In this document: positions 1 through 64,000 of the stretch, piece by piece
How the letters are laid out: each line of letters starts with the position of its first letter
Numbering within the stretch: position 1 is the first letter of the stretch
Source of the DNA: Candidatus Woesearchaeota archaeon
GTDB taxonomy: Archaea; Nanobdellota; Nanobdellia; Woesearchaeales; GW2011-AR9
Length of the DNA: 64,000 nt
Direction: 5' to 3'
Assembly (NCBI GenBank): GCA_018655525.1
Contig: JABIJM010000030.1
Span: 28,083 to 92,082 of the forward strand
Notes under the pieces: model-generated
What the model was told of the DNA's origin: nothing
What the model saw: only the letters and a program-made list of their open reading frames with translations
Database searches by the model: none
Position numbers and translations under genes: made by a program

Positions 1-418
1 TAAGTTGATAATTATTTGCTTCTATTGCCAATTCTCGTTCTTCTGTTCCTTCAGGCATTGAAACTGCAAATGAAAACTTTGTTTCTCCTTTAAATTCTAA
101 TTTAACAGTCCTAATTAACCTTCCTATAGCTAAATCAACCCCTTTAGTTTTACTGATTGCTTTCTCGTCAGCTTCTGTTAAAGGTTCAGAAACACCAGCT
201 CCTGGTGGACCAAAACCACCTCCTGCTGCTTGCACAATTAATTTATCAGTTCCCAACTGTACAAACTGTTGAGCCACTGCATCTTGAAGACCTTGACTTA
301 GAGAAATTAACGCTACAACCGCAGCAATTCCAATAAATATACCAATCATGGTTAACCAAGAACGAAGTTTACGTTGTTTAACGTTTCTATATCCTAACCG
401 AAAATAATCTTTAATCAT
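1..418 (-). CDS. ABC transporter permease, FtsX/MacB family (N-terminal part; gene runs off window start)
   Basis: Minus-strand ATG at 416-418 gives MIKDYFRLGYRNVKQRKLRSWLTMIGIFIGIAAVVALISLSQG..., the typical FtsX/MacB N-terminus (basic stretch then TM1). Not in the ORF track because it is truncated by the window edge. Confidence 0.55.
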   Translation of the reverse strand, partial: MIKDYFRLGYRNVKQRKLRSWLTMIGIFIGIAAVVALISLSQGLQDAVAQQFVQLGTDKLIVQAAGGGFGPPGAGVSEPLTEADEKAISKTKGVDLAIGRLIRTVKLEFKGETKFSFAVSMPEGTEERELAIEANNYQL

Positions 419-426
419 CCGTAGAC

Positions 427-1710
427 CTATTTCTTCTTTTTCGCATTAAATGTGAAACCAAAGATTTTAAGAGGCCGATTTTTCTTTTTATAATTCCGAT
501 AGTAGTAATAATACAATCCACCGAGTACAATTAAAATGAACACGAAGAAGCCAGTACTACTTTTTTCAATGATTCCAAATTTCTTTAATTCTGAGGTAGA
601 ATATAAGTCAAAGGTCAAATCAAACTGTTGTTGGAATGGTTTATTATTTGAATCAACATATTTTAATTTAACAGGAACATGTAGCACATCCCTTCTTTTA
701 TTCACATAAACATCAAGCTCTTCACTTTCTGTATCATCAGAATCTATATCACCAATGTAAAAATAATTTGTAGGAGAAACCAATTTATAATCTTCTGATT
801 CTTCTAAAATTAATTCTACAAATTTTACATCTGCAGTCCCTGCATTCGCAATTCCAAGTGTAATTTTTCCAGATTCACCTGATTGAAAAACCGTAGTTTT
901 CTTAATAAAAGGACGAACTTTAGGGACATCCCCCACAGAAACTGCTAAAAAGTCATCAAGAGAATATGCACTTCCTTTCTCATCATTATATGTAATGGTC
1001 ACTGGAACTTTATATAATCCAGGTGTTGCATCAGGTTTTGCAATAATCCGAAATGTTAACGCATCTTGAAAATCATTATTTAAGTTAGAGATTCTCCTTT
1101 CAGAAGAACTTTGGAATGGTGCTAATGGAATATCGTCACCATCAAAATCTAATTTGAATTTAATATCTTTTAATAAAGAATCTGCTTCATTTTTGACAAC
1201 AATCGTTACTTTAGCATCTTCTCCTGGTGCAACTTGTTCTGGTTCAGATTTAATAGAAATAATATCTAAGATTGCATCCTGTGTTTGCACATCAATTAAA
1301 AATTGATCATCAACAAATGTTACTGAATTTGTGCCTAAGTTTACTTCTACTTCTAATTCAAGATCACCTTCAACTGCATCCTCATCAACTTTCAAGGTAA
1401 AAGTAACATATTCTGCATCTGCTCCGGTAGAACTTGCACGTAATTTCCCGAGGTTTTTAGAAGCTGATTCCCCGTACATTTTAAAGGGATATTTTGGATG
1501 TAAAGTCATAATTGCATCTTTATTTGTTTCTTCAGCTTGATTCTCTATTTTAAACTTCACATCAAAAATTTGACCGGGTTCAACTGGATCAGGGGTCTGT
1601 GAAACTAATGTGACAGAGATATCTGAAACGTCTGCAACTGCCAAAGGAATTAATGACAAAAGAAAAATGCTAAGTACAACTAATAAAATTGTTTTTTTTG
1701 AAACCACCAT
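427..1710 (-). CDS. Secreted or cell-surface protein with N-terminal signal/TM, beta-sandwich (CARDB-like) repeats, C-terminal TM and a short basic tail
   Basis: N-terminal hydrophobic segment, acidic repetitive body, C-terminal FFVFILIVLGGLYYYY TM followed by a KKKNRPLK tail. It lies directly upstream of the FtsX-type permease on the same strand. Confidence 0.45.
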   Translation of the reverse strand: MVVSKKTILLVVLSIFLLSLIPLAVADVSDISVTLVSQTPDPVEPGQIFDVKFKIENQAEETNKDAIMTLHPKYPFKMYGESASKNLGKLRASSTGADAEYVTFTLKVDEDAVEGDLELEVEVNLGTNSVTFVDDQFLIDVQTQDAILDIISIKSEPEQVAPGEDAKVTIVVKNEADSLLKDIKFKLDFDGDDIPLAPFQSSSERRISNLNNDFQDALTFRIIAKPDATPGLYKVPVTITYNDEKGSAYSLDDFLAVSVGDVPKVRPFIKKTTVFQSGESGKITLGIANAGTADVKFVELILEESEDYKLVSPTNYFYIGDIDSDDTESEELDVYVNKRRDVLHVPVKLKYVDSNNKPFQQQFDLTFDLYSTSELKKFGIIEKSSTGFFVFILIVLGGLYYYYYRNYKKKNRPLKIFGFTFNAKKKK

Positions 1711-1792
1711 TTTTAAGTGTAGGAGAACTTTATAATTTATAAATGTTCTGATAAAGGTAAGATTAATAAAGGAATTTGCTTTTATTTCTTCA

Positions 1793-2602
1793 ATGGAATT
1801 TAAAGTTGAACGTAAAGGAAACGAAAATATTCATAAATATCCTACAGAAGATCTCAAGGTTGCAGAGAAATTCTCAGATGCGTTAAAGAAAGAGCTTCAT
1901 GAATTCTTAATAGGTGTTGTTGCTTTTGGAAGCAGAGCACGGCGTGAAGCAAAAGAAACAAGTGATATTGATATTCTTGTCATCATGGATGATGTTACAT
2001 TTGTAATCACAGAACCCATGGTTGAAAGTTACAAATTAATCGTAGATAATATTATTAGAAAAACATCTATGAGGTTGCATATAACATCCATGACATTAAC
2101 ATCTTTCTGGGAACATGTGAAAGTAGGTGACCCAATTACAGTTAATATTTTAAGAGATGGCGTTGCAATTATTGATCAAGGAATGTTTGATCCACTTCAA
2201 AAATTATTAAAACAAGGAAGAATCCGCCCATCTGAAGAATCAGTGTGGCGATATTACGGACGATCTCCAAAAACCTTATTAAATTCTAGATGGCATGTAT
2301 TGCAAGGTATGTTAGATCTTTATTGGGCTGTGATTGATGCAGCACATGCAGCATTAATGCGTGCGAATCAAATCCCTCCAACACCGGAACATGTCGCAGA
2401 TTTACTTGAAAAAGTCTATGTCAAACCTAAAAAATTAGAAAAAAAATACGCTGATACTATGCGTAAGTTCTACAGATTAAGTAAAGCAATTACACATAGA
2501 GAAATTAAATATGTAACAGGTTTAGAATTTGAAAAGAATTACAAAGAAGCCGATGACTTCGTTAAAAGAATGAAGAAATTAATTGAACACAATAGTCATT
2601 AA
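1793..2602 (+). CDS. Fused minimal nucleotidyltransferase (MNT) plus HEPN-like domain protein
   Basis: GSRARREAKETSDIDILVIMDD is the pol-beta-type NTase motif (GS...DxD). The C-terminal helical region (LQGMLDLYWAVIDAAHAALMRANQIP) is HEPN-like. Confidence 0.5.
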   Translation: MEFKVERKGNENIHKYPTEDLKVAEKFSDALKKELHEFLIGVVAFGSRARREAKETSDIDILVIMDDVTFVITEPMVESYKLIVDNIIRKTSMRLHITSMTLTSFWEHVKVGDPITVNILRDGVAIIDQGMFDPLQKLLKQGRIRPSEESVWRYYGRSPKTLLNSRWHVLQGMLDLYWAVIDAAHAALMRANQIPPTPEHVADLLEKVYVKPKKLEKKYADTMRKFYRLSKAITHREIKYVTGLEFEKNYKEADDFVKRMKKLIEHNSH

Positions 2603-2604
2603 AA

Positions 2605-3030
2605 ATGAGATTTCTTAAAACAATTTATAGATTATTTCAACCAGTAGACCCCATAGTTTCTAAAAATTTAAAATTGATGGAGAGTGTGGAAGAAGGAGGC
2701 CTTCAAGATTTAGTTACGCAAGAAAGTGCAGGTGGTAATGCAGGGTCATTCCAGGGAAAACTTTGCGCAGGTGCAAACTTCCATTTTGATGAAACTGGAT
2801 TAATTCATGAATTTACAAATGATCCGTCAAAAAAGTATTTTGAAGGACGATTCAAAATTAAAACTGGAATCCCATCGGATATGCGAACTGTTGATTTCGA
2901 TAATTACCGTGAACAATCTAATGAATCAAACAAAATTATCAGAACTGAATATGATTCCCCTAATGTTCCAAAAGAAGCAAAAATAATGATTGAATTAAGT
3001 GTGAAATTGTATAATGAATTACGAGAATAG
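2605..3030 (+). CDS. Hypothetical protein, translationally coupled to the MNT-HEPN gene (starts 3 nt after its stop)
   Basis: ORF with coding-like composition. No recognisable motif. Confidence 0.35.
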   Translation: MRFLKTIYRLFQPVDPIVSKNLKLMESVEEGGLQDLVTQESAGGNAGSFQGKLCAGANFHFDETGLIHEFTNDPSKKYFEGRFKIKTGIPSDMRTVDFDNYREQSNESNKIIRTEYDSPNVPKEAKIMIELSVKLYNELRE

Positions 3031-3066
3031 ATATAAAATTACTTTAAAAAAATAAGAAAGAAATTA

Positions 3067-3363
3067 TTATCCCATTAAATCTGTGAGATATTTTGGAGCC
3101 CTAAGATTTTCAATTTCTCTTGGAAGTGGCGTCTCAGTTAACGCATCATGTAAATACCCCATCATTTTTGCGTGATACATAAATTCTCCACCTTCATGAT
3201 CCAAAGGAACATCTGGAAGACAGATGGAGGGACTAATATAATCAGTATCATGTACTGTACGATTTGGTTCACGCCCACCTGAAATAGCGTCTAACCTACT
3301 TGCCACATAACTCATATCATGTACAATTTGAATCCTATGTTCTAAACTTAATACCATTTTCAA
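3067..3363 (-). CDS. Hypothetical small protein
   Basis: 98-aa ORF, His/Asp-rich (LDHEGGEFMYH). No firm family. Confidence 0.3.
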   Translation of the reverse strand: MKMVLSLEHRIQIVHDMSYVASRLDAISGGREPNRTVHDTDYISPSICLPDVPLDHEGGEFMYHAKMMGYLHDALTETPLPREIENLRAPKYLTDLMG

Positions 3364-3467
3364 CTTCTAATATTTTATTAGTATTTAAGGTGAATACAGA
3401 ATATATAAAGGTTATTAAACACAACCATCACTAGAAACATTTAAGAATCACTTCTTCTTTCTAATTC

Positions 3468-5171
3468 TTGATGAAAGACACTGTAAGAAAATTTGTTTTG
3501 AAAAATGCATTAGATTTCAAAGGAAGCGTGAATCCAAAAGCAATTTTAGGTTTAATTCTACGAAGTTCTCCAGAATTTAAAAAAGATTTTCAAAAGTTAA
3601 ACAAAGAGATTGAATCTTGTATTGCAGATATTAAAGATAAAGATCTCAAAGACATTAAAAAAGAATTAGAAAAATTAGATCCAAACCTTCTAAAAGAAAA
3701 AAAGAAAGAAGTGCCTAAAGGTCCACTTAAACCATTACGAAATGCAGAGAAAGGAAAGGTTGTTGTAAGAATTGCACCATCTCCTTCCGGTGCGTTACAT
3801 ATTGGACATGCTTATGGTTCTTCATTAAACGCATTATATGCACAAATGTATAATGGAAAATTTATTCTAAGAATTGAAGATACAAATCCTGAAAATATCT
3901 ATTCTGGTGCCTACAAACTCATAGAAGAAGATGCACAATGGTTAACAAATAACAATGTATCTCAAGTGATTATTCAATCTGAACGATTAGAAACATACTA
4001 CAAACATGCAAAAACGCTCGTTGATAAAGAAAATGCATATGTTTGCACATGCGATGCAGACACCTGGCGAGAGATGAAAAACAATGGTGAAGCGTGTGCC
4101 TGTAGAAGCTTACCAATAAAAGAACAGCAAGATCGTTATCAAAAAATGTTTAAGGGATTTGCGGAAGGTGAAGCCGTTTTACGTTTAAAAACAGATATTA
4201 AACATAAAAATCCCGCAATGCGAGATTTCGGATTAATGAGGATTAACGATCATTTGCATCCAAAAACAAAAAAAGCAAGCAGAGTGTGGCCATTGATGGT
4301 TCTTTCAGTTGCAATTGATGACCATGAACTCGGTGTAACTCATGTTCTCAATGGAAAAGATCATGCAGATAATGCAAAGAAAGAAACCATGATAATGGAA
4401 CTTCTAGGTTGGAAAGCACCTGAATATCAACATTGGGGAAGAATCAATTTTGAAGGATTTACATTAAGCACATCTAAAACAAGAATAGCAATTGAACAAA
4501 ATGAATATACAGGATGGGATGATGTACGCTTACCTTTTTTACCTGCATTACGTAAACGAGGATATCAATCAGGTGCATTCCAAAAATTCTCAAGTGAGAT
4601 TGGACTTTCACTTACTGATAAAACAGTAAGTGTAGAAGAATTCTGGAAAATGATTAATGCATTCAATAAAGATATCATTGAACCTACTTCAAACAGATAT
4701 TTCTTTGTAGAAGCACCAGTTAAAGTCACGATTAAAAATGCGCCTGAAAAAGAAGTAAAGATAGATTTACATCAAGAAGATAAAAAGCGAGGTGCACGAA
4801 CTTTACAAGGAAAAGGAAAAATTCTCATTCAGAAGAAAGACCGTAAAGATTTAGTTGAGAAAAGAACACACAGATTAATGGATTATTGCAATTTTGAAGT
4901 TAAAGGCGAAGGTGAAACGTTTTCTTCTCAAGATTATGAAGATTACAAAAATGCTGAAAACAAAGGAAAAATAATTCATTGGCTTCCAGATTCAAACGAT
5001 TTAATTAACGTAGAGATTATCATGGGAGACAATTCACGGTTACAAGGAAAAGGAGAATCTGGATTAAAAAATGTAAAAGAAGGTGACATCGTTCAATTTG
5101 AACGATTTGCCTTTGCCAGATTAGATAAAAAGGAAAAAAACAAGCTTGTATTTTGGTACTTGCATAAATAA
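3468..5171 (+). CDS. gltX: Glutamyl-tRNA synthetase, archaeal/eukaryotic type
   Basis: Class I HIGH motif (RIAPSPSGALHIGHAYG), LSTSKT (KMSKS-like), archaeal GluRS length and domain order. An AT-rich TATAAAGG box sits about 60 nt upstream. Confidence 0.85.
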   Translation: MMKDTVRKFVLKNALDFKGSVNPKAILGLILRSSPEFKKDFQKLNKEIESCIADIKDKDLKDIKKELEKLDPNLLKEKKKEVPKGPLKPLRNAEKGKVVVRIAPSPSGALHIGHAYGSSLNALYAQMYNGKFILRIEDTNPENIYSGAYKLIEEDAQWLTNNNVSQVIIQSERLETYYKHAKTLVDKENAYVCTCDADTWREMKNNGEACACRSLPIKEQQDRYQKMFKGFAEGEAVLRLKTDIKHKNPAMRDFGLMRINDHLHPKTKKASRVWPLMVLSVAIDDHELGVTHVLNGKDHADNAKKETMIMELLGWKAPEYQHWGRINFEGFTLSTSKTRIAIEQNEYTGWDDVRLPFLPALRKRGYQSGAFQKFSSEIGLSLTDKTVSVEEFWKMINAFNKDIIEPTSNRYFFVEAPVKVTIKNAPEKEVKIDLHQEDKKRGARTLQGKGKILIQKKDRKDLVEKRTHRLMDYCNFEVKGEGETFSSQDYEDYKNAENKGKIIHWLPDSNDLINVEIIMGDNSRLQGKGESGLKNVKEGDIVQFERFAFARLDKKEKNKLVFWYLHK

Positions 5172-5182
5172 GAGGGATAAAA

Positions 5183-5710
5183 ATGGGAAAAATTTCAAGA
5201 GATACGCCACTTGCAGAAATCACATTACGAAGATATGAAAAACCAACGATGAATGATCGGGATTTGGTGAGAAAATTATGTCTTTCTATTGGATTATTAC
5301 AACCGGGAGATTCACGAGATGTCGTTGTAGATGTTCTTCAAGTGTTATTACATGCGAAACAACGTCGTGAAGAATTACATTCTGAAGAAGTTAAAAATCT
5401 TGTAATGGACCATAGAAAACAAAAACAATTACCAATGTTAGGCGTTGCATCTTCAAATATAAGGCGTCAATTAAAACGACTTAAAGACCTTCATTTAATT
5501 GAAACAAATGCGAATTTGTACAGAATTAGCGAATGGAATAATATGACTGAAATCTTTGAAGAAAAAATCCACAACTTCCTTTTACAATCCGTTATTAGTA
5601 GAGTAAAAGATTACGTAGAGAAAATTGATCAAGAATTCTCTGTTGTCAAAGAAGAAGAATCCGTTAATGGTCAGAAGAATTTATTTGAAACACCTGTAAA
5701 AGAGGATTAA
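5183..5710 (+). CDS. Putative winged-helix DNA-binding protein (hypothetical)
   Basis: 175 aa. The central segment (GVASSNIRRQLKRLKDLHLIE..YRI) resembles a wHTH recognition helix plus wing. Starts 12 nt after gltX. Confidence 0.35.
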   Translation: MGKISRDTPLAEITLRRYEKPTMNDRDLVRKLCLSIGLLQPGDSRDVVVDVLQVLLHAKQRREELHSEEVKNLVMDHRKQKQLPMLGVASSNIRRQLKRLKDLHLIETNANLYRISEWNNMTEIFEEKIHNFLLQSVISRVKDYVEKIDQEFSVVKEEESVNGQKNLFETPVKED

Positions 5711-5916
5711 GGTTTAATAACAACTGTTTCAAGATTTCCTAGATCCTCAAATTGAATGTTACCTTCAGAAAAATTTTTTCTAAATCTAAGAAGATTTAAC
5801 CCTGCTTTTGAGATCTTAGAATTATAATCTCTGATTGCAAAATCGCGAGCAATTTGTCTCATGTAAGAAGCCCTTGCAGTAAATGGGTCCACATATTCTT
5901 TTTGATGATAAACCAT
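5707..5916 (-). CDS. Hypothetical small basic protein
   Basis: 69-aa ORF convergent with the upstream gene. No family recognised. Confidence 0.3.
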   Translation of the reverse strand: MVYHQKEYVDPFTARASYMRQIARDFAIRDYNSKISKAGLNLLRFRKNFSEGNIQFEDLGNLETVVIKP

Positions 5917-5928
5917 AAAAATAAAAAA

Positions 5929-6201
5929 TTAAATAATATCTTCTTCAGCTACGACAATAAAGTCACCTGAAGCAATTACAGCAGAGAAAGGAATTAAAAT
6001 TTGTCCATCTTTAGTTTTCTCTAATTCCATACGATCTGTGTAAGATGTTGGATTACGTAATAAAATATGAATTAATTCTCCTGAACCAACTTCAAAAATT
6101 AAATCACCTACGTGACCAAATTTTTTACCTGATTTTGAAACTATTGTTTTTCCTAGAAGTTCTTTTGAATAGACTTTATCTTTATCAACCATTATTTTCA
6201 C
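5929..6201 (-). CDS. PRC-barrel domain protein
   Basis: 90 aa. The GKxVxSKSGKKFGHVGDLIFEVGSGELIHILL pattern is typical of archaeal PRC-barrel proteins. Confidence 0.55.
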   Translation of the reverse strand: MKIMVDKDKVYSKELLGKTIVSKSGKKFGHVGDLIFEVGSGELIHILLRNPTSYTDRMELEKTKDGQILIPFSAVIASGDFIVVAEEDII

Positions 6202-6309
6202 CCTCTCAATTACTGTTTTTAGGTTGGATTGGTAAGTATATAAAGTTTACGGTAGTCCTACGTTTATAATTGACAAACTATATAAACATCATTTCAATTT
6301 AAGAGGACT

Positions 6310-7098
6310 ATGTGGATTCATACACTTAACCCAGTACTTCTTAGCTTAGGACCATTAGAAATCAGATGGTATGGCATATCCTACGTTCTTGGATTTTTTC
6401 TAACTATATGGTGGATGCAATACATGCGGAAAAAGGGAGAGTTAAATCTCTCTAAAGACGAAGTATGGGATTTTGGATTCTGGATTCTTGTTGGAGTGAT
6501 TGTAGGATCACGTTTATTTGAAGTATTCTGGGAACCAGCACTTTATCTTACAAATCCACTTAATTTTCTCTATATATGGAAAGGTGGCATGAGTTTTCAT
6601 GGTGGTTTTGTAGGAACACTTGTTGCAGTGTATTGGTATTCAAGAAAGAAGCATCTTAATATCGCAAAGGTCTTTGACATTCTTGCAGTACCAACAATAT
6701 TTGCATTAGGATTAGGAAGAATCGCAAATTTTTTCAATGGAGAATTATGGGGACGCCCATTTAATGGAAATTGGTGTGTAAACTTCAAAAATACAGGAGG
6801 AGGAGATGTATGCAGGCACCCTTCAACATTATATGCAGCTGGAAAAAGATTCCTTGTGTTTGGATGGTTGTTATTCCTTGCATTAAAAAATAAGTTCAAA
6901 CCAGGTTTCATTGCATTAAATTTTGTATTTTGGGAGGGGCTAGGACGATTTATCGTTGACTTTTACAGAGATGAAAAAGTATTTTATCTTGCAAACACCT
7001 TCACAATGGGACAAATCCTTAGTGCAATTATGGTAGTTGTAGCAGGTTGGATATTGTTAAAACATTACAACGCAGAATGGAAAAAGATTTTAAAGTAA
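6310..7098 (+). CDS. lgt: Prolipoprotein diacylglyceryl transferase
   Basis: N-terminus LGPLEIRWYGISYVLGF, GGMSFHGGFVG, and the Lgt signature LGRIANFFNGELWGRP. Multi-TM, 262 aa. Confidence 0.8.
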   Translation: MWIHTLNPVLLSLGPLEIRWYGISYVLGFFLTIWWMQYMRKKGELNLSKDEVWDFGFWILVGVIVGSRLFEVFWEPALYLTNPLNFLYIWKGGMSFHGGFVGTLVAVYWYSRKKHLNIAKVFDILAVPTIFALGLGRIANFFNGELWGRPFNGNWCVNFKNTGGGDVCRHPSTLYAAGKRFLVFGWLLFLALKNKFKPGFIALNFVFWEGLGRFIVDFYRDEKVFYLANTFTMGQILSAIMVVVAGWILLKHYNAEWKKILK

Positions 7099-7114
7099 GT
7101 TCTTTCTTAATGTT

Positions 7115-7474
7115 ATGAGACACATACTATTAATTGTAATTACCCTACTTTTTCTTGTTGGATGTTCACAAGAAGTTCAACAACCAATACAAGAATCCAC
7201 TGAACTCCCACTAGAAGTTGAATTTAGTAATCCGAATCCTAAAACACATCACATTTTAATTGACTATACTATGAAGCCATCAACATTAAACATCAATAAA
7301 GGAGATTCTGTAGTATGGTTAAATACACATGATTCTTATAGCAATTTAATCTTCAGTGAATTTGATATCATTATTCCTGGAAAAACAATCATAGAAAAAA
7401 CATTCCTAAGTGTCGGAGAATATTATTATACTGCTAAAGAAACTGGGAATAGTGGTATTGTGAGAGTTAATTGA
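7115..7474 (+). CDS. Putative lipoprotein with a cupredoxin-like beta-sandwich but no Cu ligands
   Basis: Signal peptide ending in the lipobox LVGC|S, 17 nt downstream of lgt. Plastocyanin-like GDSVVWLNTHDS segment, but no C-terminal Cys/His/Met copper ligands. Confidence 0.45.
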   Translation: MRHILLIVITLLFLVGCSQEVQQPIQESTELPLEVEFSNPNPKTHHILIDYTMKPSTLNINKGDSVVWLNTHDSYSNLIFSEFDIIIPGKTIIEKTFLSVGEYYYTAKETGNSGIVRVN

Positions 7475-7517
7475 AGAAAATGAATTTTCTTAAAATCAAA
7501 AGTGAACCACTTTAGAT

Positions 7518-9281
7518 TTAACTATAATACCAATTCCCATTGGATTTCTGTTCTCTATCTTTTACAGAATGCGGCTTATTGATTCTTGGTCTATTAGATG
7601 TAACATCTCTACGCAAGGTGATTCCAAGTTCTTTTAAGAAAAGATTCATTCCATCTTCCATCGAGAATGGGCCACGTAATAAACCTTCTTTTGCAGGAAC
7701 TCCTGTAAAAACTGCAAGTTTGTGAGATAAATTATCAAGAAACATTAAATCGTGATCTACAATGAGAATAGTGATATCTCGTTCAGCTGCAACATTTTTA
7801 ATTAATTTTGATACTGCAAGACGTTGCTCGATGTCAAGATATGCAGAAGGCTCATCCAATAAAAATAATTCAGCATCTTCAGCAAGACATTTGGCAATTG
7901 ATACTCGTTGTAATTCTCCACCAGAAAGATCACATAATTTTTGCGTAAACAATTTTTCTAAATCTAAATGATTCACAAGTTGAGCGCTATATTTTGCAAT
8001 CGCTTCATGAATATATTCCGCAACCAAAGTCTCAGATTCCGTATCTAAATATTGAGGTTTGTACGCAACTTTCACTTCAGAATCTAATTCTCCAGAATCT
8101 AATTTATGGACACCTGCAAGAAGTTTGATAAAAGTCGTTTTACCAATACCATTTTCTCCTAAAATACCGATCACTTCTCCTTTGTTAAGAGTTCCTTCTT
8201 CTGTCCTAAATTTAAAATTTCCTAATGTTAAACTAAGATTTTTCCATGAAATTAAAGGAACAGGAATTGCAGTAGACACGTCTTTAAATGTTTCAAATTT
8301 AATTGCTCTTGGTCTAAATCGTACATTTTCTTCTTTCAAAAATCCTTCTAAAAATGAATTAATTCCTTCTCGTGTACTTTTCACACCAGAAACAATTCCG
8401 AATGCTCCTTCATGACCATACATGATATTCAATAAATCAGTCATATAATCAAGAATAATTAAATCGTGTTCAATTACGATTGTTGAGGTATCTTCTTTAG
8501 CTAAGGATGCAATAAATTTTGAAATATTAATTCTCTGTTTAATATCTAAATAAGAAGTTGGCTCATCAAACAGAAATAAATTTGCCTCTTTTAAAACACA
8601 AGCAGCAATTGCAACTCTTTGCAACTCTCCACCTGAAACTTTTGAGATGTGAGTTTCTAAAAAATTTGTAAGTTCTAACTTTTCAGCCATTTCTTCAAGT
8701 TTATTCTTCGCATCAACTTTTGTTAATAATTCTCGTACAGTTCCATCAAACTGTTTAGGGATCAAATCAACTTGTTGAGGTTTATAAGAAAGATTAATTT
8801 CATTTTTACCAAGTTTCTCCATGAATTTTTGTGTTTCAGTACCTTTGAAATAATTAATAACTTCTTTGAAATCTGTATCTTTTTTCCAATCACCTAAATT
8901 AGGTGTAAGAATATTCGCCATGACTTTCATAGCGGTAGATTTTCCGATTCCATTCTTTCCAAGAATTCCCGTTACTTTTCCAAATAAAGGTGTAGGTAAA
9001 GAATAAAGTTCAAACATGTTTTCTCCATATCTATGAACGGGAGATTTTGTTAATGTACCTGGAAGATTAATAATTTGAATCGCACCATAAGGACATCGTG
9101 TAGGACAGATCCCACATCCTGTACAAAGAACTTCGTCTATCTTTGCTTTCTTATCAATTTCTCCTTCAGTGATACAATCTCCACCCATCCGATTTACAGG
9201 ACAAAGTTTCATACAGAGATAATTTCCACATTCTTGAGGGTGACATTTGTTCTTGTCAATAATCGCGATTCGCTTTTTCAT
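7518..9281 (-). CDS. abcE1: ABCE1 / RNase L inhibitor (ribosome recycling ATPase)
   Basis: N-terminal double 4Fe-4S ferredoxin motifs (CHPQECGNYLCMKLCP; CTGCGICPTRCP) followed by two ABC ATPase domains with Walker A, signature and Walker B. 587 aa. Confidence 0.9.
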   Translation of the reverse strand: MKKRIAIIDKNKCHPQECGNYLCMKLCPVNRMGGDCITEGEIDKKAKIDEVLCTGCGICPTRCPYGAIQIINLPGTLTKSPVHRYGENMFELYSLPTPLFGKVTGILGKNGIGKSTAMKVMANILTPNLGDWKKDTDFKEVINYFKGTETQKFMEKLGKNEINLSYKPQQVDLIPKQFDGTVRELLTKVDAKNKLEEMAEKLELTNFLETHISKVSGGELQRVAIAACVLKEANLFLFDEPTSYLDIKQRINISKFIASLAKEDTSTIVIEHDLIILDYMTDLLNIMYGHEGAFGIVSGVKSTREGINSFLEGFLKEENVRFRPRAIKFETFKDVSTAIPVPLISWKNLSLTLGNFKFRTEEGTLNKGEVIGILGENGIGKTTFIKLLAGVHKLDSGELDSEVKVAYKPQYLDTESETLVAEYIHEAIAKYSAQLVNHLDLEKLFTQKLCDLSGGELQRVSIAKCLAEDAELFLLDEPSAYLDIEQRLAVSKLIKNVAAERDITILIVDHDLMFLDNLSHKLAVFTGVPAKEGLLRGPFSMEDGMNLFLKELGITLRRDVTSNRPRINKPHSVKDREQKSNGNWYYS

Positions 9282-9475
9282 TCTATATGTATTCTGAAGT
9301 TCTTTTTATATTACTTTTGGTGTAGATTCTGTGAAGTGGATGAGCAGCGCCAATGGAGGCGCATTTTCTTACTTTAGTAAGGAAATCTACCGCGCCGTGC
9401 CCTGCTCATATAGAACGCACGGAATTTACACTACTTTTGGTAATCTTTTTAAAGAAAGACGTCACCCAGTGAATT

Positions 9476-9640
9476 ATGGGAAAATGCACAATATGTGGAG
9501 AAAAAATCCAAGAATTGTTCCTAGGTAAGATCAAAGGAACAATCGTACGAAAACCAGGAAAAGAGAAACAATACGAAGTCTGTTTCCAGTGTCAGAAGAA
9601 GCTTGGAAGTAAAGATAAGATTTTAGAGAATATCAAGTAA
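9476..9640 (+). CDS. Small zinc-ribbon protein (54 aa; CxxC...CxxC), absent from the ORF track
   Basis: ATG at 9476, TAA at 9638-9640. MGKCTICGEKIQELFLGKIKGTIVRKPGKEKQYEVCFQCQKKLGSKDKILENIK. Confidence 0.4.
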   Translation: MGKCTICGEKIQELFLGKIKGTIVRKPGKEKQYEVCFQCQKKLGSKDKILENIK

Positions 9641-9715
9641 TGCCTCTGGTAGCAAATGTAGCAACATTTGATAGTGCATATGATCTGCACTACGTTTGAC
9701 CATATAAACAATAAT

Positions 9716-9832
9716 GCCTCTGTAGCATAGTGGCTAATGCGTCTGCCTCGTAAAATCTAGGTTTCCTTGATTTGTTCAGAAATCTTGATTTCAGACAGCA
9801 GAAGATCGGGAGTTCAAATCTCCCCAGGGGCT
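9716..9832 (+). tRNA. tRNA-Thr (anticodon CGU) with a 44-nt canonical intron (9753..9796) after position 37
   Basis: Hand-folded cloverleaf. Acceptor GCCTCTG/CAGGGGC (one G-U), U8 A9, D-arm GCAT-AGTGGCTA-ATGC, anticodon stem TCTGC/GCAGA interrupted by the intron, T-arm GGGAG-TTCAAAT-CTCCC, discriminator U. Oligo-T follows. Confidence 0.75.
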
Positions 9833-9860
9833 TTTTATTCTTTTTGAAGAAAATTAAAAT

Positions 9861-10577
9861 CTAACGATACATGTCTCTAAGAACGAGATCAAAAACTCTT
9901 GGAAGAAATTGTTCTTGAACTCTAACAGATTCACCCAAAAGTAAATTAGAATATGTTTGTGTTTTATCTAACTCTTTCTGCAAAATGGCGGGTATATGAT
10001 GTAATCGTGTTTCTTGACCTTTACGTTTATTTCTAGTTACTTCATGAGCAAATAATTTTAAAGGTGAAACATACGCATTAGAGAAATCTTCAACACTTCC
10101 ATAAACTTGGGTAAATTCTGCGTCCATTAATTCAGGAGTTAATTCTGAATGTTGAGATAATCCTTCAACAAAGCGAACAGTTCGTGAATATGCACCAAGA
10201 GTAGTATCCAAAACTCTTTGATCCTCTGAATTTAATGTATCATCACTTCCTTGAACTTCTTCCAGAATCTTTTTTGCAATAACATAAGATGCAGCGAAAA
10301 ATGCACTTGTAACCTCTAGAATATTATCTCTTCCAAAATAATTAACAATATCCTCAGAATGATCTGGTTGTAAATCTGATGAAACAGTTCCATCAATTTC
10401 AGCTTTTAGAGCATTTGCAAAATCAGAAGTATATTTATCACTAAATTTTCCACCAAACCATCCATTTACTTGTCCTAAGGTTTGTTCTAAATCCATATAT
10501 TTTTTCACTTTAAGGGGTATATAAAGATTATGGATGTGTAAACAACTTGTTTTTAACATCACTAAAGCATAAACCAT
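9861..10577 (-). CDS. Hypothetical protein. The likely true start is the internal ATG at 10496 (MDLEQTLGQVNGW...)
   Basis: The first 27 codons of the track ORF are AT-rich and leader-like. A TTTATATACC box lies about 25 nt upstream of the 10496 ATG on the minus strand. Confidence 0.4.
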   Translation of the reverse strand: MVYALVMLKTSCLHIHNLYIPLKVKKYMDLEQTLGQVNGWFGGKFSDKYTSDFANALKAEIDGTVSSDLQPDHSEDIVNYFGRDNILEVTSAFFAASYVIAKKILEEVQGSDDTLNSEDQRVLDTTLGAYSRTVRFVEGLSQHSELTPELMDAEFTQVYGSVEDFSNAYVSPLKLFAHEVTRNKRKGQETRLHHIPAILQKELDKTQTYSNLLLGESVRVQEQFLPRVFDLVLRDMYR

Positions 10578-10627
10578 TTATAAACACATTCACAAATTAT
10601 ATAAACGATAAACACAAATTTCTCTAA

Positions 10628-11356
10628 ATGGATGAAAATCAAGAAGAAGATGTCCAAATAGAACCTACATCTGAAGAGAAATATAACCCAGAATTAGATG
10701 TAGATACAAAATCCAATACAAAATACCTTATTATCATGGTTGCGATTGTTATCGGGATATTTGCAGTTTCTTTAGGTGGATTCACATTTTTAGATGATGG
10801 AATCACAGGTGGTACTGTTGTAGATGTGGATCAACAACATCAAGATAATAAGGAAGGTCTTCTTGACGAAAAGGAGGGATATATTTACAATGGATTTAGT
10901 TTTGTAAAAATAGATGGATTATGGTGGACGGAACGTAAAGCACAAGATAGGATTATCAAAATCCCATTACATTTCGCACCAAAAGATTTAGAATACATTC
11001 CTGTAACAGGAACTTTAGCACCTGAGTTTAATATGGGAGATAAAGTGTATGTTGCAATTGATCCAAAAACTGAAGATAAATTTTACACTTTAGGGATCTC
11101 AGAATTAAGTTTCAATATGGCGAAAGGTGTCAATCGTGATCCCGTTGGAGCATGCATTGAAGAAAACGAAGCATGTGCAGATTATGAAGTGATCAGTTGC
11201 GATAATAATGGTGGAAAACCAGTTGTTGAACTTGTTCTAGGAAAAACAGAATCTGTAGAACTTAAAGGAACCTGTATGAAGATTACGGGTAAAGATATGG
11301 GATTCGTAAAAGCTGTTGACCGGGCATTGCTTAAGTGGTACGGCATGATGAGTTAA
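10628..11356 (+). CDS. Membrane-anchored hypothetical protein (acidic N-terminus, single TM, Cys-containing extracytoplasmic domain)
   Basis: TM segment YLIIMVAIVIGIFAVSLGGFTFL. No family recognised. Confidence 0.4.
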   Translation: MDENQEEDVQIEPTSEEKYNPELDVDTKSNTKYLIIMVAIVIGIFAVSLGGFTFLDDGITGGTVVDVDQQHQDNKEGLLDEKEGYIYNGFSFVKIDGLWWTERKAQDRIIKIPLHFAPKDLEYIPVTGTLAPEFNMGDKVYVAIDPKTEDKFYTLGISELSFNMAKGVNRDPVGACIEENEACADYEVISCDNNGGKPVVELVLGKTESVELKGTCMKITGKDMGFVKAVDRALLKWYGMMS

Positions 11357-11387
11357 TTATATTAACTCACACTTCTTTCTTTCTATT

Positions 11388-12131
11388 ATGATCATAAGCT
11401 TTTTTGAAGAATATCCCACAAAAGAAAACCTTGCAAAACTTTCTCTTATAGAAAATCCAACAAAATTATACATTGGAGCAAAATCTCTGAAAGAATTCAA
11501 CCAAATCAAATCTACAATAAATAACCCTTATGTCAAAGAAATAATATGGTGGATTCTCTTAGAAAACAATGAAGGGTACTGGTTTTCTCCATTTACAAAG
11601 ACAACCGCATTAAAACGTGTATTTGAAGAAGCAAAAGACACACCCGTTATGATTGATGCCGAATATCCATTACGACATAGCCCTTGGTTATTCTTCACAC
11701 AACTACCTTCTTTTTTCAAAAATAGAACTTTAATTAGAAATTTCATTAAGAATCATAAAAATATTTACGTTGCAGAGTATTTTCCAGAAGGAAATTGGAA
11801 AGATAAATGGATGCATTTTATGGGCATGCATTTTGATGCAAATATATATAATTGTAAAACGATGAAAATGATTTATCATTCAATTGTTCCTTACCTTAAA
11901 GGTGGAATCACAAAGAAATTTCAAAGAGCAAAAAGACTCTACAAAGACAACTACATTCCAGGTTATGGCACAATTGCTACAGGTGTTCTTGGAAACGAAC
12001 CAATTCTTAAAACAACTCAATTAGAAAAAGATTTACAACATGCAAAAGATGCAAATATGAAAGAAGTTGTCATTTTCAGATTAGGTGGTCTTAACAAAAA
12101 TTATAGGGATATAATCAAAAGATTCACTTAA
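11388..12131 (+). CDS. Hypothetical protein
   Basis: 247-aa ORF with coding-like composition. No motif recognised. Confidence 0.35.
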   Translation: MIISFFEEYPTKENLAKLSLIENPTKLYIGAKSLKEFNQIKSTINNPYVKEIIWWILLENNEGYWFSPFTKTTALKRVFEEAKDTPVMIDAEYPLRHSPWLFFTQLPSFFKNRTLIRNFIKNHKNIYVAEYFPEGNWKDKWMHFMGMHFDANIYNCKTMKMIYHSIVPYLKGGITKKFQRAKRLYKDNYIPGYGTIATGVLGNEPILKTTQLEKDLQHAKDANMKEVVIFRLGGLNKNYRDIIKRFT

Positions 12132-13219
12132 AATAAATATCTCAGAAATCTCAAGAATCTAGGTTCCCTAAGCAATACATGCGAAATTAAAGGGATTGGA
12201 TTATCTCTGGTATATCTTTCAAAAACTTTCTGAATTTTTGGTTGTGCAACATACCCTACTAAATGATCCCAATCACCATCACTAAATTTCTCCATTATCT
12301 TCTGTACTTGAAGATGTGTCCACATTTGTTTCCGTAGCGGTTTCATCTCTTTATACAAATCCTTTCCATTCAAAATGCAATCAACTGTAATTTGAACTTG
12401 CTGAAACGCTGGTACAATGCCTCCAAGTGTTGTCGCTTTAACATACGAAGAAGCATCTCCTACAACATAACAGTTTCCTTTCTTCAACTTTTGCTTGGGA
12501 TGATACAAAGGAATTGTGCCTGCTTGCATCTCTTTAACTTTCCATCCACGTCCTTCAACAAACTTTTCAAAGAATACACGTGAATTTTTCTTCATTGCTA
12601 AACCAACTCTCGCCAGATGCTGAGATTCAGGAGTCACCCATGCAAATAATCCTGGACACACATCACTTCCAAAGTATGTTTTAATTACATTTGGTTCAAA
12701 ATTTCCTTCCATTACTGCTTGAATCCCATAATAGTTCTCTCTTCCTTCATGATATAGACCAAAAGCTTTCGCTGTGGAACTTAATGGACCATCAGCAGCA
12801 ATGACAACATCTGCAGTAACGCGTTTCTCTTTACCTTCATTAACAACCACTAAATCATTACCTTCTTTACGGACAAAAGTATGATTTAAGAAAAATTTTG
12901 CACCTTCTTTCTCTGCAATCTTAGAAAAATACTGATCAAACTTTGTTCTACAAACAATGTAGTCTTTTTGTTTTATTTCTAATTTTTTCTTTGGAGAATA
13001 AACTTTAATTGTATCAATGGTATTTACCAAGTAATCTTCCATTGGAAAATTGAATTGATCAAAAGATGAGGTTAATATGCCTGTACATTGGATAGGTGCA
13101 CCAATCTTAGCATGGTTCTCATAAATAGAAACTTCTTTGCCTTCTTTTGCAAGTAAATATCCTGCATAACATCCTACTGGTCCACCTCCAATAATAGCTA
13201 TTTTCATTTTAGAATCCAA
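12128..13219 (-). CDS. Geranylgeranyl reductase family FAD-dependent oxidoreductase (archaeal lipid saturation)
   Basis: Rossmann dinucleotide-binding N-terminus (MKIAIIGGGPVGCYAGYLLAKEG...SIYE) and the downstream PIQCTGIL motif typical of GGR. Confidence 0.75.
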   Translation of the reverse strand: MDSKMKIAIIGGGPVGCYAGYLLAKEGKEVSIYENHAKIGAPIQCTGILTSSFDQFNFPMEDYLVNTIDTIKVYSPKKKLEIKQKDYIVCRTKFDQYFSKIAEKEGAKFFLNHTFVRKEGNDLVVVNEGKEKRVTADVVIAADGPLSSTAKAFGLYHEGRENYYGIQAVMEGNFEPNVIKTYFGSDVCPGLFAWVTPESQHLARVGLAMKKNSRVFFEKFVEGRGWKVKEMQAGTIPLYHPKQKLKKGNCYVVGDASSYVKATTLGGIVPAFQQVQITVDCILNGKDLYKEMKPLRKQMWTHLQVQKIMEKFSDGDWDHLVGYVAQPKIQKVFERYTRDNPIPLISHVLLREPRFLRFLRYLF

Positions 13220-13312
13220 TTTAAGTGATTATAAAAAACTTATTAAAAAAAAGATCAAAAAAAAATCCAAATAAAAAAAAAAGAAAAAAAGATTTGGAAG
13301 AAAAAAACACAC

Positions 13313-14641
13313 TTAATAATATGTTTGTTCTTCGTCTTCGTCGTCTTTACGTAAACGGCTGAAACCGATGATTAAACCAATTAATACTAGTAATACAACT
13401 AATACAATTAAAGCTAATTCTAATCCGTTTCTTAAACTTACTCCGTCTTCACCAGCAACTACGTTTGCATTTAGGCTTACAGTTTCTAAAACTTCATCGC
13501 CTGCTTTAACAGCTACAGATGCTACGTGATTACCAGCAGCAGCGTCTCCAGAGACAGCTACATTAACGTAAACAACTTTGTTTTTACCAGGTTCTAATAC
13601 TACTAAGTTGTCACTGAATGAAGCAGTTGCCCAGTCACCAGTTACAGCTTCTAAAGTATAAGCTTTTGAAGTTGTTCCAGCGTTGGTTAATGCTACACCG
13701 TATGTTGCTGTTTTACCGGTTGCAACAGTTTGTGTTGAAGGACCAACAGCTAATACTAACTTATCAGATCCTGCAAACTTACTGTCTGCTACTACGTGTA
13801 CGGTTCCTGTTTTTGTAACAGTTTCTCGTAAATCATCATACATTGCAGTTACTTTGATTTCGTAATCACCTTCTGCGGTACTTGCAGGGATAGGTAAGAA
13901 CATTTCTTCAACATCTTCGTAATCTACATTGTGGTTATCTGTTTTTACAACGTCAACGTATTTACTTGTGGTAACTCCTAAAGCAGGAATACTTACAGTA
14001 ACTTTAACGTCTTTCTGATCTTTGTCACCGAAGTTCTCTAAAAGAACGGTAGGGTGAATTGATCGTCCAGCTTTAACAGTAGAACCAGGGAATAATGTTA
14101 CTTCCTTAATATCTAAAGCATGACGTGCAGGTTCAACATTTAATTTTACAACTCTTCCAATAGGAGCAGATGCACTATTATAAATGTTTAAGTGTAACCA
14201 ATATACTTGCTTATCTAAGTTTTTAGGTAAGTCAATGTTTAACTTAACAGTTTTTTGTGTATTTGCAGCCATATCAAACAGATGTGTTGAATCGCTTAAT
14301 TTTTCATAATCAGAGTATTCATAACCCTTGATCTTTGCTTCAACTTCAACGTTTTGAACTGCTTCTTTAGTGAAAAGAGTTACTTCAACTTGCATCTTTT
14401 CTCCTTCTTCAACAGTTACGGAAGGTACATTTACTGCAACATTCCCGTTGAAATCCACTACATCTTCACCAATTTTATTTCCATTAACATCTAACACGTT
14501 TACTGCTTTGTTTCCAAAGCTTACACTATTGCCATCTACTTCTACTTCCCATGCGAAGTTGGAATCATCCAAAGCTACCACGCTGGAAACCATAAGTAAA
14601 CTGATGACGAATAATGCCATTATACTTACTATTTTTTTCAT
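13313..14641 (-). CDS. Cell-surface protein: signal peptide, tandem beta-sandwich (CARDB/Ig-like) domains, C-terminal TM and acidic tail
   Basis: N-terminal MKKIVSIMALFVISLLMVSSVVA signal. C-terminal LALIVLVVLLVLIGLIIGF TM plus RLRKDDEDEEQTYY tail. Confidence 0.5.
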   Translation of the reverse strand: MKKIVSIMALFVISLLMVSSVVALDDSNFAWEVEVDGNSVSFGNKAVNVLDVNGNKIGEDVVDFNGNVAVNVPSVTVEEGEKMQVEVTLFTKEAVQNVEVEAKIKGYEYSDYEKLSDSTHLFDMAANTQKTVKLNIDLPKNLDKQVYWLHLNIYNSASAPIGRVVKLNVEPARHALDIKEVTLFPGSTVKAGRSIHPTVLLENFGDKDQKDVKVTVSIPALGVTTSKYVDVVKTDNHNVDYEDVEEMFLPIPASTAEGDYEIKVTAMYDDLRETVTKTGTVHVVADSKFAGSDKLVLAVGPSTQTVATGKTATYGVALTNAGTTSKAYTLEAVTGDWATASFSDNLVVLEPGKNKVVYVNVAVSGDAAAGNHVASVAVKAGDEVLETVSLNANVVAGEDGVSLRNGLELALIVLVVLLVLIGLIIGFSRLRKDDEDEEQTYY

Positions 14642-14771
14642 TTTATTCTTCCTCCAAATCTAATTTTCAATTTTGGAATATGTTTTCTCGTCAAAACGAA
14701 GATTGTTTTTTAAACCTTTCGTTGTTTTGAGTATGGTTGAGTAACTACACCTAATAACTATTGTAAAATAA

Positions 14772-16817
14772 TTATTGGATGGTTACTGTTCTGTACACCA
14801 CACTATTGTGGTGGTCGTTGCTTACAGTCAACACAAGAGTATAAGTTCCTGGTTGAACGTCATATGGCACATTTACGTAAAGGGTCTTCGTTTCTGAATC
14901 TCCTTTTTTCAAGTCAAACTCTCCTGAAGTTCCATACATATTTGCGTCATAAACGAATGCTCGGATGTTTGTATCATCCCAGTCTTCGTTACCATTATTC
15001 TTTACATGTACTCCTACAGTGATATAATCCCCAGGTGTTGCCACTTCTGGTAACACGTGTACGGATGAAATCTTTGTATTTGCGTACCCTGCACGAACTG
15101 TAATTGTAAATGTTTGTGAGAAAGATTGTTTCCCATCATTGATTGCTAAAATCACTTCATGAGATCCTTCTTCTGCAACCCATTCAACTAAACCTGTTTT
15201 TGATACTTTCATACCAGCAGGTCCTTTTACAACATAATATTGGATTGGTTTATCACTTTCAGCTAAAATCTGATAGGTATAATCTTCACCATCTGTTGCG
15301 GTTGTAACTGGTGTTGATACGATTTTCAAAGTATCAACGATTACAGGATTTACTGGATCACAAGCATCTCCTTTACCATCTTTATCTGTATCTTTTTGAT
15401 CAGGGTTAAATGTTAAAGGGCAGTTATCTTGACCATCTGGGATTCCATCTTTATCAGAATCTAAGATTACAACGCCAACACCAATCTTGTAAGATTGTGT
15501 GGTAATTCCTCCAAATCCATCTGCAACTTGTACAGACACATCAAAAGAATTTCCTGAATCTGTTGCAATAGGAGTCCAACTTACGATACCGTTAACAAGA
15601 TTCATTCCTGCAGGTTTTTGTGTTAAACTTACAGTTAATGCATCATTATCTGCATCACTTGCTTTTACAGCATAAGTATATTCAACACCAACAGTTGCGG
15701 AATGACCTGGTTGAGAGGTAATTGTTGGATCTCTGTTTACATCTGCAACAGTAATTGTTACAGTTTGTGATTCAGAGTATGTTTTTCCATCATAAGATTG
15801 AAATTTAATTTTCACATCTTTTGATGTTGCAGGATGTTGAACAAAGTCAAATCCTGGCGTAATGGTGAATTTTCCTGTAGATTCATCAAAGGTTACTTCT
15901 TTAGGTAAAGCCGTACTTTTGAACATGTTATTTACTTGACATCCAAATTCAAACCATTTACATGATTTTAAATTTGTAACATCTTTCGCAACATAACTAG
16001 ATCCACCAGAAACTGTGAAAGTTTTTGATACTCCTTCATTAACAATGTGGTTTTTTACACCTACTTCTAAGGTAGGAGGTTTGTTTTGATCAACAACAGT
16101 TAATTGAACAGTTGCTTTTCCGATTCCACCCTTACCATCATTTCCTTCAAAAACAACATCATATGTTCCTTGATCTTCAAAGGTTGGTTGCCATGAAAAA
16201 GTATATACAGCTCCCCATTTTTGAATGTTAGATCCTTTTGGTAAATTGTTACTTGTTACAGTTACAACATCACCATCTACATCAGAAGGTACAATTACAA
16301 AGTTAAAGTAAACATCTTCATTTACTGTTTTTTTGTATACTTTAGCTGGTTTTGATTGTACTACTTCTAAATCAGGCATGGTTAATTCTGGATTGTTATT
16401 ACCAGATAAAACGTTTAATTCTAAAAAGTCTGTTTTAATAGAATTGCTATCTGCAAGTTTTACGGTAACAACATAGTTTCCTACTTTATCATTATAATTT
16501 TTAGGAACAACAGTAATTTCTTCGTATGCTATATTCTTTGTATCAATTGTATTTTGAGCTACAACACCAACAATGTTTCCTGTTGCCTTATCATTAATTT
16601 GAACTGTTAACAATACACTATTTTCAGGAGATGAGAAATATCCTGTTGCAAATTTTGCTGATTGACCGTTCACAATAGTTTTACTCATTGATCCGTCATC
16701 CCATGCAAAAAGTTGTTTACCTTGAGCTGCTTGTGTCCAATCTACTTGTGCAACTGCTGCACTTGAAACTAGCATTAAAGCAAACATAAGTACAATTAGA
16801 TGTTTAAATATATTCAT
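14772..16817 (-). CDS. Large secreted adhesin-like protein with Ig/cadherin-like domains and thrombospondin type-3 (Ca-binding) repeats
   Basis: Signal peptide. [35 protein letters not shown] is a TSP3-type DxDxDG repeat. Many beta-sandwich repeats. Confidence 0.5.
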
Positions 16818-17830
16818 TTTTTACTCTCACTTCCTCTACAATATCCTAATGCTACTCCAAAGAATTTATCTCCTTCAGTTGAGATCATTGCTGTAGGTGT
16901 AACACATACACCGTGACCATTTCCAGCTTCAATTCTGATTGGAACTGCTAATCTTACATAAGGTGAAATAGATTCATCAACGCCACCTTTCTGATCAAAA
17001 GAACCTGCGCCTTGCATTACAACACCATCAATTGCTTTTGAGACATAAGTAGATTCGTTCCATGTAGTTTCTTTACTTAATACTCCAGCTGTGAATCCTA
17101 AACCAAGACCTACACGACTTCCATTGTAAAGTAAGGTATTGTTTTGTAATGATAATCCTAAAGCGGTTGCTGATAATTGTGCATCACTAGTACTATCTTC
17201 AGTTAATGTTAAACTTCCAGCTAATGGACCTTTTGCTGCATCTTTTACAACTTGATCTTTGTTAATTAAAGTCTCACCAGAATATAATCCTACATGAGCT
17301 CCTAAACTCCAATCTCTTCCGGTAGGATGATATCGTAATCCAATATCAATTCCGGTTGTGTTTTGGATATTTCTATTTGATTCTGCTAAAACTCCATAAA
17401 CCCCACCAAGTTCAACTTCAGGTAAACCTGCTAATGTTGGAACATGGTTTGTGATTGTTTTTGTAATTGTTACAGGTGTTGCAGCATAAGATAATCCTAC
17501 TGGTGTTGCACTTCCAGGTAAAGTTACCCCACGTGCCATTGTAACTTTAGTTGCACCATCAGGTAATCCTACTGGTGTTACTTTTTGTGGTAAACCAACA
17601 ACATCATCTAAACTTGCGTTAGAAGGTATAGTTACGGTTCTTTTTGTTGTAAAATTGTAAGTTGTTTTTCCATCCTGAACGTTTTGAACTTGAACAGTTG
17701 TTTGTGGTGCTTTAGCTAATACACTTGGTGCGTATGCTGCTACTGCTAATCCTGCTGCTAATACAACAGGCGCAACCACTTTATTTTTTAAATATGTAAA
17801 CATTTTATTGTCCTCCTTGATTCCTTGCAT
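16814..17830 (-). CDS. Secreted Gly/Thr-rich protein with alternating-hydrophobic, beta-strand-like segments
   Basis: Signal peptide [15 protein letters not shown]. Repeated GLxxG / GVALGY patterns. 4-nt overlap with the upstream gene. Confidence 0.35.
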
Positions 17831-18506
17831 GTAGAGAATCTAATTTTTTTTGAAATTCATCATAAGAAAATGATTGTGTCCCTGCAACTTCTGGAAAATT
17901 ATAATCTGCTCCTTTCACTCTAGCTGCAAGAGTTTGTGGCGCTGGATTAGTCTTTCCTAATACACGACAAAAGTTAGGAGTTTCTTCAACAGTATCTAAT
18001 TTAGAATTTTTTAAATAAGGACGAGAACTTCTTTTTCGTTTCCCAAAGCCATCAACGCCAATGCTTAAACCATTTTCATCAATTGACAATACAATCTCTT
18101 CTTTGCCTTCAAGAGCTCTTTGTGATTGTACTCTGTATTTATTCCAAAATCTTTTGTGAGGGTGACGTGGATTTTCAGCAAAGCATGCATCGTTATGTTT
18201 CATAACTGCAAATAATAAACTTTTCTTCACACCATCCATTTCAAAGTATTTTACAGGAAAGAAATTTGTTTCTCCTTCCTTAACAACATAACCTAATTCA
18301 CCAGTATGTTGAGTTTTAGATTCCTCAATGGAAGGGCCATTATATTCTACAGTGACTTCAGTTCTAGTCTGAGGTAAAACTGGAGACATACATCCTCCTA
18401 AAGCAGACGCTATGTAAATTCCACCGGCAACGATTGCCGTTTTTACAGTTGATTCTAAAATTGATTTATATGACATTTTATTTCTCCTCCTAATACGGAA
18501 CCTCAT
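17805..18506 (-). CDS. Putative lipoprotein or membrane-anchored protein
   Basis: N-terminal TM ending in SALGGC|M, a weak lipobox (LGGC). Confidence 0.35.
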   Translation of the reverse strand: MRFRIRRRNKMSYKSILESTVKTAIVAGGIYIASALGGCMSPVLPQTRTEVTVEYNGPSIEESKTQHTGELGYVVKEGETNFFPVKYFEMDGVKKSLLFAVMKHNDACFAENPRHPHKRFWNKYRVQSQRALEGKEEIVLSIDENGLSIGVDGFGKRKRSSRPYLKNSKLDTVEETPNFCRVLGKTNPAPQTLAARVKGADYNFPEVAGTQSFSYDEFQKKLDSLHARNQGGQ

Positions 18507-19692
18507 CGGTTTCTAATTGTTTTCTAAACCTTCTCACACGAGGAGATCTTCTTGTTCGTTTTCTTGAACATCGTTCTTTTAATGAATCGTATTTACCTTG
18601 CAAATTACTATAGTCTGAATTGCATTTATTAAGATCATTTACAACCCATCCAACAGATTGTGAATCACCGTTAGCTAAAGTTATCATTCGTTTATCATTA
18701 TCTTGACAGACACCTAATTTTTGCTCTAAAGTCGCTTTAGCTGTATTAGCAGATTTTAATTTACCATCTAATTCAGTTACTTTTGCTTCAGAAGTGTTTA
18801 ATTTTCCACGTGTTGTATCTAATTCAGCCTGTGCTGTCTCGTACAATCCTTTATTTGCATTTGCATCCGCTAATTGTCCAGCATCTGGCCTTTGACTTAA
18901 TACATAAGTAATAGTTGCCAAACCTGCACTTGCAACTAATGCAACACCTGCAACAATTTTTGCAAGGTTTCCATATCCAATTGCCTTTCGTTGAGAATTA
19001 ACATGACCAAGACGTAATCCAGTATAAGATTTTCTTCCTTCTGAACCAAGTTGTAAATAATCAATAACTTTTTCTTCTGCAATCACAACATCATGATTTA
19101 ATGTTATGATAGCGGATCTCTTTTCTCCAAGTTCATTAGTTAAAGAAGCTAACTCAACATTACCTTTATCATCTAATTTTCCATTATCTCTTGATTTTTC
19201 AAGCAGTTTAATATCTTCAAGATCAACAGTATATTCTCCTTCAAGACCTACAAGTGTTAATTTTTTATTATAATAATCACCTTGATCTAAAGATTTATCA
19301 ATCCAAGAATCTACAACTTCTAAACTTCCTGCACCATAAACTTGATTAAGTGAATCATATGCCGCAAGTGCAAATTTAGAGTTATATGCCGCTAATTTGT
19401 CTAATGTATTTACTAAATGAGCTTCAACTTCTCCAATTCCATTATTTTCAAGAACGCCTAATATTCCATCTTTTTTCCTATAAAGACCCCGTACTTCATC
19501 TGCAAATTCATTTACAAATAAAGCCTTAGTATCAGGAAATTGAAGTCCTTCATGTGCATATTTTTTTTCAATTCCTTCAATTCTATCAAGAAGATTGCTT
19601 TGGTATAAAGGAATTGTTACTGTATCGTTAACATTACCGTCGCCAGCACGCTTTGTATCATTATTATTATCAGTCATAATTATAACCCCCAA
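18490..19692 (-). CDS. Coiled-coil protein with one internal TM segment and an Arg-rich C-terminus
   Basis: Long heptad-like region (LEQKLGVC..., LDGKLKSANTAKATLEQKL), TM IVAGVALVASAGLATITYVLS, C-terminal RKRTRRSPRVRRFRK. Confidence 0.4.
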   Translation of the reverse strand: MGVIIMTDNNNDTKRAGDGNVNDTVTIPLYQSNLLDRIEGIEKKYAHEGLQFPDTKALFVNEFADEVRGLYRKKDGILGVLENNGIGEVEAHLVNTLDKLAAYNSKFALAAYDSLNQVYGAGSLEVVDSWIDKSLDQGDYYNKKLTLVGLEGEYTVDLEDIKLLEKSRDNGKLDDKGNVELASLTNELGEKRSAIITLNHDVVIAEEKVIDYLQLGSEGRKSYTGLRLGHVNSQRKAIGYGNLAKIVAGVALVASAGLATITYVLSQRPDAGQLADANANKGLYETAQAELDTTRGKLNTSEAKVTELDGKLKSANTAKATLEQKLGVCQDNDKRMITLANGDSQSVGWVVNDLNKCNSDYSNLQGKYDSLKERCSRKRTRRSPRVRRFRKQLETDEVPY

Positions 19693-19809
19693 GTTATGTG
19701 AATACTACTCCCAAGTAAACACTTCTTTATAAACTTTTTGGAACAGTTGTTAGAATATAGTAGTTACAAACCACTGATGACCTTATTTAAGCTTAAAAAC
19801 ACCAATTAG

Positions 19810-21066
19810 TTATAAAAATTGTGAAAGAATTCCTAATGCAAAAAGAAGAATTAATACAATTCCAAGAATTTTATGTTTGCCCATTTGGTACTCTGGTTTC
19901 CGTTCTCCAAGCCTTTTGACTTTCCAATACATCAGGATTACAAGTATCGCATCCAATCCACCAGCGAATGCACCAGTTAATCCTAATATCGCAATAAAAC
20001 TTGTAACATCAAACAACACAATAATTAAAGGAACAAGAAAAGCAAGTGCTAAAGCATATGTTCTTTTAAGATTATAATCTAAATGATACATATCAACTAA
20101 TGCTAAACCTAATGTTAAAAACGAGGTAAACATTGCAAGTACTGCAAGAAGGTTTGCAAATAATCCAAGAATAGGATTTGTATAAATGCTTAATGCAACA
20201 GTTGCGATTCTTTGATTCGCTTCAAGAAGTGAAAAATTTTGGAACCCAATAGATCCAACAACAATAAATGTGAAAATGATGTAAAGTAAGATAGGTGTTA
20301 AAGATCCGAAAATGATTGCCTTTTTCATTTTCTTTCTATCTTTATCAAAGATCTGACGAATTTCAGGAATTGCGGGCGATCCCATTAATGCAAATAAAAT
20401 CACTCCATATGGTGCAATGAAGATTCCAATATTAGAAAACAACACATTTTTGATTGATCCTAAAAATGCCATAAATCCAGATCCAAATAAAGATCCTGCA
20501 AGATTCATAAAAATAGTCGTGTCAATTCCTAAAAGGTTAGTTAATTGAATTTTATCATAGGATAATAAACCAATAATCCCTACAACAACAAATAAAAGAC
20601 TAATTAAAATTAATTCCATGGTGCCTGTAGCTTTAACTCCCCTTGAAATAATTATAAAAGTTACAACAAAGAAGATTAAAGTATAATACAAAGGTTCACC
20701 CCAACCAAAAATAGAATGTAATGTTGCACCTTCTCCAATAAGATATGCAATTAATGCACCATAGCCATTAATGAGCAAAGAAACCATCATAAAACGTTTC
20801 CCTGTTTTTCCCAAATATTTTTCTGCATAACCTGTTAATTGATGAGGTTTTTTTGTCCTTAAAACAATCTCTCCTAGAAAAAGATTTAACATCAAAAATG
20901 CAAGACCTAATACAATAATTAAAAATGAACCATAGACAAAACCAACTTGAGAGATCACAAAAGGAATTCCCAACATTCCTGCACCTACGATGGTACCAAT
21001 TAATGTTGTAATTGCCATCAAAAACTTTTTGTTAGCAAGAACTGGATTTAGTTCACCCTTTTTCAT
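19810..21066 (-). CDS. Amino-acid permease family (APC-like) transporter, about 12 TM
   Basis: 418 aa, hydrophobic throughout, with Gly-rich TM1 (GTIVGAGMLGIPF) typical of APC-family amino-acid permeases. Confidence 0.55.
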   Translation of the reverse strand: MKKGELNPVLANKKFLMAITTLIGTIVGAGMLGIPFVISQVGFVYGSFLIIVLGLAFLMLNLFLGEIVLRTKKPHQLTGYAEKYLGKTGKRFMMVSLLINGYGALIAYLIGEGATLHSIFGWGEPLYYTLIFFVVTFIIISRGVKATGTMELILISLLFVVVGIIGLLSYDKIQLTNLLGIDTTIFMNLAGSLFGSGFMAFLGSIKNVLFSNIGIFIAPYGVILFALMGSPAIPEIRQIFDKDRKKMKKAIIFGSLTPILLYIIFTFIVVGSIGFQNFSLLEANQRIATVALSIYTNPILGLFANLLAVLAMFTSFLTLGLALVDMYHLDYNLKRTYALALAFLVPLIIVLFDVTSFIAILGLTGAFAGGLDAILVILMYWKVKRLGERKPEYQMGKHKILGIVLILLFALGILSQFL

Positions 21067-21114
21067 ATACTAAAGAAGATATTTTATGTTTATATATCTG
21101 TTGGAAAAATAAGA

Positions 21115-21146
21115 GCACTCCCCACACTCGACAAGTACGGACAAGG
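21115..21146 (-). promoter_or_regulatory. Operator-like motif CCTTGTCCGTACTTGTCGAGTGTGGGGAGTGC (minus-strand reading), immediately downstream of a TTAAATA box and about 50 nt upstream of the permease start
   Basis: 26/32 identical to 63489..63520 in the same orientation relative to its gene. It contains direct CTTGT repeats spaced about 10 nt apart. Confidence 0.5.
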
Positions 21147-21159
21147 TATTTAAGTAATC

Positions 21160-21864
21160 TTGATTTTTATTTTTAAGACACTCCAATCTTTTGTATTGCG
21201 AAAAGATGAGAGGTCAACGAAAATGAAAAATAAAGAGACATTAGCTGAAATCATTGGAATAATGCTTGGAGATGGTTGTTTGTACAAAGGACACGGATCA
21301 TATCAAACAATAATTACTTCTGGAAAAAATGAAAGAGAGTGGATAATGTATGTTAAAAATTTATTTGAAAACTATTTTGAGAAAACATTTAAAATTGTTG
21401 AAATCAAGTATGGGATTCAAGCAAAATGTCATTCAAAGGAAATTTTAGAGAAATTTTTAGAGGTGGGATTATGTCATGGAAATAAAGTCCATAATAAAGT
21501 CACGATCCCACCCTGGTTATTTCTTAAGAGAAAGTATTTAATTAAAACTGTTCAAGGTTTATTTGATACAGACGGTTGTGTTTATAATAAATATGGGAAA
21601 TATGCTCAAATTGAATTTAAATTTGGTTGTGAAGAAACAACAATATCTGTTTGTAACGCCGTAAGTAATTTGGGTTTTAATACTACAAAAGTTCAAAAAC
21701 AATATAATAATGCAACAGGCAAATATAGGTGGAGATTCTACTTATGTAGACAAAAAGAGATTGATTTATTTTTTGATATAATTAAACCAAAAAATTCTAA
21801 ACATATTGAAAGATATAAAAAAATAAGAAGTGGGGATACTGGGACTTTCAAATGGAAACGTTAA
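21160..21864 (+). CDS. LAGLIDADG homing endonuclease (double-motif; probable start at ATG 21223, MKNKETLAEIIGIMLGDGCL)
   Basis: Two LAGLIDADG motifs (IIGIMLGDGCL; VQGLFDTDGCVY). Paralog of 52946..53662. Confidence 0.7.
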   Translation: MIFIFKTLQSFVLRKDERSTKMKNKETLAEIIGIMLGDGCLYKGHGSYQTIITSGKNEREWIMYVKNLFENYFEKTFKIVEIKYGIQAKCHSKEILEKFLEVGLCHGNKVHNKVTIPPWLFLKRKYLIKTVQGLFDTDGCVYNKYGKYAQIEFKFGCEETTISVCNAVSNLGFNTTKVQKQYNNATGKYRWRFYLCRQKEIDLFFDIIKPKNSKHIERYKKIRSGDTGTFKWKR

Positions 21865-22082
21865 AAGTTTTCAAACGTTAATATCCATATTTGAACCCAG
21901 ATCTAAAGCTTGCTTCAAGGGAAGTTTATCATCGCCGAAGCTCAACATTCCATTACTGGAGGCTCCTATTCTACCAAGTTATACTATATCCCCACTACAG
22001 GAACAAAAGACACGCTCTCTTTTATTAAAGTTTCTCTTAAATTAACAATAAACATAAAAACAACGCCCTTATCTCAAAGAAC

Positions 22083-23189
22083 ATGATAGAATTAGATGGC
22101 GCATATTTGGAAGGCGGCGGAGCCTTAGTGAGAGTGGCGTTAGCTCTTTCAACAATCACAGGCCAACCTTTCAAAGTTACAAACATCCGTGCAGGAAGAC
22201 CAAAACCAGGATTAAAAGCGCAACATCTTACATCAATCAACACGTTAAAAGAATTATGTGATGCAAAGACTTCTGAAGTAAAGCTAGGAACAACTGAATT
22301 CTGGTACCATCCTAAAACTATTAAAAAAGGTAAGTTTGAGGTAGACATTGGTACGGCAGGTTCAATTTCTCTTCTACTTCAAGCATTAATGCTCCCTTCA
22401 TTATTCGCACCTGGAAAAGTAACTCTTACAATTAAAGGAGGAACATGTGGGAAATGGCAAGCCTCTGTAGATTACTTACAAAACATTTTACTCCCATATT
22501 TAAACAGATTTGTAGATTCCATTGAGATGAAAATCTTGAAGCGAGGATATTATCCAAAAGGTGGTGGAGAAATTCTTTTAGAGATACGACCACGATTTCA
22601 CATCAAAGAATTTGAAAATTTTAATTTATTTATGGAAGAGCTCCAATTCAAAACTCCACCAGTTACATTAATTGAACAAGGAAAATTGGAACAAATACGA
22701 GGCGTCATTAATGTTTCTTTAGAATTACAAGAAAAAGAAGTAGGTGATCGTATTAAGAGAATGATGGAATCAGTATTGAAGACCTATGAAGTTCCAATAA
22801 ACATTAGGGATGAATACGTAAATGCACGAAGTATTGGCGGGGAAACAGTTGTGTGGGCATTATTTAGTAAAGAAGGACAGATGGATTATGACAATCCAAT
22901 TATCCTTGGTGCAAGTGCATTAATTGAACCAGGAAGATCCTCAGAGGAGATTGGAAAAGAAGCAGCGAATAAATTAAAAGAACATATTAATTCAGAAACC
23001 GCAGTTGAGGAACATCTTGCAGACCAACTAATTCAATTCATGGGGTTAAGATTAGATTCAAAAATTAAAGTTGAAGAGATTACAAATCATACGAAAACAA
23101 ATATTTATGTTGCAGAAAAATTCTTACCAATTGGATTTAAGGTTGAAAAGAATATGATTAGTGTAGAATCTTCCTCAGAATCTCATTAA
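22083..23189 (+). CDS. rtcA: RNA 3'-terminal phosphate cyclase
   Basis: LDGAYLEGGGALVRVALALSTITGQPFKVTNIRAGRPKPGLKAQHL matches the RtcA N-terminal signature. 368 aa. Confidence 0.8.
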   Translation: MIELDGAYLEGGGALVRVALALSTITGQPFKVTNIRAGRPKPGLKAQHLTSINTLKELCDAKTSEVKLGTTEFWYHPKTIKKGKFEVDIGTAGSISLLLQALMLPSLFAPGKVTLTIKGGTCGKWQASVDYLQNILLPYLNRFVDSIEMKILKRGYYPKGGGEILLEIRPRFHIKEFENFNLFMEELQFKTPPVTLIEQGKLEQIRGVINVSLELQEKEVGDRIKRMMESVLKTYEVPINIRDEYVNARSIGGETVVWALFSKEGQMDYDNPIILGASALIEPGRSSEEIGKEAANKLKEHINSETAVEEHLADQLIQFMGLRLDSKIKVEEITNHTKTNIYVAEKFLPIGFKVEKNMISVESSSESH

Positions 23190-23982
23190 CTTCTTCAAAA
23201 CTTCCATCTTCTGTAATCACAACATCAAATTTCTCAGAATATGCACCTAACAACTCTTCTATTTTATCATTAAGAAAACCAATACGAATTACTTCGTCAT
23301 GATTCATTCCTTCTGTCATACCTAAATCTCCTAAACTATCTCCAAGTAAAATGACATTTGATTTTTTTGTTATTTCTTTTTGATATGGCGTAGAAGAAAT
23401 TTCATATTCATTCTTATTGAATGTATGTACATAATGTTCTGGAATTTCTTTAATTTTTCCATCTTCACTGAACGTAAAGAAATTCGCAACAAGATGAACA
23501 TTTGGTTTCATTAAATTCTCGGATTTTAAATATAATTCAATTAGATTACCAAAGCCAGCTGAGAAAATTAAAATTGGAACATCACCTAATAATGTGAAAA
23601 AATCTTCTGCACCAGAACGTAATTCTAATTTTCCTTTACTAATAACATCTTCCAACACACCCTGGTTCATTCCAGAATTCCACATTAATTCCCAATGTTC
23701 TTTCCACCATTGATCCATATATTTCTTCTTTTTATCTAAAGAAATTGTATTTGAAATTTCATAAGGATGATATTTATCAAAAAGAGCGTATGCTTGTTTT
23801 ACATAGTCAGGAGAAAGGTAATTTCCTTCACGAATTAAAGAATATGAAGAAAGAACTTTTTTTCCTTGAACAAACGCTTTTGTAAGAGTTTTATCAAAAT
23901 CAGAAACAACATGAAAATTATCTTTATTGAATTTTCCTAACTTTCGTTTTAGTTCTTCTGGATTTTGAATATATAGTGCCAT
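23158..23982 (-). CDS. HAD-superfamily hydrolase, pyrimidine 5'-nucleotidase (cN-III)-like
   Basis: HAD motif I VVSDFDKTLT, later ILLGDSLGD (motif IV-like). Size and cap are consistent with the cN-III family. Confidence 0.5.
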   Translation of the reverse strand: MALYIQNPEELKRKLGKFNKDNFHVVSDFDKTLTKAFVQGKKVLSSYSLIREGNYLSPDYVKQAYALFDKYHPYEISNTISLDKKKKYMDQWWKEHWELMWNSGMNQGVLEDVISKGKLELRSGAEDFFTLLGDVPILIFSAGFGNLIELYLKSENLMKPNVHLVANFFTFSEDGKIKEIPEHYVHTFNKNEYEISSTPYQKEITKKSNVILLGDSLGDLGMTEGMNHDEVIRIGFLNDKIEELLGAYSEKFDVVITEDGSFEEVNEILRKILH

Positions 23983-24014
23983 AACTTAATGGAGAAGTCA
24001 TTTCTTTATAAAAT

Positions 24015-24647
24015 CTAAGGAGCTGTACTTCCTGGGATAAGATAATTCATGGGACAACAATTATTCCTCCCCATTTTCTTAACATCATATAGACCTTTAT
24101 CCGCAGAAACAATCATTCTATTTGCCATTTCTTCACGCTCAGTAGAAGAACCCAAATCAATTTTGGGTGTAAGTTTCCCATAAGAATCAACATCTAACGT
24201 TGAAATTCCTGCACTAAAGGTTATTCCTCTCGTAACACCTTCTTTTGGATTAAAAACAACTTTCTTAAAAGCCCAATGTAATCGCTGAAATGTTGCCAAT
24301 GCATTTTCAAAGTTAGTTTCAGGCATAATAATCCCAAACTCTTCTCCCCCATATCGTGCAAAAAGGTCTGTAGCCCTAAGGTGTTTTGAATAGAAATCCG
24401 CTGCCTTTTTAATAACATAATCACCTTCCAAATGACCAAAATTATCATTGTAAGCTTTAAAATTATCAATATCCATCATTGCCAAAGATAAAGGATGTTT
24501 TGATCTATCAAATAACGCAATGTGATATTGTAATTGATCAATAAATGTTCCTTTATTTGCAACTCTCGTCATAGAATCTGTAATTGCCATAGATCTAAAC
24601 TCACTATTAATTAATGCCATTTCAACTCTTGCCAACAAAGAGTCCAT
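24015..24647 (-). CDS. GGDEF domain protein (diguanylate cyclase-like) with an intact GGEEF active site and RxxD I-site
   Basis: ITDSMTRVANKGTF, MMDIDNFKAYNDNFGHLEGD, LRATDLFARYGGEEFGIIMP, ADKGLYDVKKMGRNN. The N-terminus (LLARVEMAL) looks like the last helix of a receiver domain. Confidence 0.75.
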   Translation of the reverse strand: MDSLLARVEMALINSEFRSMAITDSMTRVANKGTFIDQLQYHIALFDRSKHPLSLAMMDIDNFKAYNDNFGHLEGDYVIKKAADFYSKHLRATDLFARYGGEEFGIIMPETNFENALATFQRLHWAFKKVVFNPKEGVTRGITFSAGISTLDVDSYGKLTPKIDLGSSTEREEMANRMIVSADKGLYDVKKMGRNNCCPMNYLIPGSTAP

Positions 24648-24649
24648 AT

Positions 24650-24940
24650 TTAGAGGTTTCTCATTAAATCTAGTCCATCACGAGGAGTTTTACCAAGATT
24701 TAAATCCATTAAAATGAGATGAGGCTCTGTTTTTTCTAAAAGTTGTTCTAATTCGGGAGCAGAAGAAGCAGTGTATAAACGTTCATATCCTGCACTTTTT
24801 AAAACCAATTCTGTAGTTCTTTGAACAGAAGGTTCGTCATCTACAATAATAATACTATAAAATGGTTTATCTTCAGGAGGAATTCTTTTTGGTCTTACCG
24901 TTGATTTTCCATTATTGTGAATGATATCCATAGCTGCCAT
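24650..24940 (-). CDS. Response-regulator receiver domain, truncated (beta1-beta3 only), immediately upstream of the GGDEF ORF
   Basis: IIIVDDEPSV acidic pocket and LILMDLNLG phospho-acceptor Asp. Stops after about 96 aa. TAA-AT-ATG junction with the GGDEF ORF. Confidence 0.6.
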   Translation of the reverse strand: MAAMDIIHNNGKSTVRPKRIPPEDKPFYSIIIVDDEPSVQRTTELVLKSAGYERLYTASSAPELEQLLEKTEPHLILMDLNLGKTPRDGLDLMRNL

Positions 24941-25067
24941 ATAATATTTTGAGAGGTGACCCTATAAAAAGATTATTGTGAAAAAGTGGATATAACACCT
25001 CCAAAGAATAGTGTCCTGAACTATCCTTGCGGAAAACTTTATAAACAGACCTAATCTCAAATGCAAA

Positions 25068-25235
25068 ATGGAAGAAAAAAAATGTTCATCTTGTAAAAGA
25101 AAAGTTGTCAATGACAAAGGTAGCGTAACATTCAAATGTCCGCAATGTAATGATGTAGAAGTCGTACGTTGTACTGAATGTAGAGCAAACGCAGTGAAAT
25201 ACAATTGTGGTTGTGGCTTTATTGGACCAAATTAA
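25068..25235 (+). CDS. Small Zn-ribbon protein (COG2888-like) conserved upstream of aEF-1beta. Absent from the ORF track
   Basis: MEEKKCSSCKRKVVNDKGSVTFKCPQCNDVEVVRCTECRANAVKYNCGCGFIGPN. Four CxxC pairs. 12 nt before ef1b. Confidence 0.6.
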   Translation: MEEKKCSSCKRKVVNDKGSVTFKCPQCNDVEVVRCTECRANAVKYNCGCGFIGPN

Positions 25236-25247
25236 GAGGATAATAAA

Positions 25248-25526
25248 ATGGGAAAAGCAGTAGTTACATTTAAAATAATGCCAGAAGGTGTAGAAGTAGA
25301 CTTAGGGCCAATTAAAGAAAAAGCAGAAAAAATTGCACGTGATGCAGGCGCAATTGGTCAGATGCAAGTAAAAGAAGATCCAATCGCATTTGGATTAAAA
25401 GCAGTTCTTGTTCTTGGCATGTATGAAGTAGAAGGTTCAGATTTTGAAAAAGTTGCAGAAGAAATGCAAAAAATTGAACACGTACAATCCGCAGAAATTG
25501 CAAAAATGGATCTTGCTTTAGGTTAG
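25248..25526 (+). CDS. ef1b: Translation elongation factor aEF-1 beta
   Basis: KIMPEGVEVDLGPIKEKAEKI...EDPIAFGLKAVLVLGMYEVEGSDFEKVAEEMQKIEHVQSAEI matches archaeal EF-1beta throughout. 92 aa. Confidence 0.85.
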   Translation: MGKAVVTFKIMPEGVEVDLGPIKEKAEKIARDAGAIGQMQVKEDPIAFGLKAVLVLGMYEVEGSDFEKVAEEMQKIEHVQSAEIAKMDLALG

Positions 25527-25593
25527 ATCTTTAGTTAATTTTTTATACTTCTTTTTATTATTACTTCTTATTCATAGTTTATGAATAAAAGAG

Positions 25594-25848
25594 GTGATTA
25601 ATTTGGCAAAACGTAAAGCTAAAAAAAGTGTAGTGAAAACTGCAAGTAAAAAATGTTCTTGGGGAAATTGTTCTGGATCTGATTGGTTTGGAACATTAAT
25701 CGCTGAAGCAGCAATCTATGGTTTCTTCTATTGTGGATTAAAATTCTTAGAATCTACAGGAAACTTATGGTGGAATGCATTAGTACTATTCGTGTTAGTA
25801 AATGTCGCATGGTTTGCATGCCCAGTTGTAAAAAAACATTTCTATTAA
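25594..25848 (+). CDS. Small membrane protein of the (M)AKRKxKK family. The probable start is the in-frame TTG at 25603
   Basis: Basic N-terminus AKRKAKKS then two hydrophobic segments. The upstream AAAAGAGGTGATTAAT is nearly identical to the region upstream of 59008. Confidence 0.45.
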   Translation: MINLAKRKAKKSVVKTASKKCSWGNCSGSDWFGTLIAEAAIYGFFYCGLKFLESTGNLWWNALVLFVLVNVAWFACPVVKKHFY

Positions 25849-25853
25849 TTTTT

Positions 25854-26219
25854 TTATTTATTTTTTATTGTATCTTTTTTAAATTCTAAAGCACCAGAAT
25901 TAACACAATACCTTTTCCCAGAGGGTTTAGGACCATCATCAAACAAATGTCCAAGATGTCCACCACATTTTTTACACACAACTTCTATTCGTTCCATTCC
26001 TAAACTAGTATCTTCATTCAACCCAACATTCTTTGCATCATGGAAACTTGGCCATCCACTTCCAGAATCAAATTTTGTATCTGAAGAAAACAATTCTGTG
26101 CCACATTGTGCACATTGATAGATGCCTTTTTCTTTATTGTGAAGAAGTTTTCCTGTTCCAGGAGCTTCCGTTCCTTTGTCAATCAGAATATGTTTTTGTT
26201 CAGTGGTTAATTTCTTCAT
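25854..26219 (-). CDS. msrB: Peptide methionine-(R)-sulfoxide reductase
   Basis: [11 protein letters not shown]...GWPSF...[16 protein letters not shown]...RYCVNS matches the MsrB SelR domain with both Zn CxxC pairs. Confidence 0.9.
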
Positions 26220-27271
26220 GATTTAAGTAAACCAATAACTTCCTTTAAACTTTTCCCTGTTTTCACACCAGTCAAACTAAAATGTGTACGTGTTCCTTTC
26301 AGTTTCTTCAAAGTTTCCTGCATATTAGGTGTTTGTAATTTGTACTTGCTTCCAACCACATTTAAATCATAGAACCCAAAAATATCTTTTTCATCCCTTA
26401 TTGTTTCAAGAAATTTTTGTTCTTCAGGAAATGAAACCTTACACATCTTATCAACCAATTTCTTATCTTTCAGTTTTCCAATCCACAATGGTCCAATATA
26501 ATCAAAACCTTTCTCTAAATTAAACCGAGAAGTTTTGAATTCAAGTGTTTTTGGATTGTACAAAAGATAGTGATGTTGTTTTAGAAGAGCATCACATTTT
26601 TCTTTACCCTTCTCTGAAATAAAATACACACGGAAATAATGGTCTTTGTGATAACTGAGGATTGGGATTAACGCTTTATCAAACTGAATACCTTGCAGTT
26701 GCACTTTTCTAATTAAAATTCTAAGACCAATTTCATGCATCATATAATTTTTAATATTCCGGCCCCAATACTTTCTCTGCGTTACTTTAGGATATGTTCC
26801 TGTTAATGCAGCTGTGTCTGTAGAGGTGATTGCAAGAATACCACCTTTAGAAATTGCCTGTACTGCTGAAGGTAAAAATGGATTTGGGCTCCCAAATGGG
26901 TCCACATCAATATAATCCAATTTCTTTTGTTTAAATAAGAATTGTGAAGCATCCTCATTAAAGATTTTGATTTTTGTAAATTTAAGATTATTTGATTTTA
27001 GTGCATTATTAAATTTTTTCTTAAAATTCTCCTTAAAATCATTCACAAACAATTTTTCAATATTCTTAACTTCCTTCAAAAAACGTAACGCACGAATTCC
27101 AGACCCCGCTAATGGTAACGCAAGGTTCAACTTCTTCTTCCCAAGTGCATTAAGTAATGTGATTGAAATGTTTCTATTAGAAACCATGAGAGGATTGTAA
27201 AATACATCCATTTCTCTAGAAACCTTTTTAGGAAGCTTTACATTCAGTGTAATGTCGTGTTCTGTGATCAT
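26216..27271 (-). CDS. trm1: tRNA (guanine26-N2)-dimethyltransferase
   Basis: [69 protein letters not shown] all follow the archaeal Trm1 pattern. Confidence 0.8.
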
Positions 27272-27303
27272 AATAAGAATAAAATAAAAGAAGTAATTAA
27301 GGT

Positions 27304-28197
27304 TTATGGTTTGACAATTATTTCAGTCTTTTCAGTTTCATACTTATTAAAGCCAGTAGAATCACTTTGGAAATTAACACCCATATTATTTTGCCAATCA
27401 TTAGATGGAAAATAAACTTCAACAGAAGCGCCTAAACCCCTACAAGCAGCTCCTTCCATCGTAGTTCCAAAATTTCTGACTAAATTAACAATATCAAGAT
27501 CTGCTGCAATAATCGCGACTTTGCTTGGTTGTTTCTTTAATGCAGATTGGTATGAAAAATCTATAGCTCGGCCAACTAATTCAGCATCAGCAAATGAAGG
27601 ACGTGCTGTGACTGCGGTCATCCTTTTCTGAAACTTCCCTTCATAAGGTCTATGGAGTGTAGATTCACGTAAAAATTTTGGAAAATCAATTTTTTCAAGT
27701 GGTGTGTAAGGAGTTAAACGTTGTCTTAACAATTGATAAATTGATTGATGAAATTCAATTATTTCCTCAAGAAGCACAAATTCATCATAAGAGGAATGAG
27801 GATGAGATTTGGGATTATGTGTTGCGTCCTGAAGAAGATAAATATATTGATCATATTCCGAAATAATCTTAGGAGAAGTGACAATATTCTCATAGACCTC
27901 AATTGTTTCTAAGAATGATTTTGTATGGTCATGCTGTTGTTGAAGACGAGACCCATCAGGAAATCCCCACCCGTTACTTGATCCCCATCTGTTGCTAGTC
28001 CCAAAGTCGTCAGGAGATTTCTGTTCCATACCATGACGAAGATAATCCAAATATGATTGCATAGGAGCACCATAATCCCTACTTAAAACACTATTATCCA
28101 AATAAATCCTAGACATATCCTTAGCAAGAACATCTAAAGTTGTTTGAGGAAGATCTTCTTGAACAACTTCCCGAGTTTGAATCTTAACATGAACCAT
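27304..28197 (-). CDS. Hypothetical protein
   Basis: 297-aa ORF. No family recognised. Confidence 0.35.
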   Translation of the reverse strand: MVHVKIQTREVVQEDLPQTTLDVLAKDMSRIYLDNSVLSRDYGAPMQSYLDYLRHGMEQKSPDDFGTSNRWGSSNGWGFPDGSRLQQQHDHTKSFLETIEVYENIVTSPKIISEYDQYIYLLQDATHNPKSHPHSSYDEFVLLEEIIEFHQSIYQLLRQRLTPYTPLEKIDFPKFLRESTLHRPYEGKFQKRMTAVTARPSFADAELVGRAIDFSYQSALKKQPSKVAIIAADLDIVNLVRNFGTTMEGAACRGLGASVEVYFPSNDWQNNMGVNFQSDSTGFNKYETEKTEIIVKP

Positions 28198-28263
28198 ATT
28201 TTATTGATAAAGGGAGTTATTTATATTGGTATTGGTATAAAATAACTATTCTTTGATACATAT

Positions 28264-28710
28264 TCAATCTACAATAAAATGATTATTTTCCTCGTTGCTT
28301 TCTGGAACGTGATTTAATCCATCAACAAGTATACTCAAATCCTGACAATTTTTGTTTGAAACATTACTATTTTCCAAAACAACATAAATAGATTCTCTCC
28401 CATAAGAACCAAAAGGTGATGCAATATTGTGTGTATGGACAGAATTAAATTTCTTTCCACCATTGCCAAAATGGTGAATGGTTTGTACATCAAAAGGGAC
28501 ATATATTGCATTTGGCGAATTGTTTACAACATCAAAATGAAAATGGTATTTGGTAGTTTGATTTCCATCCTCTCTCTCAAAATGAACCAGTTCTATTCCT
28601 AAATCAGGAAGACCAACAGAACTTTGAGGTTCAGACTCACAAGCATAAAGCGAACATGCAAGGGCAATCCCTGTAATTACCTTTCTTAATATCACGAGTG
28701 ATATGCACAA
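28264..28710 (-). CDS. Small secreted or membrane-anchored hypothetical protein
   Basis: N-terminal hydrophobic segment VITGIALACSLYAC then a His-rich domain (HFHFDV, HHFGNGG). Confidence 0.35.
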   Translation of the reverse strand: MCISLVILRKVITGIALACSLYACESEPQSSVGLPDLGIELVHFEREDGNQTTKYHFHFDVVNNSPNAIYVPFDVQTIHHFGNGGKKFNSVHTHNIASPFGSYGRESIYVVLENSNVSNKNCQDLSILVDGLNHVPESNEENNHFIVD

Positions 28711-28782
28711 TAAACCCTACTTAAAGATTTCTTTAGAAGAGAATACAGATAAACTTAAAAAGAACCTTAAAAAATATTATTT

Positions 28783-30570
28783 ATGGCAATCAGAAAGGTA
28801 TTGGTAACAGTTGTTGGACATGTAGATCACGGTAAGACTTCTTTATTAGATAATATTAGAAGAACTGCGGTTACAAATAGTGAAGCTGGTGCAATCACAC
28901 AAGCAATTGGAGTATCTATTATTCCGATTGAAACGATTAAAAAAATATGTGGACCACTTCTTAACTCAATGAAAGAAAATTTGACTGTACCTGGCTTATT
29001 AACTATTGACACACCTGGACACGCTGCATTTACTTCCCTAAGAAAGAGAGGAGGATCTCTTGCAGATATTGCAATTCTTGTGGTAGATATTAATGAAGGA
29101 TTCAAACCACAAACAATTGAATCTATTGAAATTCTCAAAGCAAATAAAGTTCCGTTCATTGTTGCTGTAAATAAAATTGATTTATCACATGGGTGGCACT
29201 ATGATAAAAGTAAAAACATTCTTGCAAACATTTCTTCGTTAGGAAACCTAGAACAAGAAGCATTTGAAAAGAAAATGTACGAAGTTGTTGGTCAATTTCA
29301 TGAACACGGATTACAAGCAGAACGATTTGATAGAGTGGAAGATTATACAAAACAAGTAGCACTCGTTCCTATTTCTGCAAAAACGGGTCAAGGAATTCCT
29401 GAACTTTTAATGGTACTTACAGGATTAGCTCAAAAATATTTTGAAAAGAAACTAGAAATTGAAGAAACAGGAAATGCGAAAGGAACTATTCTTGAAGTAA
29501 AAGAAGAAAAAGGGTTAGGAGTAACATTAGATACAATTCTCTACAATGGATCATTAAAAGTTAATGATACCCTTGTAATTGGAAATCTTGGAGAACCTAT
29601 TGTAACAAAAGTACGCGCATTATTAGAACCTGCAGAATTGGCTGAAATGAGAGAAAAGAAAAGTCAATTCAAGAATGTGAAAGAAGTTACAGCTGCAACA
29701 GGTGTAAAAATTGCAGCACCTAATTTAGATGGCGCAATCTCTGGTATGCCAATTAGAAGTTGTTCAGGCGATAAAGAAGAAATTAAAAAATTAATTGAAG
29801 AAGTAAAAGAAGAAGTCGGTGAAGTTCTATCAGAAACAAATGAAGATCAAGGTGTAATGATTAAAGCTGATACAATTGGTGGATTAGAAGCATTACGAAA
29901 CTTATTATCAGAAAAAGAGGTTCCGATTGCATCTGCATCACTTGGAAATGTAACTAAAAAAGATCTTTCAAGATTAGAATCTTTAAAAGATAAAGATGAA
30001 TTCACAGGAGTGTTACTTGGATTTAATATTAATATTCCTTCAGATATTACGGAAATAATCAAATTAAAAGGATTAAAGGTAATTACACATCCGGTAATCT
30101 ATAAAACAATTGAAGATTATGAGGAATACGTTGAAAACTTAAAGAAAACAATTCAAATGAAAGAACTAAGTAAAGTTGTGAGGCCTTGTAAATTTGCAGT
30201 GTTAAAAGGATATACGTTTCGTCAATCAAATCCTGCAATTGTTGGAGTAGAGATTGAAATTGGAAAAATCAAAACAGGCGATGGAATCATGAACCTTTCT
30301 GGAACACGTGTTGGTACAGTTAAAAGTTTAAAGGAAGGTCAAGAAAATGTATCTTTAGCTGAACAAGGAAAACAACTTGCAATGGCAATGGAAGGAGTTA
30401 CAGTTGGAAGACAAGTTGATGAGGGAGATTTTCTTTATGCAGACATCCCTGAAGAAGACTTTGTAAAATTAAAAGAAATGAAGAAACATCTTTCAAAGAT
30501 GGAAATTGAAGTTCTTAAACAAATTGCAGAAATAAAACGAAGAGATAACCCAGTTTGGGGTGTTGGTTAA
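28783..30570 (+). CDS. infB: Translation initiation factor aIF5B (IF-2 homolog)
   Basis: G-domain VVGHVDHGKTSLLD, DTPGHAAF, NKID. 595 aa with the archaeal aIF5B domain order and no bacterial N-terminal extension. Confidence 0.9.
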   Translation: MAIRKVLVTVVGHVDHGKTSLLDNIRRTAVTNSEAGAITQAIGVSIIPIETIKKICGPLLNSMKENLTVPGLLTIDTPGHAAFTSLRKRGGSLADIAILVVDINEGFKPQTIESIEILKANKVPFIVAVNKIDLSHGWHYDKSKNILANISSLGNLEQEAFEKKMYEVVGQFHEHGLQAERFDRVEDYTKQVALVPISAKTGQGIPELLMVLTGLAQKYFEKKLEIEETGNAKGTILEVKEEKGLGVTLDTILYNGSLKVNDTLVIGNLGEPIVTKVRALLEPAELAEMREKKSQFKNVKEVTAATGVKIAAPNLDGAISGMPIRSCSGDKEEIKKLIEEVKEEVGEVLSETNEDQGVMIKADTIGGLEALRNLLSEKEVPIASASLGNVTKKDLSRLESLKDKDEFTGVLLGFNINIPSDITEIIKLKGLKVITHPVIYKTIEDYEEYVENLKKTIQMKELSKVVRPCKFAVLKGYTFRQSNPAIVGVEIEIGKIKTGDGIMNLSGTRVGTVKSLKEGQENVSLAEQGKQLAMAMEGVTVGRQVDEGDFLYADIPEEDFVKLKEMKKHLSKMEIEVLKQIAEIKRRDNPVWGVG

Positions 30571-30959
30571 TCATTTTTAAGAGCAATATAATCTAAATGA
30601 GAATATGCATCTTTTCCTTCTCGTATTACATGAACACTATATTCTCTTTCATCTGGTTCATGTATCTGAATAATATTAACCCATCCATTAAAAAAAATAT
30701 AATTAATTGGTGAATTATCCTTATTAGTAATACTAAAATTTAAGGGATGGTTGCTTTTAGAAGTAATAACATATTTGAAAAGAGTTCTTTTATTCTGATC
30801 CCAATCAGGATTTCGTGCAACTCTTAAAGAATTATGTTTAGCTCCGTTATCAAGGAAAATTCCGCATCTTTCAAGATGATTAAGAAGATCCGTTAATTCA
30901 CCCTCTTTTTGTACCATACATTTATTAAAAATAAAAGAAATCATTAAAAAACTTTGCAT
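30567..30959 (-). CDS. Hypothetical protein
   Basis: 130-aa ORF. No family recognised. Confidence 0.3.
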   Translation of the reverse strand: MQSFLMISFIFNKCMVQKEGELTDLLNHLERCGIFLDNGAKHNSLRVARNPDWDQNKRTLFKYVITSKSNHPLNFSITNKDNSPINYIFFNGWVNIIQIHEPDEREYSVHVIREGKDAYSHLDYIALKND

Positions 30960-30976
30960 AGAATGAAATACAAAAA

Positions 30977-31447
30977 ATGATGAAAAGGTTAAATTTTCTC
31001 AACACAAGAGAAGTCAAAAAAATACGAGAACAAGTAATCGTAGATTTTGGATTCTTTCCAAAAGGCGATTATGCATTTCTTAAAAGCGATAAAGATCGTT
31101 TGTTTATTGTAAATAAAGATGTTGCAAAGCTTGAACTCAAAAACTTACGCATTGATAGAATGGGATTATATTTAGGCGAAGTAAAGCCTAACCAAATCCG
31201 TTTAAGTAAAGAAGGAGCCCAATTAATTGTAAGGTTAGGAGGGAATAAAGTAACAAATATTGTAGAAATTAATGAAGAAGAAGTAAAAGAATATTTTCAA
31301 GGAAACGATTTAATTAAAGATTTAGGAGAGAAAAACCGATTAATTATTCTTAAACATAAAAAAGAGATCTTAGGATGTGCATCATATAAAGAAGGAAAAA
31401 TATTAAATTTTCTACCTAAAATACATAGAGGCACAGTTATTGTCTAG
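30977..31447 (+). CDS. NIP7-like PUA-domain protein (ribosome biogenesis), tentative
   Basis: The pattern KDRLFIVNKDVAKL...NRLIILKHKKEILGCASYKEGKIL resembles archaeal NIP7/UPF0113 in its N- and C-lobes. Confidence 0.4.
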   Translation: MMKRLNFLNTREVKKIREQVIVDFGFFPKGDYAFLKSDKDRLFIVNKDVAKLELKNLRIDRMGLYLGEVKPNQIRLSKEGAQLIVRLGGNKVTNIVEINEEEVKEYFQGNDLIKDLGEKNRLIILKHKKEILGCASYKEGKILNFLPKIHRGTVIV

Positions 31448-31727
31448 TAACTTCCTTATAAATACGATCAAGTAATCCAGAATTAAGACGACTAATTTCA
31501 GATGAAGAAGTAATACCAGTACTTTGATTATTATATAAAGAAGTTAAAGCACCTAAAAGATCCGATTTCTTCACATGATCCCCATCACATAATGAATGAT
31601 GAGGTTTAGTACCATCACGAGCCCACATTAATCCATTAGTGGTCCTTGAAATTTGAAATCCGCTATTTACTTTTCCTCGAGGACCATAAATGTTCACAGT
31701 TCCATCATATAAATCTCTTGTTGTCAT
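31437..31727 (-). CDS. Hypothetical small protein
   Basis: 96-aa ORF. No family recognised. Confidence 0.3.
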   Translation of the reverse strand: MTTRDLYDGTVNIYGPRGKVNSGFQISRTTNGLMWARDGTKPHHSLCDGDHVKKSDLLGALTSLYNNQSTGITSSSEISRLNSGLLDRIYKEVTRQ

Positions 31728-31883
31728 GATTCTCCAAAAACATATGTTTTATATAAATCTTATCTCTTTTCGCCTTTGTTACTGGAGAGTAGCACAAACA
31801 ACGAAACATTTATATAGAATCCAACATAATTATTGTAAAATGACGTTCCTACATGGAAGTCAATCACTTAGGGGAAAATAAAA

Positions 31884-33524
31884 ATGAATATTAAAAAAAC
31901 TGTAGCAATAACATTGTTAGTATTGTTTGTACTGAGTATTGTAGGACAAAGCGTATTAGCAGAACCATTTAATCCTAATTTTAATTACGGAGATTATGAA
32001 TTTGAGTTTAAACAAGATTTTTACGATAATGAAATGTTTAATCCAATTGATGCACCTTTCAATAAACTTCCAGCTGAATTTAATACAGCACCAAAATTCA
32101 GTGTAGGTCAAAAATACTTTAATGCGAAAGAAGGAGAAATCTTTACATTCAATATGATTGCAGATGATAAAGAAACAAGTAACTTAAAATTTAGCTTTAA
32201 AGAAAATTTAGACAAAGCATACATTTCCTCAAATGGAAAAGCAGCAAAATTCACATGGACTATTCCTTATACCGCAGTAGAAGGAGATTCAAAATTTCAA
32301 GAAATAAACTTTGTAGTAAGTGATGGACAATCTTTAGATAATATGAAGATTGTTGTAAATATTGAAAATGTGAACAAATTACCTTATATTCAAACATTAA
32401 ATACCTTAACATTTACAGAAAATGAAGTAAATACACATTACATTTATGCATATGATTTAGATGTAATTGATACTGCAAAATTAACTGTAGATGAATCAAC
32501 ATTACCTCAAGGAGCTAAATTTTTACCGAACTCACAAAGTTCAGGAAACATCTTTTGGCAACCAACCTTTGAACAAGGTAACAAAGATTACAAAGTAATA
32601 TTTACAGCAGATGATGGTAAAGGAAAAACCAACAGAGTTGTAACATTCAAAGTTGTTGATAAAAACCAAGCACCAGTAATCACAATTGCAGATCAAACTG
32701 TTACCGCTGGAGCAACATTAGAATTAGATTTAAAGAGCAAAACTTCAGATGCTGATAATGATGCATTAACTATAACTGTTGAAGGAACATTAAAAAACTA
32801 TTTTGATGCAACTTCAGGAAAATTCACATGGAAACCTTCAGTCTTAAACTTAGGTGAACACACATTAACAATTGTTGTTACCGATGGAACAGACGTTGTG
32901 AAGAAAGATGTGAAAATCACAGTTAAAACTTCAGCGGCAAATGGAAATAATAACAACCCAATTCCAGGCGTACCAAAAACAGCTGCTCAGCTAGCATTAG
33001 ATGCAGATTATACAGATTTAAATGTAGATTTCAAAGATTTAGAAAATGACTTTGATGAATACGAAGAAGATTACAATAAAGCAAAGAAAGTAAATAACCT
33101 TAACAATGTTGACAAATATGCTAGTAAACTAGAAAAAGTTGACGACAAGTTAAAGGATCTTCGTAATGAAGTTAAAGATTTCATTGACAAAGCTGAAAAA
33201 ACTGCAGGTAGCAACAAGAATGTTATTGATAACGCTGAAGAATTAAAAAATGATATTGAAGAATTACGTGATGATATTGACGTTGTTTTAGGAAAGAAAA
33301 CCGCAACAACCGTATCTGGAAGCATCTTCAAATCTGGAAGCGTTTCATCTCAAGATTCCAATAAACCTGTTGAAGTAAATATGTTACAGTTCCCTTTAAC
33401 CGGCGGAGCAGTTGCAGACACAACTTCAACTGGCACAGGATTCGGAGAATTAGCATTCTTAATTGGAGGAATTGTAATCTTGTTTACGATTATAATGTTC
33501 CTTTTAGTTGTGTTACTGAAATAA
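31884..33524 (+). CDS. Cell-surface protein: signal peptide, Ig-like repeats, coiled-coil stalk, C-terminal TM anchor
   Basis: Signal MNIKKTVAITLLVLFVLSIVGQSVLA. Repeated beta-sandwich units. DLENDFDEYEEDYNKAKK coiled coil. C-terminal LAFLIGGIVILFTIIMFLLVVLLK. Confidence 0.5.
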   Translation: MNIKKTVAITLLVLFVLSIVGQSVLAEPFNPNFNYGDYEFEFKQDFYDNEMFNPIDAPFNKLPAEFNTAPKFSVGQKYFNAKEGEIFTFNMIADDKETSNLKFSFKENLDKAYISSNGKAAKFTWTIPYTAVEGDSKFQEINFVVSDGQSLDNMKIVVNIENVNKLPYIQTLNTLTFTENEVNTHYIYAYDLDVIDTAKLTVDESTLPQGAKFLPNSQSSGNIFWQPTFEQGNKDYKVIFTADDGKGKTNRVVTFKVVDKNQAPVITIADQTVTAGATLELDLKSKTSDADNDALTITVEGTLKNYFDATSGKFTWKPSVLNLGEHTLTIVVTDGTDVVKKDVKITVKTSAANGNNNNPIPGVPKTAAQLALDADYTDLNVDFKDLENDFDEYEEDYNKAKKVNNLNNVDKYASKLEKVDDKLKDLRNEVKDFIDKAEKTAGSNKNVIDNAEELKNDIEELRDDIDVVLGKKTATTVSGSIFKSGSVSSQDSNKPVEVNMLQFPLTGGAVADTTSTGTGFGELAFLIGGIVILFTIIMFLLVVLLK

Positions 33525-33613
33525 ATTTTTATTTTTTTACTTTTATTTTCTTTATAATTTGTTTATTGATACTTTCTAAAAATTAATTTGAAAAATATAG
33601 AATAAAAAAAGAA

Positions 33614-33919
33614 TTAATTAAGGACGTCTTCAATTGGTTTTTTTCCTTTTAATTTTTTTGTTGTTGATTTCTTTGCTTCTGCTACTAAATCTACACCTAA
33701 ATCTTTCAATTCTTTAATGTGCATTTGCATTAACTGTTCAACAATTTGTAGGATTCGCATAAACTCTTCGCGTTCTTTTGTTAAGGTTGCAAGAGATCCC
33801 TTATGAAAACCAATTCTTTCTGCATTATCTTGTTTTTTTGCCATACCACTCAAATGCTTGGTTTCTTTATTAAGTTTTTGGCTAAACCCCGAAAACTTTA
33901 AAACCCTTAAGATAATCAT
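33614..33919 (-). CDS. Hypothetical small helical protein (likely start at internal M, MAKKQDNAER...)
   Basis: Lys-rich helical ORF. No family recognised. Confidence 0.3.
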   Translation of the reverse strand: MIILRVLKFSGFSQKLNKETKHLSGMAKKQDNAERIGFHKGSLATLTKEREEFMRILQIVEQLMQMHIKELKDLGVDLVAEAKKSTTKKLKGKKPIEDVLN

Positions 33920-33925
33920 CTTCCT

Positions 33926-34345
33926 ATGGGTGCGTTAAATAAACTAATGTTCTGGAAGAAAGATGATGACTTTGATTTTGATAGTGCATTGAATAAAGAA
34001 ATGACTCCAAGTGACATCCCTCCAATGGATAATCTTGGTTTAGATAGCCAGCCAACAGGCTTAGAAGAAAAATCTCCTTTTGATCATCCTGCACAACCAA
34101 CTGCAACAAGACCTTTTCAACAACAAGCAGCAAGCCCTTATGCTGCTCCTCAACAGCCTCAGCAAGCTTTTCCTTCGCCAGGTCAACCTTTACAAAGACC
34201 GGGATTTCAGCAACCTCCACCGCAAAATAATGATCTCATAAGTAGTAAATTAGATACCATTAAAGCACAATTAAGTTCTATTGAACAGCGTCTTGTAAAC
34301 TTAGAAAGAGCTGCGGGCGTACAGCAACAGAAAAAGTTATGGTAA
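33926..34345 (+). CDS. Gln/Pro-rich low-complexity protein with a C-terminal coiled coil
   Basis: PQQPQQAFPSPGQPLQRPGFQQPPPQ then LDTIKAQLSSIEQRLVNLERA. Preferred over the overlapping minus-strand ORF 33924..34220. Confidence 0.35.
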   Translation: MGALNKLMFWKKDDDFDFDSALNKEMTPSDIPPMDNLGLDSQPTGLEEKSPFDHPAQPTATRPFQQQAASPYAAPQQPQQAFPSPGQPLQRPGFQQPPPQNNDLISSKLDTIKAQLSSIEQRLVNLERAAGVQQQKKLW

Positions 34346-34782
34346 ATTATAAAAAATTCTTTTGGAGTATTGTGACTTTAGTTGTAGTTTTAGATCAATT
34401 AACAAAGTATTTGATTTCTACGTTTAAACCAAACCTTGATTTGGTTCTGCTCAAAATCCATTATCTTACAAACACAGGAGCAGGATTCAGTATTCTTACG
34501 GGAAAAACGTGGATTCTAGCGATAATATCATTGATTGTGATTATAGGATTAATCTATTATTACAAAGATATTCCTAAACAAAAGACACCACAATTATTAT
34601 TTGCGTTATTTCTTGGAGGTGCAATTGGAAATTTTATTGATAGGGCACTTAGAAATTATGTCATAGATTTTATTGACTTCGGTTGGTGGCCAGCATTTAA
34701 TATTGCAGATATGGCATTGACAATCTCTGTGGTTGGATTAATTCTATATTACATTATAGAAGAAAAAAGTAACAAAAAATAA
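34339..34782 (+). CDS. lspA: Lipoprotein signal peptidase (signal peptidase II)
   Basis: NTGAGFSIL, LGGAIGNFIDRA, VIDFIDFGWWPAFNIADMALT are the LspA conserved boxes, including the catalytic Asp pair context. Confidence 0.8.
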   Translation: MVNYKKFFWSIVTLVVVLDQLTKYLISTFKPNLDLVLLKIHYLTNTGAGFSILTGKTWILAIISLIVIIGLIYYYKDIPKQKTPQLLFALFLGGAIGNFIDRALRNYVIDFIDFGWWPAFNIADMALTISVVGLILYYIIEEKSNKK

Positions 34783-34786
34783 AAAA

Positions 34787-35347
34787 TCACTCAACACATT
34801 GATGAGCTTTATATCCTGATTCCCATGCATCTTCTTTCTCTGCAAACCATGTTTGACGATCTTTCTTAATCTTCTTTGCCCATTCACATTTCGGTGCATG
34901 ATAAATATTACTTTTGCTACTTGCAACATATTTGCCTGGAGAATGTTTCGTTAATGCTTTCGTTACAACTGGATCAAAGACCATGCTGTGAGGTTCTTCT
35001 TGTTTAGGTGTTAGTTTTTTAGATTCTTTTTTCCGTGGAAAAGATAACAAGAATCCAATTACTGAAAGTAAACCTAATGTTGCATAAAGTGTACCATTAA
35101 ATGTCCAAAGTAATACGAGATTTCCCAAATATGCTAAGAATACAAAGAAAAATAAATTTTCTCCCCATCCATCTTTGTATGCAATAAATCCAAGAAGTAC
35201 TAAAAAACCTAACCCTAAGAATCCAATTAATTCTAACGTAAAGAATAAACCACTTCCATTTACAAATAACTGCACAAATGCTAAAAATAATACTAAAATT
35301 AACACTCCATAAATAAATAATTTAAATGAACTTTTTTCGTTTGCCAT
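34787..35347 (-). CDS. Polytopic membrane protein with a C-terminal Ada-like Zn-binding domain
   Basis: 4-5 TM segments, then YHAPKCEWAKKIKKDRQTWFAEKEDAWESGYKAHQC, the pattern of the Ada metal-binding domain (HxxxC...F...A...G.+.C). Confidence 0.4.
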   Translation of the reverse strand: MANEKSSFKLFIYGVLILVLFLAFVQLFVNGSGLFFTLELIGFLGLGFLVLLGFIAYKDGWGENLFFFVFLAYLGNLVLLWTFNGTLYATLGLLSVIGFLLSFPRKKESKKLTPKQEEPHSMVFDPVVTKALTKHSPGKYVASSKSNIYHAPKCEWAKKIKKDRQTWFAEKEDAWESGYKAHQCVE

Positions 35348-35414
35348 ATAAAAATAAGCGAAAATTGATATTTAAGCATTTATATGCTAAGTTATTTATA
35401 ATTTAATGTAACTA

Positions 35415-35732
35415 TTAGAATTCGTCTTCAAGATTTTTCAAGAAACCCTTACGTTTTAAGAATGCAACTTCTGCTTTACTTCTATATTTATAGACAACAT
35501 CTCCTTTCGCATCGCCACCAAGTTCCCAAGGTTCAATGATTACAATATTTTTCTCACGGACCCATAAAGCTCTCCGTAATCTTCCTGGAATTCTACAAAT
35601 ACGTTCTTTTCCATCAAGACATTGCACACGCATTCTACTTCCACCTAAACGTTGTTGTACAACTCCTAGAATTTCTTTTCCTTTTGGAATCCGTACCCTT
35701 ACTACTTGTGGTTCTTCTGGTTGATGTGCCAT
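35415..35732 (-). CDS. eif1a: Translation initiation factor aIF-1A
   Basis: RVRIPKGKEILGVVQQRLGGSRMRVQCLDGKERICRIPGRLR..WVREKNIVIIEPWEL matches the eIF1A OB-fold. Confidence 0.9.
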   Translation of the reverse strand: MAHQPEEPQVVRVRIPKGKEILGVVQQRLGGSRMRVQCLDGKERICRIPGRLRRALWVREKNIVIIEPWELGGDAKGDVVYKYRSKAEVAFLKRKGFLKNLEDEF

Positions 35733-35789
35733 TTACTATTATATTATAGTAGTTCGTTTATAAAGTTATGGGGAAGAATGGCTACGTTC

Positions 35790-35889
35790 GGAATAGAGTG
35801 TTTTTGTATACTGCCTGCAATAGGTGCATTTTTTCTTTCCAAGAAAAAATAGTCGCACCGGCACGCAGTATACCTATTTCCTCTATTCC
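35790..35889. repeat. 100-nt imperfect palindrome or long hairpin in the divergent intergenic region
   Basis: Arms GGAATAGAG/CTCTATTCC, GTATACTGC/GCAGTATAC, GTGC/GCAC, with an inner TTTTTTCTTTCCAAGAAAAAAT palindrome. Confidence 0.6.
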
Positions 35890-35906
35890 GAATAAAGCCA
35901 GGAAGA

Positions 35907-36893
35907 ATGATTATTTCCATAAGAACAATACTAATCAAACAACAAAAGACATTTAAACAACCCACCTCCCAAGAATGTATGGCAAAGAGGTTAGAGTCCC
36001 CATCATCAATTAATACATTCAAGCAATGTAAGAGAAAATATTATTATCAATATATTGAAAAACTTCCAACTTCTTCCTCCATTCATTTAGTACGAGGAAA
36101 CATTGCCCATTCTGTGTTAGAAGATTTCTATGACATCAACATTGCAGATTTTAACGAAGAGAATTATCAACTTAAATTCAAAGAAGCAATTCAAAAATTA
36201 TTATTGTATCAATGGAATAAATATAAATCAGGATTAGATGAGTTAGAATTATCTCCAGACCAAATTACATTCTATTTTGAAGAAACAATGTTTATGCTTA
36301 TGAATTGGTGTAACCAATTTTTGGAAGAATTTGATAGAATGCGTAAAGAAAAAGATATTTCTATGGGAGAAACATTCATGAAACTTACACCAATCAGAGA
36401 ATTGCAATATAAATCTGAAGAACATCACGTACGTGGATTTATAGATGCAATCCAACACACCGAGAATGAAGTCCACATTATAGATTATAAAACAAATGCG
36501 AAATTTGATTTTAAGCAAAGTATTAAGCTCCAACTTGCAATTTATTCAATGATGTATTATGAAAAACATGGAAAAATGCCAAACAAAGTAGGCATATTCT
36601 TTTTACGTCAAAAGTTAAGAATGATGGATGTTGATATGAATCTAATTGAAATGGCAAAGAAAGAGATTACGGAAGTACATGAACACACATCATCCTGTGA
36701 ACATGCACACGAATATCCAAGAACAATTACACCTTTATGTAAATGGAGAACTGGAGAATGTAATTTCTATGCAGTTTGTAAACCCAAAGAAACAAATGAA
36801 GAACAAGAACGTATGATTTTTGAAGAAAAGAATAGAACCTCAGAAAAAATAGAAATTAAAGAAAATAAAAGCAAATTGAGTGCATTCTTCTAA
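35907..36893 (+). CDS. Cas4/RecB-like PD-(D/E)XK nuclease with a C-terminal Cys cluster (likely start at ATG 35982, MAKRL...)
   Basis: FIDAIQHTENEVHIIDYKTNAK (D...EXK) and C-terminal SCEHAHEY...CKWRTGECNFYAVC. Confidence 0.5.
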   Translation: MIISIRTILIKQQKTFKQPTSQECMAKRLESPSSINTFKQCKRKYYYQYIEKLPTSSSIHLVRGNIAHSVLEDFYDINIADFNEENYQLKFKEAIQKLLLYQWNKYKSGLDELELSPDQITFYFEETMFMLMNWCNQFLEEFDRMRKEKDISMGETFMKLTPIRELQYKSEEHHVRGFIDAIQHTENEVHIIDYKTNAKFDFKQSIKLQLAIYSMMYYEKHGKMPNKVGIFFLRQKLRMMDVDMNLIEMAKKEITEVHEHTSSCEHAHEYPRTITPLCKWRTGECNFYAVCKPKETNEEQERMIFEEKNRTSEKIEIKENKSKLSAFF

Positions 36894-37828
36894 GCAAACG
36901 CCCTTATACTCAACCGAATAATCTCATTGTAAATGTCTACATTATCTAAGACCCATGCTTCTACACCTGCTCCTAAAAGCAAAAATAATAATGCAAATAG
37001 CAAGAGATAAAGATTAAATCCAAAGACTTCAAAGAAACGGTCAGATGCAAATTTTTCTAGCACTACATCTTTAGAGATTACACTTCCTGAAATGGCCGCA
37101 AGGAAATAAGACATTCCTTCAATCATCATGTGAGGAAATACTATTAACATGATTAATCCAAATATCACTAAAGGGTTACCTCCAATTACGGAAGCTGCTC
37201 CTTTGGCTGTAATACCAAAGATCGTGCCCCAGACCGAAGCATTCCATGAGATTAAGAATATTGCACCATCTCCCGTAAGTAGAGCCATGATAAAACATGC
37301 CATCAGCACAAGGAAATTATTTTCCAATAAGCCAAAGAATAATCTCCAACTCCATGTAAATTTATCAGCAAAGAAATTTGATTGTAATTCTCCTTCACCT
37401 ATTTGTAGTTCTCCCGTAGGTAAATCTCCATGGAACCTAATCTCTAATTGTTCCCGAAATAAAGAGTTTGTTTGCATTGCTGGCAAAAACATAGCGCCAA
37501 CACTATATACTAAAATCATACCTAAGAAAAGGAATACATAGATACGTACTAATTCTATATCATCCCTCCAAAGAGCTTTCATGGTAATTTTCTGTTCCAT
37601 ACTTTCTTTACGCTCTTCAATTGAAAAAATCTTATACAATTCTGGTAAAAGGAATAATGATGTAAATGCGACTGCAACTAATGCAGGATCTGAAGGAAAT
37701 AACCAGGCTGCAATCAATACTGCAACAACCGAATACATTGCACCAAGTAAAAATGCGTACCTTCCTTTATGTTCTAACCAATCTTCTGGGAATATGTGTT
37801 CTAATACCATTTTAGAAGCCACCTCCAA
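36890..37828 (-). CDS. SpoIIM/DUF95-like integral membrane protein (paralog 2)
   Basis: Shared N-terminus MVLEHIFPEDWLEHKG and TM layout with 37812..38681. Confidence 0.45.
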   Translation of the reverse strand: MEVASKMVLEHIFPEDWLEHKGRYAFLLGAMYSVVAVLIAAWLFPSDPALVAVAFTSLFLLPELYKIFSIEERKESMEQKITMKALWRDDIELVRIYVFLFLGMILVYSVGAMFLPAMQTNSLFREQLEIRFHGDLPTGELQIGEGELQSNFFADKFTWSWRLFFGLLENNFLVLMACFIMALLTGDGAIFLISWNASVWGTIFGITAKGAASVIGGNPLVIFGLIMLIVFPHMMIEGMSYFLAAISGSVISKDVVLEKFASDRFFEVFGFNLYLLLFALLFLLLGAGVEAWVLDNVDIYNEIIRLSIRAFA

Positions 37829-38681
37829 TACTTAACGCTTCTTTTAACCCTTCAGCAAACACAGAAACATTTGCTGAGAACCATGATTCAACACCTACAC
37901 CGATGAGTAGAATAACTAATCCTACCAATAAAAGGTAAAGGTTAAAACCAAAAACTTCAAAGAAACGATGAGAAGCAAATTGTTCTAATAACACATCTTT
38001 TGAGATTATGCTTCCCGCAATAGCTGCGCAAGCATATGATGCTACTGTGATTAACGATATTAGTAAAACACTTCCTATGAAAATTAAAGAGTTTACTATT
38101 GTTGCTGTGTCTCCTGTGAATAATCCTAACCAGAAATGTGATCCGAATAATAAAAGTGTTCCAAATACGGAAGCTTTCCATGTTATTAAGAAAACTGCCC
38201 CATCACCAGTTAATAATGCGATTAAAAAGATTGCAAGAAGGAAGAATAAGTTCTTTTTTAGGAGCAATAAAAAGCCGCCAGTAGAAATTGCCTGAATTTG
38301 TGTATTGAATAACATGTTACTCATGTGAGGGATAATTTTTGGAAGAAGTAATGGAACTAATGCATATGCGACAACAATAGAGACAAATAACGTTAAATAA
38401 ATTTTAACCATACCCATATCGTCTTTCCAAATTTCTAATAATGTGATTTTTTGTTCTAAACTCTCTTTACGTTCTTCAATTGAAAATATTTTGTAAAGTT
38501 CTGGTAAAATAAGTAATGCTGTAAATGCAACCGCAACAAGCATTGGATCTGTAGGGAATAATGCACCTGCAATCGCAAGCCCAATTGTGGAATAGATAAA
38601 ACCTAATAAGAATACAAATAGAATGGACATGAAACCTTTTCTTTCTAACCAATCTTCTGGAAATATGTGTTCTAAAACCAT
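37812..38681 (-). CDS. SpoIIM/DUF95-like integral membrane protein (paralog 1)
   Basis: MVLEHIFPEDWLERKG... Tandem duplicate of the downstream gene. Conserved ILPELYKIFSIEERKES block. Confidence 0.45.
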   Translation of the reverse strand: MVLEHIFPEDWLERKGFMSILFVFLLGFIYSTIGLAIAGALFPTDPMLVAVAFTALLILPELYKIFSIEERKESLEQKITLLEIWKDDMGMVKIYLTLFVSIVVAYALVPLLLPKIIPHMSNMLFNTQIQAISTGGFLLLLKKNLFFLLAIFLIALLTGDGAVFLITWKASVFGTLLLFGSHFWLGLFTGDTATIVNSLIFIGSVLLISLITVASYACAAIAGSIISKDVLLEQFASHRFFEVFGFNLYLLLVGLVILLIGVGVESWFSANVSVFAEGLKEALSIGGGF

Positions 38682-38819
38682 TTAACAACCTCTTTTAGAA
38701 TCTTATAAAACATTTTGAGTTTATATATGTTTCTTAGAATGAGTGCAGTTAACACAGAGTATTAGGTTTCTTGAATTTACAACCACAACTTATTTAAAGC
38801 CTCTAAATCTTAAATTTTT

Positions 38820-39677
38820 ATGTTTAAATCTCAGATAAAAACAGTACTATTATTAGGAGGATTAACAGGTCTCCTTCTAGGAATTGGACAAATTCTTGGT
38901 GGAAGACAAGGATTAATTATAGGGTTATTATTTGCTGGAGGAATAAATTTTTTCTCGTATTGGTTCTCAGATAAAATTGTGTTGAAAATGTACAAAGCAA
39001 AAGAAGCTGATCAATCTCAACATTCTGATTTATACCAAATGGTAAGGGAAATTACTTCACATGCAAAACTTCCAATGCCTAAAATTTATGTGATTGAAAC
39101 ACAACAAGCAAACGCATTTGCAACTGGACGTAATCCAAAACATGCAGCAGTTGCTGTCACAACAGGTATCACACAATTATTAACAAAAAGCGAACTTAAA
39201 GGCGTTCTTGCACATGAAATAGCACACGTAAAAAATAGAGACATCTTAATTTCATCCGTAGCAGCAACAGTTGCAGGAGTTATTTCATATCTTGCGATGA
39301 TAGCACGATGGGGTGCAATCTTCGGAGGATTCGGTGGAAGAGATAATGATAACGGGGGCATTGTAGAATTATTAGTATTAGCAATTGTTGCGCCCATCAT
39401 GGCATTAATAATCCAAATGGCAATTTCTAGAAGTAGAGAATTCTTAGCAGATGAAACAGGTGCAAAATTAATCAGAGACCCTTATTCACTTGCATCAGCT
39501 TTGGAAAAAATAGAAGCAAACGTTAACCATTTCCCTCTTAAAAAAATGGGATCAACAGAAGCAACTGCTCACATGTTTATCCACCATCCATTTAGAGGAA
39601 AAAGTATGTTCAAGATGTTTTCTACACATCCCTCTACAAAAGAAAGAACAAAAAAATTACGTGCAATGAAACTTTAA
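38820..39677 (+). CDS. htpX: HtpX-like M48 zinc metalloprotease
   Basis: HEIAHVKNRD (HExxH), N-terminal TM pair, downstream E...Gly-rich TM, C-terminal THPSTKERTKKL. Confidence 0.85.
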   Translation: MFKSQIKTVLLLGGLTGLLLGIGQILGGRQGLIIGLLFAGGINFFSYWFSDKIVLKMYKAKEADQSQHSDLYQMVREITSHAKLPMPKIYVIETQQANAFATGRNPKHAAVAVTTGITQLLTKSELKGVLAHEIAHVKNRDILISSVAATVAGVISYLAMIARWGAIFGGFGGRDNDNGGIVELLVLAIVAPIMALIIQMAISRSREFLADETGAKLIRDPYSLASALEKIEANVNHFPLKKMGSTEATAHMFIHHPFRGKSMFKMFSTHPSTKERTKKLRAMKL

Positions 39678-39901
39678 GATTTTAATTCTTGAACCTTTGC
39701 AGTGACATTGTCAGCAAGCGTATTCTTCCTTACTGCAATTTGATTATTTGCAGTTGCTACAACATCACCTGGAGCAGCTCCTTGAGGGTTCTTTTTTGAA
39801 GCTTCAAGGCTACTTATATCATTTTGTGCAGCTTGAAATAACGCTAAAATTTCAGCACGTACTGACCTTAATTGTGAATCTTGTTTACTAAACCATCCCA
39901 T
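39674..39901 (-). CDS. Hypothetical small protein
   Basis: 75-aa ORF. No family recognised. Confidence 0.3.
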   Translation of the reverse strand: MGWFSKQDSQLRSVRAEILALFQAAQNDISSLEASKKNPQGAAPGDVVATANNQIAVRKNTLADNVTAKVQELKS

Positions 39902-40007
39902 TTTATATTACCTCATTTAAGTTTTTTATATATCAACATTTCCACCTTTATTAAGATTGTGCCTATTGAACGCAAGTTTTATCAACTAGAATTTAATCAA
40001 AAGAGAT

Positions 40008-40358
40008 ATGATCACAATATACTACAACTCAAAATGTAGCAAATGTAGACAAACGCTTGCATTATTACAAGAAAAAACAGATGAAGAGATTAATATCATT
40101 GAATATCTAAAAACGCCACCTTCAATTGAAGAACTTCAACAAATCCTACAAAAATTAAATCTAAATCCTCAAGAGATCATCAGAAAAGGTGAAGAAGAAT
40201 TTCAAGAATTTAAGGGAAAAGAATTCTCAGATAAAGAATGGATCCAGATATTACACGATCACCCAAAATTAATTCAACGACCAATTGTAATTATAAATGA
40301 GAAAGCAGTTATTGCACGACCACCAGAAAATGTGTTAAAAATATTACAACTCCCGTAA
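40008..40358 (+). CDS. ArsC/Spx-family thioredoxin-fold protein
   Basis: MITIYYNSKCSKCRQTLALL (CxxC near the N-terminus), IQRPIVIINEKAVIARP. 116 aa. Confidence 0.7.
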   Translation: MITIYYNSKCSKCRQTLALLQEKTDEEINIIEYLKTPPSIEELQQILQKLNLNPQEIIRKGEEEFQEFKGKEFSDKEWIQILHDHPKLIQRPIVIINEKAVIARPPENVLKILQLP

Positions 40359-42974
40359 CTTCTTCAAGGTATCATCAACATGTGTTTTCTTTTCCTTAAT
40401 TGCTTTTGGAGATCCACCACCATGCCATGTAAATCGTGGACGCATTTGTACAGGGAAAATACGTTCATTTGCATCATCAAAGACAACTGCTGCTCCTTTC
40501 ACACGCGGGAGATGATCTATTTCATCTACCAATCCAGTACGCATGTAACTCTGTGTTAATTGTCCTAACGCCTCTGTATCCATTTGTGCTGTTAATCTAT
40601 GAGCAAGAACCGTATCTGATTGTGTCATAACATCTGTGTGAATTTTTGCAGGTTGTTGAGTTGCAAGAATTAAACTGATTCCTGGTTGACGTCCTTCACG
40701 TAAAATTGTAATTAATGCATCTGAAGCTGCTGTTTTTCCATCATGAGGAAGAAGTTCATGTGCTTCATCAATTGCGAGCCATACTAACGGTTCTGTCATT
40801 TTTTCTTCAGTATCTTTAGAAAAATAATGCATTGCAGCATCTACAGATTTGAATTCTTCTGTCTTTCGTGCAAGCATTCTTTGATTAAACAATGTCCGAC
40901 TAATTAAACCTACAACTAACGCTTTAATTTCCCAACCAGAAGCCATAGTTGCATAAGGAGAAACATCTAAAACAGTTACTTGACCGCCTGCAACAATATC
41001 CTTCAAGGGGGTTCCTTCTTTAGAAAAAATACCCCATCCTTTTGCTTTTTGAAATTGATTTTCAACAATATTTCTTACAACTTTTTCTGAATCTTTTTCT
41101 TGAGAGATAAGAGAAATGAGTTCTTCCATATCATAAGACTCATTTTTATCTTTTAAATTTTGAACCACTTTTGAAATAAGAACACCTTCAGCAGTATTCA
41201 ATGAAATGTCAAATGCCCGACTCCAGTCTAAAGGATCAACATCAATTGGACGTATTGAAAACGGAAAATCTGTAGGGATTCCTTGTTCTTTATATTTGTA
41301 AAAGAAACCTGAAGGGGTATAAATTTTGACATCTAATGCCTTTGGATCAAATCCCCATTGTTTCACGAGATCTGAGTCTTGAAGATTAGGATATTTCATT
41401 GTCCAATAAATACCCATCGTATCCAATAAAACAATAGAAAGGTTTTGTTTGATTTCAACGGGTAAATCCGCTAAACCTTCTGCAATAGAACCCATGGTGT
41501 ATGAATTATGAACAATGATACCATTAGCAACAAAATTGTGAGTTTCAGGAACAGTAATGTCATAAACAGTTTCATTTCCTTCAATTTCTTTGATAGCCAC
41601 TATTTCATCCCAAAAAATATCTGAATTCGCAAACTTAGAAAGTAAATCAGATTCATCTGCAACAGCAATTTGTAATAATTTTTGTCGTGAAGGAGAATAT
41701 TTTGTACTTTCACGTAAAGCTTTAGGATGAGCATAACCCATCTTCCTTCCAATTGCTGCCCAATTATCTGGTTTATACATATCCCAAATTTCTTTTGGAA
41801 CAGTATCAACATTAGGGTTTCTAATAATTTTCACTGATTCTTTTAAAGCAATTACAGAACGTTCTTCTTTTTTACCATAAAAACCTATCTCCTGAAGATA
41901 CGTGTTAACATTTTCTCCATAAATCTCCAATTCATTAGCCTCAAATCCCTTTTGATTAACTTTTTTACGGATTTTAGCTACAATTCCGAAACGTAATAAT
42001 AAATGTTGTACCTGAGAAATTAATTGATCAGAAATAGAACAATAACTTACAAACCAATGATTTGCTTTTTTGTAAATTGTCCCATCGCAAGAAAACAAAC
42101 GATTTAAAAATAAACTAATTTGATGTTTTGGCATTGTAAAAATACAATCAGGAACAAATTTTGTTAAAGACCTAGTCTCATAAAGTTTAAGTTCTTCAAG
42201 CCAATTACGTATTGATGAATGATCCCATTTTGGATTGTTAATAAATTGTCCATTCTCATCTCTTGAACTTTGCTCTTTCATTACTTTTTTGATTTGGGAA
42301 ACTCTAAAGCAAGAATCATCACTGTGCCGTTCAATTCTTAAATTATCATCAAAATCATAAACTGATTGTTTAAAATCTGAAACAATTTTTTGATCTTTAT
42401 TAGAAAATAAAACAAATCTATTTCCTAAATGGCCTTCAGCAATAAGATAAGCTAAAAGTTTAACTTCACATTCCTTTATTGATAAATCACCAAAAGATTC
42501 CAATTTACGTGGTGTTGCAACTCTTGAACCTATATTCAATTTTTCTATTGGAGACCAACCCTTAACAGTTAACAATGGATGCTCCGGAGTTAATTTAATG
42601 ATTTTACCGGTTCTAAACTTAACTTCAAATATTCGATCAACCTCCCTTTTATAAAAGTGAGATTTTTGACCTTCTTGAATCTTAAAATCAGAATTTAAAG
42701 TATAAATATTTTGATTCTTTTCTTCTAAATCTTTAATTTTTACAAGAGAACCATCATCAAGTGTAATTAAAGTATCACCATGAAGACATTTTCCACTCCC
42801 TCTTTTGCCGACGATAAAGACAACATGCGCTCCTGCGACATCCATGTACACAGGATTAGAAAGAGATGTGGTTTGACCCATCTTAACATATTGTTTTCCA
42901 ATAAGAACGGTTCCTTCCTTGCCAAACTTTTCCACGTCTTTTTTGCTTCTGCCGATAATAACATCAAACACCAT
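40344..42974 (-). CDS. HerA/DUF87-type P-loop ATPase (FtsK-HerA superfamily) interrupted by an intein in the Walker A motif
   Basis: Extein: VVFIVGKRGSGK|SYTMGS (Walker A), LAIDEAHELLP (Walker B), ILATQQPAKI (DUF87 ATQRP-like). Extein total about 448 aa. Confidence 0.6.
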   Translation of the reverse strand: MVFDVIIGRSKKDVEKFGKEGTVLIGKQYVKMGQTTSLSNPVYMDVAGAHVVFIVGKRGSGKCLHGDTLITLDDGSLVKIKDLEEKNQNIYTLNSDFKIQEGQKSHFYKREVDRIFEVKFRTGKIIKLTPEHPLLTVKGWSPIEKLNIGSRVATPRKLESFGDLSIKECEVKLLAYLIAEGHLGNRFVLFSNKDQKIVSDFKQSVYDFDDNLRIERHSDDSCFRVSQIKKVMKEQSSRDENGQFINNPKWDHSSIRNWLEELKLYETRSLTKFVPDCIFTMPKHQISLFLNRLFSCDGTIYKKANHWFVSYCSISDQLISQVQHLLLRFGIVAKIRKKVNQKGFEANELEIYGENVNTYLQEIGFYGKKEERSVIALKESVKIIRNPNVDTVPKEIWDMYKPDNWAAIGRKMGYAHPKALRESTKYSPSRQKLLQIAVADESDLLSKFANSDIFWDEIVAIKEIEGNETVYDITVPETHNFVANGIIVHNSYTMGSIAEGLADLPVEIKQNLSIVLLDTMGIYWTMKYPNLQDSDLVKQWGFDPKALDVKIYTPSGFFYKYKEQGIPTDFPFSIRPIDVDPLDWSRAFDISLNTAEGVLISKVVQNLKDKNESYDMEELISLISQEKDSEKVVRNIVENQFQKAKGWGIFSKEGTPLKDIVAGGQVTVLDVSPYATMASGWEIKALVVGLISRTLFNQRMLARKTEEFKSVDAAMHYFSKDTEEKMTEPLVWLAIDEAHELLPHDGKTAASDALITILREGRQPGISLILATQQPAKIHTDVMTQSDTVLAHRLTAQMDTEALGQLTQSYMRTGLVDEIDHLPRVKGAAVVFDDANERIFPVQMRPRFTWHGGGSPKAIKEKKTHVDDTLKKLREL
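41505..42788 (-). mobile_element. Intein (428 aa) with an embedded LAGLIDADG homing-endonuclease domain
   Basis: Starts CLHGDTLITLDDG and ends IIVHN|S. Internal LLAYLIAEGHLGN and LNRLFSCDGTIY motifs. Inserted after the Lys of GKRGSGK. Confidence 0.7.
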
Positions 42975-43012
42975 ATCAAGTATAAATAAGAAGAATGTAA
43001 TAAAGGTTTGGG

Positions 43013-43555
43013 TTAGAATATATCTCTTAACCGAGATTCAATTGAGCCTTCAACATGTAAACTTCCTTTAGGGATATCTTTACTAGAAAACGCATAATTA
43101 GATTTAATTCTAGAAAGACCAAGATGTTTTTTTCCACTTGGAGCAGGATCCACTAAGTGGTGTGCATCCCAAGGAAGAACATAAATGTCCCTATACAATA
43201 TTGATCGTTCAGACACACTCCTCATTTCTGTAGGGGCATTCTTTGATTGACCCAACAACAAAAGCCAATACAATGTTAATTCAGAATTTTGGGAGTGACC
43301 TTCATAATTCTTAATTTGGTCAACATCTAATGGCCACCATTCAAAATCTGATCTTGGTCGTTTTCGCATGCCATTTTGAACTAAAGGATATGTACGAGAT
43401 TTTAATTCAAATATCGCTTCCTTACCAATTAAATCAGGTTGAATCATACTATCCTGATGTTGATGTATCGGATGCCTCTCTAAATCAAAATTCCTACACA
43501 AATAGCGAAGATGCAAGGTCTCAAGATGATTCTTTACAGAACTACTACTTAACAT
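43013..43555 (-). CDS. Hypothetical protein, possibly a PD-(D/E)XK nuclease (Hjc-like core)
   Basis: IQPDLIGKEAIFELKSRT resembles the D...ExK core of Hjc-type resolvases. Weak. Confidence 0.3.
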   Translation of the reverse strand: MLSSSSVKNHLETLHLRYLCRNFDLERHPIHQHQDSMIQPDLIGKEAIFELKSRTYPLVQNGMRKRPRSDFEWWPLDVDQIKNYEGHSQNSELTLYWLLLLGQSKNAPTEMRSVSERSILYRDIYVLPWDAHHLVDPAPSGKKHLGLSRIKSNYAFSSKDIPKGSLHVEGSIESRLRDIF

Positions 43556-43616
43556 AGATATTTTGAGATTATATGTTATATAAAATTAATTAAAAAAAAA
43601 TTAAAAGAAAAAAAAT

Positions 43617-44900
43617 CTAAATTTTATCTTCAGTAAGAACATTCACTCTACTTGATTTAACTTTACTTGAAGTTCCAACAACGTGATTTACACCAACTTT
43701 CTCAGCTAATTGCGCAAGATCATCGTTTACTTCACCATCTAAAGCTAATGCGTGAACACCGCCACTTAGACTTTTTAATGTTGCACCAAGTTCACTTAAA
43801 GGAACATTTCCAAGAACTTTCATACCCTTATCAAAAATCCGCGCTCCACGTGTTCCAAATAAATCTTCCATAGCATCCTTCAAAATTTTACCTTCAGGTG
43901 CTGCTAACGGTTTACTAGAACTTCTTGGAGCCATTGGTCGTTTATTCGCACTATGCGCAGGTCTCTGTGGACGTCCATTTGGTCTTTGTGAAGCTTGATG
44001 AGGCGCTCTTTGGTTCTTAAATTGACGAGTTGGACGTGCTTCTTCTTTCAAAGAACCATCGTCATTTACACCTAAATCAAGTTTACCTTGTTCAGCGGTA
44101 ATTTTTCCACGTAAAGCTTTATGGATTTCTTTTTTCGTAAGTTCTTCAACTTCTTTTCCATCAGGAGCTTTACACACAAAATCAATTTCAGCTACACCTA
44201 ATAATTCACGAACAATTAGATCTCCACCACGATCACCATCAACAAATACAGTTGTGGTTTTCTTCTTGGTTAAATCTTTGATTGTCTGTGGACATGAAGT
44301 ACCATTCATTGTAATTACATTCTTAAATCCGTGTTTAAGTAATACAAGAACATCTGCTCTTCCTTCTACAATGATAATATCTTCACTGTCATCAATCATT
44401 GGACCAGCTGCTAATTTCTCTGAACCGTATTCAACCATTTCCATTTGACGTACTGATTGAGAGACTTCATCTGCCAATTCTTGAGAATCAGGAAAAGAAC
44501 TATCTGTTAAGTTACGTAGTAATTCTTTTGCTCTGTTAACAACAAATTGTCGTTTACTTGTACGAACATCTTCAATTTTTTGAACTAAAACTTTTGCATT
44601 ACAAGGACCAATTCTTTGAATGATCTCTAATGCTGCTGCAACAATTGCAGTTTCTGTTTTATCAAGAGAACTTGGAATTATGATTTCTCCTTTAGTTTTT
44701 CCACTTACTGTTTTTACGTTTACTTCAATTCGGCCAATTCTACCCGATCTTTGTAATTCACGTAATTCTAAATCGTTTCCTAACAAACCTTCTGTTTGTC
44801 CGAAAATAGCTCCAATTACATCTGGTCTATCAACTACACCAGAAATGTTAATTTCAGCTGTTACTATGTATTTTGCCGCTACTGGGCTTATTTTTGCCAT
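43617..44900 (-). CDS. dnaG: Archaeal DnaG-like primase (Toprim; exosome-associated)
   Basis: N-terminus MAKISPVAAKYIVTAEINISGVVDRPDVIGAIFGQTEGLLG, Toprim IIIVEGRADV...VDGDRGGDL, basic unstructured C-terminal half. Confidence 0.85.
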   Translation of the reverse strand: MAKISPVAAKYIVTAEINISGVVDRPDVIGAIFGQTEGLLGNDLELRELQRSGRIGRIEVNVKTVSGKTKGEIIIPSSLDKTETAIVAAALEIIQRIGPCNAKVLVQKIEDVRTSKRQFVVNRAKELLRNLTDSSFPDSQELADEVSQSVRQMEMVEYGSEKLAAGPMIDDSEDIIIVEGRADVLVLLKHGFKNVITMNGTSCPQTIKDLTKKKTTTVFVDGDRGGDLIVRELLGVAEIDFVCKAPDGKEVEELTKKEIHKALRGKITAEQGKLDLGVNDDGSLKEEARPTRQFKNQRAPHQASQRPNGRPQRPAHSANKRPMAPRSSSKPLAAPEGKILKDAMEDLFGTRGARIFDKGMKVLGNVPLSELGATLKSLSGGVHALALDGEVNDDLAQLAEKVGVNHVVGTSSKVKSSRVNVLTEDKI

Positions 44901-45115
44901 TTTTATTTCCCCCTAGAAAGAGTAGCTTTTAGAGAGGTTGTTTCTCTGATTGTAAGCTAATGTAATGATCGTGATAAACGTTTATAACGTTTTTATGAGC
45001 ATACTCTTTCTTTGTCTTTATAGAAAAATAGATATCACTTTTACTGTTCTTATTGTGAATGTAAATTATGTGATTTAAACCTATTTTTCAGGTTTTTTGT
45101 GTCTTTAATGATTAT

Positions 45116-45190
45116 GAAGCCCGAGTCACTAACCCCTGAATTCATCGCTTGGTTTTACCGTAGACTCCACCAGGTACTCTCGCGACGGGC
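45116..45190 (+). ncRNA. Candidate structured RNA (GC-rich island in a 570-nt intergenic region). Strand and identity unknown
   Basis: GCCCGAGTCACTAACCCCTGAATTCATCGCTTGGTTTTACCGTAGACTCCACCAGGTACTCTCGCGACGGGC. Terminal GCCCG/CGGGC closure and internal GAGTC/GACTC, CCTG/CAGG, GGT/ACC pairings. It stands out against about 30% GC surroundings. Confidence 0.3.
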
Positions 45191-45392
45191 TATGAAATTA
45201 AATTGTGTGGTCTAGTATATAAACCTTATGCTAGAAAAGTAGAATGGTTTGAAAACAAAGGAATTTTGAGCTTATTTTATTGAAAAAACCTAAAATTTTA
45301 AAGTAAAAAAACCCCAGCAAACCAACATTAGATGCTGACTTACTGAGGAAAAGAGGTGGTTTTGAGGTGTATTCCTATTTTTGGAGGAGTTC

Positions 45393-45402
45393 TTTATAAA
45401 GG
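45393..45402 (+). promoter_or_regulatory. TATA box (TTTATAAAGG) for the rio1/KH operon
   Basis: Same 10-mer plus a downstream TTTTGYCTYTTTT block as at 50701. Start codon about 70 nt downstream. Confidence 0.5.
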
Positions 45403-45473
45403 TTTTGTCTTTTTTGTAACTTTTTAGTAAGTACACCCAAACCTACTTAAACTAGGAAGCAATTAAGCTCAAT

Positions 45474-46184
45474 ATGGTTACACTAAAACATCAAGAACGA
45501 TTCAGAACTGCTAAAGGCGTCTTTGATGCTCACACAGATAGAACACTCTTTGAACTTCAAAGTAGAGGTATTTTTGATGAATTAGAAAGCCCACTTTCTG
45601 TAGGAAAAGAAAGCAATGTATTCATTGCATTAAAAGATGGAGAAAAAGTCATTGTTAAAATTTATCGTATGCAAAATTGTGATTTTAATTCAATGTTTGA
45701 TTATATTCGTAAAGATCCAAGATACGAATTTATGAAGAAACATAGAAGACAAATTATCATGGCATGGGCACAACGTGAGTTTAAGAACCTGATAAAAGCA
45801 GAAAGAGCAGGAATTAAAACACCAGAACCTTTAGGATGGCGAAATCATATCGTAGTAGAAGAATTTATTGGAGATGTTGAAGCAGCACCTCCATTAAAAG
45901 ACCAATATCCTGAAGATCCAGAAAAATTCTTTGAAACAACAATAAAACAAATGAAAATGTTATATGATGCGGGTTTAATCCATGGAGATTTATCTTCATT
46001 CAATATTTTGAATCATAACGAAGAACCTTATTTTATAGATTACTCACAAGGAACATTAACAAAAACACCAAATTCAATGGAATTACTTGAAAGGGATGTT
46101 AGAAATATTTGTAAATTTTTCAAAAAATTAGGTGTTGACACAAATTACGAAGAAACACTTAAAAAGATCGTTGCAAAAAAGTAA
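45474..46184 (+). CDS. rio1: RIO-type serine/threonine kinase (Rio1-like)
   Basis: KESNVFIAL (ATP-binding Lys), LIHGDLSSFNIL (catalytic loop), DYSQG (metal-binding). No N-terminal wHTH. Confidence 0.85.
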   Translation: MVTLKHQERFRTAKGVFDAHTDRTLFELQSRGIFDELESPLSVGKESNVFIALKDGEKVIVKIYRMQNCDFNSMFDYIRKDPRYEFMKKHRRQIIMAWAQREFKNLIKAERAGIKTPEPLGWRNHIVVEEFIGDVEAAPPLKDQYPEDPEKFFETTIKQMKMLYDAGLIHGDLSSFNILNHNEEPYFIDYSQGTLTKTPNSMELLERDVRNICKFFKKLGVDTNYEETLKKIVAKK

Positions 46185-46188
46185 GATA

Positions 46189-46728
46189 ATGGAAGAATCA
46201 CAAGCAGAGTTTAGTTATGAACTAAAAGTTCCCGAGGAACGAGTTGCAGTTTTGATAGGAACAGATGGTACTACAAAAAAACAAATTGAAGAACAAACAG
46301 GCTGTAGTTTAGATATTTCTAAAGAAGGAGACGTTACAATTATGGGTGAAGACGGTATGCAACTTTACACCACAAAAGATATTGTAAAAGCAATTGGACG
46401 CGGATTCAATCCAAGAATTGCATTATTATTATTAAAACCAGATTATGCTTTTGAATTAATTGACATGACCGATATTACAGGAAAAAGTAAAAATGATTTA
46501 TTACGTGTAAAAGGACGTGTGATCGGAAAGGGTGGGAAATCACGTGAAGAAATTGAACGTTTAACTGATACAAACATCACCGTTTATGGAAAAACAGTAG
46601 GTATGATTGGTGAAGTTGCACAGGTAACCGTTGCACGTCAAGCAATTGCAATGCTGCTTAAAGGAAGTATGCATAAAACAGTCTATCATTTCTTAGAACG
46701 AAAGAAAAAAGAGATGTTATTTGGATGA
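46189..46728 (+). CDS. KH-domain RNA-binding protein (aDim2/Pno1-like), downstream of rio1
   Basis: Two KH motifs (VLIGTDGTTKKQIEEQTG; GRVIGKGGKSREEIERLTD). The ATG at 46189 follows the rio1 stop. Confidence 0.65.
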   Translation: MEESQAEFSYELKVPEERVAVLIGTDGTTKKQIEEQTGCSLDISKEGDVTIMGEDGMQLYTTKDIVKAIGRGFNPRIALLLLKPDYAFELIDMTDITGKSKNDLLRVKGRVIGKGGKSREEIERLTDTNITVYGKTVGMIGEVAQVTVARQAIAMLLKGSMHKTVYHFLERKKKEMLFG

Positions 46729-46773
46729 ATCACACCAAAACACTTATAAATTCTCTACGAAATTCCAAAGTCA

Positions 46774-48504
46774 ATGGCCAAAAGATCCGCGGAAGAACTT
46801 GCTAAAAATCAAAGAGAAATTTCCATTGCAGAATTTTTTGAAAAAAATAGACATTTATTAGGATTTGATAATCCACGACGTTCACTTCTAACAACAATCA
46901 AGGAAGCAGTTGATAATGCATTAGATGCATGTGAAGAAGCACGTATTCTTCCAGAGATTCAAGTTGAACTGATTCAATTATCAGAAACAAGGTTTCGTGT
47001 AATCATTGAAGATAATGGTCCAGGAATTATTAAGAAACAAATTCCAAAGATTTTTGCAAAGTTACTTTATGGTTCAAAATTCCATAAACTTTCTGCAACA
47101 CGAGGTCAACAAGGTATTGGGATCTCTGCTGCGGTATTATATGGGCAATTAACAACAGGGAAACCTGCGTCTATTACATCTAAAACAGGAAAAGGTAAAC
47201 TTGCAGAATTTGTAAAACTTAAAATTAATACATCAACAAATAATCCTGTTCTTTCAGATGAAAAAGAAGTTGAATGGGAAGAAAAAGATCACGGAACACG
47301 GATTGAAATTGATATGGAAGCAGCATATCTGAAAGGACGTCAATCAGTTGATGAATATATCAAACAAACCGCAATTGTAAATCCACATTGTACAATCATA
47401 TACACAGATCCAAGTGCAAATCAAATTATTTTTCCGAGAGCAACTGAAGATTTACCTCCAGAAGCTGTAGAAATTAAACCACATCCTTATGGAATTGAAC
47501 TTGGAAGATTAATCAAAATGATTGAAATGACTGCTGCAAAAACATTGCAACAGTTCTTAATGACCGAATTTGTACGTGTCAGTAGCAAAGTTTCAAAAGA
47601 AATATGTGAAAATTCTGCCTTATTACCAAAAACAAAACCTAAAAAGATTACACGAGATTTAGCAGAAAATTTGTATAAGGGAATCAAAAAAACAAAAATC
47701 ATGGCACCACCAACTGATTGTATTTCACCGATTGGTGCAGATTTATTAGAACGAGGATTACGAAAAGAAATTAACGCAGAATTTTATTGTTCCACTACAA
47801 GACCAGCTTCAGTATACAGAGGTAACCCTTTCGTAGTTGAAGCAGCGATGGCATATGGAGGAGAGCAACCTGCAGATAAAACAGTAAGAGTCATGCGTTT
47901 TGCAAATCGTGTTCCTTTATTATATCAACAAGGAGCATGTGGAATTACAAAATCCATTCAAACAACTGCATGGAAGTCCTATGGATTACAACAAAGTAGA
48001 TCCGCTTTACCAGTTGGACCTTGTTCCATTGTATTACACGTAACCTCAGTATGGGTTCCATTCACATCAGAAGAAAAATCAGCATTAGCACATTACGATG
48101 AATTAATGAAAGAAATGCGTCTTGCATTACAAGAATGTGGGCGGAAATTAGCTTCATTCGTAAATAAAAAGAAACGTCTTAAAGATGAAGTAAAAAAACG
48201 AAGTTACATTGAAAAATATATCCCTCACGTTGCTGAAGGATTAAAAGAAATCATGAATTTTGATGAAATCAAAAAAAGGGAAATTGAAGATTACCTCTCA
48301 GAGATTCTTGAGCATACGCGGGGAGAAATTGAAGAGATTAAAGTTGACAATCCAGATTACGATCCAGAATTTGCAGCTATCGGAAAAGAAGTTGTTGAAA
48401 AACCAAAAGAAGAAGAAAAAAACGAAGATAAAGAAGAGAATGAAGAAGAATCAAATGATGATGATAGTGTTCCAAAAGAAGAAAAACAAACAACATTAGG
48501 ATAA
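46774..48504 (+). CDS. top6B: DNA topoisomerase VI subunit B
   Basis: Bergerat fold: [41 protein letters not shown]. Acidic C-terminal tail. Confidence 0.9.
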
Positions 48505-48508
48505 AACC

Positions 48509-49603
48509 ATGGCTAAGAAAGAAAATATTGTAGAAGAAAAGATCAAAGAGATCGCACAAGAAGTGTATGATACAATTCATCTAAAAGAAAAACCAGAATT
48601 AGAATCTCCAATTAGATCCTTAAACAATGTTTCTTACAATGAACAAGAAGGATTCTTTAAAATATTAGGAAAAACAAAAGTAAGAACTCTTACTGCAAAT
48701 ACGATCAAAACATTCGCACAAACTCTTAGAATGATGGCACTTTCTAAAGATCTTGTATCTGATAATGAAATCGCAACAAAAAGGGAAGCATATTATTTAA
48801 GTAAGAACTGGGGAGAAGCACGGTTCAAAGAACAACCAGAATCAGATTCCGTGATGGATGATATTGAAGCAATGATGGGTGTGAATCGTGAACAGATTGG
48901 TTTCATTCCAGGAGAAAAAGGTGGTGCAGTTGCAGGAGAATTAACCGTAATTGATGTTGATTCCGAAAGCAAGGAAAAACTTGAAATTGATTGTACCAAA
49001 TTCGGATCAGGTGCATATGCAATCCCAAGTTCTGTAGAACATTTAAAATTTAAAACAAAAGCAAAATTTGTCTTAGCAATAGAAACAGCTGGTATGTTTG
49101 AACGTTTAAACAAACACAAATATTGGAGAACTGCAAATTGTATCATTATTGCAATGTCAGGAGTTCCAACACGAGCAACAAGACGATTTATGCGAAAATT
49201 AGCAGATGAAAACAAATTACAAGTGTATGTGTTTACAGATGGAGACCCTTATGGATTCTTTTCAATTTACAGAACACTAAAAGTTGGATCTGGAAACGCA
49301 GCACATATTAATCAATATTTCTGTGTGCCAAATGCGAGATTTATAGGAGTAACACCACAAGATATTATTGATTACAAACTACCAACACATCCATTAAAGG
49401 AAGTTGACTTCAAAAAGATTAAAGACGTTCTTAAAAATGATCCATTCTGTAAACATCATAAAGAATGGCAGAAAGCATTGAAACAAATGGCACAGATGAA
49501 GGTAAGGGTAGAGCAGCAAGCATTCTCTGCACATAGTTTGAATTTTGTAATAGATGAATATTTGCCAAATAAATTAAAGAATTCTAAAACGTGGTTGCCT
49601 TAA
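48509..49603 (+). CDS. top6A: DNA topoisomerase VI subunit A (Spo11-like)
   Basis: CAP/winged-helix with the catalytic Tyr region (REAYYLS) and Toprim (VLAIETAGMFERL, VFTDGDPYG). Starts 5 nt after top6B. Confidence 0.9.
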   Translation: MAKKENIVEEKIKEIAQEVYDTIHLKEKPELESPIRSLNNVSYNEQEGFFKILGKTKVRTLTANTIKTFAQTLRMMALSKDLVSDNEIATKREAYYLSKNWGEARFKEQPESDSVMDDIEAMMGVNREQIGFIPGEKGGAVAGELTVIDVDSESKEKLEIDCTKFGSGAYAIPSSVEHLKFKTKAKFVLAIETAGMFERLNKHKYWRTANCIIIAMSGVPTRATRRFMRKLADENKLQVYVFTDGDPYGFFSIYRTLKVGSGNAAHINQYFCVPNARFIGVTPQDIIDYKLPTHPLKEVDFKKIKDVLKNDPFCKHHKEWQKALKQMAQMKVRVEQQAFSAHSLNFVIDEYLPNKLKNSKTWLP

Positions 49604-49605
49604 GT

Positions 49606-50322
49606 TTATTCTAATTTTAAATCTGGGAAATCGGGAAACTGTAAATTTTCCAATCCAATTATATCTTGGTCAATTGTTGTAGATCCTTGTTGATATTTTC
49701 TTTGATGATCCTCTAAAACATAGATTACTAACTTAGGTATTTCCGAAATAATCTGGGGAACTTTAAGAACATGCTCTTCACACGAATGAGATCCTTTTAA
49801 TTGACTTTCAAATCCTTGTAAAGAAATTTGACTTAATCCAGTTCTAAATTTATCTTTGCTTAATTTTTCACGTATAGGAGTATATACATATCCATTATAT
49901 TCATAATCACAAGAAAGAGATGTGATTATAGCTTTATGATTAAAATTACAATCAATTTCTAATTGCTTATAATACGTGTCAAAAAGTTTTTTAGAGAAAG
50001 TTAATTTTAAAGAATAACTTTTTTTTGAAAACCAACCCTCGTGAGAGTTACACTCTATCCTTGTTAAAAAATTATCCGAATAACTTTTACTTCCTGAAAA
50101 TTTTGAACTAAGATCTTTCAAAAAATCAACAGCCCTTATAACTTGAACAAGATAAATTTCTAACACACCAATTGCGCGATCATAAGTTTCCATAAACGTA
50201 CTATGGGCAGCATGAATTCTAGGTTGACAATCAGGAGAATCTTCATCTATTGATTGAATTAAACCTTCTGTTCTTTGAATTAATTCATCTAAATCTTGGT
50301 CAGCCATATTATTACGCAACAC
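49606..50322 (-). CDS. Hypothetical protein
   Basis: 238-aa ORF. No family recognised. Confidence 0.35.
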   Translation of the reverse strand: MLRNNMADQDLDELIQRTEGLIQSIDEDSPDCQPRIHAAHSTFMETYDRAIGVLEIYLVQVIRAVDFLKDLSSKFSGSKSYSDNFLTRIECNSHEGWFSKKSYSLKLTFSKKLFDTYYKQLEIDCNFNHKAIITSLSCDYEYNGYVYTPIREKLSKDKFRTGLSQISLQGFESQLKGSHSCEEHVLKVPQIISEIPKLVIYVLEDHQRKYQQGSTTIDQDIIGLENLQFPDFPDLKLE

Positions 50323-50665
50323 ATGCGCATCTTTTCAAACCTTTGTTTAAAGCCGTGTTCTTTGAAGCGAATCGTACTTTGTTTTTAGGTTTAATGTTTT
50401 TTGCAAATGCACATTTTGTACTGTGAAATTTGCTTCCTGTTTTAGATGCAAGAAATGATGCTTTTGTCTTTCTAGTTATAATTTTCTTAGAAATTTTTGT
50501 AACACGTTTTGTGTTTAAACTAGCTACTTTCGCAACAAGATCTAAGTTTGATCTACGTAAATATGCTACATCTGATCGTAATCCTGTGATGATTTCGTAT
50601 AATCTACTAATATCTACTTTTACTAAATTAAATGAGTTAATTGTGTTTTTTTCTAATTGGTTCAT
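50312..50665 (-). CDS. Small coiled-coil protein with a C-terminal Ada-like Zn-binding domain
   Basis: KFHSTKCAFAKNIKPKNKVRFASKNTALNKGLKRCACVA parallels the C-terminus of 34787..35347. Confidence 0.4.
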   Translation of the reverse strand: MNQLEKNTINSFNLVKVDISRLYEIITGLRSDVAYLRRSNLDLVAKVASLNTKRVTKISKKIITRKTKASFLASKTGSKFHSTKCAFAKNIKPKNKVRFASKNTALNKGLKRCACVA

Positions 50666-50700
50666 GGTAATTTCCTCCTAATACCTATTTAGAAACCTCT

Positions 50701-50710
50701 TTTATAAAGG
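50701..50710 (+). promoter_or_regulatory. TATA box (TTTATAAAGG) for the cyclophilin lipoprotein gene
   Basis: 21/23 identity with the 45393 promoter core (TTTATAAAGGTTTTGYCTYTTTT). Flanking CCTATTT and TAGTA blocks are also shared. Confidence 0.5.
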
Positions 50711-50768
50711 TTTTGCCTCTTTTTAGTAGTATCATAAAATACTTAAAACATACAATAAAAATCAACCC

Positions 50769-51335
50769 ATGAAAACAACAATCTTAATATTGGGATTATT
50801 AACAGTACTCTTCATCGCAGGATGTGGTGGAGAAGAACCACAAGAGGAAACAACAATGAAAACAGCAACATTTGATACAACATTAGGAACATTTAAACTT
50901 GAATTATTCACAGATTCAATGCCAATTACAACAAAGAACTTCATAGATCTCGCAGAGAAAGGATTTTATGATGGTACAAGATTTCATCGTGTAATCTCAG
51001 GATTCATGGTACAAGGTGGAGACCCATTAAGTAAAGAGAAATCAAAAGTTTCAATGTGGGGGACAGGAGATCCAGGTTACAAGATTCAAGATGAATTCAC
51101 AAATGCTAATAAAAACGACCGCGGTACAATCTCCATGGCAAACGCAGGACCAAACACAGGAGGATCACAATTTTTCATCAATGTTGTAAACAACAACTTC
51201 TTAGATGACAAACATCCAGTATTTGGAAAAGTTGTAGAAGGTATGGACATTGTAGATTTAATTGTAAACACACCAACAGCAAGTCAAGATAGACCAAAGG
51301 AAGACGTTGTTGTGAATAAAGTTACGATTGAGTAA
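50769..51335 (+). CDS. ppi: Cyclophilin-type peptidyl-prolyl cis-trans isomerase with a lipoprotein signal peptide
   Basis: Signal MKTTILILGLLTVLFIAGC (lipobox IAGC). FHRVISGFMVQGGDP, MANAGPNTGGSQFFI cyclophilin signatures. Confidence 0.8.
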   Translation: MKTTILILGLLTVLFIAGCGGEEPQEETTMKTATFDTTLGTFKLELFTDSMPITTKNFIDLAEKGFYDGTRFHRVISGFMVQGGDPLSKEKSKVSMWGTGDPGYKIQDEFTNANKNDRGTISMANAGPNTGGSQFFINVVNNNFLDDKHPVFGKVVEGMDIVDLIVNTPTASQDRPKEDVVVNKVTIE

Positions 51336-51394
51336 TTTTTTTATTTTTTCTTATTTAGAGTAAGGTTTATATACTTTTTAATATTATTTATTTT

Positions 51395-51961
51395 ATGAAA
51401 AAATATTCCAAATTATCTTGGAGAAAAAATTTTGATCAGGGTTCTAATTTTAAAGTTGAAAGGGAATATTTTGAAATTCTAATTAATGGTAAGTCTATTA
51501 ATCAGATTTTAGGATCCTGGGGAAATCTTTGTGGCATATTCGGAAGATTTGGGTTTGAACACGATAAACAAATAATTAATCAACATTTCTTAAAGGGTAA
51601 ACCAGAGTTAGATAGTGGAAGAATCATTATTTCAAGTTGTAATCATTGTGGAGATATAGGTTGTGGTGCCCTTACATTTAAATTAATAATTGGAAAAGAT
51701 ATTATTTGGAAGGATTTTCGTTATGAAGTTGACCATGATGATGATACCGTCAATCAACAGTATGATAAAAAAAAAAGGTTCAAATTTGAAGAAAAAGAAT
51801 ACAAAAAATATTTTAAAGATTTAATCATTGAATTAAAAGTTTATTACGCTTCTAAAGATAAAGATTCACAAAACAATAAAAATAAGAAAGGGAACAAATA
51901 TCTCCAAAATATTAAAAATAAACTTTTTAGTTTAAAAAATAAAAATCTTCCTAAAAAATAA
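51395..51961 (+). CDS. Hypothetical Lys-rich protein with a CxxC..C cluster
   Basis: 188-aa ORF with SSCNHCGDIGCG. No family recognised. Confidence 0.3.
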   Translation: MKKYSKLSWRKNFDQGSNFKVEREYFEILINGKSINQILGSWGNLCGIFGRFGFEHDKQIINQHFLKGKPELDSGRIIISSCNHCGDIGCGALTFKLIIGKDIIWKDFRYEVDHDDDTVNQQYDKKKRFKFEEKEYKKYFKDLIIELKVYYASKDKDSQNNKNKKGNKYLQNIKNKLFSLKNKNLPKK

Positions 51962-51962
51962 A

Positions 51963-52571
51963 TCAACATTTCTTCCCAATAATCATTTCCTTATAAGAAC
52001 TCAATTCTGAAGGAACATCTATTCTTTCTAAGTCCAACTTCTGAAATCCAGAATCGCTAATCAACACGCCACCTTGATTCAAAGAATCAAATACCTTATT
52101 TTCATAATTAGGATCAGAATCTTTCATAATTCTGAAAGCACGTTCAAAGTAAATATCATGTTTTGGTAAATCAATCTGGAATACATTTGCAACATCAAAT
52201 TTCACATGAATCAAGATTCCATTCCAATAAAAAGAATTATGTGAATCTATTGAAATACCTAAATCATGCAATATTGAGTTCATTAAAAGAAGACAATTAT
52301 GAATGTCCATAAAATGGAACGTAATTTCTTTAATTTCTGGAAACAGATGTTCCACAAAAAGACAAGGAAAAATAATATCTGCCCCTGATCCTGGATAAAA
52401 TAATATTGAATTATCCGAAACCCGTAACTTCTGAATCTTTTCCAACAATTGAATATTATCAAAATCATCATCAAACATATGGTTTTTGAGAGAATTTTGA
52501 CTTATCTGATGATCTTTATCAAGTTCTTTGAATACTACTTCTTTAGGGATATCTGTGATCAAATTAGCCAT
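51963..52571 (-). CDS. Hypothetical protein
   Basis: 202-aa ORF. No family recognised. Confidence 0.3.
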   Translation of the reverse strand: MANLITDIPKEVVFKELDKDHQISQNSLKNHMFDDDFDNIQLLEKIQKLRVSDNSILFYPGSGADIIFPCLFVEHLFPEIKEITFHFMDIHNCLLLMNSILHDLGISIDSHNSFYWNGILIHVKFDVANVFQIDLPKHDIYFERAFRIMKDSDPNYENKVFDSLNQGGVLISDSGFQKLDLERIDVPSELSSYKEMIIGKKC

Positions 52572-52627
52572 AAACAGGAGTTACATACGAAATATTTAAA
52601 AGTTGTCTGTTGATATAAGGTAATTGT

Positions 52628-52727
52628 GGGCCTGTAGCCTAGCCTGGATAGGGCGCCAGCCTTCTATATGAGAAAGCAATTCTCTGAAGGCAGCTGGATA
52701 CCGTGGGTTCGAATCCCTCCTGGCCCG
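52628..52727 (+). tRNA. tRNA-Arg (anticodon UCU) with a 25-nt intron (52667..52691) after position 37
   Basis: Acceptor GGGCCTG/CTGGCCC (one U-U), D-arm GCCT-AGCCTGGATA-GGGC, anticodon stem CCAGC/GCTGG around loop CUUCUA+A, T-arm GTGGG-TTCGAAT-CCCTC (one U-U), discriminator G. Confidence 0.55.
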
Positions 52728-52945
52728 CTCTTTCTTTTTATTTCTTGTTGAATTTAATATATTCCCAATTTATAGCAATTATTAAAGCAAAACAATATTA
52801 AAAATTCCAGATTAATTTTGATTTTGTCTAGTGCCAGAGGATTTAATCTTTAATAATTTGGGCATTTCAGCATGTTTTAACAACAAAATTCCACACTGGA
52901 CAACTACGCGTATAACTTATAAATACATTTTTCCATTTAATTCTA

Positions 52946-53662
52946 ATGAAAATGGATAAAATAAATTTATATGAGTTTATTGGAATTATGATTGGTGATG
53001 GATGTTTATTAGATTATCCTAAACATAACATTTATGGTATAGAAATAACGGGAAACGCAACTGAAGAAGTAGATTTTTATAAAAAAATAGAAGAGTTCAT
53101 TAAATCAAATTTTGATGTGAATGTAAGAGTTCATGTTCGTAAAGATAAAACGGGACAATCCTTAAAATTAATTTGTTACAGCAAAATACTAGCAAATTTT
53201 CTAAAGAAACAAGGTATAAAAAGAAATAAAACCTATTCAACACAAATTCCAAGTCATTTATTAGAATGGAAATACAGTAAATATGTGATTAAAGGAATCT
53301 TTGAAACTGATGGCTGCATTTATTTCTCTAAATCTAAAAAGATAGCTTATCCAACCTATCCGCGTCTTGAAATTTGTACAGCTAGTTTACAGTTAGCTAC
53401 TCAAATCATTAAAATTTTAAACACAAATGGATTTACCGCAAGATCATATATTAACAAAAACACGATAACTATTTATATGAGCGGTGAAAATATGCTTAAT
53501 AAGTGGTCTACAGAGATAGGCTGGAGCGGTCTAAAAAATCAAACAAAATATGACCTTTGGAAATCTTTAGGATACTACATCCCAAAAATTTCACTTCCAG
53601 AAAGATTAAAATTATTAGGCGTCGGTGGCAAAGTGGCTAATATTGACCTCATAAGTCGATAG
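52946..53662 (+). CDS. LAGLIDADG homing endonuclease (double-motif)
   Basis: FIGIMIGDGCL and IKGIFETDGCIY motifs. Paralog of 21160..21864. Its last about 14 codons overlap the 5' exon of the downstream tRNA-Cys candidate. Confidence 0.7.
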   Translation: MKMDKINLYEFIGIMIGDGCLLDYPKHNIYGIEITGNATEEVDFYKKIEEFIKSNFDVNVRVHVRKDKTGQSLKLICYSKILANFLKKQGIKRNKTYSTQIPSHLLEWKYSKYVIKGIFETDGCIYFSKSKKIAYPTYPRLEICTASLQLATQIIKILNTNGFTARSYINKNTITIYMSGENMLNKWSTEIGWSGLKNQTKYDLWKSLGYYIPKISLPERLKLLGVGGKVANIDLISR

Positions 53663-53715
53663 CAAGCAGTCCCCTGCAGAGGGACGGATCGGGGGTTCGA
53701 GTCCCTCCCGGCGCT
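53619..53715 (+). tRNA. tRNA-Cys (anticodon GCA) candidate with a 21-nt non-canonical insertion (53648..53668) between D-arm and anticodon stem
   Basis: The 3' part is unambiguous: anticodon arm GTCCC-CUGCAGA-GGGAC, variable GGATC, T-arm GGGGG-TTCGAGT-CCCTC, acceptor 3' CCGGCGC, discriminator U. The candidate 5' part GCGTCGG-TG-GCAA-AGTGGCTAATA-TTGA has a perfect acceptor match and D-loop invariants, but a weak D-stem. Confidence 0.45.
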
Positions 53716-53745
53716 TCATTTTTAATCTTTAATTTAGAATACCAT

Positions 53746-53982
53746 TCAAAGTTGATTCCCTTCTACAAACCCAGTTCCAAAACCCTTCAACTTCTGACAT
53801 AATGCAACTGCATCCCTAACATCTTCATAGAAATCATATAACTTTATCAATTCTCCATCAGCTTTCCGAATTTTCGTATGTTTCAAGCAACTACAACACC
53901 TCAGAACTGCTGTCATCATATCATTTATTTGAATCGTTTGCAACGTGTTACACTTCGGACAATTAGCTACAGTAAATATCAT
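53746..53982 (-). CDS. Small Cys-rich (zinc-ribbon-like) protein
   Basis: NCPKCNT...RCCSCLKH. 78 aa. Confidence 0.35.
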   Translation of the reverse strand: MIFTVANCPKCNTLQTIQINDMMTAVLRCCSCLKHTKIRKADGELIKLYDFYEDVRDAVALCQKLKGFGTGFVEGNQL

Positions 53983-54668
53983 TATTTTAATGTAATCCTC
54001 TTTTCAAATTGCAAATTATGTGATAAAAAAATAATCCTAAAATTCCCTTTCTGTGCAAATTCTATAGGATGTAACGCACGAGATGCGGGGATGAATTTTT
54101 TAAGAATGTCCTTTTCAGATTTTTTAAATTTTCCAATTGTATTTAGCTTCGTTTTATGTCCAGCTTTCTTAAATGAATAATTTACTAATTCCGTACAAAA
54201 GAATTTATTAGCTTTCCCAGAAAAATCAAAGTCATACGGTTTTCCTACTTGTTCCAATGCATGTTTAATTGTAAGTGAGATAATTTTCTTTCTATTTTTG
54301 ATTCCCTTCGGTAAACGCATAATAATCATTGTATCATATTCTGTAAAAAAATGATGTAATGAATTTACACCAACACCATCACCTACTGCTTCAACAAACT
54401 TCTTTCTTCCGATATACAAACTTGCATGCGTAACTGGACCTTTAATGAATAATGAAGATACTTCACGTAAGTTTCCCCACAATACCACGTCTCCCTTTCG
54501 TAACTTTAATCTAGCTTTTAATAAATCAACATGATTCAACTGATTCTTTCGCTTATGGATAACAAGTCCGGTGATGAAATAAATGAAATTTGCAGAGATT
54601 TTTTTGTAAAAAGGATAGTCTTTAGGAAAATTCGTAATTAAATGATATTTTTTAATAATTTCAAACAT
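53982..54668 (-). CDS. YiiX/DUF830-like permuted papain-fold (NlpC/P60-like) hydrolase
   Basis: GDVVLWGN...VTHASLYIGRKK (Cys/His-containing N-motif region) and later YDFDFSGKANKFFCTELV (catalytic Cys context). Confidence 0.45.
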   Translation of the reverse strand: MFEIIKKYHLITNFPKDYPFYKKISANFIYFITGLVIHKRKNQLNHVDLLKARLKLRKGDVVLWGNLREVSSLFIKGPVTHASLYIGRKKFVEAVGDGVGVNSLHHFFTEYDTMIIMRLPKGIKNRKKIISLTIKHALEQVGKPYDFDFSGKANKFFCTELVNYSFKKAGHKTKLNTIGKFKKSEKDILKKFIPASRALHPIEFAQKGNFRIIFLSHNLQFEKRITLK

Positions 54669-54740
54669 AGAAAGAGAATTCTTTGTAATGATATAAAGAT
54701 TACGGCAACATTCTTAAAGAACAAGCCTATTTCTACCTGT

Positions 54741-55811
54741 ATGAAGAAAGGAATCTCATCTCTGGAACTTACGGCACTTGTGAATGAACTTCAATTCCTT
54801 GCGAAAGGAAAGATCAGCCAGATTTATCACAAAGATCAGGAAGTAATCCTTCAACTACATGCAACGGGAGAAGGAAAACAACTTCTCAAAATCATCCCAG
54901 GAAAATATTTAAGTTTAACACATGAAAAAGAATCCGCATTACGTCCATCTGGATTCTGTATGCAGCTTCGGAAATATCTAAGTAATGCATTCATTAAAAG
55001 TATCACACAAAGGGGTGCAGAACGGATTGTAGTTTTTGAGTTTGAGAAAAAAGAAACATTCTATTTAATTGTAGAATTATTCAGTAAAGGAAATGTTGTC
55101 TTGACTGATAAAGATTACAACATTATTTCAGTGTTTGTCTGGCAGAAATGGAAAGATAGAACCGTTAAACCTAAAGAAATTTACAAATTTCCCGAACCTG
55201 GACAAAATTGGAAAAAGATTTCTGAACAAAAATTAATTATCATTCTAAAAAACAGTGAAAAACGTAATCTCGCAACCTGTTTAGCTACAGAACTAAATTT
55301 AGGAGGGGTATATGCAGAAGAAGTTCTCAAAAGGATTGATGTTGATAAAAACGTATTACCAAAAGAAGGTAATGCTAAAAAAATCATTGCAGAAATCAAA
55401 AAGATGATTAAAGAGATTAAAGAACCAAAAGGTTACATCTATGATGAAGACATGACTCCAATTCCATTACAGGATCAAAAAGAAAACTCAATCACAAAAA
55501 CTTATAATGAAGCTATTAGCACAATCGATCCATTCCATGTGAAATCTCCCTATGAAAAAAAGATTGCAGCCTTAAAAAATACAATAGCACATCAAGAAGA
55601 AGCAATCGCCATGCAAGAACAAAATATTGATGAAAACACACAAAAGGGAGAATTAATTTATGAAAAATATCAACCTCTTCAGAAATTATTAGATATTGTT
55701 AAAGAAATGAAGAAAACCAAAGAATGGAATGAAATTGAAACAGCCTTGAAAAAAGAAAAGAAAATTCAATCTGTTGATTTGAAGAACAAAAAAGTTGCCA
55801 TTGAATTATAA
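54741..55811 (+). CDS. NFACT-N domain protein (Rqc2/Tae2/FbpA-like, N-terminal half). The track ORF begins at 54642
   Basis: MKKGISSLELTALVNELQFLAKGKISQIYHKDQEVILQL matches the NFACT-N start. Coiled-coil region follows. Confidence 0.5.
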   Translation: MKKGISSLELTALVNELQFLAKGKISQIYHKDQEVILQLHATGEGKQLLKIIPGKYLSLTHEKESALRPSGFCMQLRKYLSNAFIKSITQRGAERIVVFEFEKKETFYLIVELFSKGNVVLTDKDYNIISVFVWQKWKDRTVKPKEIYKFPEPGQNWKKISEQKLIIILKNSEKRNLATCLATELNLGGVYAEEVLKRIDVDKNVLPKEGNAKKIIAEIKKMIKEIKEPKGYIYDEDMTPIPLQDQKENSITKTYNEAISTIDPFHVKSPYEKKIAALKNTIAHQEEAIAMQEQNIDENTQKGELIYEKYQPLQKLLDIVKEMKKTKEWNEIETALKKEKKIQSVDLKNKKVAIEL

Positions 55812-55814
55812 AAA

Positions 55815-56615
55815 ATGTCACTTGAAAAATTAGCTAATTCTCTTATTGAAATTGGAATAGATGAAGACACAGTTAATGAAGCAATTGAGTTAACAAAAGA
55901 AAGATGGAGTCACAAAAGCCATATTGTCACTGATAAAATTGATTTATGGATTCCTTTTTTTAAAGAATTATTCCTCAATTACCCTAAAATACATCCTAAA
56001 GCATTATATGGGATGATTGATGGAAGTTTTTCTGTTGATAGCGCTATCGTTAAAGAAGATAAATTACATGAAGACCATAATGGTTATTACAAAATGGTTT
56101 TAGGTTCAGGAGAAGTTATAAAATTTAATCAAGAAACATTGAATGACTTCAACAATCTTTTAGTATTACAACAAAAATATGAAGCAGAAATTCCAGCGGA
56201 TGTTGAAATTATTTTTAATAATGGACTTGAATACTTACTTGGAAGAATTAAAATTCCAAATCTAATGAAAGTTGAATCCGAAGATGAATCTGATCCTTTT
56301 TCTGAATTTTATCACTTAGTTCTTGGAAATCAAAATACTGCTCTAATCAATAAAGAGATGTGTTTTTATGACTTTAATATTTCAAAAATAAACCAAATAG
56401 GAGTTCATACACATCCAGAAAGTAAGAATAATTTCAATGATAATAGGTACCCTTCTTTTGAAATTTGTGATTTAAAAGATCTACCTTACCAAAACGAAGA
56501 AGGTACAAAATATCCTTTTGCATTAATCGTAACTTCTTTAAAAGGAAAAAAATATATTACTGCTTATAGTATTGACCAAAAAGAAGATTATTATATTGCT
56601 ATATTTGAATTATAG
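55815..56615 (+). CDS. Hypothetical protein downstream of the NFACT-N gene (4-nt gap)
   Basis: 266-aa ORF. No family recognised. Confidence 0.3.
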   Translation: MSLEKLANSLIEIGIDEDTVNEAIELTKERWSHKSHIVTDKIDLWIPFFKELFLNYPKIHPKALYGMIDGSFSVDSAIVKEDKLHEDHNGYYKMVLGSGEVIKFNQETLNDFNNLLVLQQKYEAEIPADVEIIFNNGLEYLLGRIKIPNLMKVESEDESDPFSEFYHLVLGNQNTALINKEMCFYDFNISKINQIGVHTHPESKNNFNDNRYPSFEICDLKDLPYQNEEGTKYPFALIVTSLKGKKYITAYSIDQKEDYYIAIFEL

Positions 56616-56636
56616 AAAAAATAAAAAAATAAAAAA

Positions 56637-57398
56637 TTACTTCTTACCTTTCTTTGTAAAACCTTCAAATGCTTTCAAGATTTCTAAAGGCATTGCAAAA
56701 ATAACCGTATTACTTTGATCACTTGAAATATCATTAATACTTTGCAAGGTCCGAAGATGTAAAGCTCCTGGTGCTGTTGCAAGCATCTTTGCTGCTTTCG
56801 CCATGTTATCTGCTGCGATTGCTTCACCTGATGCTTTAATGATTACAGCTCGCTTCTCACGTTCTGATTCAGCTTCTCGTGCCATCATACGCTTCATATC
56901 TTGAGGTAATTCAATATGTTTCAAATCTACAGAATCAACTTTGATACCCCATGGATCTGTTGCTTTATCAACAAGTTGCTGGATTCTTTTAGATAACACA
57001 TCTCGTTTACTTAATAAGTCATCTAAGCTAACTTCTCCCACTACATCTCGCATGGTTGTTTGTGATAATTGTGAAGTTGCATAAAAGTAATTTTCTACAG
57101 ATAAAATTGCCAGTTTGGAATCTGCAATCTTAAAATACAGAACTGCATTTACACGTACCGAAACATTATCCTTTGTAATACAATCTTGATCTGGAACATC
57201 AACAGCTTTAACCCGCATATCTACTCTATCCCAAGATTGAAATAAAGGGATGATGAGCCGTAATCCGGGTTTCATAATACCTGAATATTTTCCTAATGTG
57301 AATTTCACACCACGTTCGTATTCCTTCACAACTTTCAAGCCTGAAAGAATAATAAATACTACTGCAATAATAATCCCATTTGTTAAAAAAAATGCCAT
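56637..57398 (-). CDS. SPFH/band-7 (stomatin/prohibitin-like) membrane protein
   Basis: N-terminal TM, then the band-7 core (RERGVKFTLGKY..., QDCITKDNVSVRVNAVLYFKI, coiled EAESEREKRAVIIKASGEA). Confidence 0.85.
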   Translation of the reverse strand: MAFFLTNGIIIAVVFIILSGLKVVKEYERGVKFTLGKYSGIMKPGLRLIIPLFQSWDRVDMRVKAVDVPDQDCITKDNVSVRVNAVLYFKIADSKLAILSVENYFYATSQLSQTTMRDVVGEVSLDDLLSKRDVLSKRIQQLVDKATDPWGIKVDSVDLKHIELPQDMKRMMAREAESEREKRAVIIKASGEAIAADNMAKAAKMLATAPGALHLRTLQSINDISSDQSNTVIFAMPLEILKAFEGFTKKGKK

Positions 57399-57479
57399 TT
57401 ATTAATACCCCCTAAAGTGAATTATGTAGAGATATATGAATATATAAATGTAATGCTTTAAGAGCATAGAAAGACCTAA

Positions 57480-57791
57480 TTACAAAGAAGTACGTTTTTC
57501 ATTTCTTAAATGAAGTAATTTTCCAAAAGAATGATAACCATGAGTTCCACTAGCAACATACACACTATTACTTCTCACATCATAAGCTGGACCAGGAAGT
57601 TGTGGATCTAATTGTTGACGAGAGAGATAACCCTTCCACCCATTAAGATGTCTATCAAAATCATGATTATTATCAAATTCTTGACCCACAAATTGTTCTA
57701 AGAAACCATGAACTCTAGAGAAATAAGGATCTTGAAGAGTTCCAGAAGGTAAACTCTTAAAATTAAATGTGCATCGCCATTCTAAACTCAT
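57480..57791 (-). CDS. Hypothetical small protein
   Basis: 103-aa ORF. No family recognised. Confidence 0.3.
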   Translation of the reverse strand: MSLEWRCTFNFKSLPSGTLQDPYFSRVHGFLEQFVGQEFDNNHDFDRHLNGWKGYLSRQQLDPQLPGPAYDVRSNSVYVASGTHGYHSFGKLLHLRNEKRTSL

Positions 57792-57871
57792 AATGAAAGA
57801 TTAACAATAATGATATTTAAATTTTTAGATTATAGACAAAGTATATAAACAAATAACTCTTTCTAAACCCC

Positions 57872-58975
57872 ATGAAAGTAACACCATGGGAAGTTTCAGG
57901 TACAATTGATTATAAAAAATTAATCACAAAGTTTGGGCTTCAGCATATGAAAGGTCTTCCTAAAACATTTCAAGAGAATGTATTATTCAGAAGAGGTCTT
58001 ATTTTTGCACATAGAGATTTCCCACAAATTTTAGATACGATCAAAAACAAAAAACGGTTTGCAATGATGACAGGTTTAATGCCATCTGGTAAATTTCATT
58101 TTGGTCATAAAATGGTGGCTGATCAGATTGTGTTTTATCAAAAATTAGGTGCAAAAATTTATCTTACTGTAGCTGATGTTGAAGCATACAATTCTAGAAA
58201 CGCAAATTTAAAAGAATTACATAAAACAGCAATTGAAGAATATCTTACAAATTATGTTGCATTAGGCTTAGATTTAAAAAAATGTGATTTTTATTTTCAA
58301 TCTCAAAGGTCAAAAGATGGAAAGAAAGCAAGTGCATATTACAGCTTAGCAAACATGCTTGGAAGACATGTAACATATAACGAATTTAAATCAATTTATG
58401 GGGAAGTTTCTCCAGGAAAATTATCTGCTTCTTTATTACAAGCTGCAGATATGTTACATCCACAATTAATGGAATTTGAGAAGCCACTCCCTGTTGTTGT
58501 ACCAGTAGGTGCAGACCAAGATCCACATTTACGTCTTGCACGAGATTTATCTAAAAGAATCAAACTACATAAATTCAAAACATTAAGTTCAACATATCAC
58601 AAATTTATGCCTGGATTAAAGGGTGGAAAGATGTCTTCTTCAGATGAAAATTCTTACATAGCATTATCAGAAAAACCAGAAGACGTTGCAAAGAAAATCA
58701 AAAAATATGCTTTTTCTGGTGGAAGAGCAACGTTAGAAGAACATCGGAAGAAAGGCGGAAACCCAGACGTTGACGTTGCGTATCAAATGCTTCTTTACGG
58801 GATGGAACCAGATGATCAAAAATTGCAAACAATTTATGATGATTATAAATCTGGAAAACTATTATCCGGAGAACTCAAAAATATCCTTATTGAAAAAATG
58901 ACTTCCTTCCTAAAAGAACATCAAAAAAAACGTATAAAAGCAAAGAAGGTTGTGGCAAAGTTTATAAACGAGTAA
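57872..58975 (+). CDS. trpS: Tryptophanyl-tRNA synthetase (archaeal/eukaryotic type)
   Basis: PSGKFHFGH (HIGH-class motif), KMSSS (KMSKS), AADMLHP, GADQDPH. 367 aa. Confidence 0.85.
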   Translation: MKVTPWEVSGTIDYKKLITKFGLQHMKGLPKTFQENVLFRRGLIFAHRDFPQILDTIKNKKRFAMMTGLMPSGKFHFGHKMVADQIVFYQKLGAKIYLTVADVEAYNSRNANLKELHKTAIEEYLTNYVALGLDLKKCDFYFQSQRSKDGKKASAYYSLANMLGRHVTYNEFKSIYGEVSPGKLSASLLQAADMLHPQLMEFEKPLPVVVPVGADQDPHLRLARDLSKRIKLHKFKTLSSTYHKFMPGLKGGKMSSSDENSYIALSEKPEDVAKKIKKYAFSGGRATLEEHRKKGGNPDVDVAYQMLLYGMEPDDQKLQTIYDDYKSGKLLSGELKNILIEKMTSFLKEHQKKRIKAKKVVAKFINE

Positions 58976-59007
58976 ATAATTCTACTACCATCAAAAAGAG
59001 GTAATTA

Positions 59008-59226
59008 ATGGCAAAACGTAAATCTAAAAAGAGTGATTGGCCTATTAAATGGGTTCCAAAACCATCCCCTGGTAGTTTTATGATTCTTGCAATGATTGGA
59101 TTCTTAGTAACCGCATATCTTGTACTACCGATAAGCACAGATTTTGCAGTTGCGTTAATGGTTGTATTTGCAGCAATGTTTATAGCTGCAATTATTAGCA
59201 CAACAAAAGCACCTTTAATGAAATAA
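59008..59226 (+). CDS. Small membrane protein, MAKRKxKK family (72 aa, two TM)
   Basis: MAKRKSKKSDWPIKW then hydrophobic segments. GAGGT 6 nt upstream of the ATG. Confidence 0.45.
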   Translation: MAKRKSKKSDWPIKWVPKPSPGSFMILAMIGFLVTAYLVLPISTDFAVALMVVFAAMFIAAIISTTKAPLMK

Positions 59227-59269
59227 AAAAATGAAAATAGGAATTTTCAATCATTCCTAAAGGAATAAA

Positions 59270-59746
59270 ATGGCAAAAAGAAAAACAAAAAAAACAGCAC
59301 CAAAATCTACAGGTGTTGTAAAATGGAAATTTCCAACAAGCGAATTTTATATGATGCGTCTTGAATCGCTTGCAGTAGGAATTATCGCAATCCTAATTTT
59401 CGTCGTTGCAATCTTTAATGTAAACGGCGCATGGCCATCTTTCCTTTTAACAGTTCTATTCGTAGGAATTTATATCTTAGTATCAAGTTTGATTCAAAAG
59501 ATTCGGCAAGTACAAGAAACCTATGAAGTTAAAAACAATCATTTACATATCACACGAAAAACTAAATTTAAAACAAGAAAAGAAAAAATCCCATTAAAAG
59601 ATATTGATTTACATAAATTAGACAGATTATTTTTAGGTGGATACCTTGTAAGTAGCAAAGGAAGACATGCATTATTCTTTCAAGCTGTGGAAGATTTAGA
59701 AAAGTTTGAAAAAGCACTTCTTAAAGGAATGAAGAAACGCAAATAA
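59270..59746 (+). CDS. Membrane protein, MAKRKxKK family (158 aa) with a C-terminal soluble extension
   Basis: MAKRKTKKTAPKSTGVVKWKFP then two TM segments. Adjacent to its paralog. Confidence 0.45.
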   Translation: MAKRKTKKTAPKSTGVVKWKFPTSEFYMMRLESLAVGIIAILIFVVAIFNVNGAWPSFLLTVLFVGIYILVSSLIQKIRQVQETYEVKNNHLHITRKTKFKTRKEKIPLKDIDLHKLDRLFLGGYLVSSKGRHALFFQAVEDLEKFEKALLKGMKKRK

Positions 59747-60046
59747 TTATTTTTTAAACATACTATCAAACTTCTCTTTTGCTTTATGTTCTTTTACAAA
59801 CACAACATGAGAAGATCGCTTATCAAATAATGCAACTGCGAGTGAAACAACATTCCGGTCATCATTCATTTGATTCTTAATTGCAAGAGACTTCGCTTCA
59901 CGCAAACATTCATCTAATAACATAAGCTGCTCACGTCTTGCTTCTTCTTCTGCTTGACCTTCTTCCTCATCTGTGAGAATAATCTCTTTCCATTCAGGAT
60001 AATTGCTTCCTTCTACATCTTTAGGAAACTTCTTTGAAAATGCCAT
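59747..60046 (-). CDS. Hypothetical small acidic protein
   Basis: 99-aa ORF. No family recognised. Confidence 0.3.
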   Translation of the reverse strand: MAFSKKFPKDVEGSNYPEWKEIILTDEEEGQAEEEARREQLMLLDECLREAKSLAIKNQMNDDRNVVSLAVALFDKRSSHVVFVKEHKAKEKFDSMFKK

Positions 60047-60098
60047 AAATACAAAAACCGGAGGGAATATTTATAAGTTTATACACTGAATAACATAT

Positions 60099-60830
60099 AT
60101 GCCATCATTTTGGAGACACGTAAACCTTGTACTTAAAGAATCAGAAATCGTCATTGAAGTACTTGACGCTAGACACATCAATGAAACAAGAAATGTGGAA
60201 ATTGAAAAGAAAATAGAAAAGTATGGAAAGAAAATTCTCTATGTTATCAATAAATGTGATTTAGTAAGCAAAAAAGAATTACAAGCTTCAAAACGAAAAT
60301 TACATCCTTCTGTGTTTATTTCAAGTAAAGATCATCTTGGAACAACAATGTTAAAACATAAAATCTTAGAATTATCTAGAGGAGAAAATACGACCGTTGG
60401 TATTGTAGGATACCCAAATGTAGGAAAATCTTCTCTTATTAACGCATTAGCAGGAAGAGGAAAAGCACGAACATCTTCCGAAAGTGGATTTACCAAAGGA
60501 GTTCAAAAAGTACGAGTGGATGCAAAAATCGTGGTATTAGATACACCGGGAGTATTTCCAGATATGGAAAAAGATAATGAAAAATTTGGAAAAACAGGTG
60601 CAATTGATTACAGTAAAATCAAAGATCCAGAGATTGCAGCATTAAAATTAATTGAAGAGAAAAAAGAAGTATTACAAAAACATTTTGACATTCATGAAGA
60701 TGATGAAGAAGAATTCTTAGAACAAATTGCTTTTAAATTCAAAAAGATGGCAAAAGGCGGAAAACCAGATGTTGAAGCTGCTGCTCGTTTACTCTTAAAA
60801 GAATGGCAAACTGGAAAAGTAAAGGCATAA
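60099..60830 (+). CDS. Circularly permuted GTPase (YlqF/Nug1/MJ1464-like ribosome-biogenesis GTPase)
   Basis: Permuted order: VINKCDL (G4) before GYPNVGKSSLINAL (G1) and DTPGV (G3). Confidence 0.65.
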   Translation: MPSFWRHVNLVLKESEIVIEVLDARHINETRNVEIEKKIEKYGKKILYVINKCDLVSKKELQASKRKLHPSVFISSKDHLGTTMLKHKILELSRGENTTVGIVGYPNVGKSSLINALAGRGKARTSSESGFTKGVQKVRVDAKIVVLDTPGVFPDMEKDNEKFGKTGAIDYSKIKDPEIAALKLIEEKKEVLQKHFDIHEDDEEEFLEQIAFKFKKMAKGGKPDVEAAARLLLKEWQTGKVKA

Positions 60831-60872
60831 AAGTTATAAACATATTAACAATAGTTAAGATAAGGTGATATT

Positions 60873-61253
60873 ATGTGTATTAAAAAATATGTAAAAGGAA
60901 AAGAAGCTATTTTCTATGGAATTTTTAGAATTTTAGTTGGGTTAATGTTCTTTCTTCATGGATGGACAAAATTATTTGGTGCAAAACCAGTTGCATTAAT
61001 GAGTTTAATGGGAGCAGCAGGAGTTATTGAATTAGCTGTAGGAATTATGTTAGTATTAGGATTGTGGACTAGATTAGGTGCATTGATTGCAGGAATTGAA
61101 ATGTTAGTAGCATACTTTATGGCACACTTTCCTAACGGATGGAATCCTTTGACAAACAACGGAGAACCAGCATTACTCTTTTTTGCAGCATTCCTTGTAG
61201 TATTATACCATGGAAACGGTAAATGGGCTGTAGAGAAAAAAGAAACATTTTAG
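60873..61253 (+). CDS. DoxX-family membrane protein
   Basis: FRILVGLMFFLHGWTKLFG and 4 TM in 126 aa are typical of DoxX. Confidence 0.55.
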   Translation: MCIKKYVKGKEAIFYGIFRILVGLMFFLHGWTKLFGAKPVALMSLMGAAGVIELAVGIMLVLGLWTRLGALIAGIEMLVAYFMAHFPNGWNPLTNNGEPALLFFAAFLVVLYHGNGKWAVEKKETF

Positions 61254-61265
61254 TTTCTTTATTTT

Positions 61266-63458
61266 TTATTTTTTTATTATGTATTCTTTCTTAAAGAAAT
61301 CAACCAACCTTTCAGCTGTTTTCTTTCCAATACCTTCAATTTTCACCAAATCTTCAACAGACGATTCTACAACAGATTTAATTGATCCAAAACACTCCAA
61401 CAACCTTCTAGCATTTACCAAACCCATATTAGGGATTGAGGAAATAAAGAATTCTTGTTGCTCTTTCTCAGATACTGGTTTTCCCGCATGTAAGGAATAT
61501 GTTCTTCCAGTATCCTGTTCACGTTTTGCCATCACTGCAAGTAATGCAGCCGTATCTTTTGGATTCTTCGTATGAAGAATAGGGATATTAAATCCAAGTG
61601 CAATTGAAGCTAACATGCCTCTGATTGCATTCGCATGAACTTTACGGATAGAATACATATCTTCTTCACCTTCAATAATAAGAACTGATTTTTCAAAATT
61701 CGCTTTAAGATCCCTCATTTGATCTAATAAACGACGATCAATAATAGATGCAATAAAGTCAGGAATTTTTTTCAATTCCACACCCACTTTTCCAGAGACA
61801 ACATAATCTGCAGATACTAATTGTTCCGTTTTTACAGAGAGACCCATTTCAATTAATTCTTTAACAATACGATTGTTTTTTTCTCTATGATCTGCAACCA
61901 CTGCAACAACTTGATTTTTAGGAATAAATTGATCTAAAGTTTTATTTTGCTGTTGTTGAACTAATGTGAAATCAGATTTTAATTTGTCTAAATTACGATA
62001 CATCCGCTTCTCTTTATGATGTGCACTCCATTTGTAACCTTCATCCCTTGTACCTGAAGTCATTAAAACTGTAACTTCTCCTTTTTCTAATCTTCCCGTT
62101 CGTCCTCTTCGTTGAATTGCTCTAATTGCAGAAGGCACAGGTTCATAGAAAATAACTTCGTCCACTTTTGGAATATCTAATCCTTCTTCTGCAACAGATG
62201 TCGCAACAAGAATTTGAAATTCACCGTTCCGAAATTGATCCAAGATTTCTTTTTGTTTTTTTTGAGAAAAACCAATACCTTTCTTCTTCGCTTGACCAAC
62301 AAAGATATGAGCCGTAATATTCATTTCTTCTAAATTCTTTACGATTAAACTTGCAGAGTCACGAAATTGAGTGAAAATAATCGCTTTCTTTTCTTTTGTA
62401 ATATCCGAAAGCATTTCTTTCATTTTTGTAAGTTTGGGATGTTCAACATTATTCTCAACCAACTTTTGACTGTGATATAATGCAGATTTAAAATTCGCAT
62501 CCAACATTAAATTCTTTACAGCCTTCGTTTTAGATGTTGCAGCTTGCTTTACAATCCCATCAAGATATTCATAACATTGATGAACACCTTGACACTCCAA
62601 CATTTCAATTCCATGTTCAACCTTCAATGCTTCTGCAACAAGTGACATAGAACGCATTGCATCAAAATCTTTTTCTCCAGAAGAGATTTTCTTAATCAAT
62701 TCTCCTTGTAATCGTAATAAATCTGTTTTACGTGCTTCAGGATCATTACAAAATCCTAATCCTTTTGCTTCTAATAATTTAGATTTCCTACAATCTTTCA
62801 AATATTTCTGAACAATCTTATATTCTTCTGGAAATTTCACAGGAACCCAATTTAATTGTACATCTTGAATATACGGTTTCATATCTGGATCCCTATCCGT
62901 TCGTACTTCCAACTTTTCAATCTTTAAATTGGAACACACTTCCTTTACCGTTTCTAAATCTGAACCAGGAGACGCAGTTAATGCAAGAATTCTACTATAT
63001 TTAGATGTTTTTTCATATCTATCTGCAATCCATACATATGCATATTCTCCCGTTGCATGATGCGCTTCATCAAATATTAACAATGAAACATCTTGAAGCT
63101 TAACTCGTTGATTAATAACATCATTCTCCAAACCTTGTGGCGTTGATACAATTACCTGCGCATCCTTCCATAAAATCTCTCTTTTCTCGGGTTTCACGGA
63201 TCCTGTAAACAACACAACATTCTCTTCTGCAACATTAAGATGATTCTTGAAAGATTCCACATGCTGCTCACACAACGGTTTTGTTGGTGCAAGCATAAGA
63301 ATCTTAGATTTTGGATAATGATGCAACCTTTGAGCTGCCAATAAAAAAGCTAATGCAGTCTTTCCCATACCTGTAGGTAAAACTACTAAAGTATTGGCTC
63401 TAGCAGCAGTGCCTAAAATTGTTTGTTGATACAATCTTGGAGAGAAGTTCTTAATCAT
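61266..63458 (-). CDS. hef: Hef helicase-nuclease (archaeal XPF/FANCM homolog)
   Basis: SF2 helicase (LPTGMGKT, DEAH, TSVAEEGLDIP, QRRGRTGR), then the ERCC4 nuclease (IIDRRLLDQMRDL...LIIEGE) and C-terminal HhH2 (GIGKKTAERL). Confidence 0.85.
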   Translation of the reverse strand: MIKNFSPRLYQQTILGTAARANTLVVLPTGMGKTALAFLLAAQRLHHYPKSKILMLAPTKPLCEQHVESFKNHLNVAEENVVLFTGSVKPEKREILWKDAQVIVSTPQGLENDVINQRVKLQDVSLLIFDEAHHATGEYAYVWIADRYEKTSKYSRILALTASPGSDLETVKEVCSNLKIEKLEVRTDRDPDMKPYIQDVQLNWVPVKFPEEYKIVQKYLKDCRKSKLLEAKGLGFCNDPEARKTDLLRLQGELIKKISSGEKDFDAMRSMSLVAEALKVEHGIEMLECQGVHQCYEYLDGIVKQAATSKTKAVKNLMLDANFKSALYHSQKLVENNVEHPKLTKMKEMLSDITKEKKAIIFTQFRDSASLIVKNLEEMNITAHIFVGQAKKKGIGFSQKKQKEILDQFRNGEFQILVATSVAEEGLDIPKVDEVIFYEPVPSAIRAIQRRGRTGRLEKGEVTVLMTSGTRDEGYKWSAHHKEKRMYRNLDKLKSDFTLVQQQQNKTLDQFIPKNQVVAVVADHREKNNRIVKELIEMGLSVKTEQLVSADYVVSGKVGVELKKIPDFIASIIDRRLLDQMRDLKANFEKSVLIIEGEEDMYSIRKVHANAIRGMLASIALGFNIPILHTKNPKDTAALLAVMAKREQDTGRTYSLHAGKPVSEKEQQEFFISSIPNMGLVNARRLLECFGSIKSVVESSVEDLVKIEGIGKKTAERLVDFFKKEYIIKK

Positions 63459-63480
63459 CTCAATTTACGTAGAATCTGAG

Positions 63481-63520
63481 TATAAAAGGCTTGTGGGTAC
63501 TTGTCTAGTGTGGGGTGTGG
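63481..63520 (+). promoter_or_regulatory. TATA box (TATAAAAG) followed directly by the operator-like motif GCTTGTGGGTACTTGTCTAGTGTGGGGTGTGG
   Basis: Second copy of the 21115..21146 motif in the same orientation relative to its downstream gene (start 63565). Confidence 0.5.
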
Positions 63521-63564
63521 GAAATTTCCAAAACTCTTATTAAAACCTAAATCTTACACATTAT

Positions 63565-64000
63565 ATGCAAATACATATCTCAACAAGAAAAGAATGGCGA
63601 GAATGGTTAAGAAAAAATCACAAAAAACAATCTAAAGTCGCCATTATTCTTCACAAAAAGCACACTGGAAAACCTTCTATTTCACATAAAGAATCCATGG
63701 AAGAAGCAATTTGTTTTGGATGGATTGATACGACACTTAAAAGAATTAACGAAGATACCTATCAACGAACATTTGTACGGAGAACAGATAAAAGTAAATG
63801 GAGTAGAAACACCCTTAGATATGCTCAAGAACTCATAAAGAAACGAAAAATGGCCAAAGAAGGTTTACGTAGATACAACCAAGCTAAAGATATACCTCCT
63901 TTGGATCATGATCTTCCAAAGAACCCCGAACCGTCAGAACTTATGAAAAAGATGTTAGGAAAAAATCTAAAAAAATTTCTAAAACTTCCAAAATCAACAA
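63565..64000 (+). CDS. YdeI/OmpD-associated (DUF1801-like) protein, 3'-truncated by the window end
   Basis: MQIHISTRKEWREWLRKNHKK...GWIDTTLKR pattern. No stop before 64000. Confidence 0.45.
   Translation, partial: MQIHISTRKEWREWLRKNHKKQSKVAIILHKKHTGKPSISHKESMEEAICFGWIDTTLKRINEDTYQRTFVRRTDKSKWSRNTLRYAQELIKKRKMAKEGLRRYNQAKDIPPLDHDLPKNPEPSELMKKMLGKNLKKFLKLPKST

What the first reader, a model, noticed from the sequence alone, without database searches (positions are those of the whole stretch)
6310..7474. Bacterial-type Lgt sits directly upstream of a lipobox-bearing substrate in an archaeal genome
Every informational gene in the window is archaeal (ABCE1, Topo VI, aIF5B, aEF-1beta, Hef). Yet 6310..7098 carries the full Lgt signature (GRIANFFNGELWGRP, GGMSFHGG), and the next gene, 17 nt downstream, begins with a signal peptide ending in LVGC|S. 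Bacterial-type lipoprotein lipidation is not part of the standard archaeal envelope model. An enzyme-plus-substrate pair suggests the pathway is functional here. The substrate is a cupredoxin-like fold lacking Cu ligands, which is unusual in itself.
Basis: partly seen in the sequence, partly recalled or inferred. Interest (0 to 1): 0.75.

Follow-up and report, generated by a model that had tools for sequence, protein, structure and literature searches.

The report
Bacterial-type lipoprotein machinery in a Woesearchaeon
A DPANN (Woesearchaeota) archaeal genome segment encodes genuine homologues of both bacterial lipoprotein-maturation enzymes, Lgt and Lsp, together with lipobox-bearing substrates, although recent papers state that these enzymes are absent from archaea.

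Summary
ORF 6310..7098 is a full-length Lgt: PF01790 225 bits, TIGR00544 189 bits (above its cut-off), and a confident AF2 model whose only PDB match is E. coli Lgt. The motifs and most essential residues are intact. ORF 7115..7474, 16 nt downstream, starts with a canonical lipobox signal peptide (LVGC|S). It is a cupredoxin homologue that has lost all four Cu ligands.

Archaeal genes lie on both sides of lgt, its composition matches the window, and independent assemblies repeat the gene order. Lgt belongs to a large group (at least 120 clusters at 55-82% identity) in which every organism-named member is Woesearchaeota, Nanoarchaeota or "archaeon". More divergent members (39-46%) also sit in archaeal contexts. 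The nearest verified bacterium is 43-45% identical. This is therefore neither contamination nor recent transfer.

The core clade carries two substitutions in the pocket that holds the lipid's glycerol, Y235E and E243D. The lipid donor is unknown. The family is known and databases annotate these genes automatically, but I found no paper that notes them.

The parts
6310..7098 (+). lgt: prolipoprotein diacylglyceryl transferase homologue, 262 aa
   Evidence: PF01790 225.5 bits. TIGR00544 188.7 bits, cut-off 118.9. AF2 model pLDDT 91.5, with 5azb as the only PDB match (E 5.6e-15, TMq 0.78). Y26, H103, D129, R143, N146, E151, G154, R239 and R246 are conserved; Y235 is E209 and E243 is D217.
7115..7474 (+). 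119-aa predicted lipoprotein, a cupredoxin-like domain without Cu ligands, probably co-transcribed with lgt (16-nt gap)
   Evidence: The lipobox LVGC|S is conserved in the two informative homologues, P0122 (IVGC|A) and P0123 (IVGC|T); P0121 is 97% identical. It is 30% identical (pairwise E 2e-8) to the L008 lipobox cupredoxin, which scores above threshold for PF13473 and PF00127 and has the H/C/H/M ligands. A profile search of PDB gives plastocyanins as the top four hits, E 0.012-0.058. The protein itself has no Pfam hit.
7115..7165 (+). signal peptide plus lipobox, MRHILLIVITLLFLVG|C; the Cys+1 codon is 7163..7165
   Evidence: Read directly from the sequence; matches the lipobox pattern.
34339..34782 (+). 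lspA: lipoprotein signal peptidase (signal peptidase II), 147 aa
   Evidence: PF01252 119.2 bits, gathering 25. TIGR00077 115.5 bits, cut-off 73.95. S. aureus Lsp 6ryo E 1.5e-22, with the catalytic Asp motifs GNFIDR and FNIAD retained. 100% identical to NCBI 'signal peptidase II [Candidatus Woesearchaeota archaeon]'. The same archaeal neighbours (eIF-1A, Dna2-like) appear in three independent assemblies.
50769..51335 (+). cyclophilin-type peptidyl-prolyl isomerase with a lipobox signal peptide (MKTTILILGLLTVLFIAG|C)
   Evidence: Lipobox pattern; PF00160 178.5 bits.
17805..18506 (-). weaker lipoprotein candidate of unknown function (…IYIASALGG|C when started at 18476)
   Evidence: Lipobox pattern from an internal start. 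No Pfam or NCBIfam hit.
12128..13219 (-). geranylgeranyl reductase family protein; context for the lipid type of the host membrane
   Evidence: TIGR02032 164.3 bits, cut-off 158.8; GGR_cat 25.2 bits.
3468..5171 (+). archaeal-type glutamyl-tRNA synthetase, the upstream archaeal flank of lgt
   Evidence: TIGR00463 gltX_arch 527 bits, cut-off 402. The order NTP_transf_2-GluRS-178aa-PRC-LGT is conserved in L002, L004 and L005; L006, which is cut at its 5' end, has 178aa-PRC-LGT.
7518..9281 (-). ABCE1/RLI, the downstream archaeal flank of lgt
   Evidence: NF009945 796.6 bits, cut-off 469. An RLI gene lies 0.4-6.2 kb downstream of lgt in the window, L001, L003 and L005.

Best explanation
The window comes from a Woesearchaeota (DPANN) archaeon that carries a long-resident, bacterial-type two-step lipoprotein maturation pathway.

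Inferred steps:
1. Sec exports precursors whose signal peptides end in a lipobox. Examples are the 119-aa cupredoxin-like protein immediately downstream of lgt and a cyclophilin.
2. Lgt (6310..7098) transfers the dialkyl- or diacyl-glyceryl moiety of a glycerophosphoglycerol membrane lipid onto the thiol of Cys+1.
3. Lsp (34339..34782) then cleaves the signal peptide in front of the lipidated Cys.

Shown here: the homology, the intact catalytic motifs, the fold, the archaeal genomic context, the co-occurrence of Lgt, Lsp and lipobox proteins, and the breadth of the archaeal clade.

Inferred only: enzymatic activity and the identity of the lipid donor. The donor could be archaetidylglycerol or bacterial-type phosphatidylglycerol. 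The clade-specific Y235E and E243D changes lie in the pocket that holds the reactive glycerol C3 and may reflect a different donor. The lgt-lipoprotein adjacency is a locally conserved co-transcription unit, not a dedicated enzyme-substrate module.
For: Lgt membership.

Essential residues: invariant in 37 archaeal and 39 bacterial sequences. There are 42 invariant columns across 56 Woesearchaeota-type sequences with 58% mean column identity, which indicates purifying selection.

Lsp in the same window, with its Asp dyad.

Lgt and Lsp homologues share contigs in two other assemblies, judged by identical longest-contig lengths: 796,844 bp (P0113 and P0354) and 71,631 bp (P0101 and P0352).

Lipobox proteins: three in the window, and canonical ones near lgt in L005, L008, L087, L088 and L090.

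Not contamination: archaeal genes lie within 2 kb on both sides. GC is uniform. lgt has GC 0.357 against 0.328±0.029 for the window's genes, and its codon-usage distance ranks 53 of 71. Independent assemblies repeat the synteny.

Not recent transfer: all of the top 120 hits are 55-82% identical, and all 14 hits that carry an organism name are Woesearchaeota, Nanoarchaeota or 'archaeon'. Representatives at 39-46% identity also sit beside archaeal ribosomal, exosome, proteasome, Sec61beta or aIF5B genes. The best named bacterial hit in the genome scan is 43% identical.
Against: There is no biochemical evidence.

In E. coli Lgt, Y235F/L/S and E243A/Q/R are inactive (PMC4728403). The core clade has E and D at these positions, so the chemistry or substrate may differ.

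Archaeal membrane lipids are sn-glycerol-1-phosphate ethers, and no Lgt has been shown to use them. The window encodes a geranylgeranyl reductase family protein, which suggests isoprenoid lipids.

Only 64 kb of the genome was seen, so the AliA/AliB pathway could also be present and do the work.

NJ bootstrap support is modest: 71/100 for the core clade and 26/100 for a single archaeal origin.
Confidence: 0.8

Rival explanations
1. The segment is bacterial contamination or a chimeric assembly. On this view lgt (and lsp) belong to a bacterium and were joined to archaeal DNA by the assembler or by binning.
For: Lgt and Lsp are otherwise bacterial hallmarks. One Lgt homologue sits on a 1,980-bp contig binned as 'Methanosarcinales' (L033), which shows that mis-binning does occur in such data.
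Against: lgt lies inside a 64-kb window of uniform GC and has unremarkable codon usage. An archaeal GluRS lies 1.1 kb upstream and ABCE1 0.4 kb downstream. The same gene order recurs in NCBI, JGI, ENA and Logan assemblies from different samples. The lsp locus recurs in three assemblies next to eIF-1A. Nine further homologues were checked on contigs of 9-797 kb, and all have archaeal neighbours.
Confidence: 0.02
2. Recent horizontal transfer from a bacterium into this one organism. On this view the gene is a sporadic, possibly non-functional passenger.
For: Woesearchaeota are reported to carry many bacterial-derived systems, including sigma-70, GroEL, the MEP pathway and fatty-acid genes (PMC8204110).
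Against: At least 120 clusters (90% identity level) at 55-82% identity are all archaeal where named. The best named bacterial hit is 43% identical. Composition is ameliorated. Synteny with archaeal genes is conserved between genomes whose Lgt proteins are only 57% identical. Catalytic residues are invariant. The ultimate origin may well be an ancient transfer from bacteria, which is compatible with the best explanation.
Confidence: 0.03
3. The Lgt homologue is real and resident but has been repurposed. It would catalyse a different transfer, with another lipid donor or acceptor, while lipobox proteins are lipidated by the archaeal AliA/AliB system.
For: The core clade has E at position 235 and D at position 243. 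In E. coli, Y235F/L/S and E243A/Q/R abolish activity, and Y235 hydrogen-bonds the C3 oxygen of the glyceryl moiety. Among 205 sampled sequences, E235 is confined to the core clade and one adjacent, unverified representative. AliA is reported in DPANN 'with some gaps' (PMC12462473).
Against: H103 (peptide binding and catalysis), R143, R239, Y26 and the whole signature motif are invariant. A cognate Lsp, which in bacteria acts only on Lgt-modified precursors (established knowledge), is kept in the same genomes. One lineage also has a Lit homologue 2.4 kb from lgt, next to a lipobox protein. More divergent archaeal Lgt keep Y235.
Confidence: 0.12

Closest known systems
Bacterial Lgt (E. coli Lgt, PDB 5azb/5azc; PF01790, TIGR00544)
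   Same: Same family and fold (TMq 0.78). The HGG motif and the GR(I/L)(A/G)NFxNGELWG signature are present. Y26, H103, R143, N146, E151, G154, R239 and R246 are conserved. A lipobox gene lies next to it and Lsp is in the same genome.
   Different: The host is an archaeon. Identity to E. coli is about 30%, and 43% to the nearest named bacterium. The head domain is shorter (262 vs 291 aa) and has an invariant Cys pair, C156/C168. Y235 is E and E243 is D in the glycerol-C3 pocket and the head hydrogen-bond network. The lipid donor is unknown.
AliA/AliB (arCOG02177/arCOG02178) of Haloferax volcanii, the only experimentally supported archaeal lipoprotein lipidation components (PMC12462473, PMC13631571)
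   Same: The proposed role is the same: thioether lipidation of the lipobox Cys in an archaeon. AliA is reported to share two active-site arginines with Lgt and may derive from it.
Bacterial Lsp / signal peptidase II (S. aureus 6ryo, P. aeruginosa 5dir; PF01252, TIGR00077)
   Same: ORF 34339..34782 scores above both curated thresholds and retains the catalytic Asp dyad motifs.
   Different: The host is archaeal. Reviews state that no archaeal SPase II has been identified.
Halocyanin of Natronomonas pharaonis, an archaeal blue copper lipoprotein (J Biol Chem 1994, pmid 8195126, seen in the reference list)
   Same: It is a small cupredoxin-family protein with an N-terminal lipobox in an archaeon. 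The L008 homologue next to lgt is a ligand-complete cupredoxin lipoprotein.
   Different: The window's 119-aa protein has none of the His/Cys/His/Met ligands, so it cannot be a type-1 copper protein. Its function is unknown.
Lit, lipoprotein intramolecular transacylase of Firmicutes (PF07314)
   Same: An archaeal contig (L088) with a 42%-identical Lgt encodes a PF07314 protein (91.5 bits) 2.4 kb away, directly after a lipobox thioredoxin-like gene.
   Different: It was not found in the window, and it belongs to another archaeal lineage.

Membership tests
Lgt (prolipoprotein diacylglyceryl transferase) | Full-length match to PF01790 above the gathering score | tested here: met
   225.5 bits against 24.9, profile positions 1-238 of 240.
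Lgt (prolipoprotein diacylglyceryl transferase) | NCBIfam equivalog TIGR00544 above its curated cut-off | tested here: met
   188.7 bits against 118.9.
Lgt (prolipoprotein diacylglyceryl transferase) | Signature motif G142-RLGNFINGELWG-154 and the H103-GGL motif | tested here: met
   GRIANFFNGELWG and HGGF are present. H, R, N, E and G are invariant in 37 archaeal sequences.
Lgt (prolipoprotein diacylglyceryl transferase) | Essential residues Y26, R143, N146, E151, G154, R239 and R246 | tested here: met
   All are conserved in the window protein. All are invariant across the archaeal set except Y26 (36 of 37; the remaining sequence has a gap there) and R246 (34 R, 3 K).
Lgt (prolipoprotein diacylglyceryl transferase) | Y235 and E243 of the buried hydrogen-bond network; mutation-intolerant in E. 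coli | tested here: not met
   E209 and D217 in the window. E in 30 of 37 and D in 34 of 37 archaeal sequences; Y and E in 39 of 39 bacterial sequences. These are conservative or clade-specific replacements, not loss of the site.
Lgt (prolipoprotein diacylglyceryl transferase) | Seven-transmembrane Lgt fold | tested here: met
   AF2 pLDDT 91.5. The only PDB hit with E below 0.001 is 5azb (E 5.6e-15, TMq 0.78).
Lgt (prolipoprotein diacylglyceryl transferase) | Transfer of the diacylglyceryl group from phosphatidylglycerol to the lipobox Cys | not testable with these tools
   This requires an enzyme assay or complementation.
Lsp (signal peptidase II, peptidase A8) | PF01252 and TIGR00077 above threshold, with the catalytic Asp dyad | tested here: met
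   119.2 bits against 25, and 115.5 against 73.95. The Asp residues of GNFIDR and FNIAD align with those of S. aureus Lsp.
Lipobox lipoprotein precursor (7115..7474) | Basic n-region, hydrophobic h-region and [LVI][ASTVI][GAS]C within the first ~35 residues | tested here: met
   MRHILLIVITLLFLVG|C. The lipobox is conserved in the homologues. SignalP and LipoP were not available.
Lipobox lipoprotein precursor (7115..7474) | Actual S-lipidation and cleavage before Cys+1 | not testable with these tools
   This needs mass spectrometry.
Cupredoxin / type-1 copper protein (7115..7474) | Match to PF00127 or PF13473 | tested here: not met
   No Pfam hit even at E of 10 or less. Homology is inferred through the L008 cupredoxin (pairwise E 2e-8) and marginal plastocyanin hits (E 0.012). 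The AF2 model was unusable (pLDDT 41).
Cupredoxin / type-1 copper protein (7115..7474) | His, Cys, His and Met copper ligands | tested here: not met
   All four positions are substituted in the window protein and its two divergent orthologues, while L008 keeps them.
AliA/AliB archaeal lipidation system | Membership of arCOG02177 or arCOG02178 | not tested
   No Ali sequence or profile was available in the tools. The Lgt here is clearly PF01790, whereas AliA is reported to match it at only 29% HHpred probability.

The most novel reading that the evidence does not exclude
A major DPANN lineage (Woesearchaeota and relatives) matures its surface lipoproteins with a vertically inherited, complete bacterial-type Lgt-Lsp pathway, extended by Lit in some lineages. 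This would replace or supplement AliA/AliB. On this reading, the clade-specific remodelling of the glycerol-C3 pocket (Y235E, E243D) adapts Lgt to archaeal sn-glycerol-1-phosphate ether lipids. Alternatively, the enzyme uses genuine phosphatidylglycerol, which would imply bacterial-type or host-derived ester lipids in these archaeal membranes. Either outcome bears on the 'lipid divide' and overturns the published statement that Lgt and Lsp are absent from archaea.
Probability: 0.4. Interest if true: 0.85.

Novelty: new member of a known kind. Interest (0 to 1): 0.66.

Why it matters
Current reviews and primary papers state that no archaeal homologue of Lgt or Lsp exists, and they built the search for AliA/AliB on that premise. 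The sources are FEMS Microbiol Rev 2018, Nat Microbiol 2022, Nat Commun 2025 and mBio 2026.

Here, clear orthologues of both enzymes sit in archaeal chromosomes across a large uncultivated lineage. This could help explain why DPANN have many predicted lipoproteins while AliA has gaps there. It offers a natural test of whether an Lgt can use archaeal lipids, or whether these archaea hold bacterial-type lipids. It also qualifies the use of Lgt and Lsp as strictly bacterial markers or drug targets.

The question is directly testable by expressing the gene in an lgt-depleted bacterium or in vitro.

Tried and rejected
- AF2 of the 119-aa protein from a four-sequence alignment gave pLDDT 41, so no fold search was run on it.
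- Pfam at E of 10 or less gave nothing for that protein. Cupredoxin homology had to be established through L008.
- The sigma-70 promoter and terminator scan around lgt was no better than shuffled sequence and is not relevant to archaea.
- The genome-contig scan was dominated by bacteria that share WKGGMSFH and returned only two archaeal genomes. It gave bacterial outgroups but not the archaeal distribution.
- The listing of cluster members returned almost no organism names for divergent representatives. Their domain was assigned from gene neighbourhoods instead.
- NJ bootstrapping did not resolve a single archaeal origin (26/100). No maximum-likelihood program was available.
- The supplements of PMC12462473 are not held. 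Those of PMC8204110 hold no Lgt or Lsp terms.
- ARAGORN miscalled the intron-containing tRNAs.
- Contamination and recent transfer were considered and rejected (see the rival explanations).
Full report
**1. Observation**

The two ORFs exist exactly as reported. ORF 6310..7098 (+, 262 aa) matches Pfam LGT (PF01790) over its whole length with 225.5 bits against a gathering score of 24.9. It matches the NCBIfam equivalog TIGR00544 with 188.7 bits against a cut-off of 118.9. Its only sequence match in the PDB is E. coli Lgt (5azb, E 8e-32).

An AlphaFold2 model built from 56 homologues has mean pLDDT 91.5. Foldseek finds one significant PDB match for it, 5azb (E 5.6e-15, TM-score 0.78).

ORF 7115..7474 starts 16 nt after the lgt stop codon. 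It begins MRHILLIVITLLFLVG|C, a textbook Sec signal peptide ending in a lipobox.

I ran a lipobox pattern over all ORFs of at least 60 aa, in six frames and from every candidate start. It matched only three ORFs in the 64 kb, all of them real genes. The motif is therefore not a chance match.

**2. The window holds the second enzyme as well**

ORF 34339..34782 (+, 147 aa) is Lsp, the lipoprotein signal peptidase II:
- PF01252: 119.2 bits against 25.
- TIGR00077: 115.5 bits against 73.95.
- S. aureus Lsp 6ryo: E 1.5e-22, with the two catalytic aspartates retained in GNFIDR and FNIAD.

It is 100% identical to an NCBI protein named signal peptidase II [Candidatus Woesearchaeota archaeon].

Further lipobox proteins in the window:
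- A cyclophilin-type PPIase at 50769..51335 (MKTTILILGLLTVLFIAG|C; PF00160).
- A weaker candidate of unknown function at 17805..18506.

Five other secreted proteins carry ordinary, non-lipobox signal peptides.

**3. The genome is archaeal and the genes are resident**

- lgt is flanked by an archaeal-type GluRS (TIGR00463, 527 bits) and by ABCE1/RLI (NF009945, 797 bits).
- The window also encodes aIF5B, Topo VI A and B, Hef, aEF-1beta, eIF1A and Trm1.
- It encodes a geranylgeranyl reductase family protein (TIGR02032).
- It has three tRNA genes of 97-117 nt, lengths that imply introns.
- GC is flat at 0.30-0.35 across the window.
- lgt has GC 0.357 against 0.328±0.029 for all genes. Its codon-usage distance ranks 53 of 71.
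- The order NTP_transf_2 - GluRS - 178 aa - PRC-barrel - LGT recurs in NCBI, JGI and ENA assemblies from different samples. The shorter Logan contig L006 shows the 178 aa - PRC-barrel - LGT part.
- The lsp locus recurs next to eIF-1A in three assemblies.

Contamination and chimerism are therefore excluded for practical purposes.

**4. Distribution**

The 120 best database hits to Lgt are 55-82% identical. The 14 that carry an organism name are 8 Woesearchaeota, 5 Nanoarchaeota and 1 'archaeon'.

Representatives at 39-46% identity were checked by their neighbourhoods, or by name for P0126:

| Representative | Evidence for an archaeal host |
|---|---|
| P0126 | named Nanoarchaeota (name only, no neighbourhood check) |
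| P0129 | ribosomal proteins L21e, L15e, L31e, S19e; Rpb4 |
| P0274 | Sec61beta, Lhr |
| P0139 | exosome, proteasome, SBDS |
| P0146 | S19e, L31e, L15e |
| P0132 | aS21, aEF-1beta, Trm1, aIF5B |

The closest verified bacterium is 43% identical by tblastn in the genome scan and 45% in the representative search. It is the same protein, L009/P0135, and it lies beside DnaB.

In a neighbour-joining tree of 205 sequences, all verified archaeal Lgt fall in one 107-leaf clade without any verified bacterium. Bootstrap support for a single separating branch is only 26/100. The core Woesearchaeota clade has 71/100.

Lsp shows the same pattern. Named hits above 45% identity are Woesearchaeota or Nanoarchaeota, and the first named bacteria appear at about 44%.

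Lgt and Lsp homologues appear to share contigs in at least two other assemblies, judged by identical longest-contig lengths of 796,844 bp and 71,631 bp.

This is an old, vertically maintained feature of a large archaeal lineage. It may have come originally from bacteria, but it is not a recent transfer. 'DPANN-wide' is not demonstrated.

**5. Active site**

Y26, H103, D129, R143, N146, E151, G154, Y201 and R239 are invariant where aligned, and R246 is R or K, in 37 archaeal and 39 bacterial sequences.

Two positions differ systematically. Y235 is Glu in 30 of 37 archaeal sequences, and E243 is Asp in 34 of 37. All 39 bacterial sequences have Y and E.

In the E. coli structure, the Y235 hydroxyl hydrogen-bonds the C3 oxygen of the bound diacylglycerol. 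This is the carbon attacked by the cysteine. Y235F/L/S and E243A/Q/R do not complement (PMC4728403).

More divergent archaeal Lgt keep Y235 but vary position 243.

The core clade also has an invariant Cys pair (C156/C168) in a shortened head domain. I infer that this is an extracellular disulfide.

These changes may reflect a different lipid donor, but that is speculation. The geranylgeranyl reductase suggests isoprenoid lipids. Castelle et al. 2021 report bacterial fatty-acid and G3P dehydrogenase genes, and possible bacterial hosts, in some Woesearchaeota (PMC8204110).

**6. The downstream protein**

It has only three close homologues. All keep the lipobox, and one sits in the same position after lgt (L005/L006). 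It has no Pfam match, and its AF2 model is unusable (pLDDT 41).

A genome whose Lgt is 55% identical (L008) has the order lgt - DUF4870 - a 135-aa lipobox protein. That protein is a bona fide cupredoxin (PF13473 42.8 bits, PF00127 42.2 bits) with His, Cys, His and Met ligands. It is 30% identical to the window protein (pairwise E 2e-8).

In the alignment, all four ligand positions are substituted in the window protein and its two divergent orthologues. A profile search of PDB also ranks four plastocyanins first (E 0.012-0.058).

The lgt-cupredoxin linkage is locally conserved. It is absent from L002-L004 (Lgt 82% identical) and from L001 and L007. It should not be read as a dedicated enzyme-substrate module.

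**7. Comparison with what is known**

By every sequence and structure criterion this is a member of the Lgt family, apart from the two pocket residues. The accompanying gene is a true Lsp.

It is not AliA or AliB. Those are reported to resemble Lgt only marginally, at 29% HHpred probability. Whether this organism also has Ali genes could not be tested.

The literature held here states that SPII, Lgt and Lnt homologues have not been found in any archaeal genome (2018). It states that an archaeal SPase II is yet to be identified (2022) and that no archaeal homologues of Lgt or Lsp are known (2025). It also states that Lgt is 'absent from archaea', based on RefSeq genomes (2026).

Full-text searches that combined Lgt, Lsp or diacylglyceryl transferase with DPANN lineage names found no paper that reports these genes.

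Automated annotation in NCBI and IMG already names them. The sequences are therefore not new, but the finding appears unrecognised.

**8. Verdict**

The finding is real and correctly interpreted in its essentials. The kind of system is well known. The host domain, the pocket substitutions and the open question of the lipid donor make it of clear specialist interest and directly testable.

Noticed in passing
L088:11124-11855 (+), with L088:10631-11137 (+): An archaeal contig (Sec61beta, Lhr; Lgt 42% identical to the window's) encodes a Lit homologue, the lipoprotein intramolecular transacylase (PF07314, 91.5 bits). It lies 2.4 kb from lgt, directly after a lipobox thioredoxin-like gene. Lit is otherwise known from Firmicutes.
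   Followed up: partly
L008:10001-12893: In a genome whose Lgt is 55% identical, the gene order is lgt - DUF4870 membrane protein - lipobox cupredoxin with a full Cu site - a DAGK_cat lipid-kinase-domain protein (PF00781, 54.9 bits). A bacterial-type lipid kinase next to lgt may bear on the lipid-donor question.
   Followed up: partly
window 9716..9832, 52628..52727, 53619..53715: Three tRNA genes found by Rfam are 117, 100 and 97 nt long, which implies introns. ARAGORN in bacterial mode missed two and miscalled the third.
   Followed up: no
window 40344..42974 (-); also 21160..21864 (+) and 52946..53662 (+): An 876-aa ORF contains an intein with a LAGLIDADG endonuclease (PF14890, PF14528); the host protein was not identified. 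Two free-standing ORFs begin with LAGLIDADG-like GIM(L/I)GDGCL motifs and were not scanned.
   Followed up: no
window 53982..54668 (-): A permuted papain-like amidase / NlpC-P60 protein (PF05708 70 bits, PF00877 29.5 bits). This family usually acts on bacterial cell-wall peptides, which is odd for an archaeon and fits proposals that some Woesearchaeota associate with bacteria.
   Followed up: no
window 13313..19692 (-) and 427..1710 (-), 31884..33524 (+): A cluster of large secreted proteins with CARDB, He_PIG, Big_9 and cadherin-like domains and ordinary (non-lipobox) signal peptides; probably surface or adhesion proteins. ORF 28264..28710 (weak CARDB hit) has an atypical possible lipobox (…ALAC|S or LYAC|E).
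   Followed up: no
window 33926..34345 (+): A 139-aa ORF with no precomputed Pfam hit overlaps the lsp start by 7 nt. Gene callers call it in three independent assemblies. It is probably co-transcribed with lsp, and its function is unknown.
   Followed up: no
L033 (1,980-bp contig binned as 'uncultured Methanosarcinales archaeon'): It carries an Lgt 36% identical to the window's and falls among the archaeal Lgt in the NJ tree. It is probably a mis-binned DPANN contig, which could hint at a physical association with a methanogen host.
   Followed up: no
L087:10001-11432 and L090:4235-5781: In two divergent archaeal lineages, lgt is immediately followed by a triose-phosphate isomerase gene and lies near the ribosomal protein genes S19e, L31e and L15e. 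This is a second conserved archaeal neighbourhood for lgt, different from the window's.
   Followed up: no

Follow-up and report, generated by a model that had tools for sequence, protein, structure and literature searches.

A protein type that is not expected in archaea is predicted at a cell-surface locus of a Woesearchaeota archaeon. In the window, the 64,000-nucleotide stretch of contig JABIJM010000030.1 that was analysed, five co-directional minus-strand genes (g1 to g5) encode exported or anchored proteins, and the C-terminal 200 residues of g3 are predicted by modelling to form an eight-stranded barrel like those of OmpX, Ail and OmpA, which are bacterial outer-membrane proteins (OMPs). 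The reading that we favour, and consider moderately probable, is that g1-g4 form an operon for a long, calcium-binding fibre, g4, and an envelope-spanning anchor of g1, g2 and g3, and that g5 is a separate unit. The archaeon is tiny and probably host-dependent, and the locus may serve in host attachment.

Gene organization and conservation

All five open reading frames (ORFs) are present at the coordinates given in an earlier note on this DNA, and the co-directional arrangement and product features described there were each recovered from ORF coordinates and from domain and motif searches; all features below lie on the minus strand. The next gene, which the note had called a permease, is one (Pfam Trp_Tyr_perm, E 1e-35). 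Of the overlaps it listed, the 4-nt ATGA shared by g3 and g4 is real, whereas those of 17 and 26 nt are longest-ORF artefacts; AGGAGG-type Shine-Dalgarno motifs and gene calls from databases and the contig (for these genes and their relatives) place the starts of g1, g2 and g3 at 19677, 18476 and 17803. With these starts, a 13-nt gap separates g1 from g2 and a 1-nt gap separates g2 from g3; given these short gaps and the ATGA overlap, g1-g2-g3-g4 appear to be translationally coupled. A putative promoter of the g1-g4 operon was read from the sequence as the TATA-like box TTTATAAA (19726..19733), with an A-rich BRE-like stretch before it and the g1 ATG about 50 nt downstream. Downstream of the g4 stop is a T-rich stretch, and the 130-nt spacer between g4 and g5 contains a BRE/TATA-like motif, in which the TATA-like box TTTAAAAA after GAAAGG (14707..14714) may be g5's own promoter. 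All five products carry an export or anchor signal (signal peptide, lipobox or transmembrane (TM) segment), which upholds the proposal of a cell-surface module.

Because the order permease, g1, g2, g3, g4, g5, geranylgeranyl reductase (GGR) is kept in about 25 Woesearchaeota species-level genomes, the clustering of the five genes is not due to chance; g1 and g2 are not in every genome, and the barrel gene, g4 and g5 lie between the permease and GGR. Scattered homologs and unrelated cytoplasmic folds had been named as findings that would count against the module; the homologs are strictly syntenic and the one predictable fold is extracytoplasmic. The expected fast divergence was seen for g1-g3 (30-68% identity, against 80-93% for the flanking genes), which diverge fast or are replaced between species, and for the length of g4, but not for g5, whose identity across most species (53-93%) is close to that of the permease and GGR. 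The five genes had also been treated as one unit, and this part has to be given up: g5 has its own promoter-like motif and housekeeping-level conservation, and one genome (L030) keeps it without g1-g4. Judging from these sequences, g5 looks like a core envelope (S-layer-like) gene adjoining a variable g1-g4 cassette.

The g5 protein (442 aa; 13313..14641) consists of a signal peptide, Ig/CARDB-like domains (Pfam NPCBM_assoc and Ig_mannosidase), a C-terminal TM segment and an acidic tail; its description as CARDB-like with a TM segment and acidic tail was correct, NPCBM_assoc being a CARDB-like domain. The TM anchor (residues 407-427; 13361..13423) belongs to a segment, LRNGLE[IL]ALIVLVV.LV.IGLI[IV]GFSRL[RK]KD, that is nearly invariant in six g5 sequences, and the C-termini at about 20 further loci are closely similar. 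The gene is single-copy and conserved, with a strong-looking putative promoter, and its product is probably a core envelope protein of S-layer-like type. The signal peptide, stacked Ig/CARDB-like domains, C-terminal TM segment and short charged tail are shared with archaeal S-layer proteins that have a C-terminal TM anchor; unlike in those, the TM segment of g5 is unusually invariant, and the g5 sequence matched no S-layer protein of solved structure. Comparable surface structures are the hami of Altiarchaeum, a double-membrane archaeon; these grappling hooks are S-layer-like (PMC4460559).

The predicted g4 fibre

The g4 protein (681 aa; 14772..16817) is predicted to be secreted, as a fibre or adhesin that lacks an anchor. 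Besides a Sec signal peptide of its own, it has an N-terminal WDDG domain, Ig/cadherin-like repeats, thrombospondin type-3 (TSP3) repeats and a C-terminal CARDB domain. Pfam matched He_PIG four times (E 1e-19), Big_9, Cadherin_5 and CARDB, the last at residues 586-673 (14799..15062) with an E of 1.3e-5, above the cutoff; its profile weakly resembles that of the first g5 domain. The calcium-binding TSP3 repeats (residues 453-488; 15354..15461) matched thrombospondin-2 (E 5e-24) and COMP (E 2e-21) in phmmer searches of the PDB, and Pfam TSP_3 fell below its cutoff. The suggestion of an adhesin-like protein with TSP3 calcium-binding and Ig/cadherin-like domains is supported. Orthologs range from 609 to 3106 aa, with conserved N- and C-terminal domains and a variable middle, and this fivefold spread between species arises from changes in repeat number. 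In domain content (He_PIG, Big_9, Cadherin_5, CARDB, TSP3) and fivefold length variation, g4 resembles the giant calcium-binding repeat adhesins (cadherin-like, Big, He_PIG) and thrombospondin type-3 proteins; unlike the giant repeat adhesins, it lacks an RTX/T1SS signal as well as any sortase, PGF-CTERM or TM anchor.

The predicted g3 barrel

The g3 protein (329 aa; 16814..17803) begins with a Sec-type signal peptide (residues 1-30, cleaved after VLA; 17714..17803), the hydrophobic core of which is conserved in the family. A conserved hairpin and a long, flexible Thr/Val/Pro-rich linker with about five VGLP-like motifs follow (residues 31-125; 17429..17713), modelled with a pLDDT of about 30 in both models and highly conserved within the close clade. 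After the signal peptide the sequence is Gly/Thr-rich with period-2 hydrophobic alternation. The earlier note recognised no analogue of g3; AlphaFold2 and Foldseek now supply a structural one, the bacterial eight-stranded outer-membrane barrels. Two modelling runs, on shallow alignments of 4 and 8 sequences, agree; in the latter all five models are concordant, and residues 126-323 (16835..17428), about 200 aa, are folded into eight long antiparallel strands with pLDDT 75-93. In the model, turns of 4, 4 and 3 residues lie on the terminus side and long hairpins lie opposite. Two of these, polar and about 5 nm long, protrude and carry the family's most conserved motif, the invariant GPLAGxL (residues 192-198). 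A conserved Cys pair sits on strands 7 and 8, and the C-terminus is not aromatic here, an 8-residue extension following the last strand.

A more ordinary reading, to which we give a minor share of probability, is that this is an archaeal S-layer neighbourhood, with g5 as the S-layer protein, g4 as an S-layer-associated Ig-repeat protein and g1-g3 as fast-evolving accessories. The beta domain of g3 would then not be embedded in lipid; it would be an up-and-down barrel or sheet that is soluble or embedded in protein, or AlphaFold would have over-interpreted an amphipathic, beta-rich sequence as a closed barrel. The shallowness of both alignments is in keeping with this, and so is the lack of detectable sequence homology to bacterial OMPs: g3 has no Pfam or NCBIfam match, and profile comparisons with OmpA and OmpX were null. 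Alternation alone does not discriminate, as period-2 patterns are found also in soluble barrels and Ig domains, and a crude alternation score ranked Ig-domain proteins highest. Archaea are not known to have BAM, and the TM helix would anchor g5 in the cytoplasmic membrane. The fold comparison, however, argues for a membrane barrel. At E<=1e-3, Foldseek searches of the PDB gave 27 and then 47 matches, and every one listed is a bacterial outer-membrane barrel and none a soluble one. Against solved OMPs, the TM-scores (0.4-0.6, normalised to target) are modest. The matches include Dot/Icm porin III, Ail, OmpX, OmpA, NspA, OprF-N, Pla/OmpT, FapF and autotransporter beta domains, the top match being the porin of the Legionella Dot/Icm machine. 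The strand pattern points the same way. Homologs that are 21-25% identical share the eight period-2 hydrophobicity stretches, the Gly-rich opposite face and the aromatic ends of the strands; across the eight belt segments, Gly makes up about one-third of the non-hydrophobic face and charges are few, unlike on a face exposed to solvent; and in model and sequence the hydrophobic belt segments all adjoin the short terminus-side turns, as in OMPs.

Positional homologs also weigh against a soluble domain. In 10 of 25 lineages, against a background of 12%, the product of the gene immediately preceding g4 has a terminal Phe that closes an alternating G-x-G-x-x-F-like strand (P ~4e-4, shared ancestry ignored). 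Among 23 positional homologs of g3, only one (L027) gave a sub-threshold OMP match, to Pfam OMP_b-brl and Autotransporter, the former reaching the end of both profile and protein. Between the window's barrel group and the Phe-terminated group, the hhalign probability was 4% in local and 63% in global mode, and homology is not established.

Among the best Foldseek matches of g3 are OmpX, Ail, NspA and the OmpA N-terminal domain (Pfam OMP_b-brl, Ail_Lom, OmpA_membrane). Like these small OMPs, g3 has a signal peptide, about 150-200 residues arranged as eight antiparallel amphipathic strands, an interior face that is Gly-rich and polar, and strands with aromatic ends; its short turns near the termini and its long hairpins protruding on the other side recall the OmpX 'fishing rod'. 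Ail, OmpX, OpcA and NspA are themselves adhesion proteins. Unlike them, g3 shows no detected sequence homology and belongs to an archaeon without a known outer membrane or BAM; its extension replaces the terminal aromatic residue, and the Cys pair and the disordered N-terminal linker of about 95 residues are further differences.

The g1 and g2 proteins

The g1 gene (395 aa; 18490..19677), whose longest ORF is 18490..19692, has its start supported by a Shine-Dalgarno motif (GGGGGT) and by a database protein of 395 aa that is identical. Its product is a predicted bitopic membrane protein with an N-terminal cytoplasmic domain of about 240 aa, one TM helix at the hydropathy maximum (residues 241-260, IVAGVALVASAGLATITYVL; 18898..18957), an extracellular coiled-coil region with three Cys and a basic tail, SRKRTRRSPRVRRFRK, ending in PY. 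Since more basic residues lie on the N-terminal side of the helix and the conserved Cys all lie on the C-terminal side, the sequence implies an N-in/C-out orientation. Weak coiled-coil matches (residues ~285-380) were the only hits, and no Pfam, NCBIfam or PHROG family was matched. In the Arg-rich C-terminal tail (SRKRTRRSPRVRRFRKQLETDEVPY; 18493..18567), an (R/K)SPR motif and the terminal P-[YF] are conserved in relatives. In most relatives, the g1 position is occupied by architecture-equivalent proteins.

The g2 gene (223 aa; 17805..18476; AGGAGG motif and ATG) encodes a predicted lipoprotein with an L-G-G-C lipobox (18390..18401) in which Cys29 follows ALGG. A lipobox-like motif ending in Cys occurs in all nine family members (LGGC, LAGC, AASC, AAAC, LSGC, FASC, LASC), the Cys not falling in one column of the MAFFT alignment; the same nine sequences share AND..F, NP.DPR..W and E.IPN[FY]. 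No Pfam, NCBIfam, PHROG or PDB match was found for g2.

Relatives without g1 have a Cys-rich domain and a coiled coil in the barrel protein. Outer-membrane tethers of the OmpM/SlpA type (Negativicutes, Deinococcus, Thermus) combine an SLH domain, a coiled coil and a C-terminal barrel, and the barrel protein of the g1-less relatives is built alike, with a signal peptide, the Cys-rich, attachment-type domain at the N-terminus, a coiled coil of about 100-150 aa and a C-terminal barrel ending in Phe. In the window, by comparison, the coiled coil would be supplied in trans by membrane-anchored g1. Unlike OmpM/SlpA, there is no SLH domain and no peptidoglycan, and the barrel, with about 8 strands, is far smaller than their porin-type barrel.

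A proposed model of an anchored fibre

In the favoured fibre-and-anchor reading, g4 would be a secreted, calcium-stiffened Ig/cadherin/TSP3 rod with no anchor of its own. g1, anchored N-in in the cytoplasmic membrane, would project its Cys-containing coiled coil, and together with the lipoprotein g2 it may secure g3 by way of the N-terminal linker, on the cell side and opposite the protruding hairpins. The g3 barrel would sit in a lipid or lipid-like outer layer, and its protruding hairpins, or its conserved N-terminal hairpin, may grip the conserved end domains of g4, which would display the fibre for attachment. g5 would be a separately promoted, TM-anchored Ig-domain protein, most likely an S-layer or sheath subunit, with the variable cassette kept alongside. 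Candidates for the membrane that houses the barrel are the archaeon's own outer membrane, a host membrane and the archaeon's only membrane. BAM machinery is not known in archaea, nor an outer membrane in Woesearchaeota, and a cytoplasmic-membrane-anchored S-layer, which g5 looks like, is not in itself a reason to assume a second membrane. In ARMAN, another DPANN lineage, an inner and an outer membrane have been reported by cryo-ET (PMC4243693).

Insertion of the barrel into a host membrane from outside, with g3 tethered to the archaeon by its N-terminal linker or a coiled coil held by g1 and g2, is improbable. The symbiont would thus plant its own attachment point, g4 giving the initial adhesion, and were the host a diderm bacterium, its BAM could be used through the Phe-terminal signal. 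The termini and tether do lie on the side from which OMPs insert, and a bacterial-type terminal Phe is found in some lineages; but a hydrophobic barrel could not stay unfolded outside the cell without a chaperone, GPLAGxL would end up in the host, an unlikely place for a conserved partner from the symbiont, and no precedent for the arrangement is known. Fast turnover and replacement of g1-g3 between species is as expected of host-specific parts, and cultivated DPANN archaea are described as contact-dependent ectosymbionts (PMC11329633, PMC11291902), which also suits insertion into a host.

That g1-g3 are instead a dedicated secretion or translocation device for g4, like type V, two-partner secretion or a T4SS core (lipoprotein, barrel and bitopic subunits), is very improbable: the coupling of a barrel gene to the following adhesin gene, the Dot/Icm, autotransporter and FapF fold matches and the sub-threshold Autotransporter match of L027 would fit, but g4 comes with a Sec signal peptide itself, Pfam/NCBIfam searches revealed neither an ATPase nor a match to POTRA, Omp85 or IAT_beta, and the lumen of an 8-stranded barrel is too narrow for a polypeptide, known translocators having 12-16 or more strands with POTRA or linker domains. 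Unlike in intimin/invasin (inverse autotransporters), the barrel, of 8 rather than 12 or 16 strands, and the Ig rod are separate polypeptides here, and none of the IAT_beta, LysM, POTRA and TPS domains was matched at the locus in Pfam/NCBIfam. What the locus shares with intimin/invasin and with two-partner adhesin systems is the pairing of a membrane barrel, here a predicted one, with an Ig-like (Big) rod for attachment, encoded by adjacent and apparently co-expressed genes.

Gene structure and conservation of the locus

The ORF listing reproduced the five minus-strand genes of the earlier note at 18490..19692 (g1), 17805..18506 (g2), 16814..17830 (g3), 14772..16817 (g4), and 13313..14641 (g5), as well as the next ORF upstream, a Trp_Tyr_perm permease (19810..21066). 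Since AGGAGG-type Shine-Dalgarno motifs precede internal ATGs of g1, g2, and g3, the starts of these genes were shifted on the minus strand to 19677 (395 aa, the same sequence as the database protein), 18476 (223 aa), and 17803 (329 aa), respectively. The 17-nt and 26-nt overlaps reported previously therefore vanish, and the two gene pairs are instead separated by 13 nt and 1 nt; the 4-nt overlap, an ATGA at the g3/g4 junction, is genuine. The spacer between g4 and g5 is 130 nt long; in it a T-rich stretch follows the stop codon of g4, and a BRE/TATA-like motif (GAAAGG-TTTAAAAA) is also present. At about 50 nt, g1 is preceded by a TTTATAAA box. A scan with bacterial promoter and terminator models, irrelevant to an archaeon, gave only background-level results. 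Identical proteins have been deposited as hypothetical proteins of Candidatus Woesearchaeota archaeon.

A word-indexed search found one to four close homologs per gene. In agreement with the syntenic surface locus supposed earlier, the order permease, g1, g2, g3, g4, g5, geranylgeranyl reductase (GGR) is identical on the contigs of these homologs, and the frame formed by the permease, g4, g5, and GGR is kept more widely. Compared with two sister lineages, the proteins of the window show graded amino-acid identity across the locus: 89 and 84% for the permease, 50 and 31% for g1, 49 and 48% for g2, 68 and 60% for g3, 78 and 74% for g4, 89 and 93% for g5, and 83 and 80% for GGR (first and second sister, respectively). 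A scan of one genome per GTDB species with a g5 profile yielded 26 loci, nearly all from Woesearchaeota, in most of which g5 shows 49-66% identity, similar to the permease and GGR, while gene content is variable from the permease to g4. From this comparison of loci, we conclude that g1-g4 form a variable cassette kept beside g5, and that g5 is most likely a core envelope gene encoding an S-layer-like coat. A BRE/TATA-like motif of its own, housekeeping-level conservation, and presence where g1-g4 are absent would be only indirect signs that g5 is a dominant envelope protein forming a 2-D lattice.

Some loci of the scan deviate individually. In L030 (8490..11308), g5 directly follows the permease and the g1-g4 cassette is absent; in L031 (4364..7990), both the barrel gene and g4 appear as two separate ORFs, owing to pseudogenisation or assembly error. 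Eleven loci (L015, L016, L017, L023, L027, L029, L030, L032, L033, L035, and L037) carry the GTDB title "uncultured Methanosarcinales archaeon". They contain the Woesearchaeota-type g5 locus, with g5 identity of 49-66% in most (31% in L035 and 43% in L037) and an adjacent GGR and/or permease in most; the titles are probably placeholders or mislabels.

Contamination or recent horizontal transfer was rejected: GC is uniform at 0.33-0.35 (0.34-0.35 in the locus, about 0.33 over the window), the flanking genes are archaeal (presumably intron-bearing tRNAs, RtcA, aIF5B, ABCE1, and GGR), and about 25 archaeal genomes share the conserved locus. A viral or defence origin, which has no PHROG support, was also rejected. 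The window as a whole is archaeal, with three presumably intron-bearing tRNAs, RtcA, aIF5B, ABCE1, Trm1, GluRS, and the geranylgeranyl reductase.

A predicted beta-barrel encoded by g3

No family was found for g1, g2, or g3 in Pfam, NCBIfam, or PHROGs. By eye, the g3 product carries a Sec signal peptide of 30 residues, with the predicted cleavage site before KA; its hydrophobic core is conserved in all homologs. With an alignment of four sequences, AlphaFold2 predicted a C-terminal all-beta domain of long antiparallel strands. With eight sequences, still a shallow alignment, residues 126-323 reached pLDDT values of 75-93 (77 residues at 90 or above) with five concordant models, and residues 1-124 comprised the signal peptide and a disordered region. 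The domain is predicted to consist of eight antiparallel amphipathic strands. A Foldseek search of the PDB at E<=1e-3 returned 27 matches for the first model and 47 for the second. All of the matches listed are bacterial outer-membrane barrels, with probability 1.0 and target-normalised TM-scores of 0.4-0.63; those listed include Legionella Dot/Icm porin III, Ail, OmpX, OmpA, NspA, and OprF-N, as well as Pla/OmpT, OpcA, FapF, and autotransporter beta domains.

In the model, the turns on the side of the termini comprise 4, 4, and 3 residues, and the connections on the other side are longer. Because strands 3-6 reach 24-29 residues, two polar hairpins would extend about 15 residues past the rest of the barrel. 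Column-wise hydropathy of the g3 homologs, which share 21-25% identity, revealed eight stretches of strict period-2 hydrophobicity, all beside short turns. The alternate face of these segments is about one third Gly with a few conserved charges, and aromatic residues occupy the strand ends. The sole family-invariant motif, GPLAGxL (residues 192-198), lies at the tip of the first long hairpin. A crude alternation score applied to the window in search of other barrels did not separate them from Ig domains and was dropped.

Two further features of the protein were observed. C300 and C322, in strands 7-8 (16835..16900), are invariant in the close clade; they lie on adjacent strands, both on the non-hydrophobic face, which predicts a disulfide inside the barrel. 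To our knowledge, such a bond is rare in bacterial OMP barrels. The disordered linker (17429..17620) contains about five copies of a VGLP-like motif, with copy number varying among close relatives; these motifs are possible sites of binding or glycosylation.

When 1.84 billion representatives were searched exhaustively by HMMER with the g3 profile as query, five clusters were obtained, all from the same locus; g3 thus has no detectable paralogs or bacterial relatives. Four of these clusters are distant (21-25% identity) and show the same gene order. In nearly every species, the gene directly upstream of g4 specifies a product of 390-590 aa that carries a signal peptide. This positional homolog has a terminal Phe, preceded by an alternating strand, in 10 of 25 lineages (...GLGYKF, ...GVGRRF, ...TVGVRF, ...GLELEF, ...ISYRF), against a terminal-Phe background of 12% among the ORFs of these loci (P about 4e-4, uncorrected for shared ancestry). 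The positional homologs fall into group A, which includes the window g3, and group B (L022, L026-L029, L037, and L039), whose members read as a signal peptide, a Cys-rich domain, a coiled coil, and a domain of eight alternating segments ending in Phe. Iterated HMM searches from group A recruited no member of group B, BLAST gave a single link of 39 residues (E 0.038), and hhalign of the two groups returned a probability of 63% in global mode and 4% in local mode. Homology between the groups is not established by these comparisons, and group B is therefore taken as a set of positional and architectural analogues only.

Comparison with bacterial barrel proteins

On the predicted structure, the closest analogues of g3 are OmpX, Ail, and the N-terminal domain of OmpA. 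The signal peptide is common to all of them, the eight-strand antiparallel amphipathic barrel with short turns on the terminus side agrees with the g3 prediction, and the hydrophobicity pattern of OmpX and OmpA (alternation, Gly-rich face, aromatic strand ends) is also that of g3. However, the last residue of these bacterial proteins is aromatic, usually Phe, whereas the window g3 lacks it and has Tyr321 eight residues from its end; a terminal aromatic beta-signal is present in P0010, one of the Phe-ending proteins at the barrel position, and in nine further positional homologs. Sequence homology to bacterial OMPs was found for neither group. The g3 product had no match in Pfam or NCBIfam at E<=0.1, and among 23 positional homologs only that of L027 matched, below threshold (OMP_b-brl, 17 bits against a cutoff of 28.7; Autotransporter). 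The OMP_b-brl match extends to the end of both profile and protein. By hhalign, neither OmpA-N nor OmpX of E. coli matched the barrel alignments, and homology to bacterial OMPs is therefore not claimed. PDB sequence searches with g3, g2, g5, and group-B profiles also gave nothing meaningful. Thus, the likeness lies at the level of fold and design, with ancestry not demonstrated, and g3 stands outside the OMP families on two counts: its sequence and, in the window copy, its terminal residue.

By analogy of architecture, the nearest systems would be OmpM/SlpA-type tethers and intimin/invasin. Inverse autotransporters such as intimin/invasin and two-partner secretion systems use a 12- or 16-stranded translocator barrel, whereas the g3 model has eight strands; no IAT_beta, POTRA, or ShlB match was found in Pfam or NCBIfam. 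In intimin/invasin the barrel is coupled to its passenger, whereas here the barrel and the Ig-domain rod are encoded by separate genes. The OmpM/SlpA-type tethers carry an N-terminal SLH domain, unlike g1, g3, and the 23 positional homologs, in which no SLH match was found. Their coiled-coil stalk is absent from the window g3, which has a linker instead, with the coiled coil on g1; in group-B positional homologs a coiled coil is suggested by weak family matches and reading of the sequence.

Proposed fibre, coat, and anchoring proteins

The g4 product has a signal peptide and no anchor. Pfam identifies He_PIG (four stretches, E 1e-19), Big_9, Cadherin_5, and CARDB domains. The TSP3 Ca-binding repeats proposed earlier were recovered: residues 453-488 match thrombospondin-2 at E 5e-24 and contain DxDxDGxxDxxD-type repeats. 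MtsC (5e-11) and Omp28-related (1e-10) models of NCBIfam also match, and the Pfam TSP_3 model scored below its cutoff (20.6 against 25 bits). Among the loci found with the g5 profile, the length of g4 varies between 609 and 3106 aa, and both of its ends, N-terminal (WDNG) and C-terminal (CARDB, ...YR..T[IV]), are conserved.

The description of g5 as CARDB-like with a TM segment and an acidic tail also stands: Pfam matches to NPCBM_assoc and Ig_mannosidase were obtained, and both the C-terminal TM and the acidic tail are present. Its signal peptide, stacked beta-sandwich domains, and C-terminal membrane anchor together make up the feature set of archaeal S-layer or sheath proteins. The TM (13361..13423) and its flanks, LRNGLE[IL]ALIVLVV.LV.IGLI[IV]GFSRL[RK]KD..E..[TK]YY, are almost invariant in a six-sequence alignment, and the C-terminal ends of about 20 further species (within L014-L039) are closely similar. 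This invariance, far exceeding the need of a passive anchor, suggests an intramembrane partner or an oligomerisation interface.

The g1 product has a single TM at residues 241-260. Weak coiled-coil matches and three conserved Cys, followed by an Arg-rich tail at the C-terminus, all lie C-terminal to this segment, from which an N-in/C-out topology is predicted. In relatives, g1-type proteins occur in most loci but not all, and comprise a cytoplasmic N-domain that varies, a single Gly-rich TM segment, and an extracellular part rich in Cys, which in the closer relatives of the window ends in a basic stretch and P-[YF]. The g2 product is a predicted lipoprotein with the lipobox ALGG|C (...IASALGG|C, Cys29). 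Lipoboxes follow the pattern [LVI][ASTVIG][GAS]C, and a lipobox-like motif ending in Cys is present in all nine members of the g2 family, which was found only alongside group A barrels, whose N-terminal part lacks a coiled coil. Conversely, L022, L026, L037, and L039 lack g1 and g2 and have a coiled coil in the barrel protein itself. This complementary distribution points to g1 and g2 as possible providers, in trans, of the stalk and the attachment to the cell body that the longer barrel proteins contain in cis.

Proposed mechanism and location of the barrel

In the mechanism we propose, g1, through its cytoplasmic-membrane anchor and coiled coil, and the lipid-anchored g2 would grip the N-terminal linker of g3, whose barrel would be embedded in a lipid layer. 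The projecting hairpins of the barrel, or the conserved N-terminal hairpin of g3, would bind the conserved ends of g4, a rod with no anchor of its own, and the docked rod would then mediate attachment. The computed basis of this model comprises the export signals in all five products, the tight coupling of g1-g4, the conserved gene order, a predicted barrel whose amphipathic pattern is conserved, and the domain content and variable length of g4.

That g3 and its positional homologs are genuine lipid-embedded transmembrane beta-barrels made by archaea has somewhat less than an even chance. A barrel that is not embedded in lipid, or an erroneous model, is likewise less than evenly likely, yet by a rough estimate outweighs any one of the lipid locations. 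Location in an outer layer of the archaeon itself is unlikely; an outer membrane of its own is conceivable: cryo-ET of ARMAN, a DPANN lineage, reportedly showed an inner and an outer membrane (PMC4243693). Location in the membrane of a host is as unlikely or slightly more so, and so is insertion from outside into the archaeon's own, single cytoplasmic membrane.

Transmembrane beta-barrels are regarded as a hallmark of the outer membranes of bacteria, mitochondria, and plastids, and as depending on Omp85-family insertases. Omp85 is not known from archaea. Literature searches turned up no account of OMP-like barrels from Woesearchaeota or any other DPANN; the sole related remark concerns a possible distant relative of PopA in Altiarchaeales (PMC12228718).

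If the lipid-embedded reading of g3 is true, Archaea would have a first native family of OMP-type barrels, one that is conserved throughout Woesearchaeota and whose assembly does not need BAM. The consequence would be either a DPANN outer membrane tethered by g1-g3 as in diderm bacteria, or a barrel anchor planted in the host membrane. In this locus, a conserved single-copy gene for the predicted OMP-like barrel shares an operon with genes for a lipoprotein, a coiled coil anchored in the membrane, and a giant adhesin. We take the locus as an OMP-type barrel plus adhesin module in an archaeal phylum, with a considerable chance of its pointing to something more fundamental about DPANN envelopes. 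It bears on the envelope of uncultivated DPANN, including whether some have a second membrane, on the physical attachment of minimal cells to hosts, and on whether OMP-type barrels can arise and assemble outside the BAM system. The 200-aa barrel domain and the 195-aa lipoprotein are clonable targets for biochemistry, and the frame of permease ... g5-GGR may serve as a locus marker to find the attachment cassette in any Woesearchaeota genome.

Other features of the window

A free-standing LAGLIDADG endonuclease ORF (21160..21864, plus strand; Pfam LAGLIDADG_3 and LAGLIDADG_2) lies between the permease and RtcA. It occurs in the window genome only; RtcA adjoins the permease, with no endonuclease ORF, in L001, L003, L007, and L012, the last of which has a small PspC-domain ORF between the two genes. 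The endonuclease ORF appears to have been inserted recently. A GGDEF (diguanylate cyclase) domain protein is encoded at 24015..24647 on the minus strand (E 8e-35), and relatives have a Response_reg+GGDEF protein beside RtcA (L001, 4276..5304). Cyclic-di-GMP signalling domains are unusual in archaea.

Three plus-strand tRNA genes of 97-117 nt (9716..9832, 52628..52727, and 53619..53715), presumably intron-bearing, were found with Rfam; ARAGORN recovered only one of them, without a usable anticodon. The genome is heavily invested in Ig-repeat surface proteins; outside the cluster, the window encodes an exported CARDB/BatD-like Ig-type surface protein (427..1710, minus strand) and an exported Big_9/He_PIG/Cadherin_4 surface protein with a hydrophobic C-terminus (31884..33524, plus strand).

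Follow-up and report, generated by a model that had tools for sequence, protein, structure and literature searches.

Archaeal transcription activators can bind at sites beside the BRE/TATA core promoter, as do Ptr2 in Methanocaldococcus, GvpE at the haloarchaeal gvp genes, and TFB-RF1 in Pyrococcus, and archaeal repressors of the MDR1, LrpA, and Phr types have operators that overlap the TATA box or the transcription start. To our knowledge, no dedicated archaeal regulon for DNA damage or recombination with a defined cis element has been established outside the Sulfolobales, in which Orc1-2 and TFB3 have been described. DPANN archaea cannot be grown alone, and their transcription control is as far as we know almost uncharted; in the literature we found no described archaeal motif that links radA and Hef and no relevant DPANN promoter studies. 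The Orc1-2 element of the Sulfolobales contains 5'-ANTTTC-3' within the 20-bp consensus AATAGTTTCRGWDTACTCWS and lies at −23 to −55 from the ATG (PMC6061795). In mycobacteria, PafBC-dependent promoters are bipartite and follow the pattern tGTCgg-N10-tA-N3-T (PMC8635444, PMC6789036).

Here we describe a short element in a 64,000-nt stretch of Woesearchaeota DNA (the window), which has a GC content of 30 to 35% and carries tRNA genes with introns. In gene orientation the element reads CaCACccCaCACTGGaCAAGTAC; it is asymmetric and about 25 bp long. From sequence comparisons, it probably forms the upstream portion of a composite archaeal promoter, where it would serve as the site of a putative factor that co-regulates recombination, repair, and nuclease genes. 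The copies in the window and the genes beside them are as follows.

21115..21146, plus strand (gene orientation): copy 1, GCACTCCCCACACTCGACAAGTACGGACAAGG
21116..21140, plus strand: conserved core of copy 1
Ending at 21133, plus strand: CACACTCGACA of the copy 1 core, 13 nt 5' of the TATA box
21140..21146, plus strand: BRE-like stretch formed by the last 6 to 7 nt of copy 1
52886..52908, plus strand (gene orientation): copy 3, AAATTCCACACTGGACAACTACG, in which CACACTGGACA ends at 52902, 13 nt 5' of the TATA box
63489..63520, minus strand (gene orientation): copy 2, CCACACCCCACACTAGACAAGTACCCACAAGC
63519..63497, minus strand: core of copy 2, in which CACACTAGACA ends at 63502, 13 nt 5' of the TATA box
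19810..21066, minus strand: Trp/Tyr-type amino acid permease gene, a neighbor of the element and not a predicted target
21155..21222, plus strand: predicted 5' leader of the LAGLIDADG-A mRNA; GAGAGGT at 21208..21214 is Shine-Dalgarno-like
21223..21864, plus strand: LAGLIDADG-A gene (213 amino acids, two LAGLIDADG domains, both catalytic Asp residues conserved), predicted target of copy 1
52946..53662, plus strand: LAGLIDADG-B gene (238 amino acids, 30% identical to LAGLIDADG-A), predicted target of copy 3
61266..63458, minus strand: Hef gene (DEAD/Helicase_C, ERCC4 nuclease, and HhH domains, 730 amino acids), predicted target of copy 2

The original prediction had started from the opposite strands, on which copy 1 reads CCTTGTCCGTACTTGTCGAGTGTGGGGAGTGC (21146..21115, minus) and copy 2 reads GCTTGTGGGTACTTGTCTAGTGTGGGGTGTGG (63489..63520, plus). 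Both sequences were as quoted there, and the match at 26 of 32 positions was confirmed, as were the two CTTGT sequences said to lie one helical turn apart, which are 10 nt apart in both copies. The string CTTGTNNGTACTTGTCNAGTGTGGGG occurs exactly twice in the window. When up to three mismatches were allowed, there were no matches to it in 100 dinucleotide shuffles, and a match such as the 26/32 one is not expected by chance. The flanks of copies 1 and 2 are unrelated, and their similarity is confined to the motif. A looser scan of the window yielded a third, weaker copy at 52914..52889 on the minus strand, reading TATACGCGTAGTTGTCCAGTGTGGAA, which has GTAnTTGTCnAGTGTGG in common with the other copies and also adjoins a TATA box. 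The earlier count of at least two copies thus held for the two strong ones and missed the weaker third.

On the minus strand, the copy 1 reading is directly preceded by TTAAATA (21153..21147), and the ATG of the permease gene (21066) lies 48 nt beyond its end. This arrangement had been taken to mean that the motif sits between a TATA box and the transcription start of the permease gene. We aligned the upstream 70 nt of 65 long open reading frames and built a BRE/TATA matrix from 61 of these window genes, with the neighbors of the motif left out. The matrix has the form RAAAC plus TTTATAAA. Among the window promoters, 22 of the 29 matches scoring at least 8 bits end 20 to 25 nt before the ATG; the mRNAs are therefore predicted to be mostly leaderless. 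Promoter direction was judged from this sequence matrix together with the TATA-to-ATG distances. The TATA boxes beside the motif that serve the predicted targets are listed below.

21147..21154, plus strand: TATA box beside copy 1, TATTTAAG, promoter-like only toward the LAGLIDADG gene
52916..52923, plus strand: TATA box of the LAGLIDADG-B promoter, CTTATAAA, 20 to 22 nt before the ATG at 52946
63481..63488, minus strand: Hef promoter TATA box, CTTTTATA, with the ATG of the gene 22 nt further on

At eight instances, we scored the TATA box beside the motif both ways, and reading away from the motif gave the higher score in every one (4.3 to 10.7 bits, versus −0.1 to 6.1 bits in the opposite direction). 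The scores were 4.3 bits on the plus strand versus 1.2 bits on the minus strand at copy 1 and 8.0 versus 4.4 at its ortholog L015; in the gene direction versus the opposite direction, they were 8.0 versus −0.1 bits at the Hef promoter and 9.8 versus 6.1 bits at the LAGLIDADG-B promoter. The ATGs of Hef, LAGLIDADG-B, and a Bro-N gene found in another genome (see below) lie 20 to 24 nt beyond the motif-adjoining TATA box. The gene-direction TATA scores therefore place the motif upstream of the BRE/TATA of the opposite-strand genes and not, as had been proposed, between a TATA box and a transcription start. From these patterns, we infer that the motif-adjoining TATA box drives LAGLIDADG-A, LAGLIDADG-B, and Hef. 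The TATA spacing at Hef and LAGLIDADG-B fits a leaderless mRNA, and the start site of LAGLIDADG-A is less certain because of its 70-nt leader. The promoter at copy 1 scores weakly, at 4.3 bits.

An exact scan of reference genomes with GTACTTGTCNAGTGTGGGG yielded two loci in Woesearchaeota metagenome-assembled genomes, L013, where the element precedes a Hef ortholog, and L007, where a Bro-N domain gene follows it, with the ATG 24 nt beyond the TATA box. A metagenome scan added L015 and L020, from a related strain with the permease locus, as well as L021, L022, and duplicates of known sites. Five loci were found via the motif itself and are not independent evidence, in contrast to the loci found via their proteins (about ten sites), which are independent. 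The sites at L021 and L022 have targets without assigned identity, and two small open reading frames on the motif side of L021 (44 and 37 amino acids) were uninformative. The 43 matches to GTANTTGTCNAGTGTGG in viral contigs were set aside as chance, since they fall in unrelated, mostly coding contexts without a TATA box, as were bacterial matches (Rhodococcus, Streptomyces, Clostridia, and others), which are GC rich or coding and show none of the flanking features.

Five more assemblies keep the element at their Hef orthologs, whose protein identities are 93% (L067), 90% (L013), 87% (L068), and 70% (L069 and L071, the latter from GCA_030704845.1). In each, it lies directly 5' of a TATA box that ends 21 to 22 nt before the conserved protein start MIKNFS or MIRNFS. 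Comparison of the Hef promoters of the window and L013 showed identity at 12 of 13 positions in the link to the TATA box, 7 of 8 in the TATA box, and 21 of 26 in the core region, versus 8 of 21 in the TATA-to-ATG spacer and 14 of 42 further upstream. In the relatives with 70% identical Hef, the core is two bases shorter (CCCACTNGNCA versus CCCACACTNGACA).

The LAGLIDADG-A gene is syntenic and stable between the permease gene and RtcA in several lineages. Its orthologs in three lineages, with protein identities of 74%, 68%, and 46%, keep both the element and the 13-nt spacing to the TATA box, and downstream of the promoter these genes have a leader that contains a Shine-Dalgarno sequence. At L075, a gene for a 186-amino-acid protein lies between the permease gene and the element, and the element stays with the LAGLIDADG gene. 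Taken with the Hef loci, the element is thus kept at orthologous promoters while the flanks diverge, in six assemblies for Hef and four lineages for LAGLIDADG-A, the window included in both counts.

In three lineages (L071, L074, and L072), the element precedes an operon of a small protein and RadA. At L071, ACCCACTACCCACTAGACAACCACG lies before Hef and the near-identical ACCCACTACCCACTGGTCAACCACG lies before the operon of an approximately 100-amino-acid protein and RadA; the variant common to the two promoters is ACCCACTACCCACT[A/G]G[A/T]CAACCACG. A second, degenerate copy of the element is located just upstream of the L071 RadA operon. The small protein encoded upstream of RadA had no Pfam match. 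Two single genomes therefore carry the element at several genes of this kind, L071 at Hef and the RadA operon and the window at Hef and two LAGLIDADG nuclease genes. The window encodes neither RadA nor its small partner protein nor Bro-N, and the link to RadA can therefore be demonstrated only in relatives. Within the window, the element is absent at the genes for a Dna2-like PD-(D/E)XK nuclease, topoisomerase VI, a Toprim primase, and an intein-containing ATPase; the targets thus form a small, specific set. Few gene families underlie the repair theme, namely Hef, the RadA operon, LAGLIDADG, and Bro-N.

Alignment of 19 sites in gene orientation gave the consensus CaCACccCaCACTGGaCA-AgTaCgg-(BRE)-TTTTAAA. 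At 17 of the 19, the element has one orientation and its core ends 13 nt before an 8-nt TATA window, so that the element adjoins the BRE and extends from about −64 to −43 relative to the predicted transcription start. Two 7-nt CCCACnn direct repeats make up the 5' part and lead into TGGACAAG. These repeats differ by clade: CCCACAC occurs twice in the clade of the window, CCCACTA is paired with CCCACTG in the L071 clade, and TCACTGG occurs twice in L072. There are two site variants, CACACTNGACA and CACTGGTCA, which track lineage and not gene family, as would be expected from a co-evolving, lineage-specific factor. The TATA-proximal CTTGT is replaced by TTTCTCC at L007, by CTATCC at L021, and by TATACGC at copy 3, and a two-half-site architecture is therefore not conserved. 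Read on the opposite strand, this CTTGT is ACAAG and occupies the A-rich BRE position of these promoters. The half-site scheme of the original prediction thus did not hold up, and its TATA-proximal half overlaps the opposite-strand promoter's BRE.

In 247 kb, there are 15 instances of the composite CACTNGNCA-N11-14-TATA, a count that takes in some loci collected by motif search; the expectation from 200 first-order Markov simulations is 0.51 ± 0.62 (maximum, 3). With a profile of 16 sites, no further convincing site was detected in 226 kb, the remaining matches being weak (E values of 12 or more). We also considered a structured RNA, a riboswitch, or a small RNA and ruled these out, since there was neither a fold signal nor an Rfam family: the transcribed-strand candidates had fold z-scores of 0.04 to 0.82 against shuffled controls, and the sole Rfam match, a chance hit to a microRNA, scored 23.5 bits against a threshold of 88. 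Downstream of the motif, the copies differ in sequence. From its sequence, the motif looks functional and appears to mark a small regulon. The original idea of a two-member regulon thus survives as far as a promoter motif common to several promoters is concerned; its proposed targets, the permease and YdeI-like genes, do not survive (see below).

In the mechanism that we propose, a lineage-specific, sequence-specific DNA-binding protein would occupy the element, and the bound factor would control the loading of TFB and TBP at the adjoining BRE/TATA. Recombination, repair, and nuclease genes transcribed away from the element would be co-regulated in this way, and the signal, which we can only infer, would be DNA damage or replication stress. 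Because spacing and orientation are fixed, activation of the recruitment type appears slightly more likely, by analogy, than repression by occlusion of the BRE, although the factor may instead be a repressor that blocks the BRE. The element may also affect the neighboring permease promoter, 19 nt away. Annotation of the 60-odd open reading frames of the window offered no candidate for the factor, and the candidate regulator named in the original prediction (5183..5710) had no Pfam match.

A bolder reading, which we offer tentatively, is that Woesearchaeota and related DPANN archaea have an SOS-like regulon for recombination and repair whose site is the element, and in which a factor bound at a fixed distance from the BRE/TATA links Hef, RadA with its small partner, and a syntenic, apparently active LAGLIDADG endonuclease. 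If this were true, the LAGLIDADG protein would be a domesticated repair or recombination nuclease and not a selfish homing gene.

Sites of monomeric, two-domain LAGLIDADG enzymes are about 22 to 26 bp long and asymmetric. The element shares this length and asymmetry and adjoins LAGLIDADG genes twice in the window and again at L015, L075, L077 (GCA_043812455.1), and L079 (GCA_001595785.1), and it might accordingly be the recognition site of the adjoining protein, either for homing and cleavage or, in the manner of a WhiA-like regulator, for control of its own gene, Hef, and RadA. Also in favor of this reading, LAGLIDADG-A shows a stability and synteny that would be unusual in a selfish gene. 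However, a homing site would be confined to places where the endonuclease gene has inserted or could insert and would have no tie to transcription signals. The element also lies at promoters without a LAGLIDADG gene (Hef, the RadA operon, and Bro-N), and its fixed 13-nt distance from the TATA box points to a role in transcription. Both catalytic Asp residues are invariant in 14 LAGLIDADG homologs, for which reason these proteins look like active nucleases from their sequences, and an active nuclease would harm its own chromosome at several sites. At L015, the open reading frame at the LAGLIDADG-A locus has been replaced by one with just 32% identity, yet about 90% identity persists across the promoter, element, and leader. 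The invariant Asp residues and this swap argue against the LAGLIDADG protein as the factor of the element, and we consider the recognition-site reading as a whole unlikely; they fit nuclease genes placed under a repair-type promoter, as in the composite-promoter reading that we prefer.

The rigid spacing and orientation relative to the BRE/TATA resemble a basal element more than a freely placed operator, and the copies within one genome are very similar. The element could thus require no dedicated regulator, being instead an extended core-promoter module, read by an alternative TFB or TBP paralog or through DNA shape, or else a copied promoter cassette. Against a general module, the element is present at no more than about 3 of the roughly 65 window promoters. 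The BRE, the TATA box, and the link between them and the core vary between copies while the core is kept, which speaks against recent copy and paste, and conservation at protein identities of 46 to 70% argues for selection on a specific contact. An arrangement without a regulator is, in our judgment, improbable; its alternative-TFB version would be a variant of the composite promoter with a bound factor and not its opposite.

The operator originally proposed would lie between the TATA box and the transcription start, co-regulate the permease and YdeI-like genes, and put the motif-strand transcription starts inside GTGTGGGG. A motif-strand gene does begin 48 to 50 nt beyond both strong copies, the permease gene at L077 is again 52 nt from the element, and the TATA box is near symmetric, so that some transcription in the direction of the motif is possible. 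Besides the directional BRE/TATA score, which favors the opposite direction at all eight sites, the two proposed targets each have a TATA box of their own at leaderless distance.

21089..21096, minus strand: the permease gene's own TATA box, TATATAAA, 22 nt before the ATG at 21066
63537..63545, plus strand: TATA-like box of the YdeI-like gene, TTATTAAAA, 20 nt before the ATG at 63565

The permease promoter, AACAGATATATAAACA, scored 6.9 bits with the BRE/TATA matrix at a distance of 22 nt. The box of the YdeI-like gene was read from the sequence, as this gene runs off the end of the window and was outside the matrix run; being incomplete, it also did not have its YdeI-like name confirmed by Pfam. 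Moreover, the motif-strand gene is variable, whereas the opposite-strand gene is conserved throughout. At L013 the motif-strand gene encodes a DUF3050 protein and is 175 nt away; at copy 3 and L022, no motif-strand gene follows, and what lies there is the 3' end of a convergent gene or tRNA gene. Conservation at the permease promoter of relatives, which the operator would lead one to expect, was not seen at L075, where another gene intervenes between the motif and the permease gene and the latter lacks a copy, an outcome that the original prediction had named as refuting it. The operator model is thus largely refuted by the orthologous loci, and we regard it as very unlikely.

Origin recognition boxes occur in several copies flanking an AT-rich unwinding region, usually beside orc1/cdc6. 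With TCCAGTG followed by a G-run, the element would resemble archaeal boxes of this kind, but its copies are single and 10 to 40 kb apart (at 21, 53, and 63 kb), are not clustered around such a region, and vary (C, G, or T) at a base needed for TCCAGTG, and the Pfam matches of the 60-odd open reading frames in the window include no Orc1/Cdc6 family. An Orc1/Cdc6 site, whether for replication or for a damage regulator like that of the Sulfolobales, is accordingly extremely unlikely: Saccharolobus Orc1-2 does control damage-response promoters via a short motif (PMC6061795), but ANTTTC is absent from the 19-site alignment and no regulator of the Orc1 type could be tied to the element.

The composite-promoter reading has several consequences. 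It would allow regulon members to be predicted from the element in any Woesearchaeota genome, and DNA carrying the element could be used as bait for the regulator. The conservation of a free-standing LAGLIDADG nuclease under such a promoter suggests that it may work with the host repair machinery. In mostly leaderless genomes, a motif that appears to come after a TATA box can in fact be upstream of a neighbor's promoter, and here this corrects a plausible assignment to the permease gene.

Among the described systems, archaeal repressor operators of the MDR1, LrpA, and Phr types resemble the element in being short motifs immediately beside the TATA box, with the element as a putative protein-binding site; unlike them, it lies upstream of the BRE/TATA and not between the TATA box and the transcription start. 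The mycobacterial PafBC promoters likewise have a nonpalindromic element at a fixed distance from a basal element; there it marks the DNA damage regulon, and the regulator acts within the initiation complex. However, that system is bacterial and based on a sigma factor, and the two motifs have only TGTC in common, in opposite orientation relative to the gene; the likeness is an analogy, not homology. The Orc1-2 element is also asymmetric, lies in the promoter region, and belongs to a small gene set, in that case of damage-response genes. It has no sequence similarity to the present element, lies closer to or overlaps the core promoter, and has ups, ced, and tfb3 as targets in place of Hef, RadA, and LAGLIDADG.

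The element resembles the activator sites of Ptr2, GvpE, and TFB-RF1 in its position directly 5' of the BRE at a fixed distance and orientation. Like them, it is about 20 to 25 bp long with direct repeats, lies at few promoters, those of functionally related genes, and can lie between divergent genes. It differs from them in having an unrelated sequence and in its predicted targets, which are repair and nuclease genes of uncultivated Woesearchaeota. Judged by this comparison, the element would be an upstream promoter regulatory site, and the genes behind it would make up a candidate regulon for recombination and repair in an archaeal lineage that has not been cultivated.

A conserved gene of ~100 aa was found upstream of RadA at every Woesearchaeota locus examined. 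At three loci carrying this operon (L071, L072 and L074), the leader between the small gene and the element-bearing promoter could be compared directly.

L071 20659..20808, RadA-operon leader
L071 20809..21099, ~100-aa gene preceding RadA
L072 9563..9660, RadA-operon leader
L072 9661..9972, ~100-aa gene preceding RadA
L074 9588..9700, RadA-operon leader
L074 9701..9997, ~100-aa gene preceding RadA

In all three leaders GTTGCGCCTCACCG and GGTTGAAAYAAAAYGCGA flank a variable hairpin and form with it a conserved block; a GCAAT..GGTTGC stem is conserved as well. No covariation was seen among these three sequences, and the leader had no match in Rfam. The leader may be a cis-regulatory RNA of the operon. 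The ~100-aa protein belongs to no Pfam family; its sequence (FRAGSISATVW...RSYTDKEGKW) may resemble single-strand DNA binders of the PC4/YdbC type.

Further non-coding features were observed, some of them beside the element, the ~25-bp G-rich motif upstream of BRE/TATA. In L071, whose genome has ~35% GC, an intergenic GC-rich stretch of ~170 nt at 20320..20490 (GAGCGCCCGGAGGG...GGCGACGGGCGCTT) has complementary ends and looks like a structured RNA; a search of Rfam with it gave no match at E <= 0.1. Two similar GC-rich hairpins, CCACAGCAAGCTGTGGGGTATG and TCGCTGCAAGCAGCGGGGTATGAAC, lie at 1130..1260 of L007 and in its duplicate L016, in non-coding and otherwise AT-rich surroundings on the motif-strand side, the flank of the element that faces away from the inferred target gene. 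On this same side of two element copies, non-coding DNA also contains a partial copy of the core, CACTAGACAAAA (window 52825..52833, minus strand; L021 1056..1064, plus strand), lacking a TATA at the usual spacing.

The inferred target of the first element copy is the LAGLIDADG gene at window 21223..21864. The corresponding position in a related strain (L015), with the permease gene on one side and RtcA on the other, is occupied by a LAGLIDADG ORF at 3271..3957. The two ORFs are only 32% identical; the flanking DNA, promoter and leader included, is 86-90% identical. It looks as if only the body of the nuclease gene had been exchanged. Intein-containing genes are also present.

window 40344..42974, minus strand, intein-containing FtsK/HerA-like ATPase with a LAGLIDADG_3 domain
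L068 765..4514, a relative's Hef with an intein of this kind (1249 aa versus 730 aa in the window)

The window further encodes three tRNA genes of 97-117 nt, which, because of this length, presumably contain introns; ARAGORN in bacterial mode recognised one of the three.

window 9716..9832, plus strand, tRNA gene
window 52628..52727, plus strand, tRNA gene
window 53619..53715, plus strand, tRNA gene

Several protein-coding genes are of bacterial type.

window 6310..7098, plus strand, prolipoprotein diacylglyceryl transferase (Lgt)
window 24015..24940, minus strand, GGDEF diguanylate-cyclase domain protein, directly after a receiver-domain protein
window 34339..34782, plus strand, signal peptidase II (LspA)

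Lgt and LspA constitute lipoprotein maturation machinery of bacterial type encoded by an archaeal genome, and the receiver and GGDEF pair represents bacterial-type c-di-GMP signalling, which is unusual in an archaeon.
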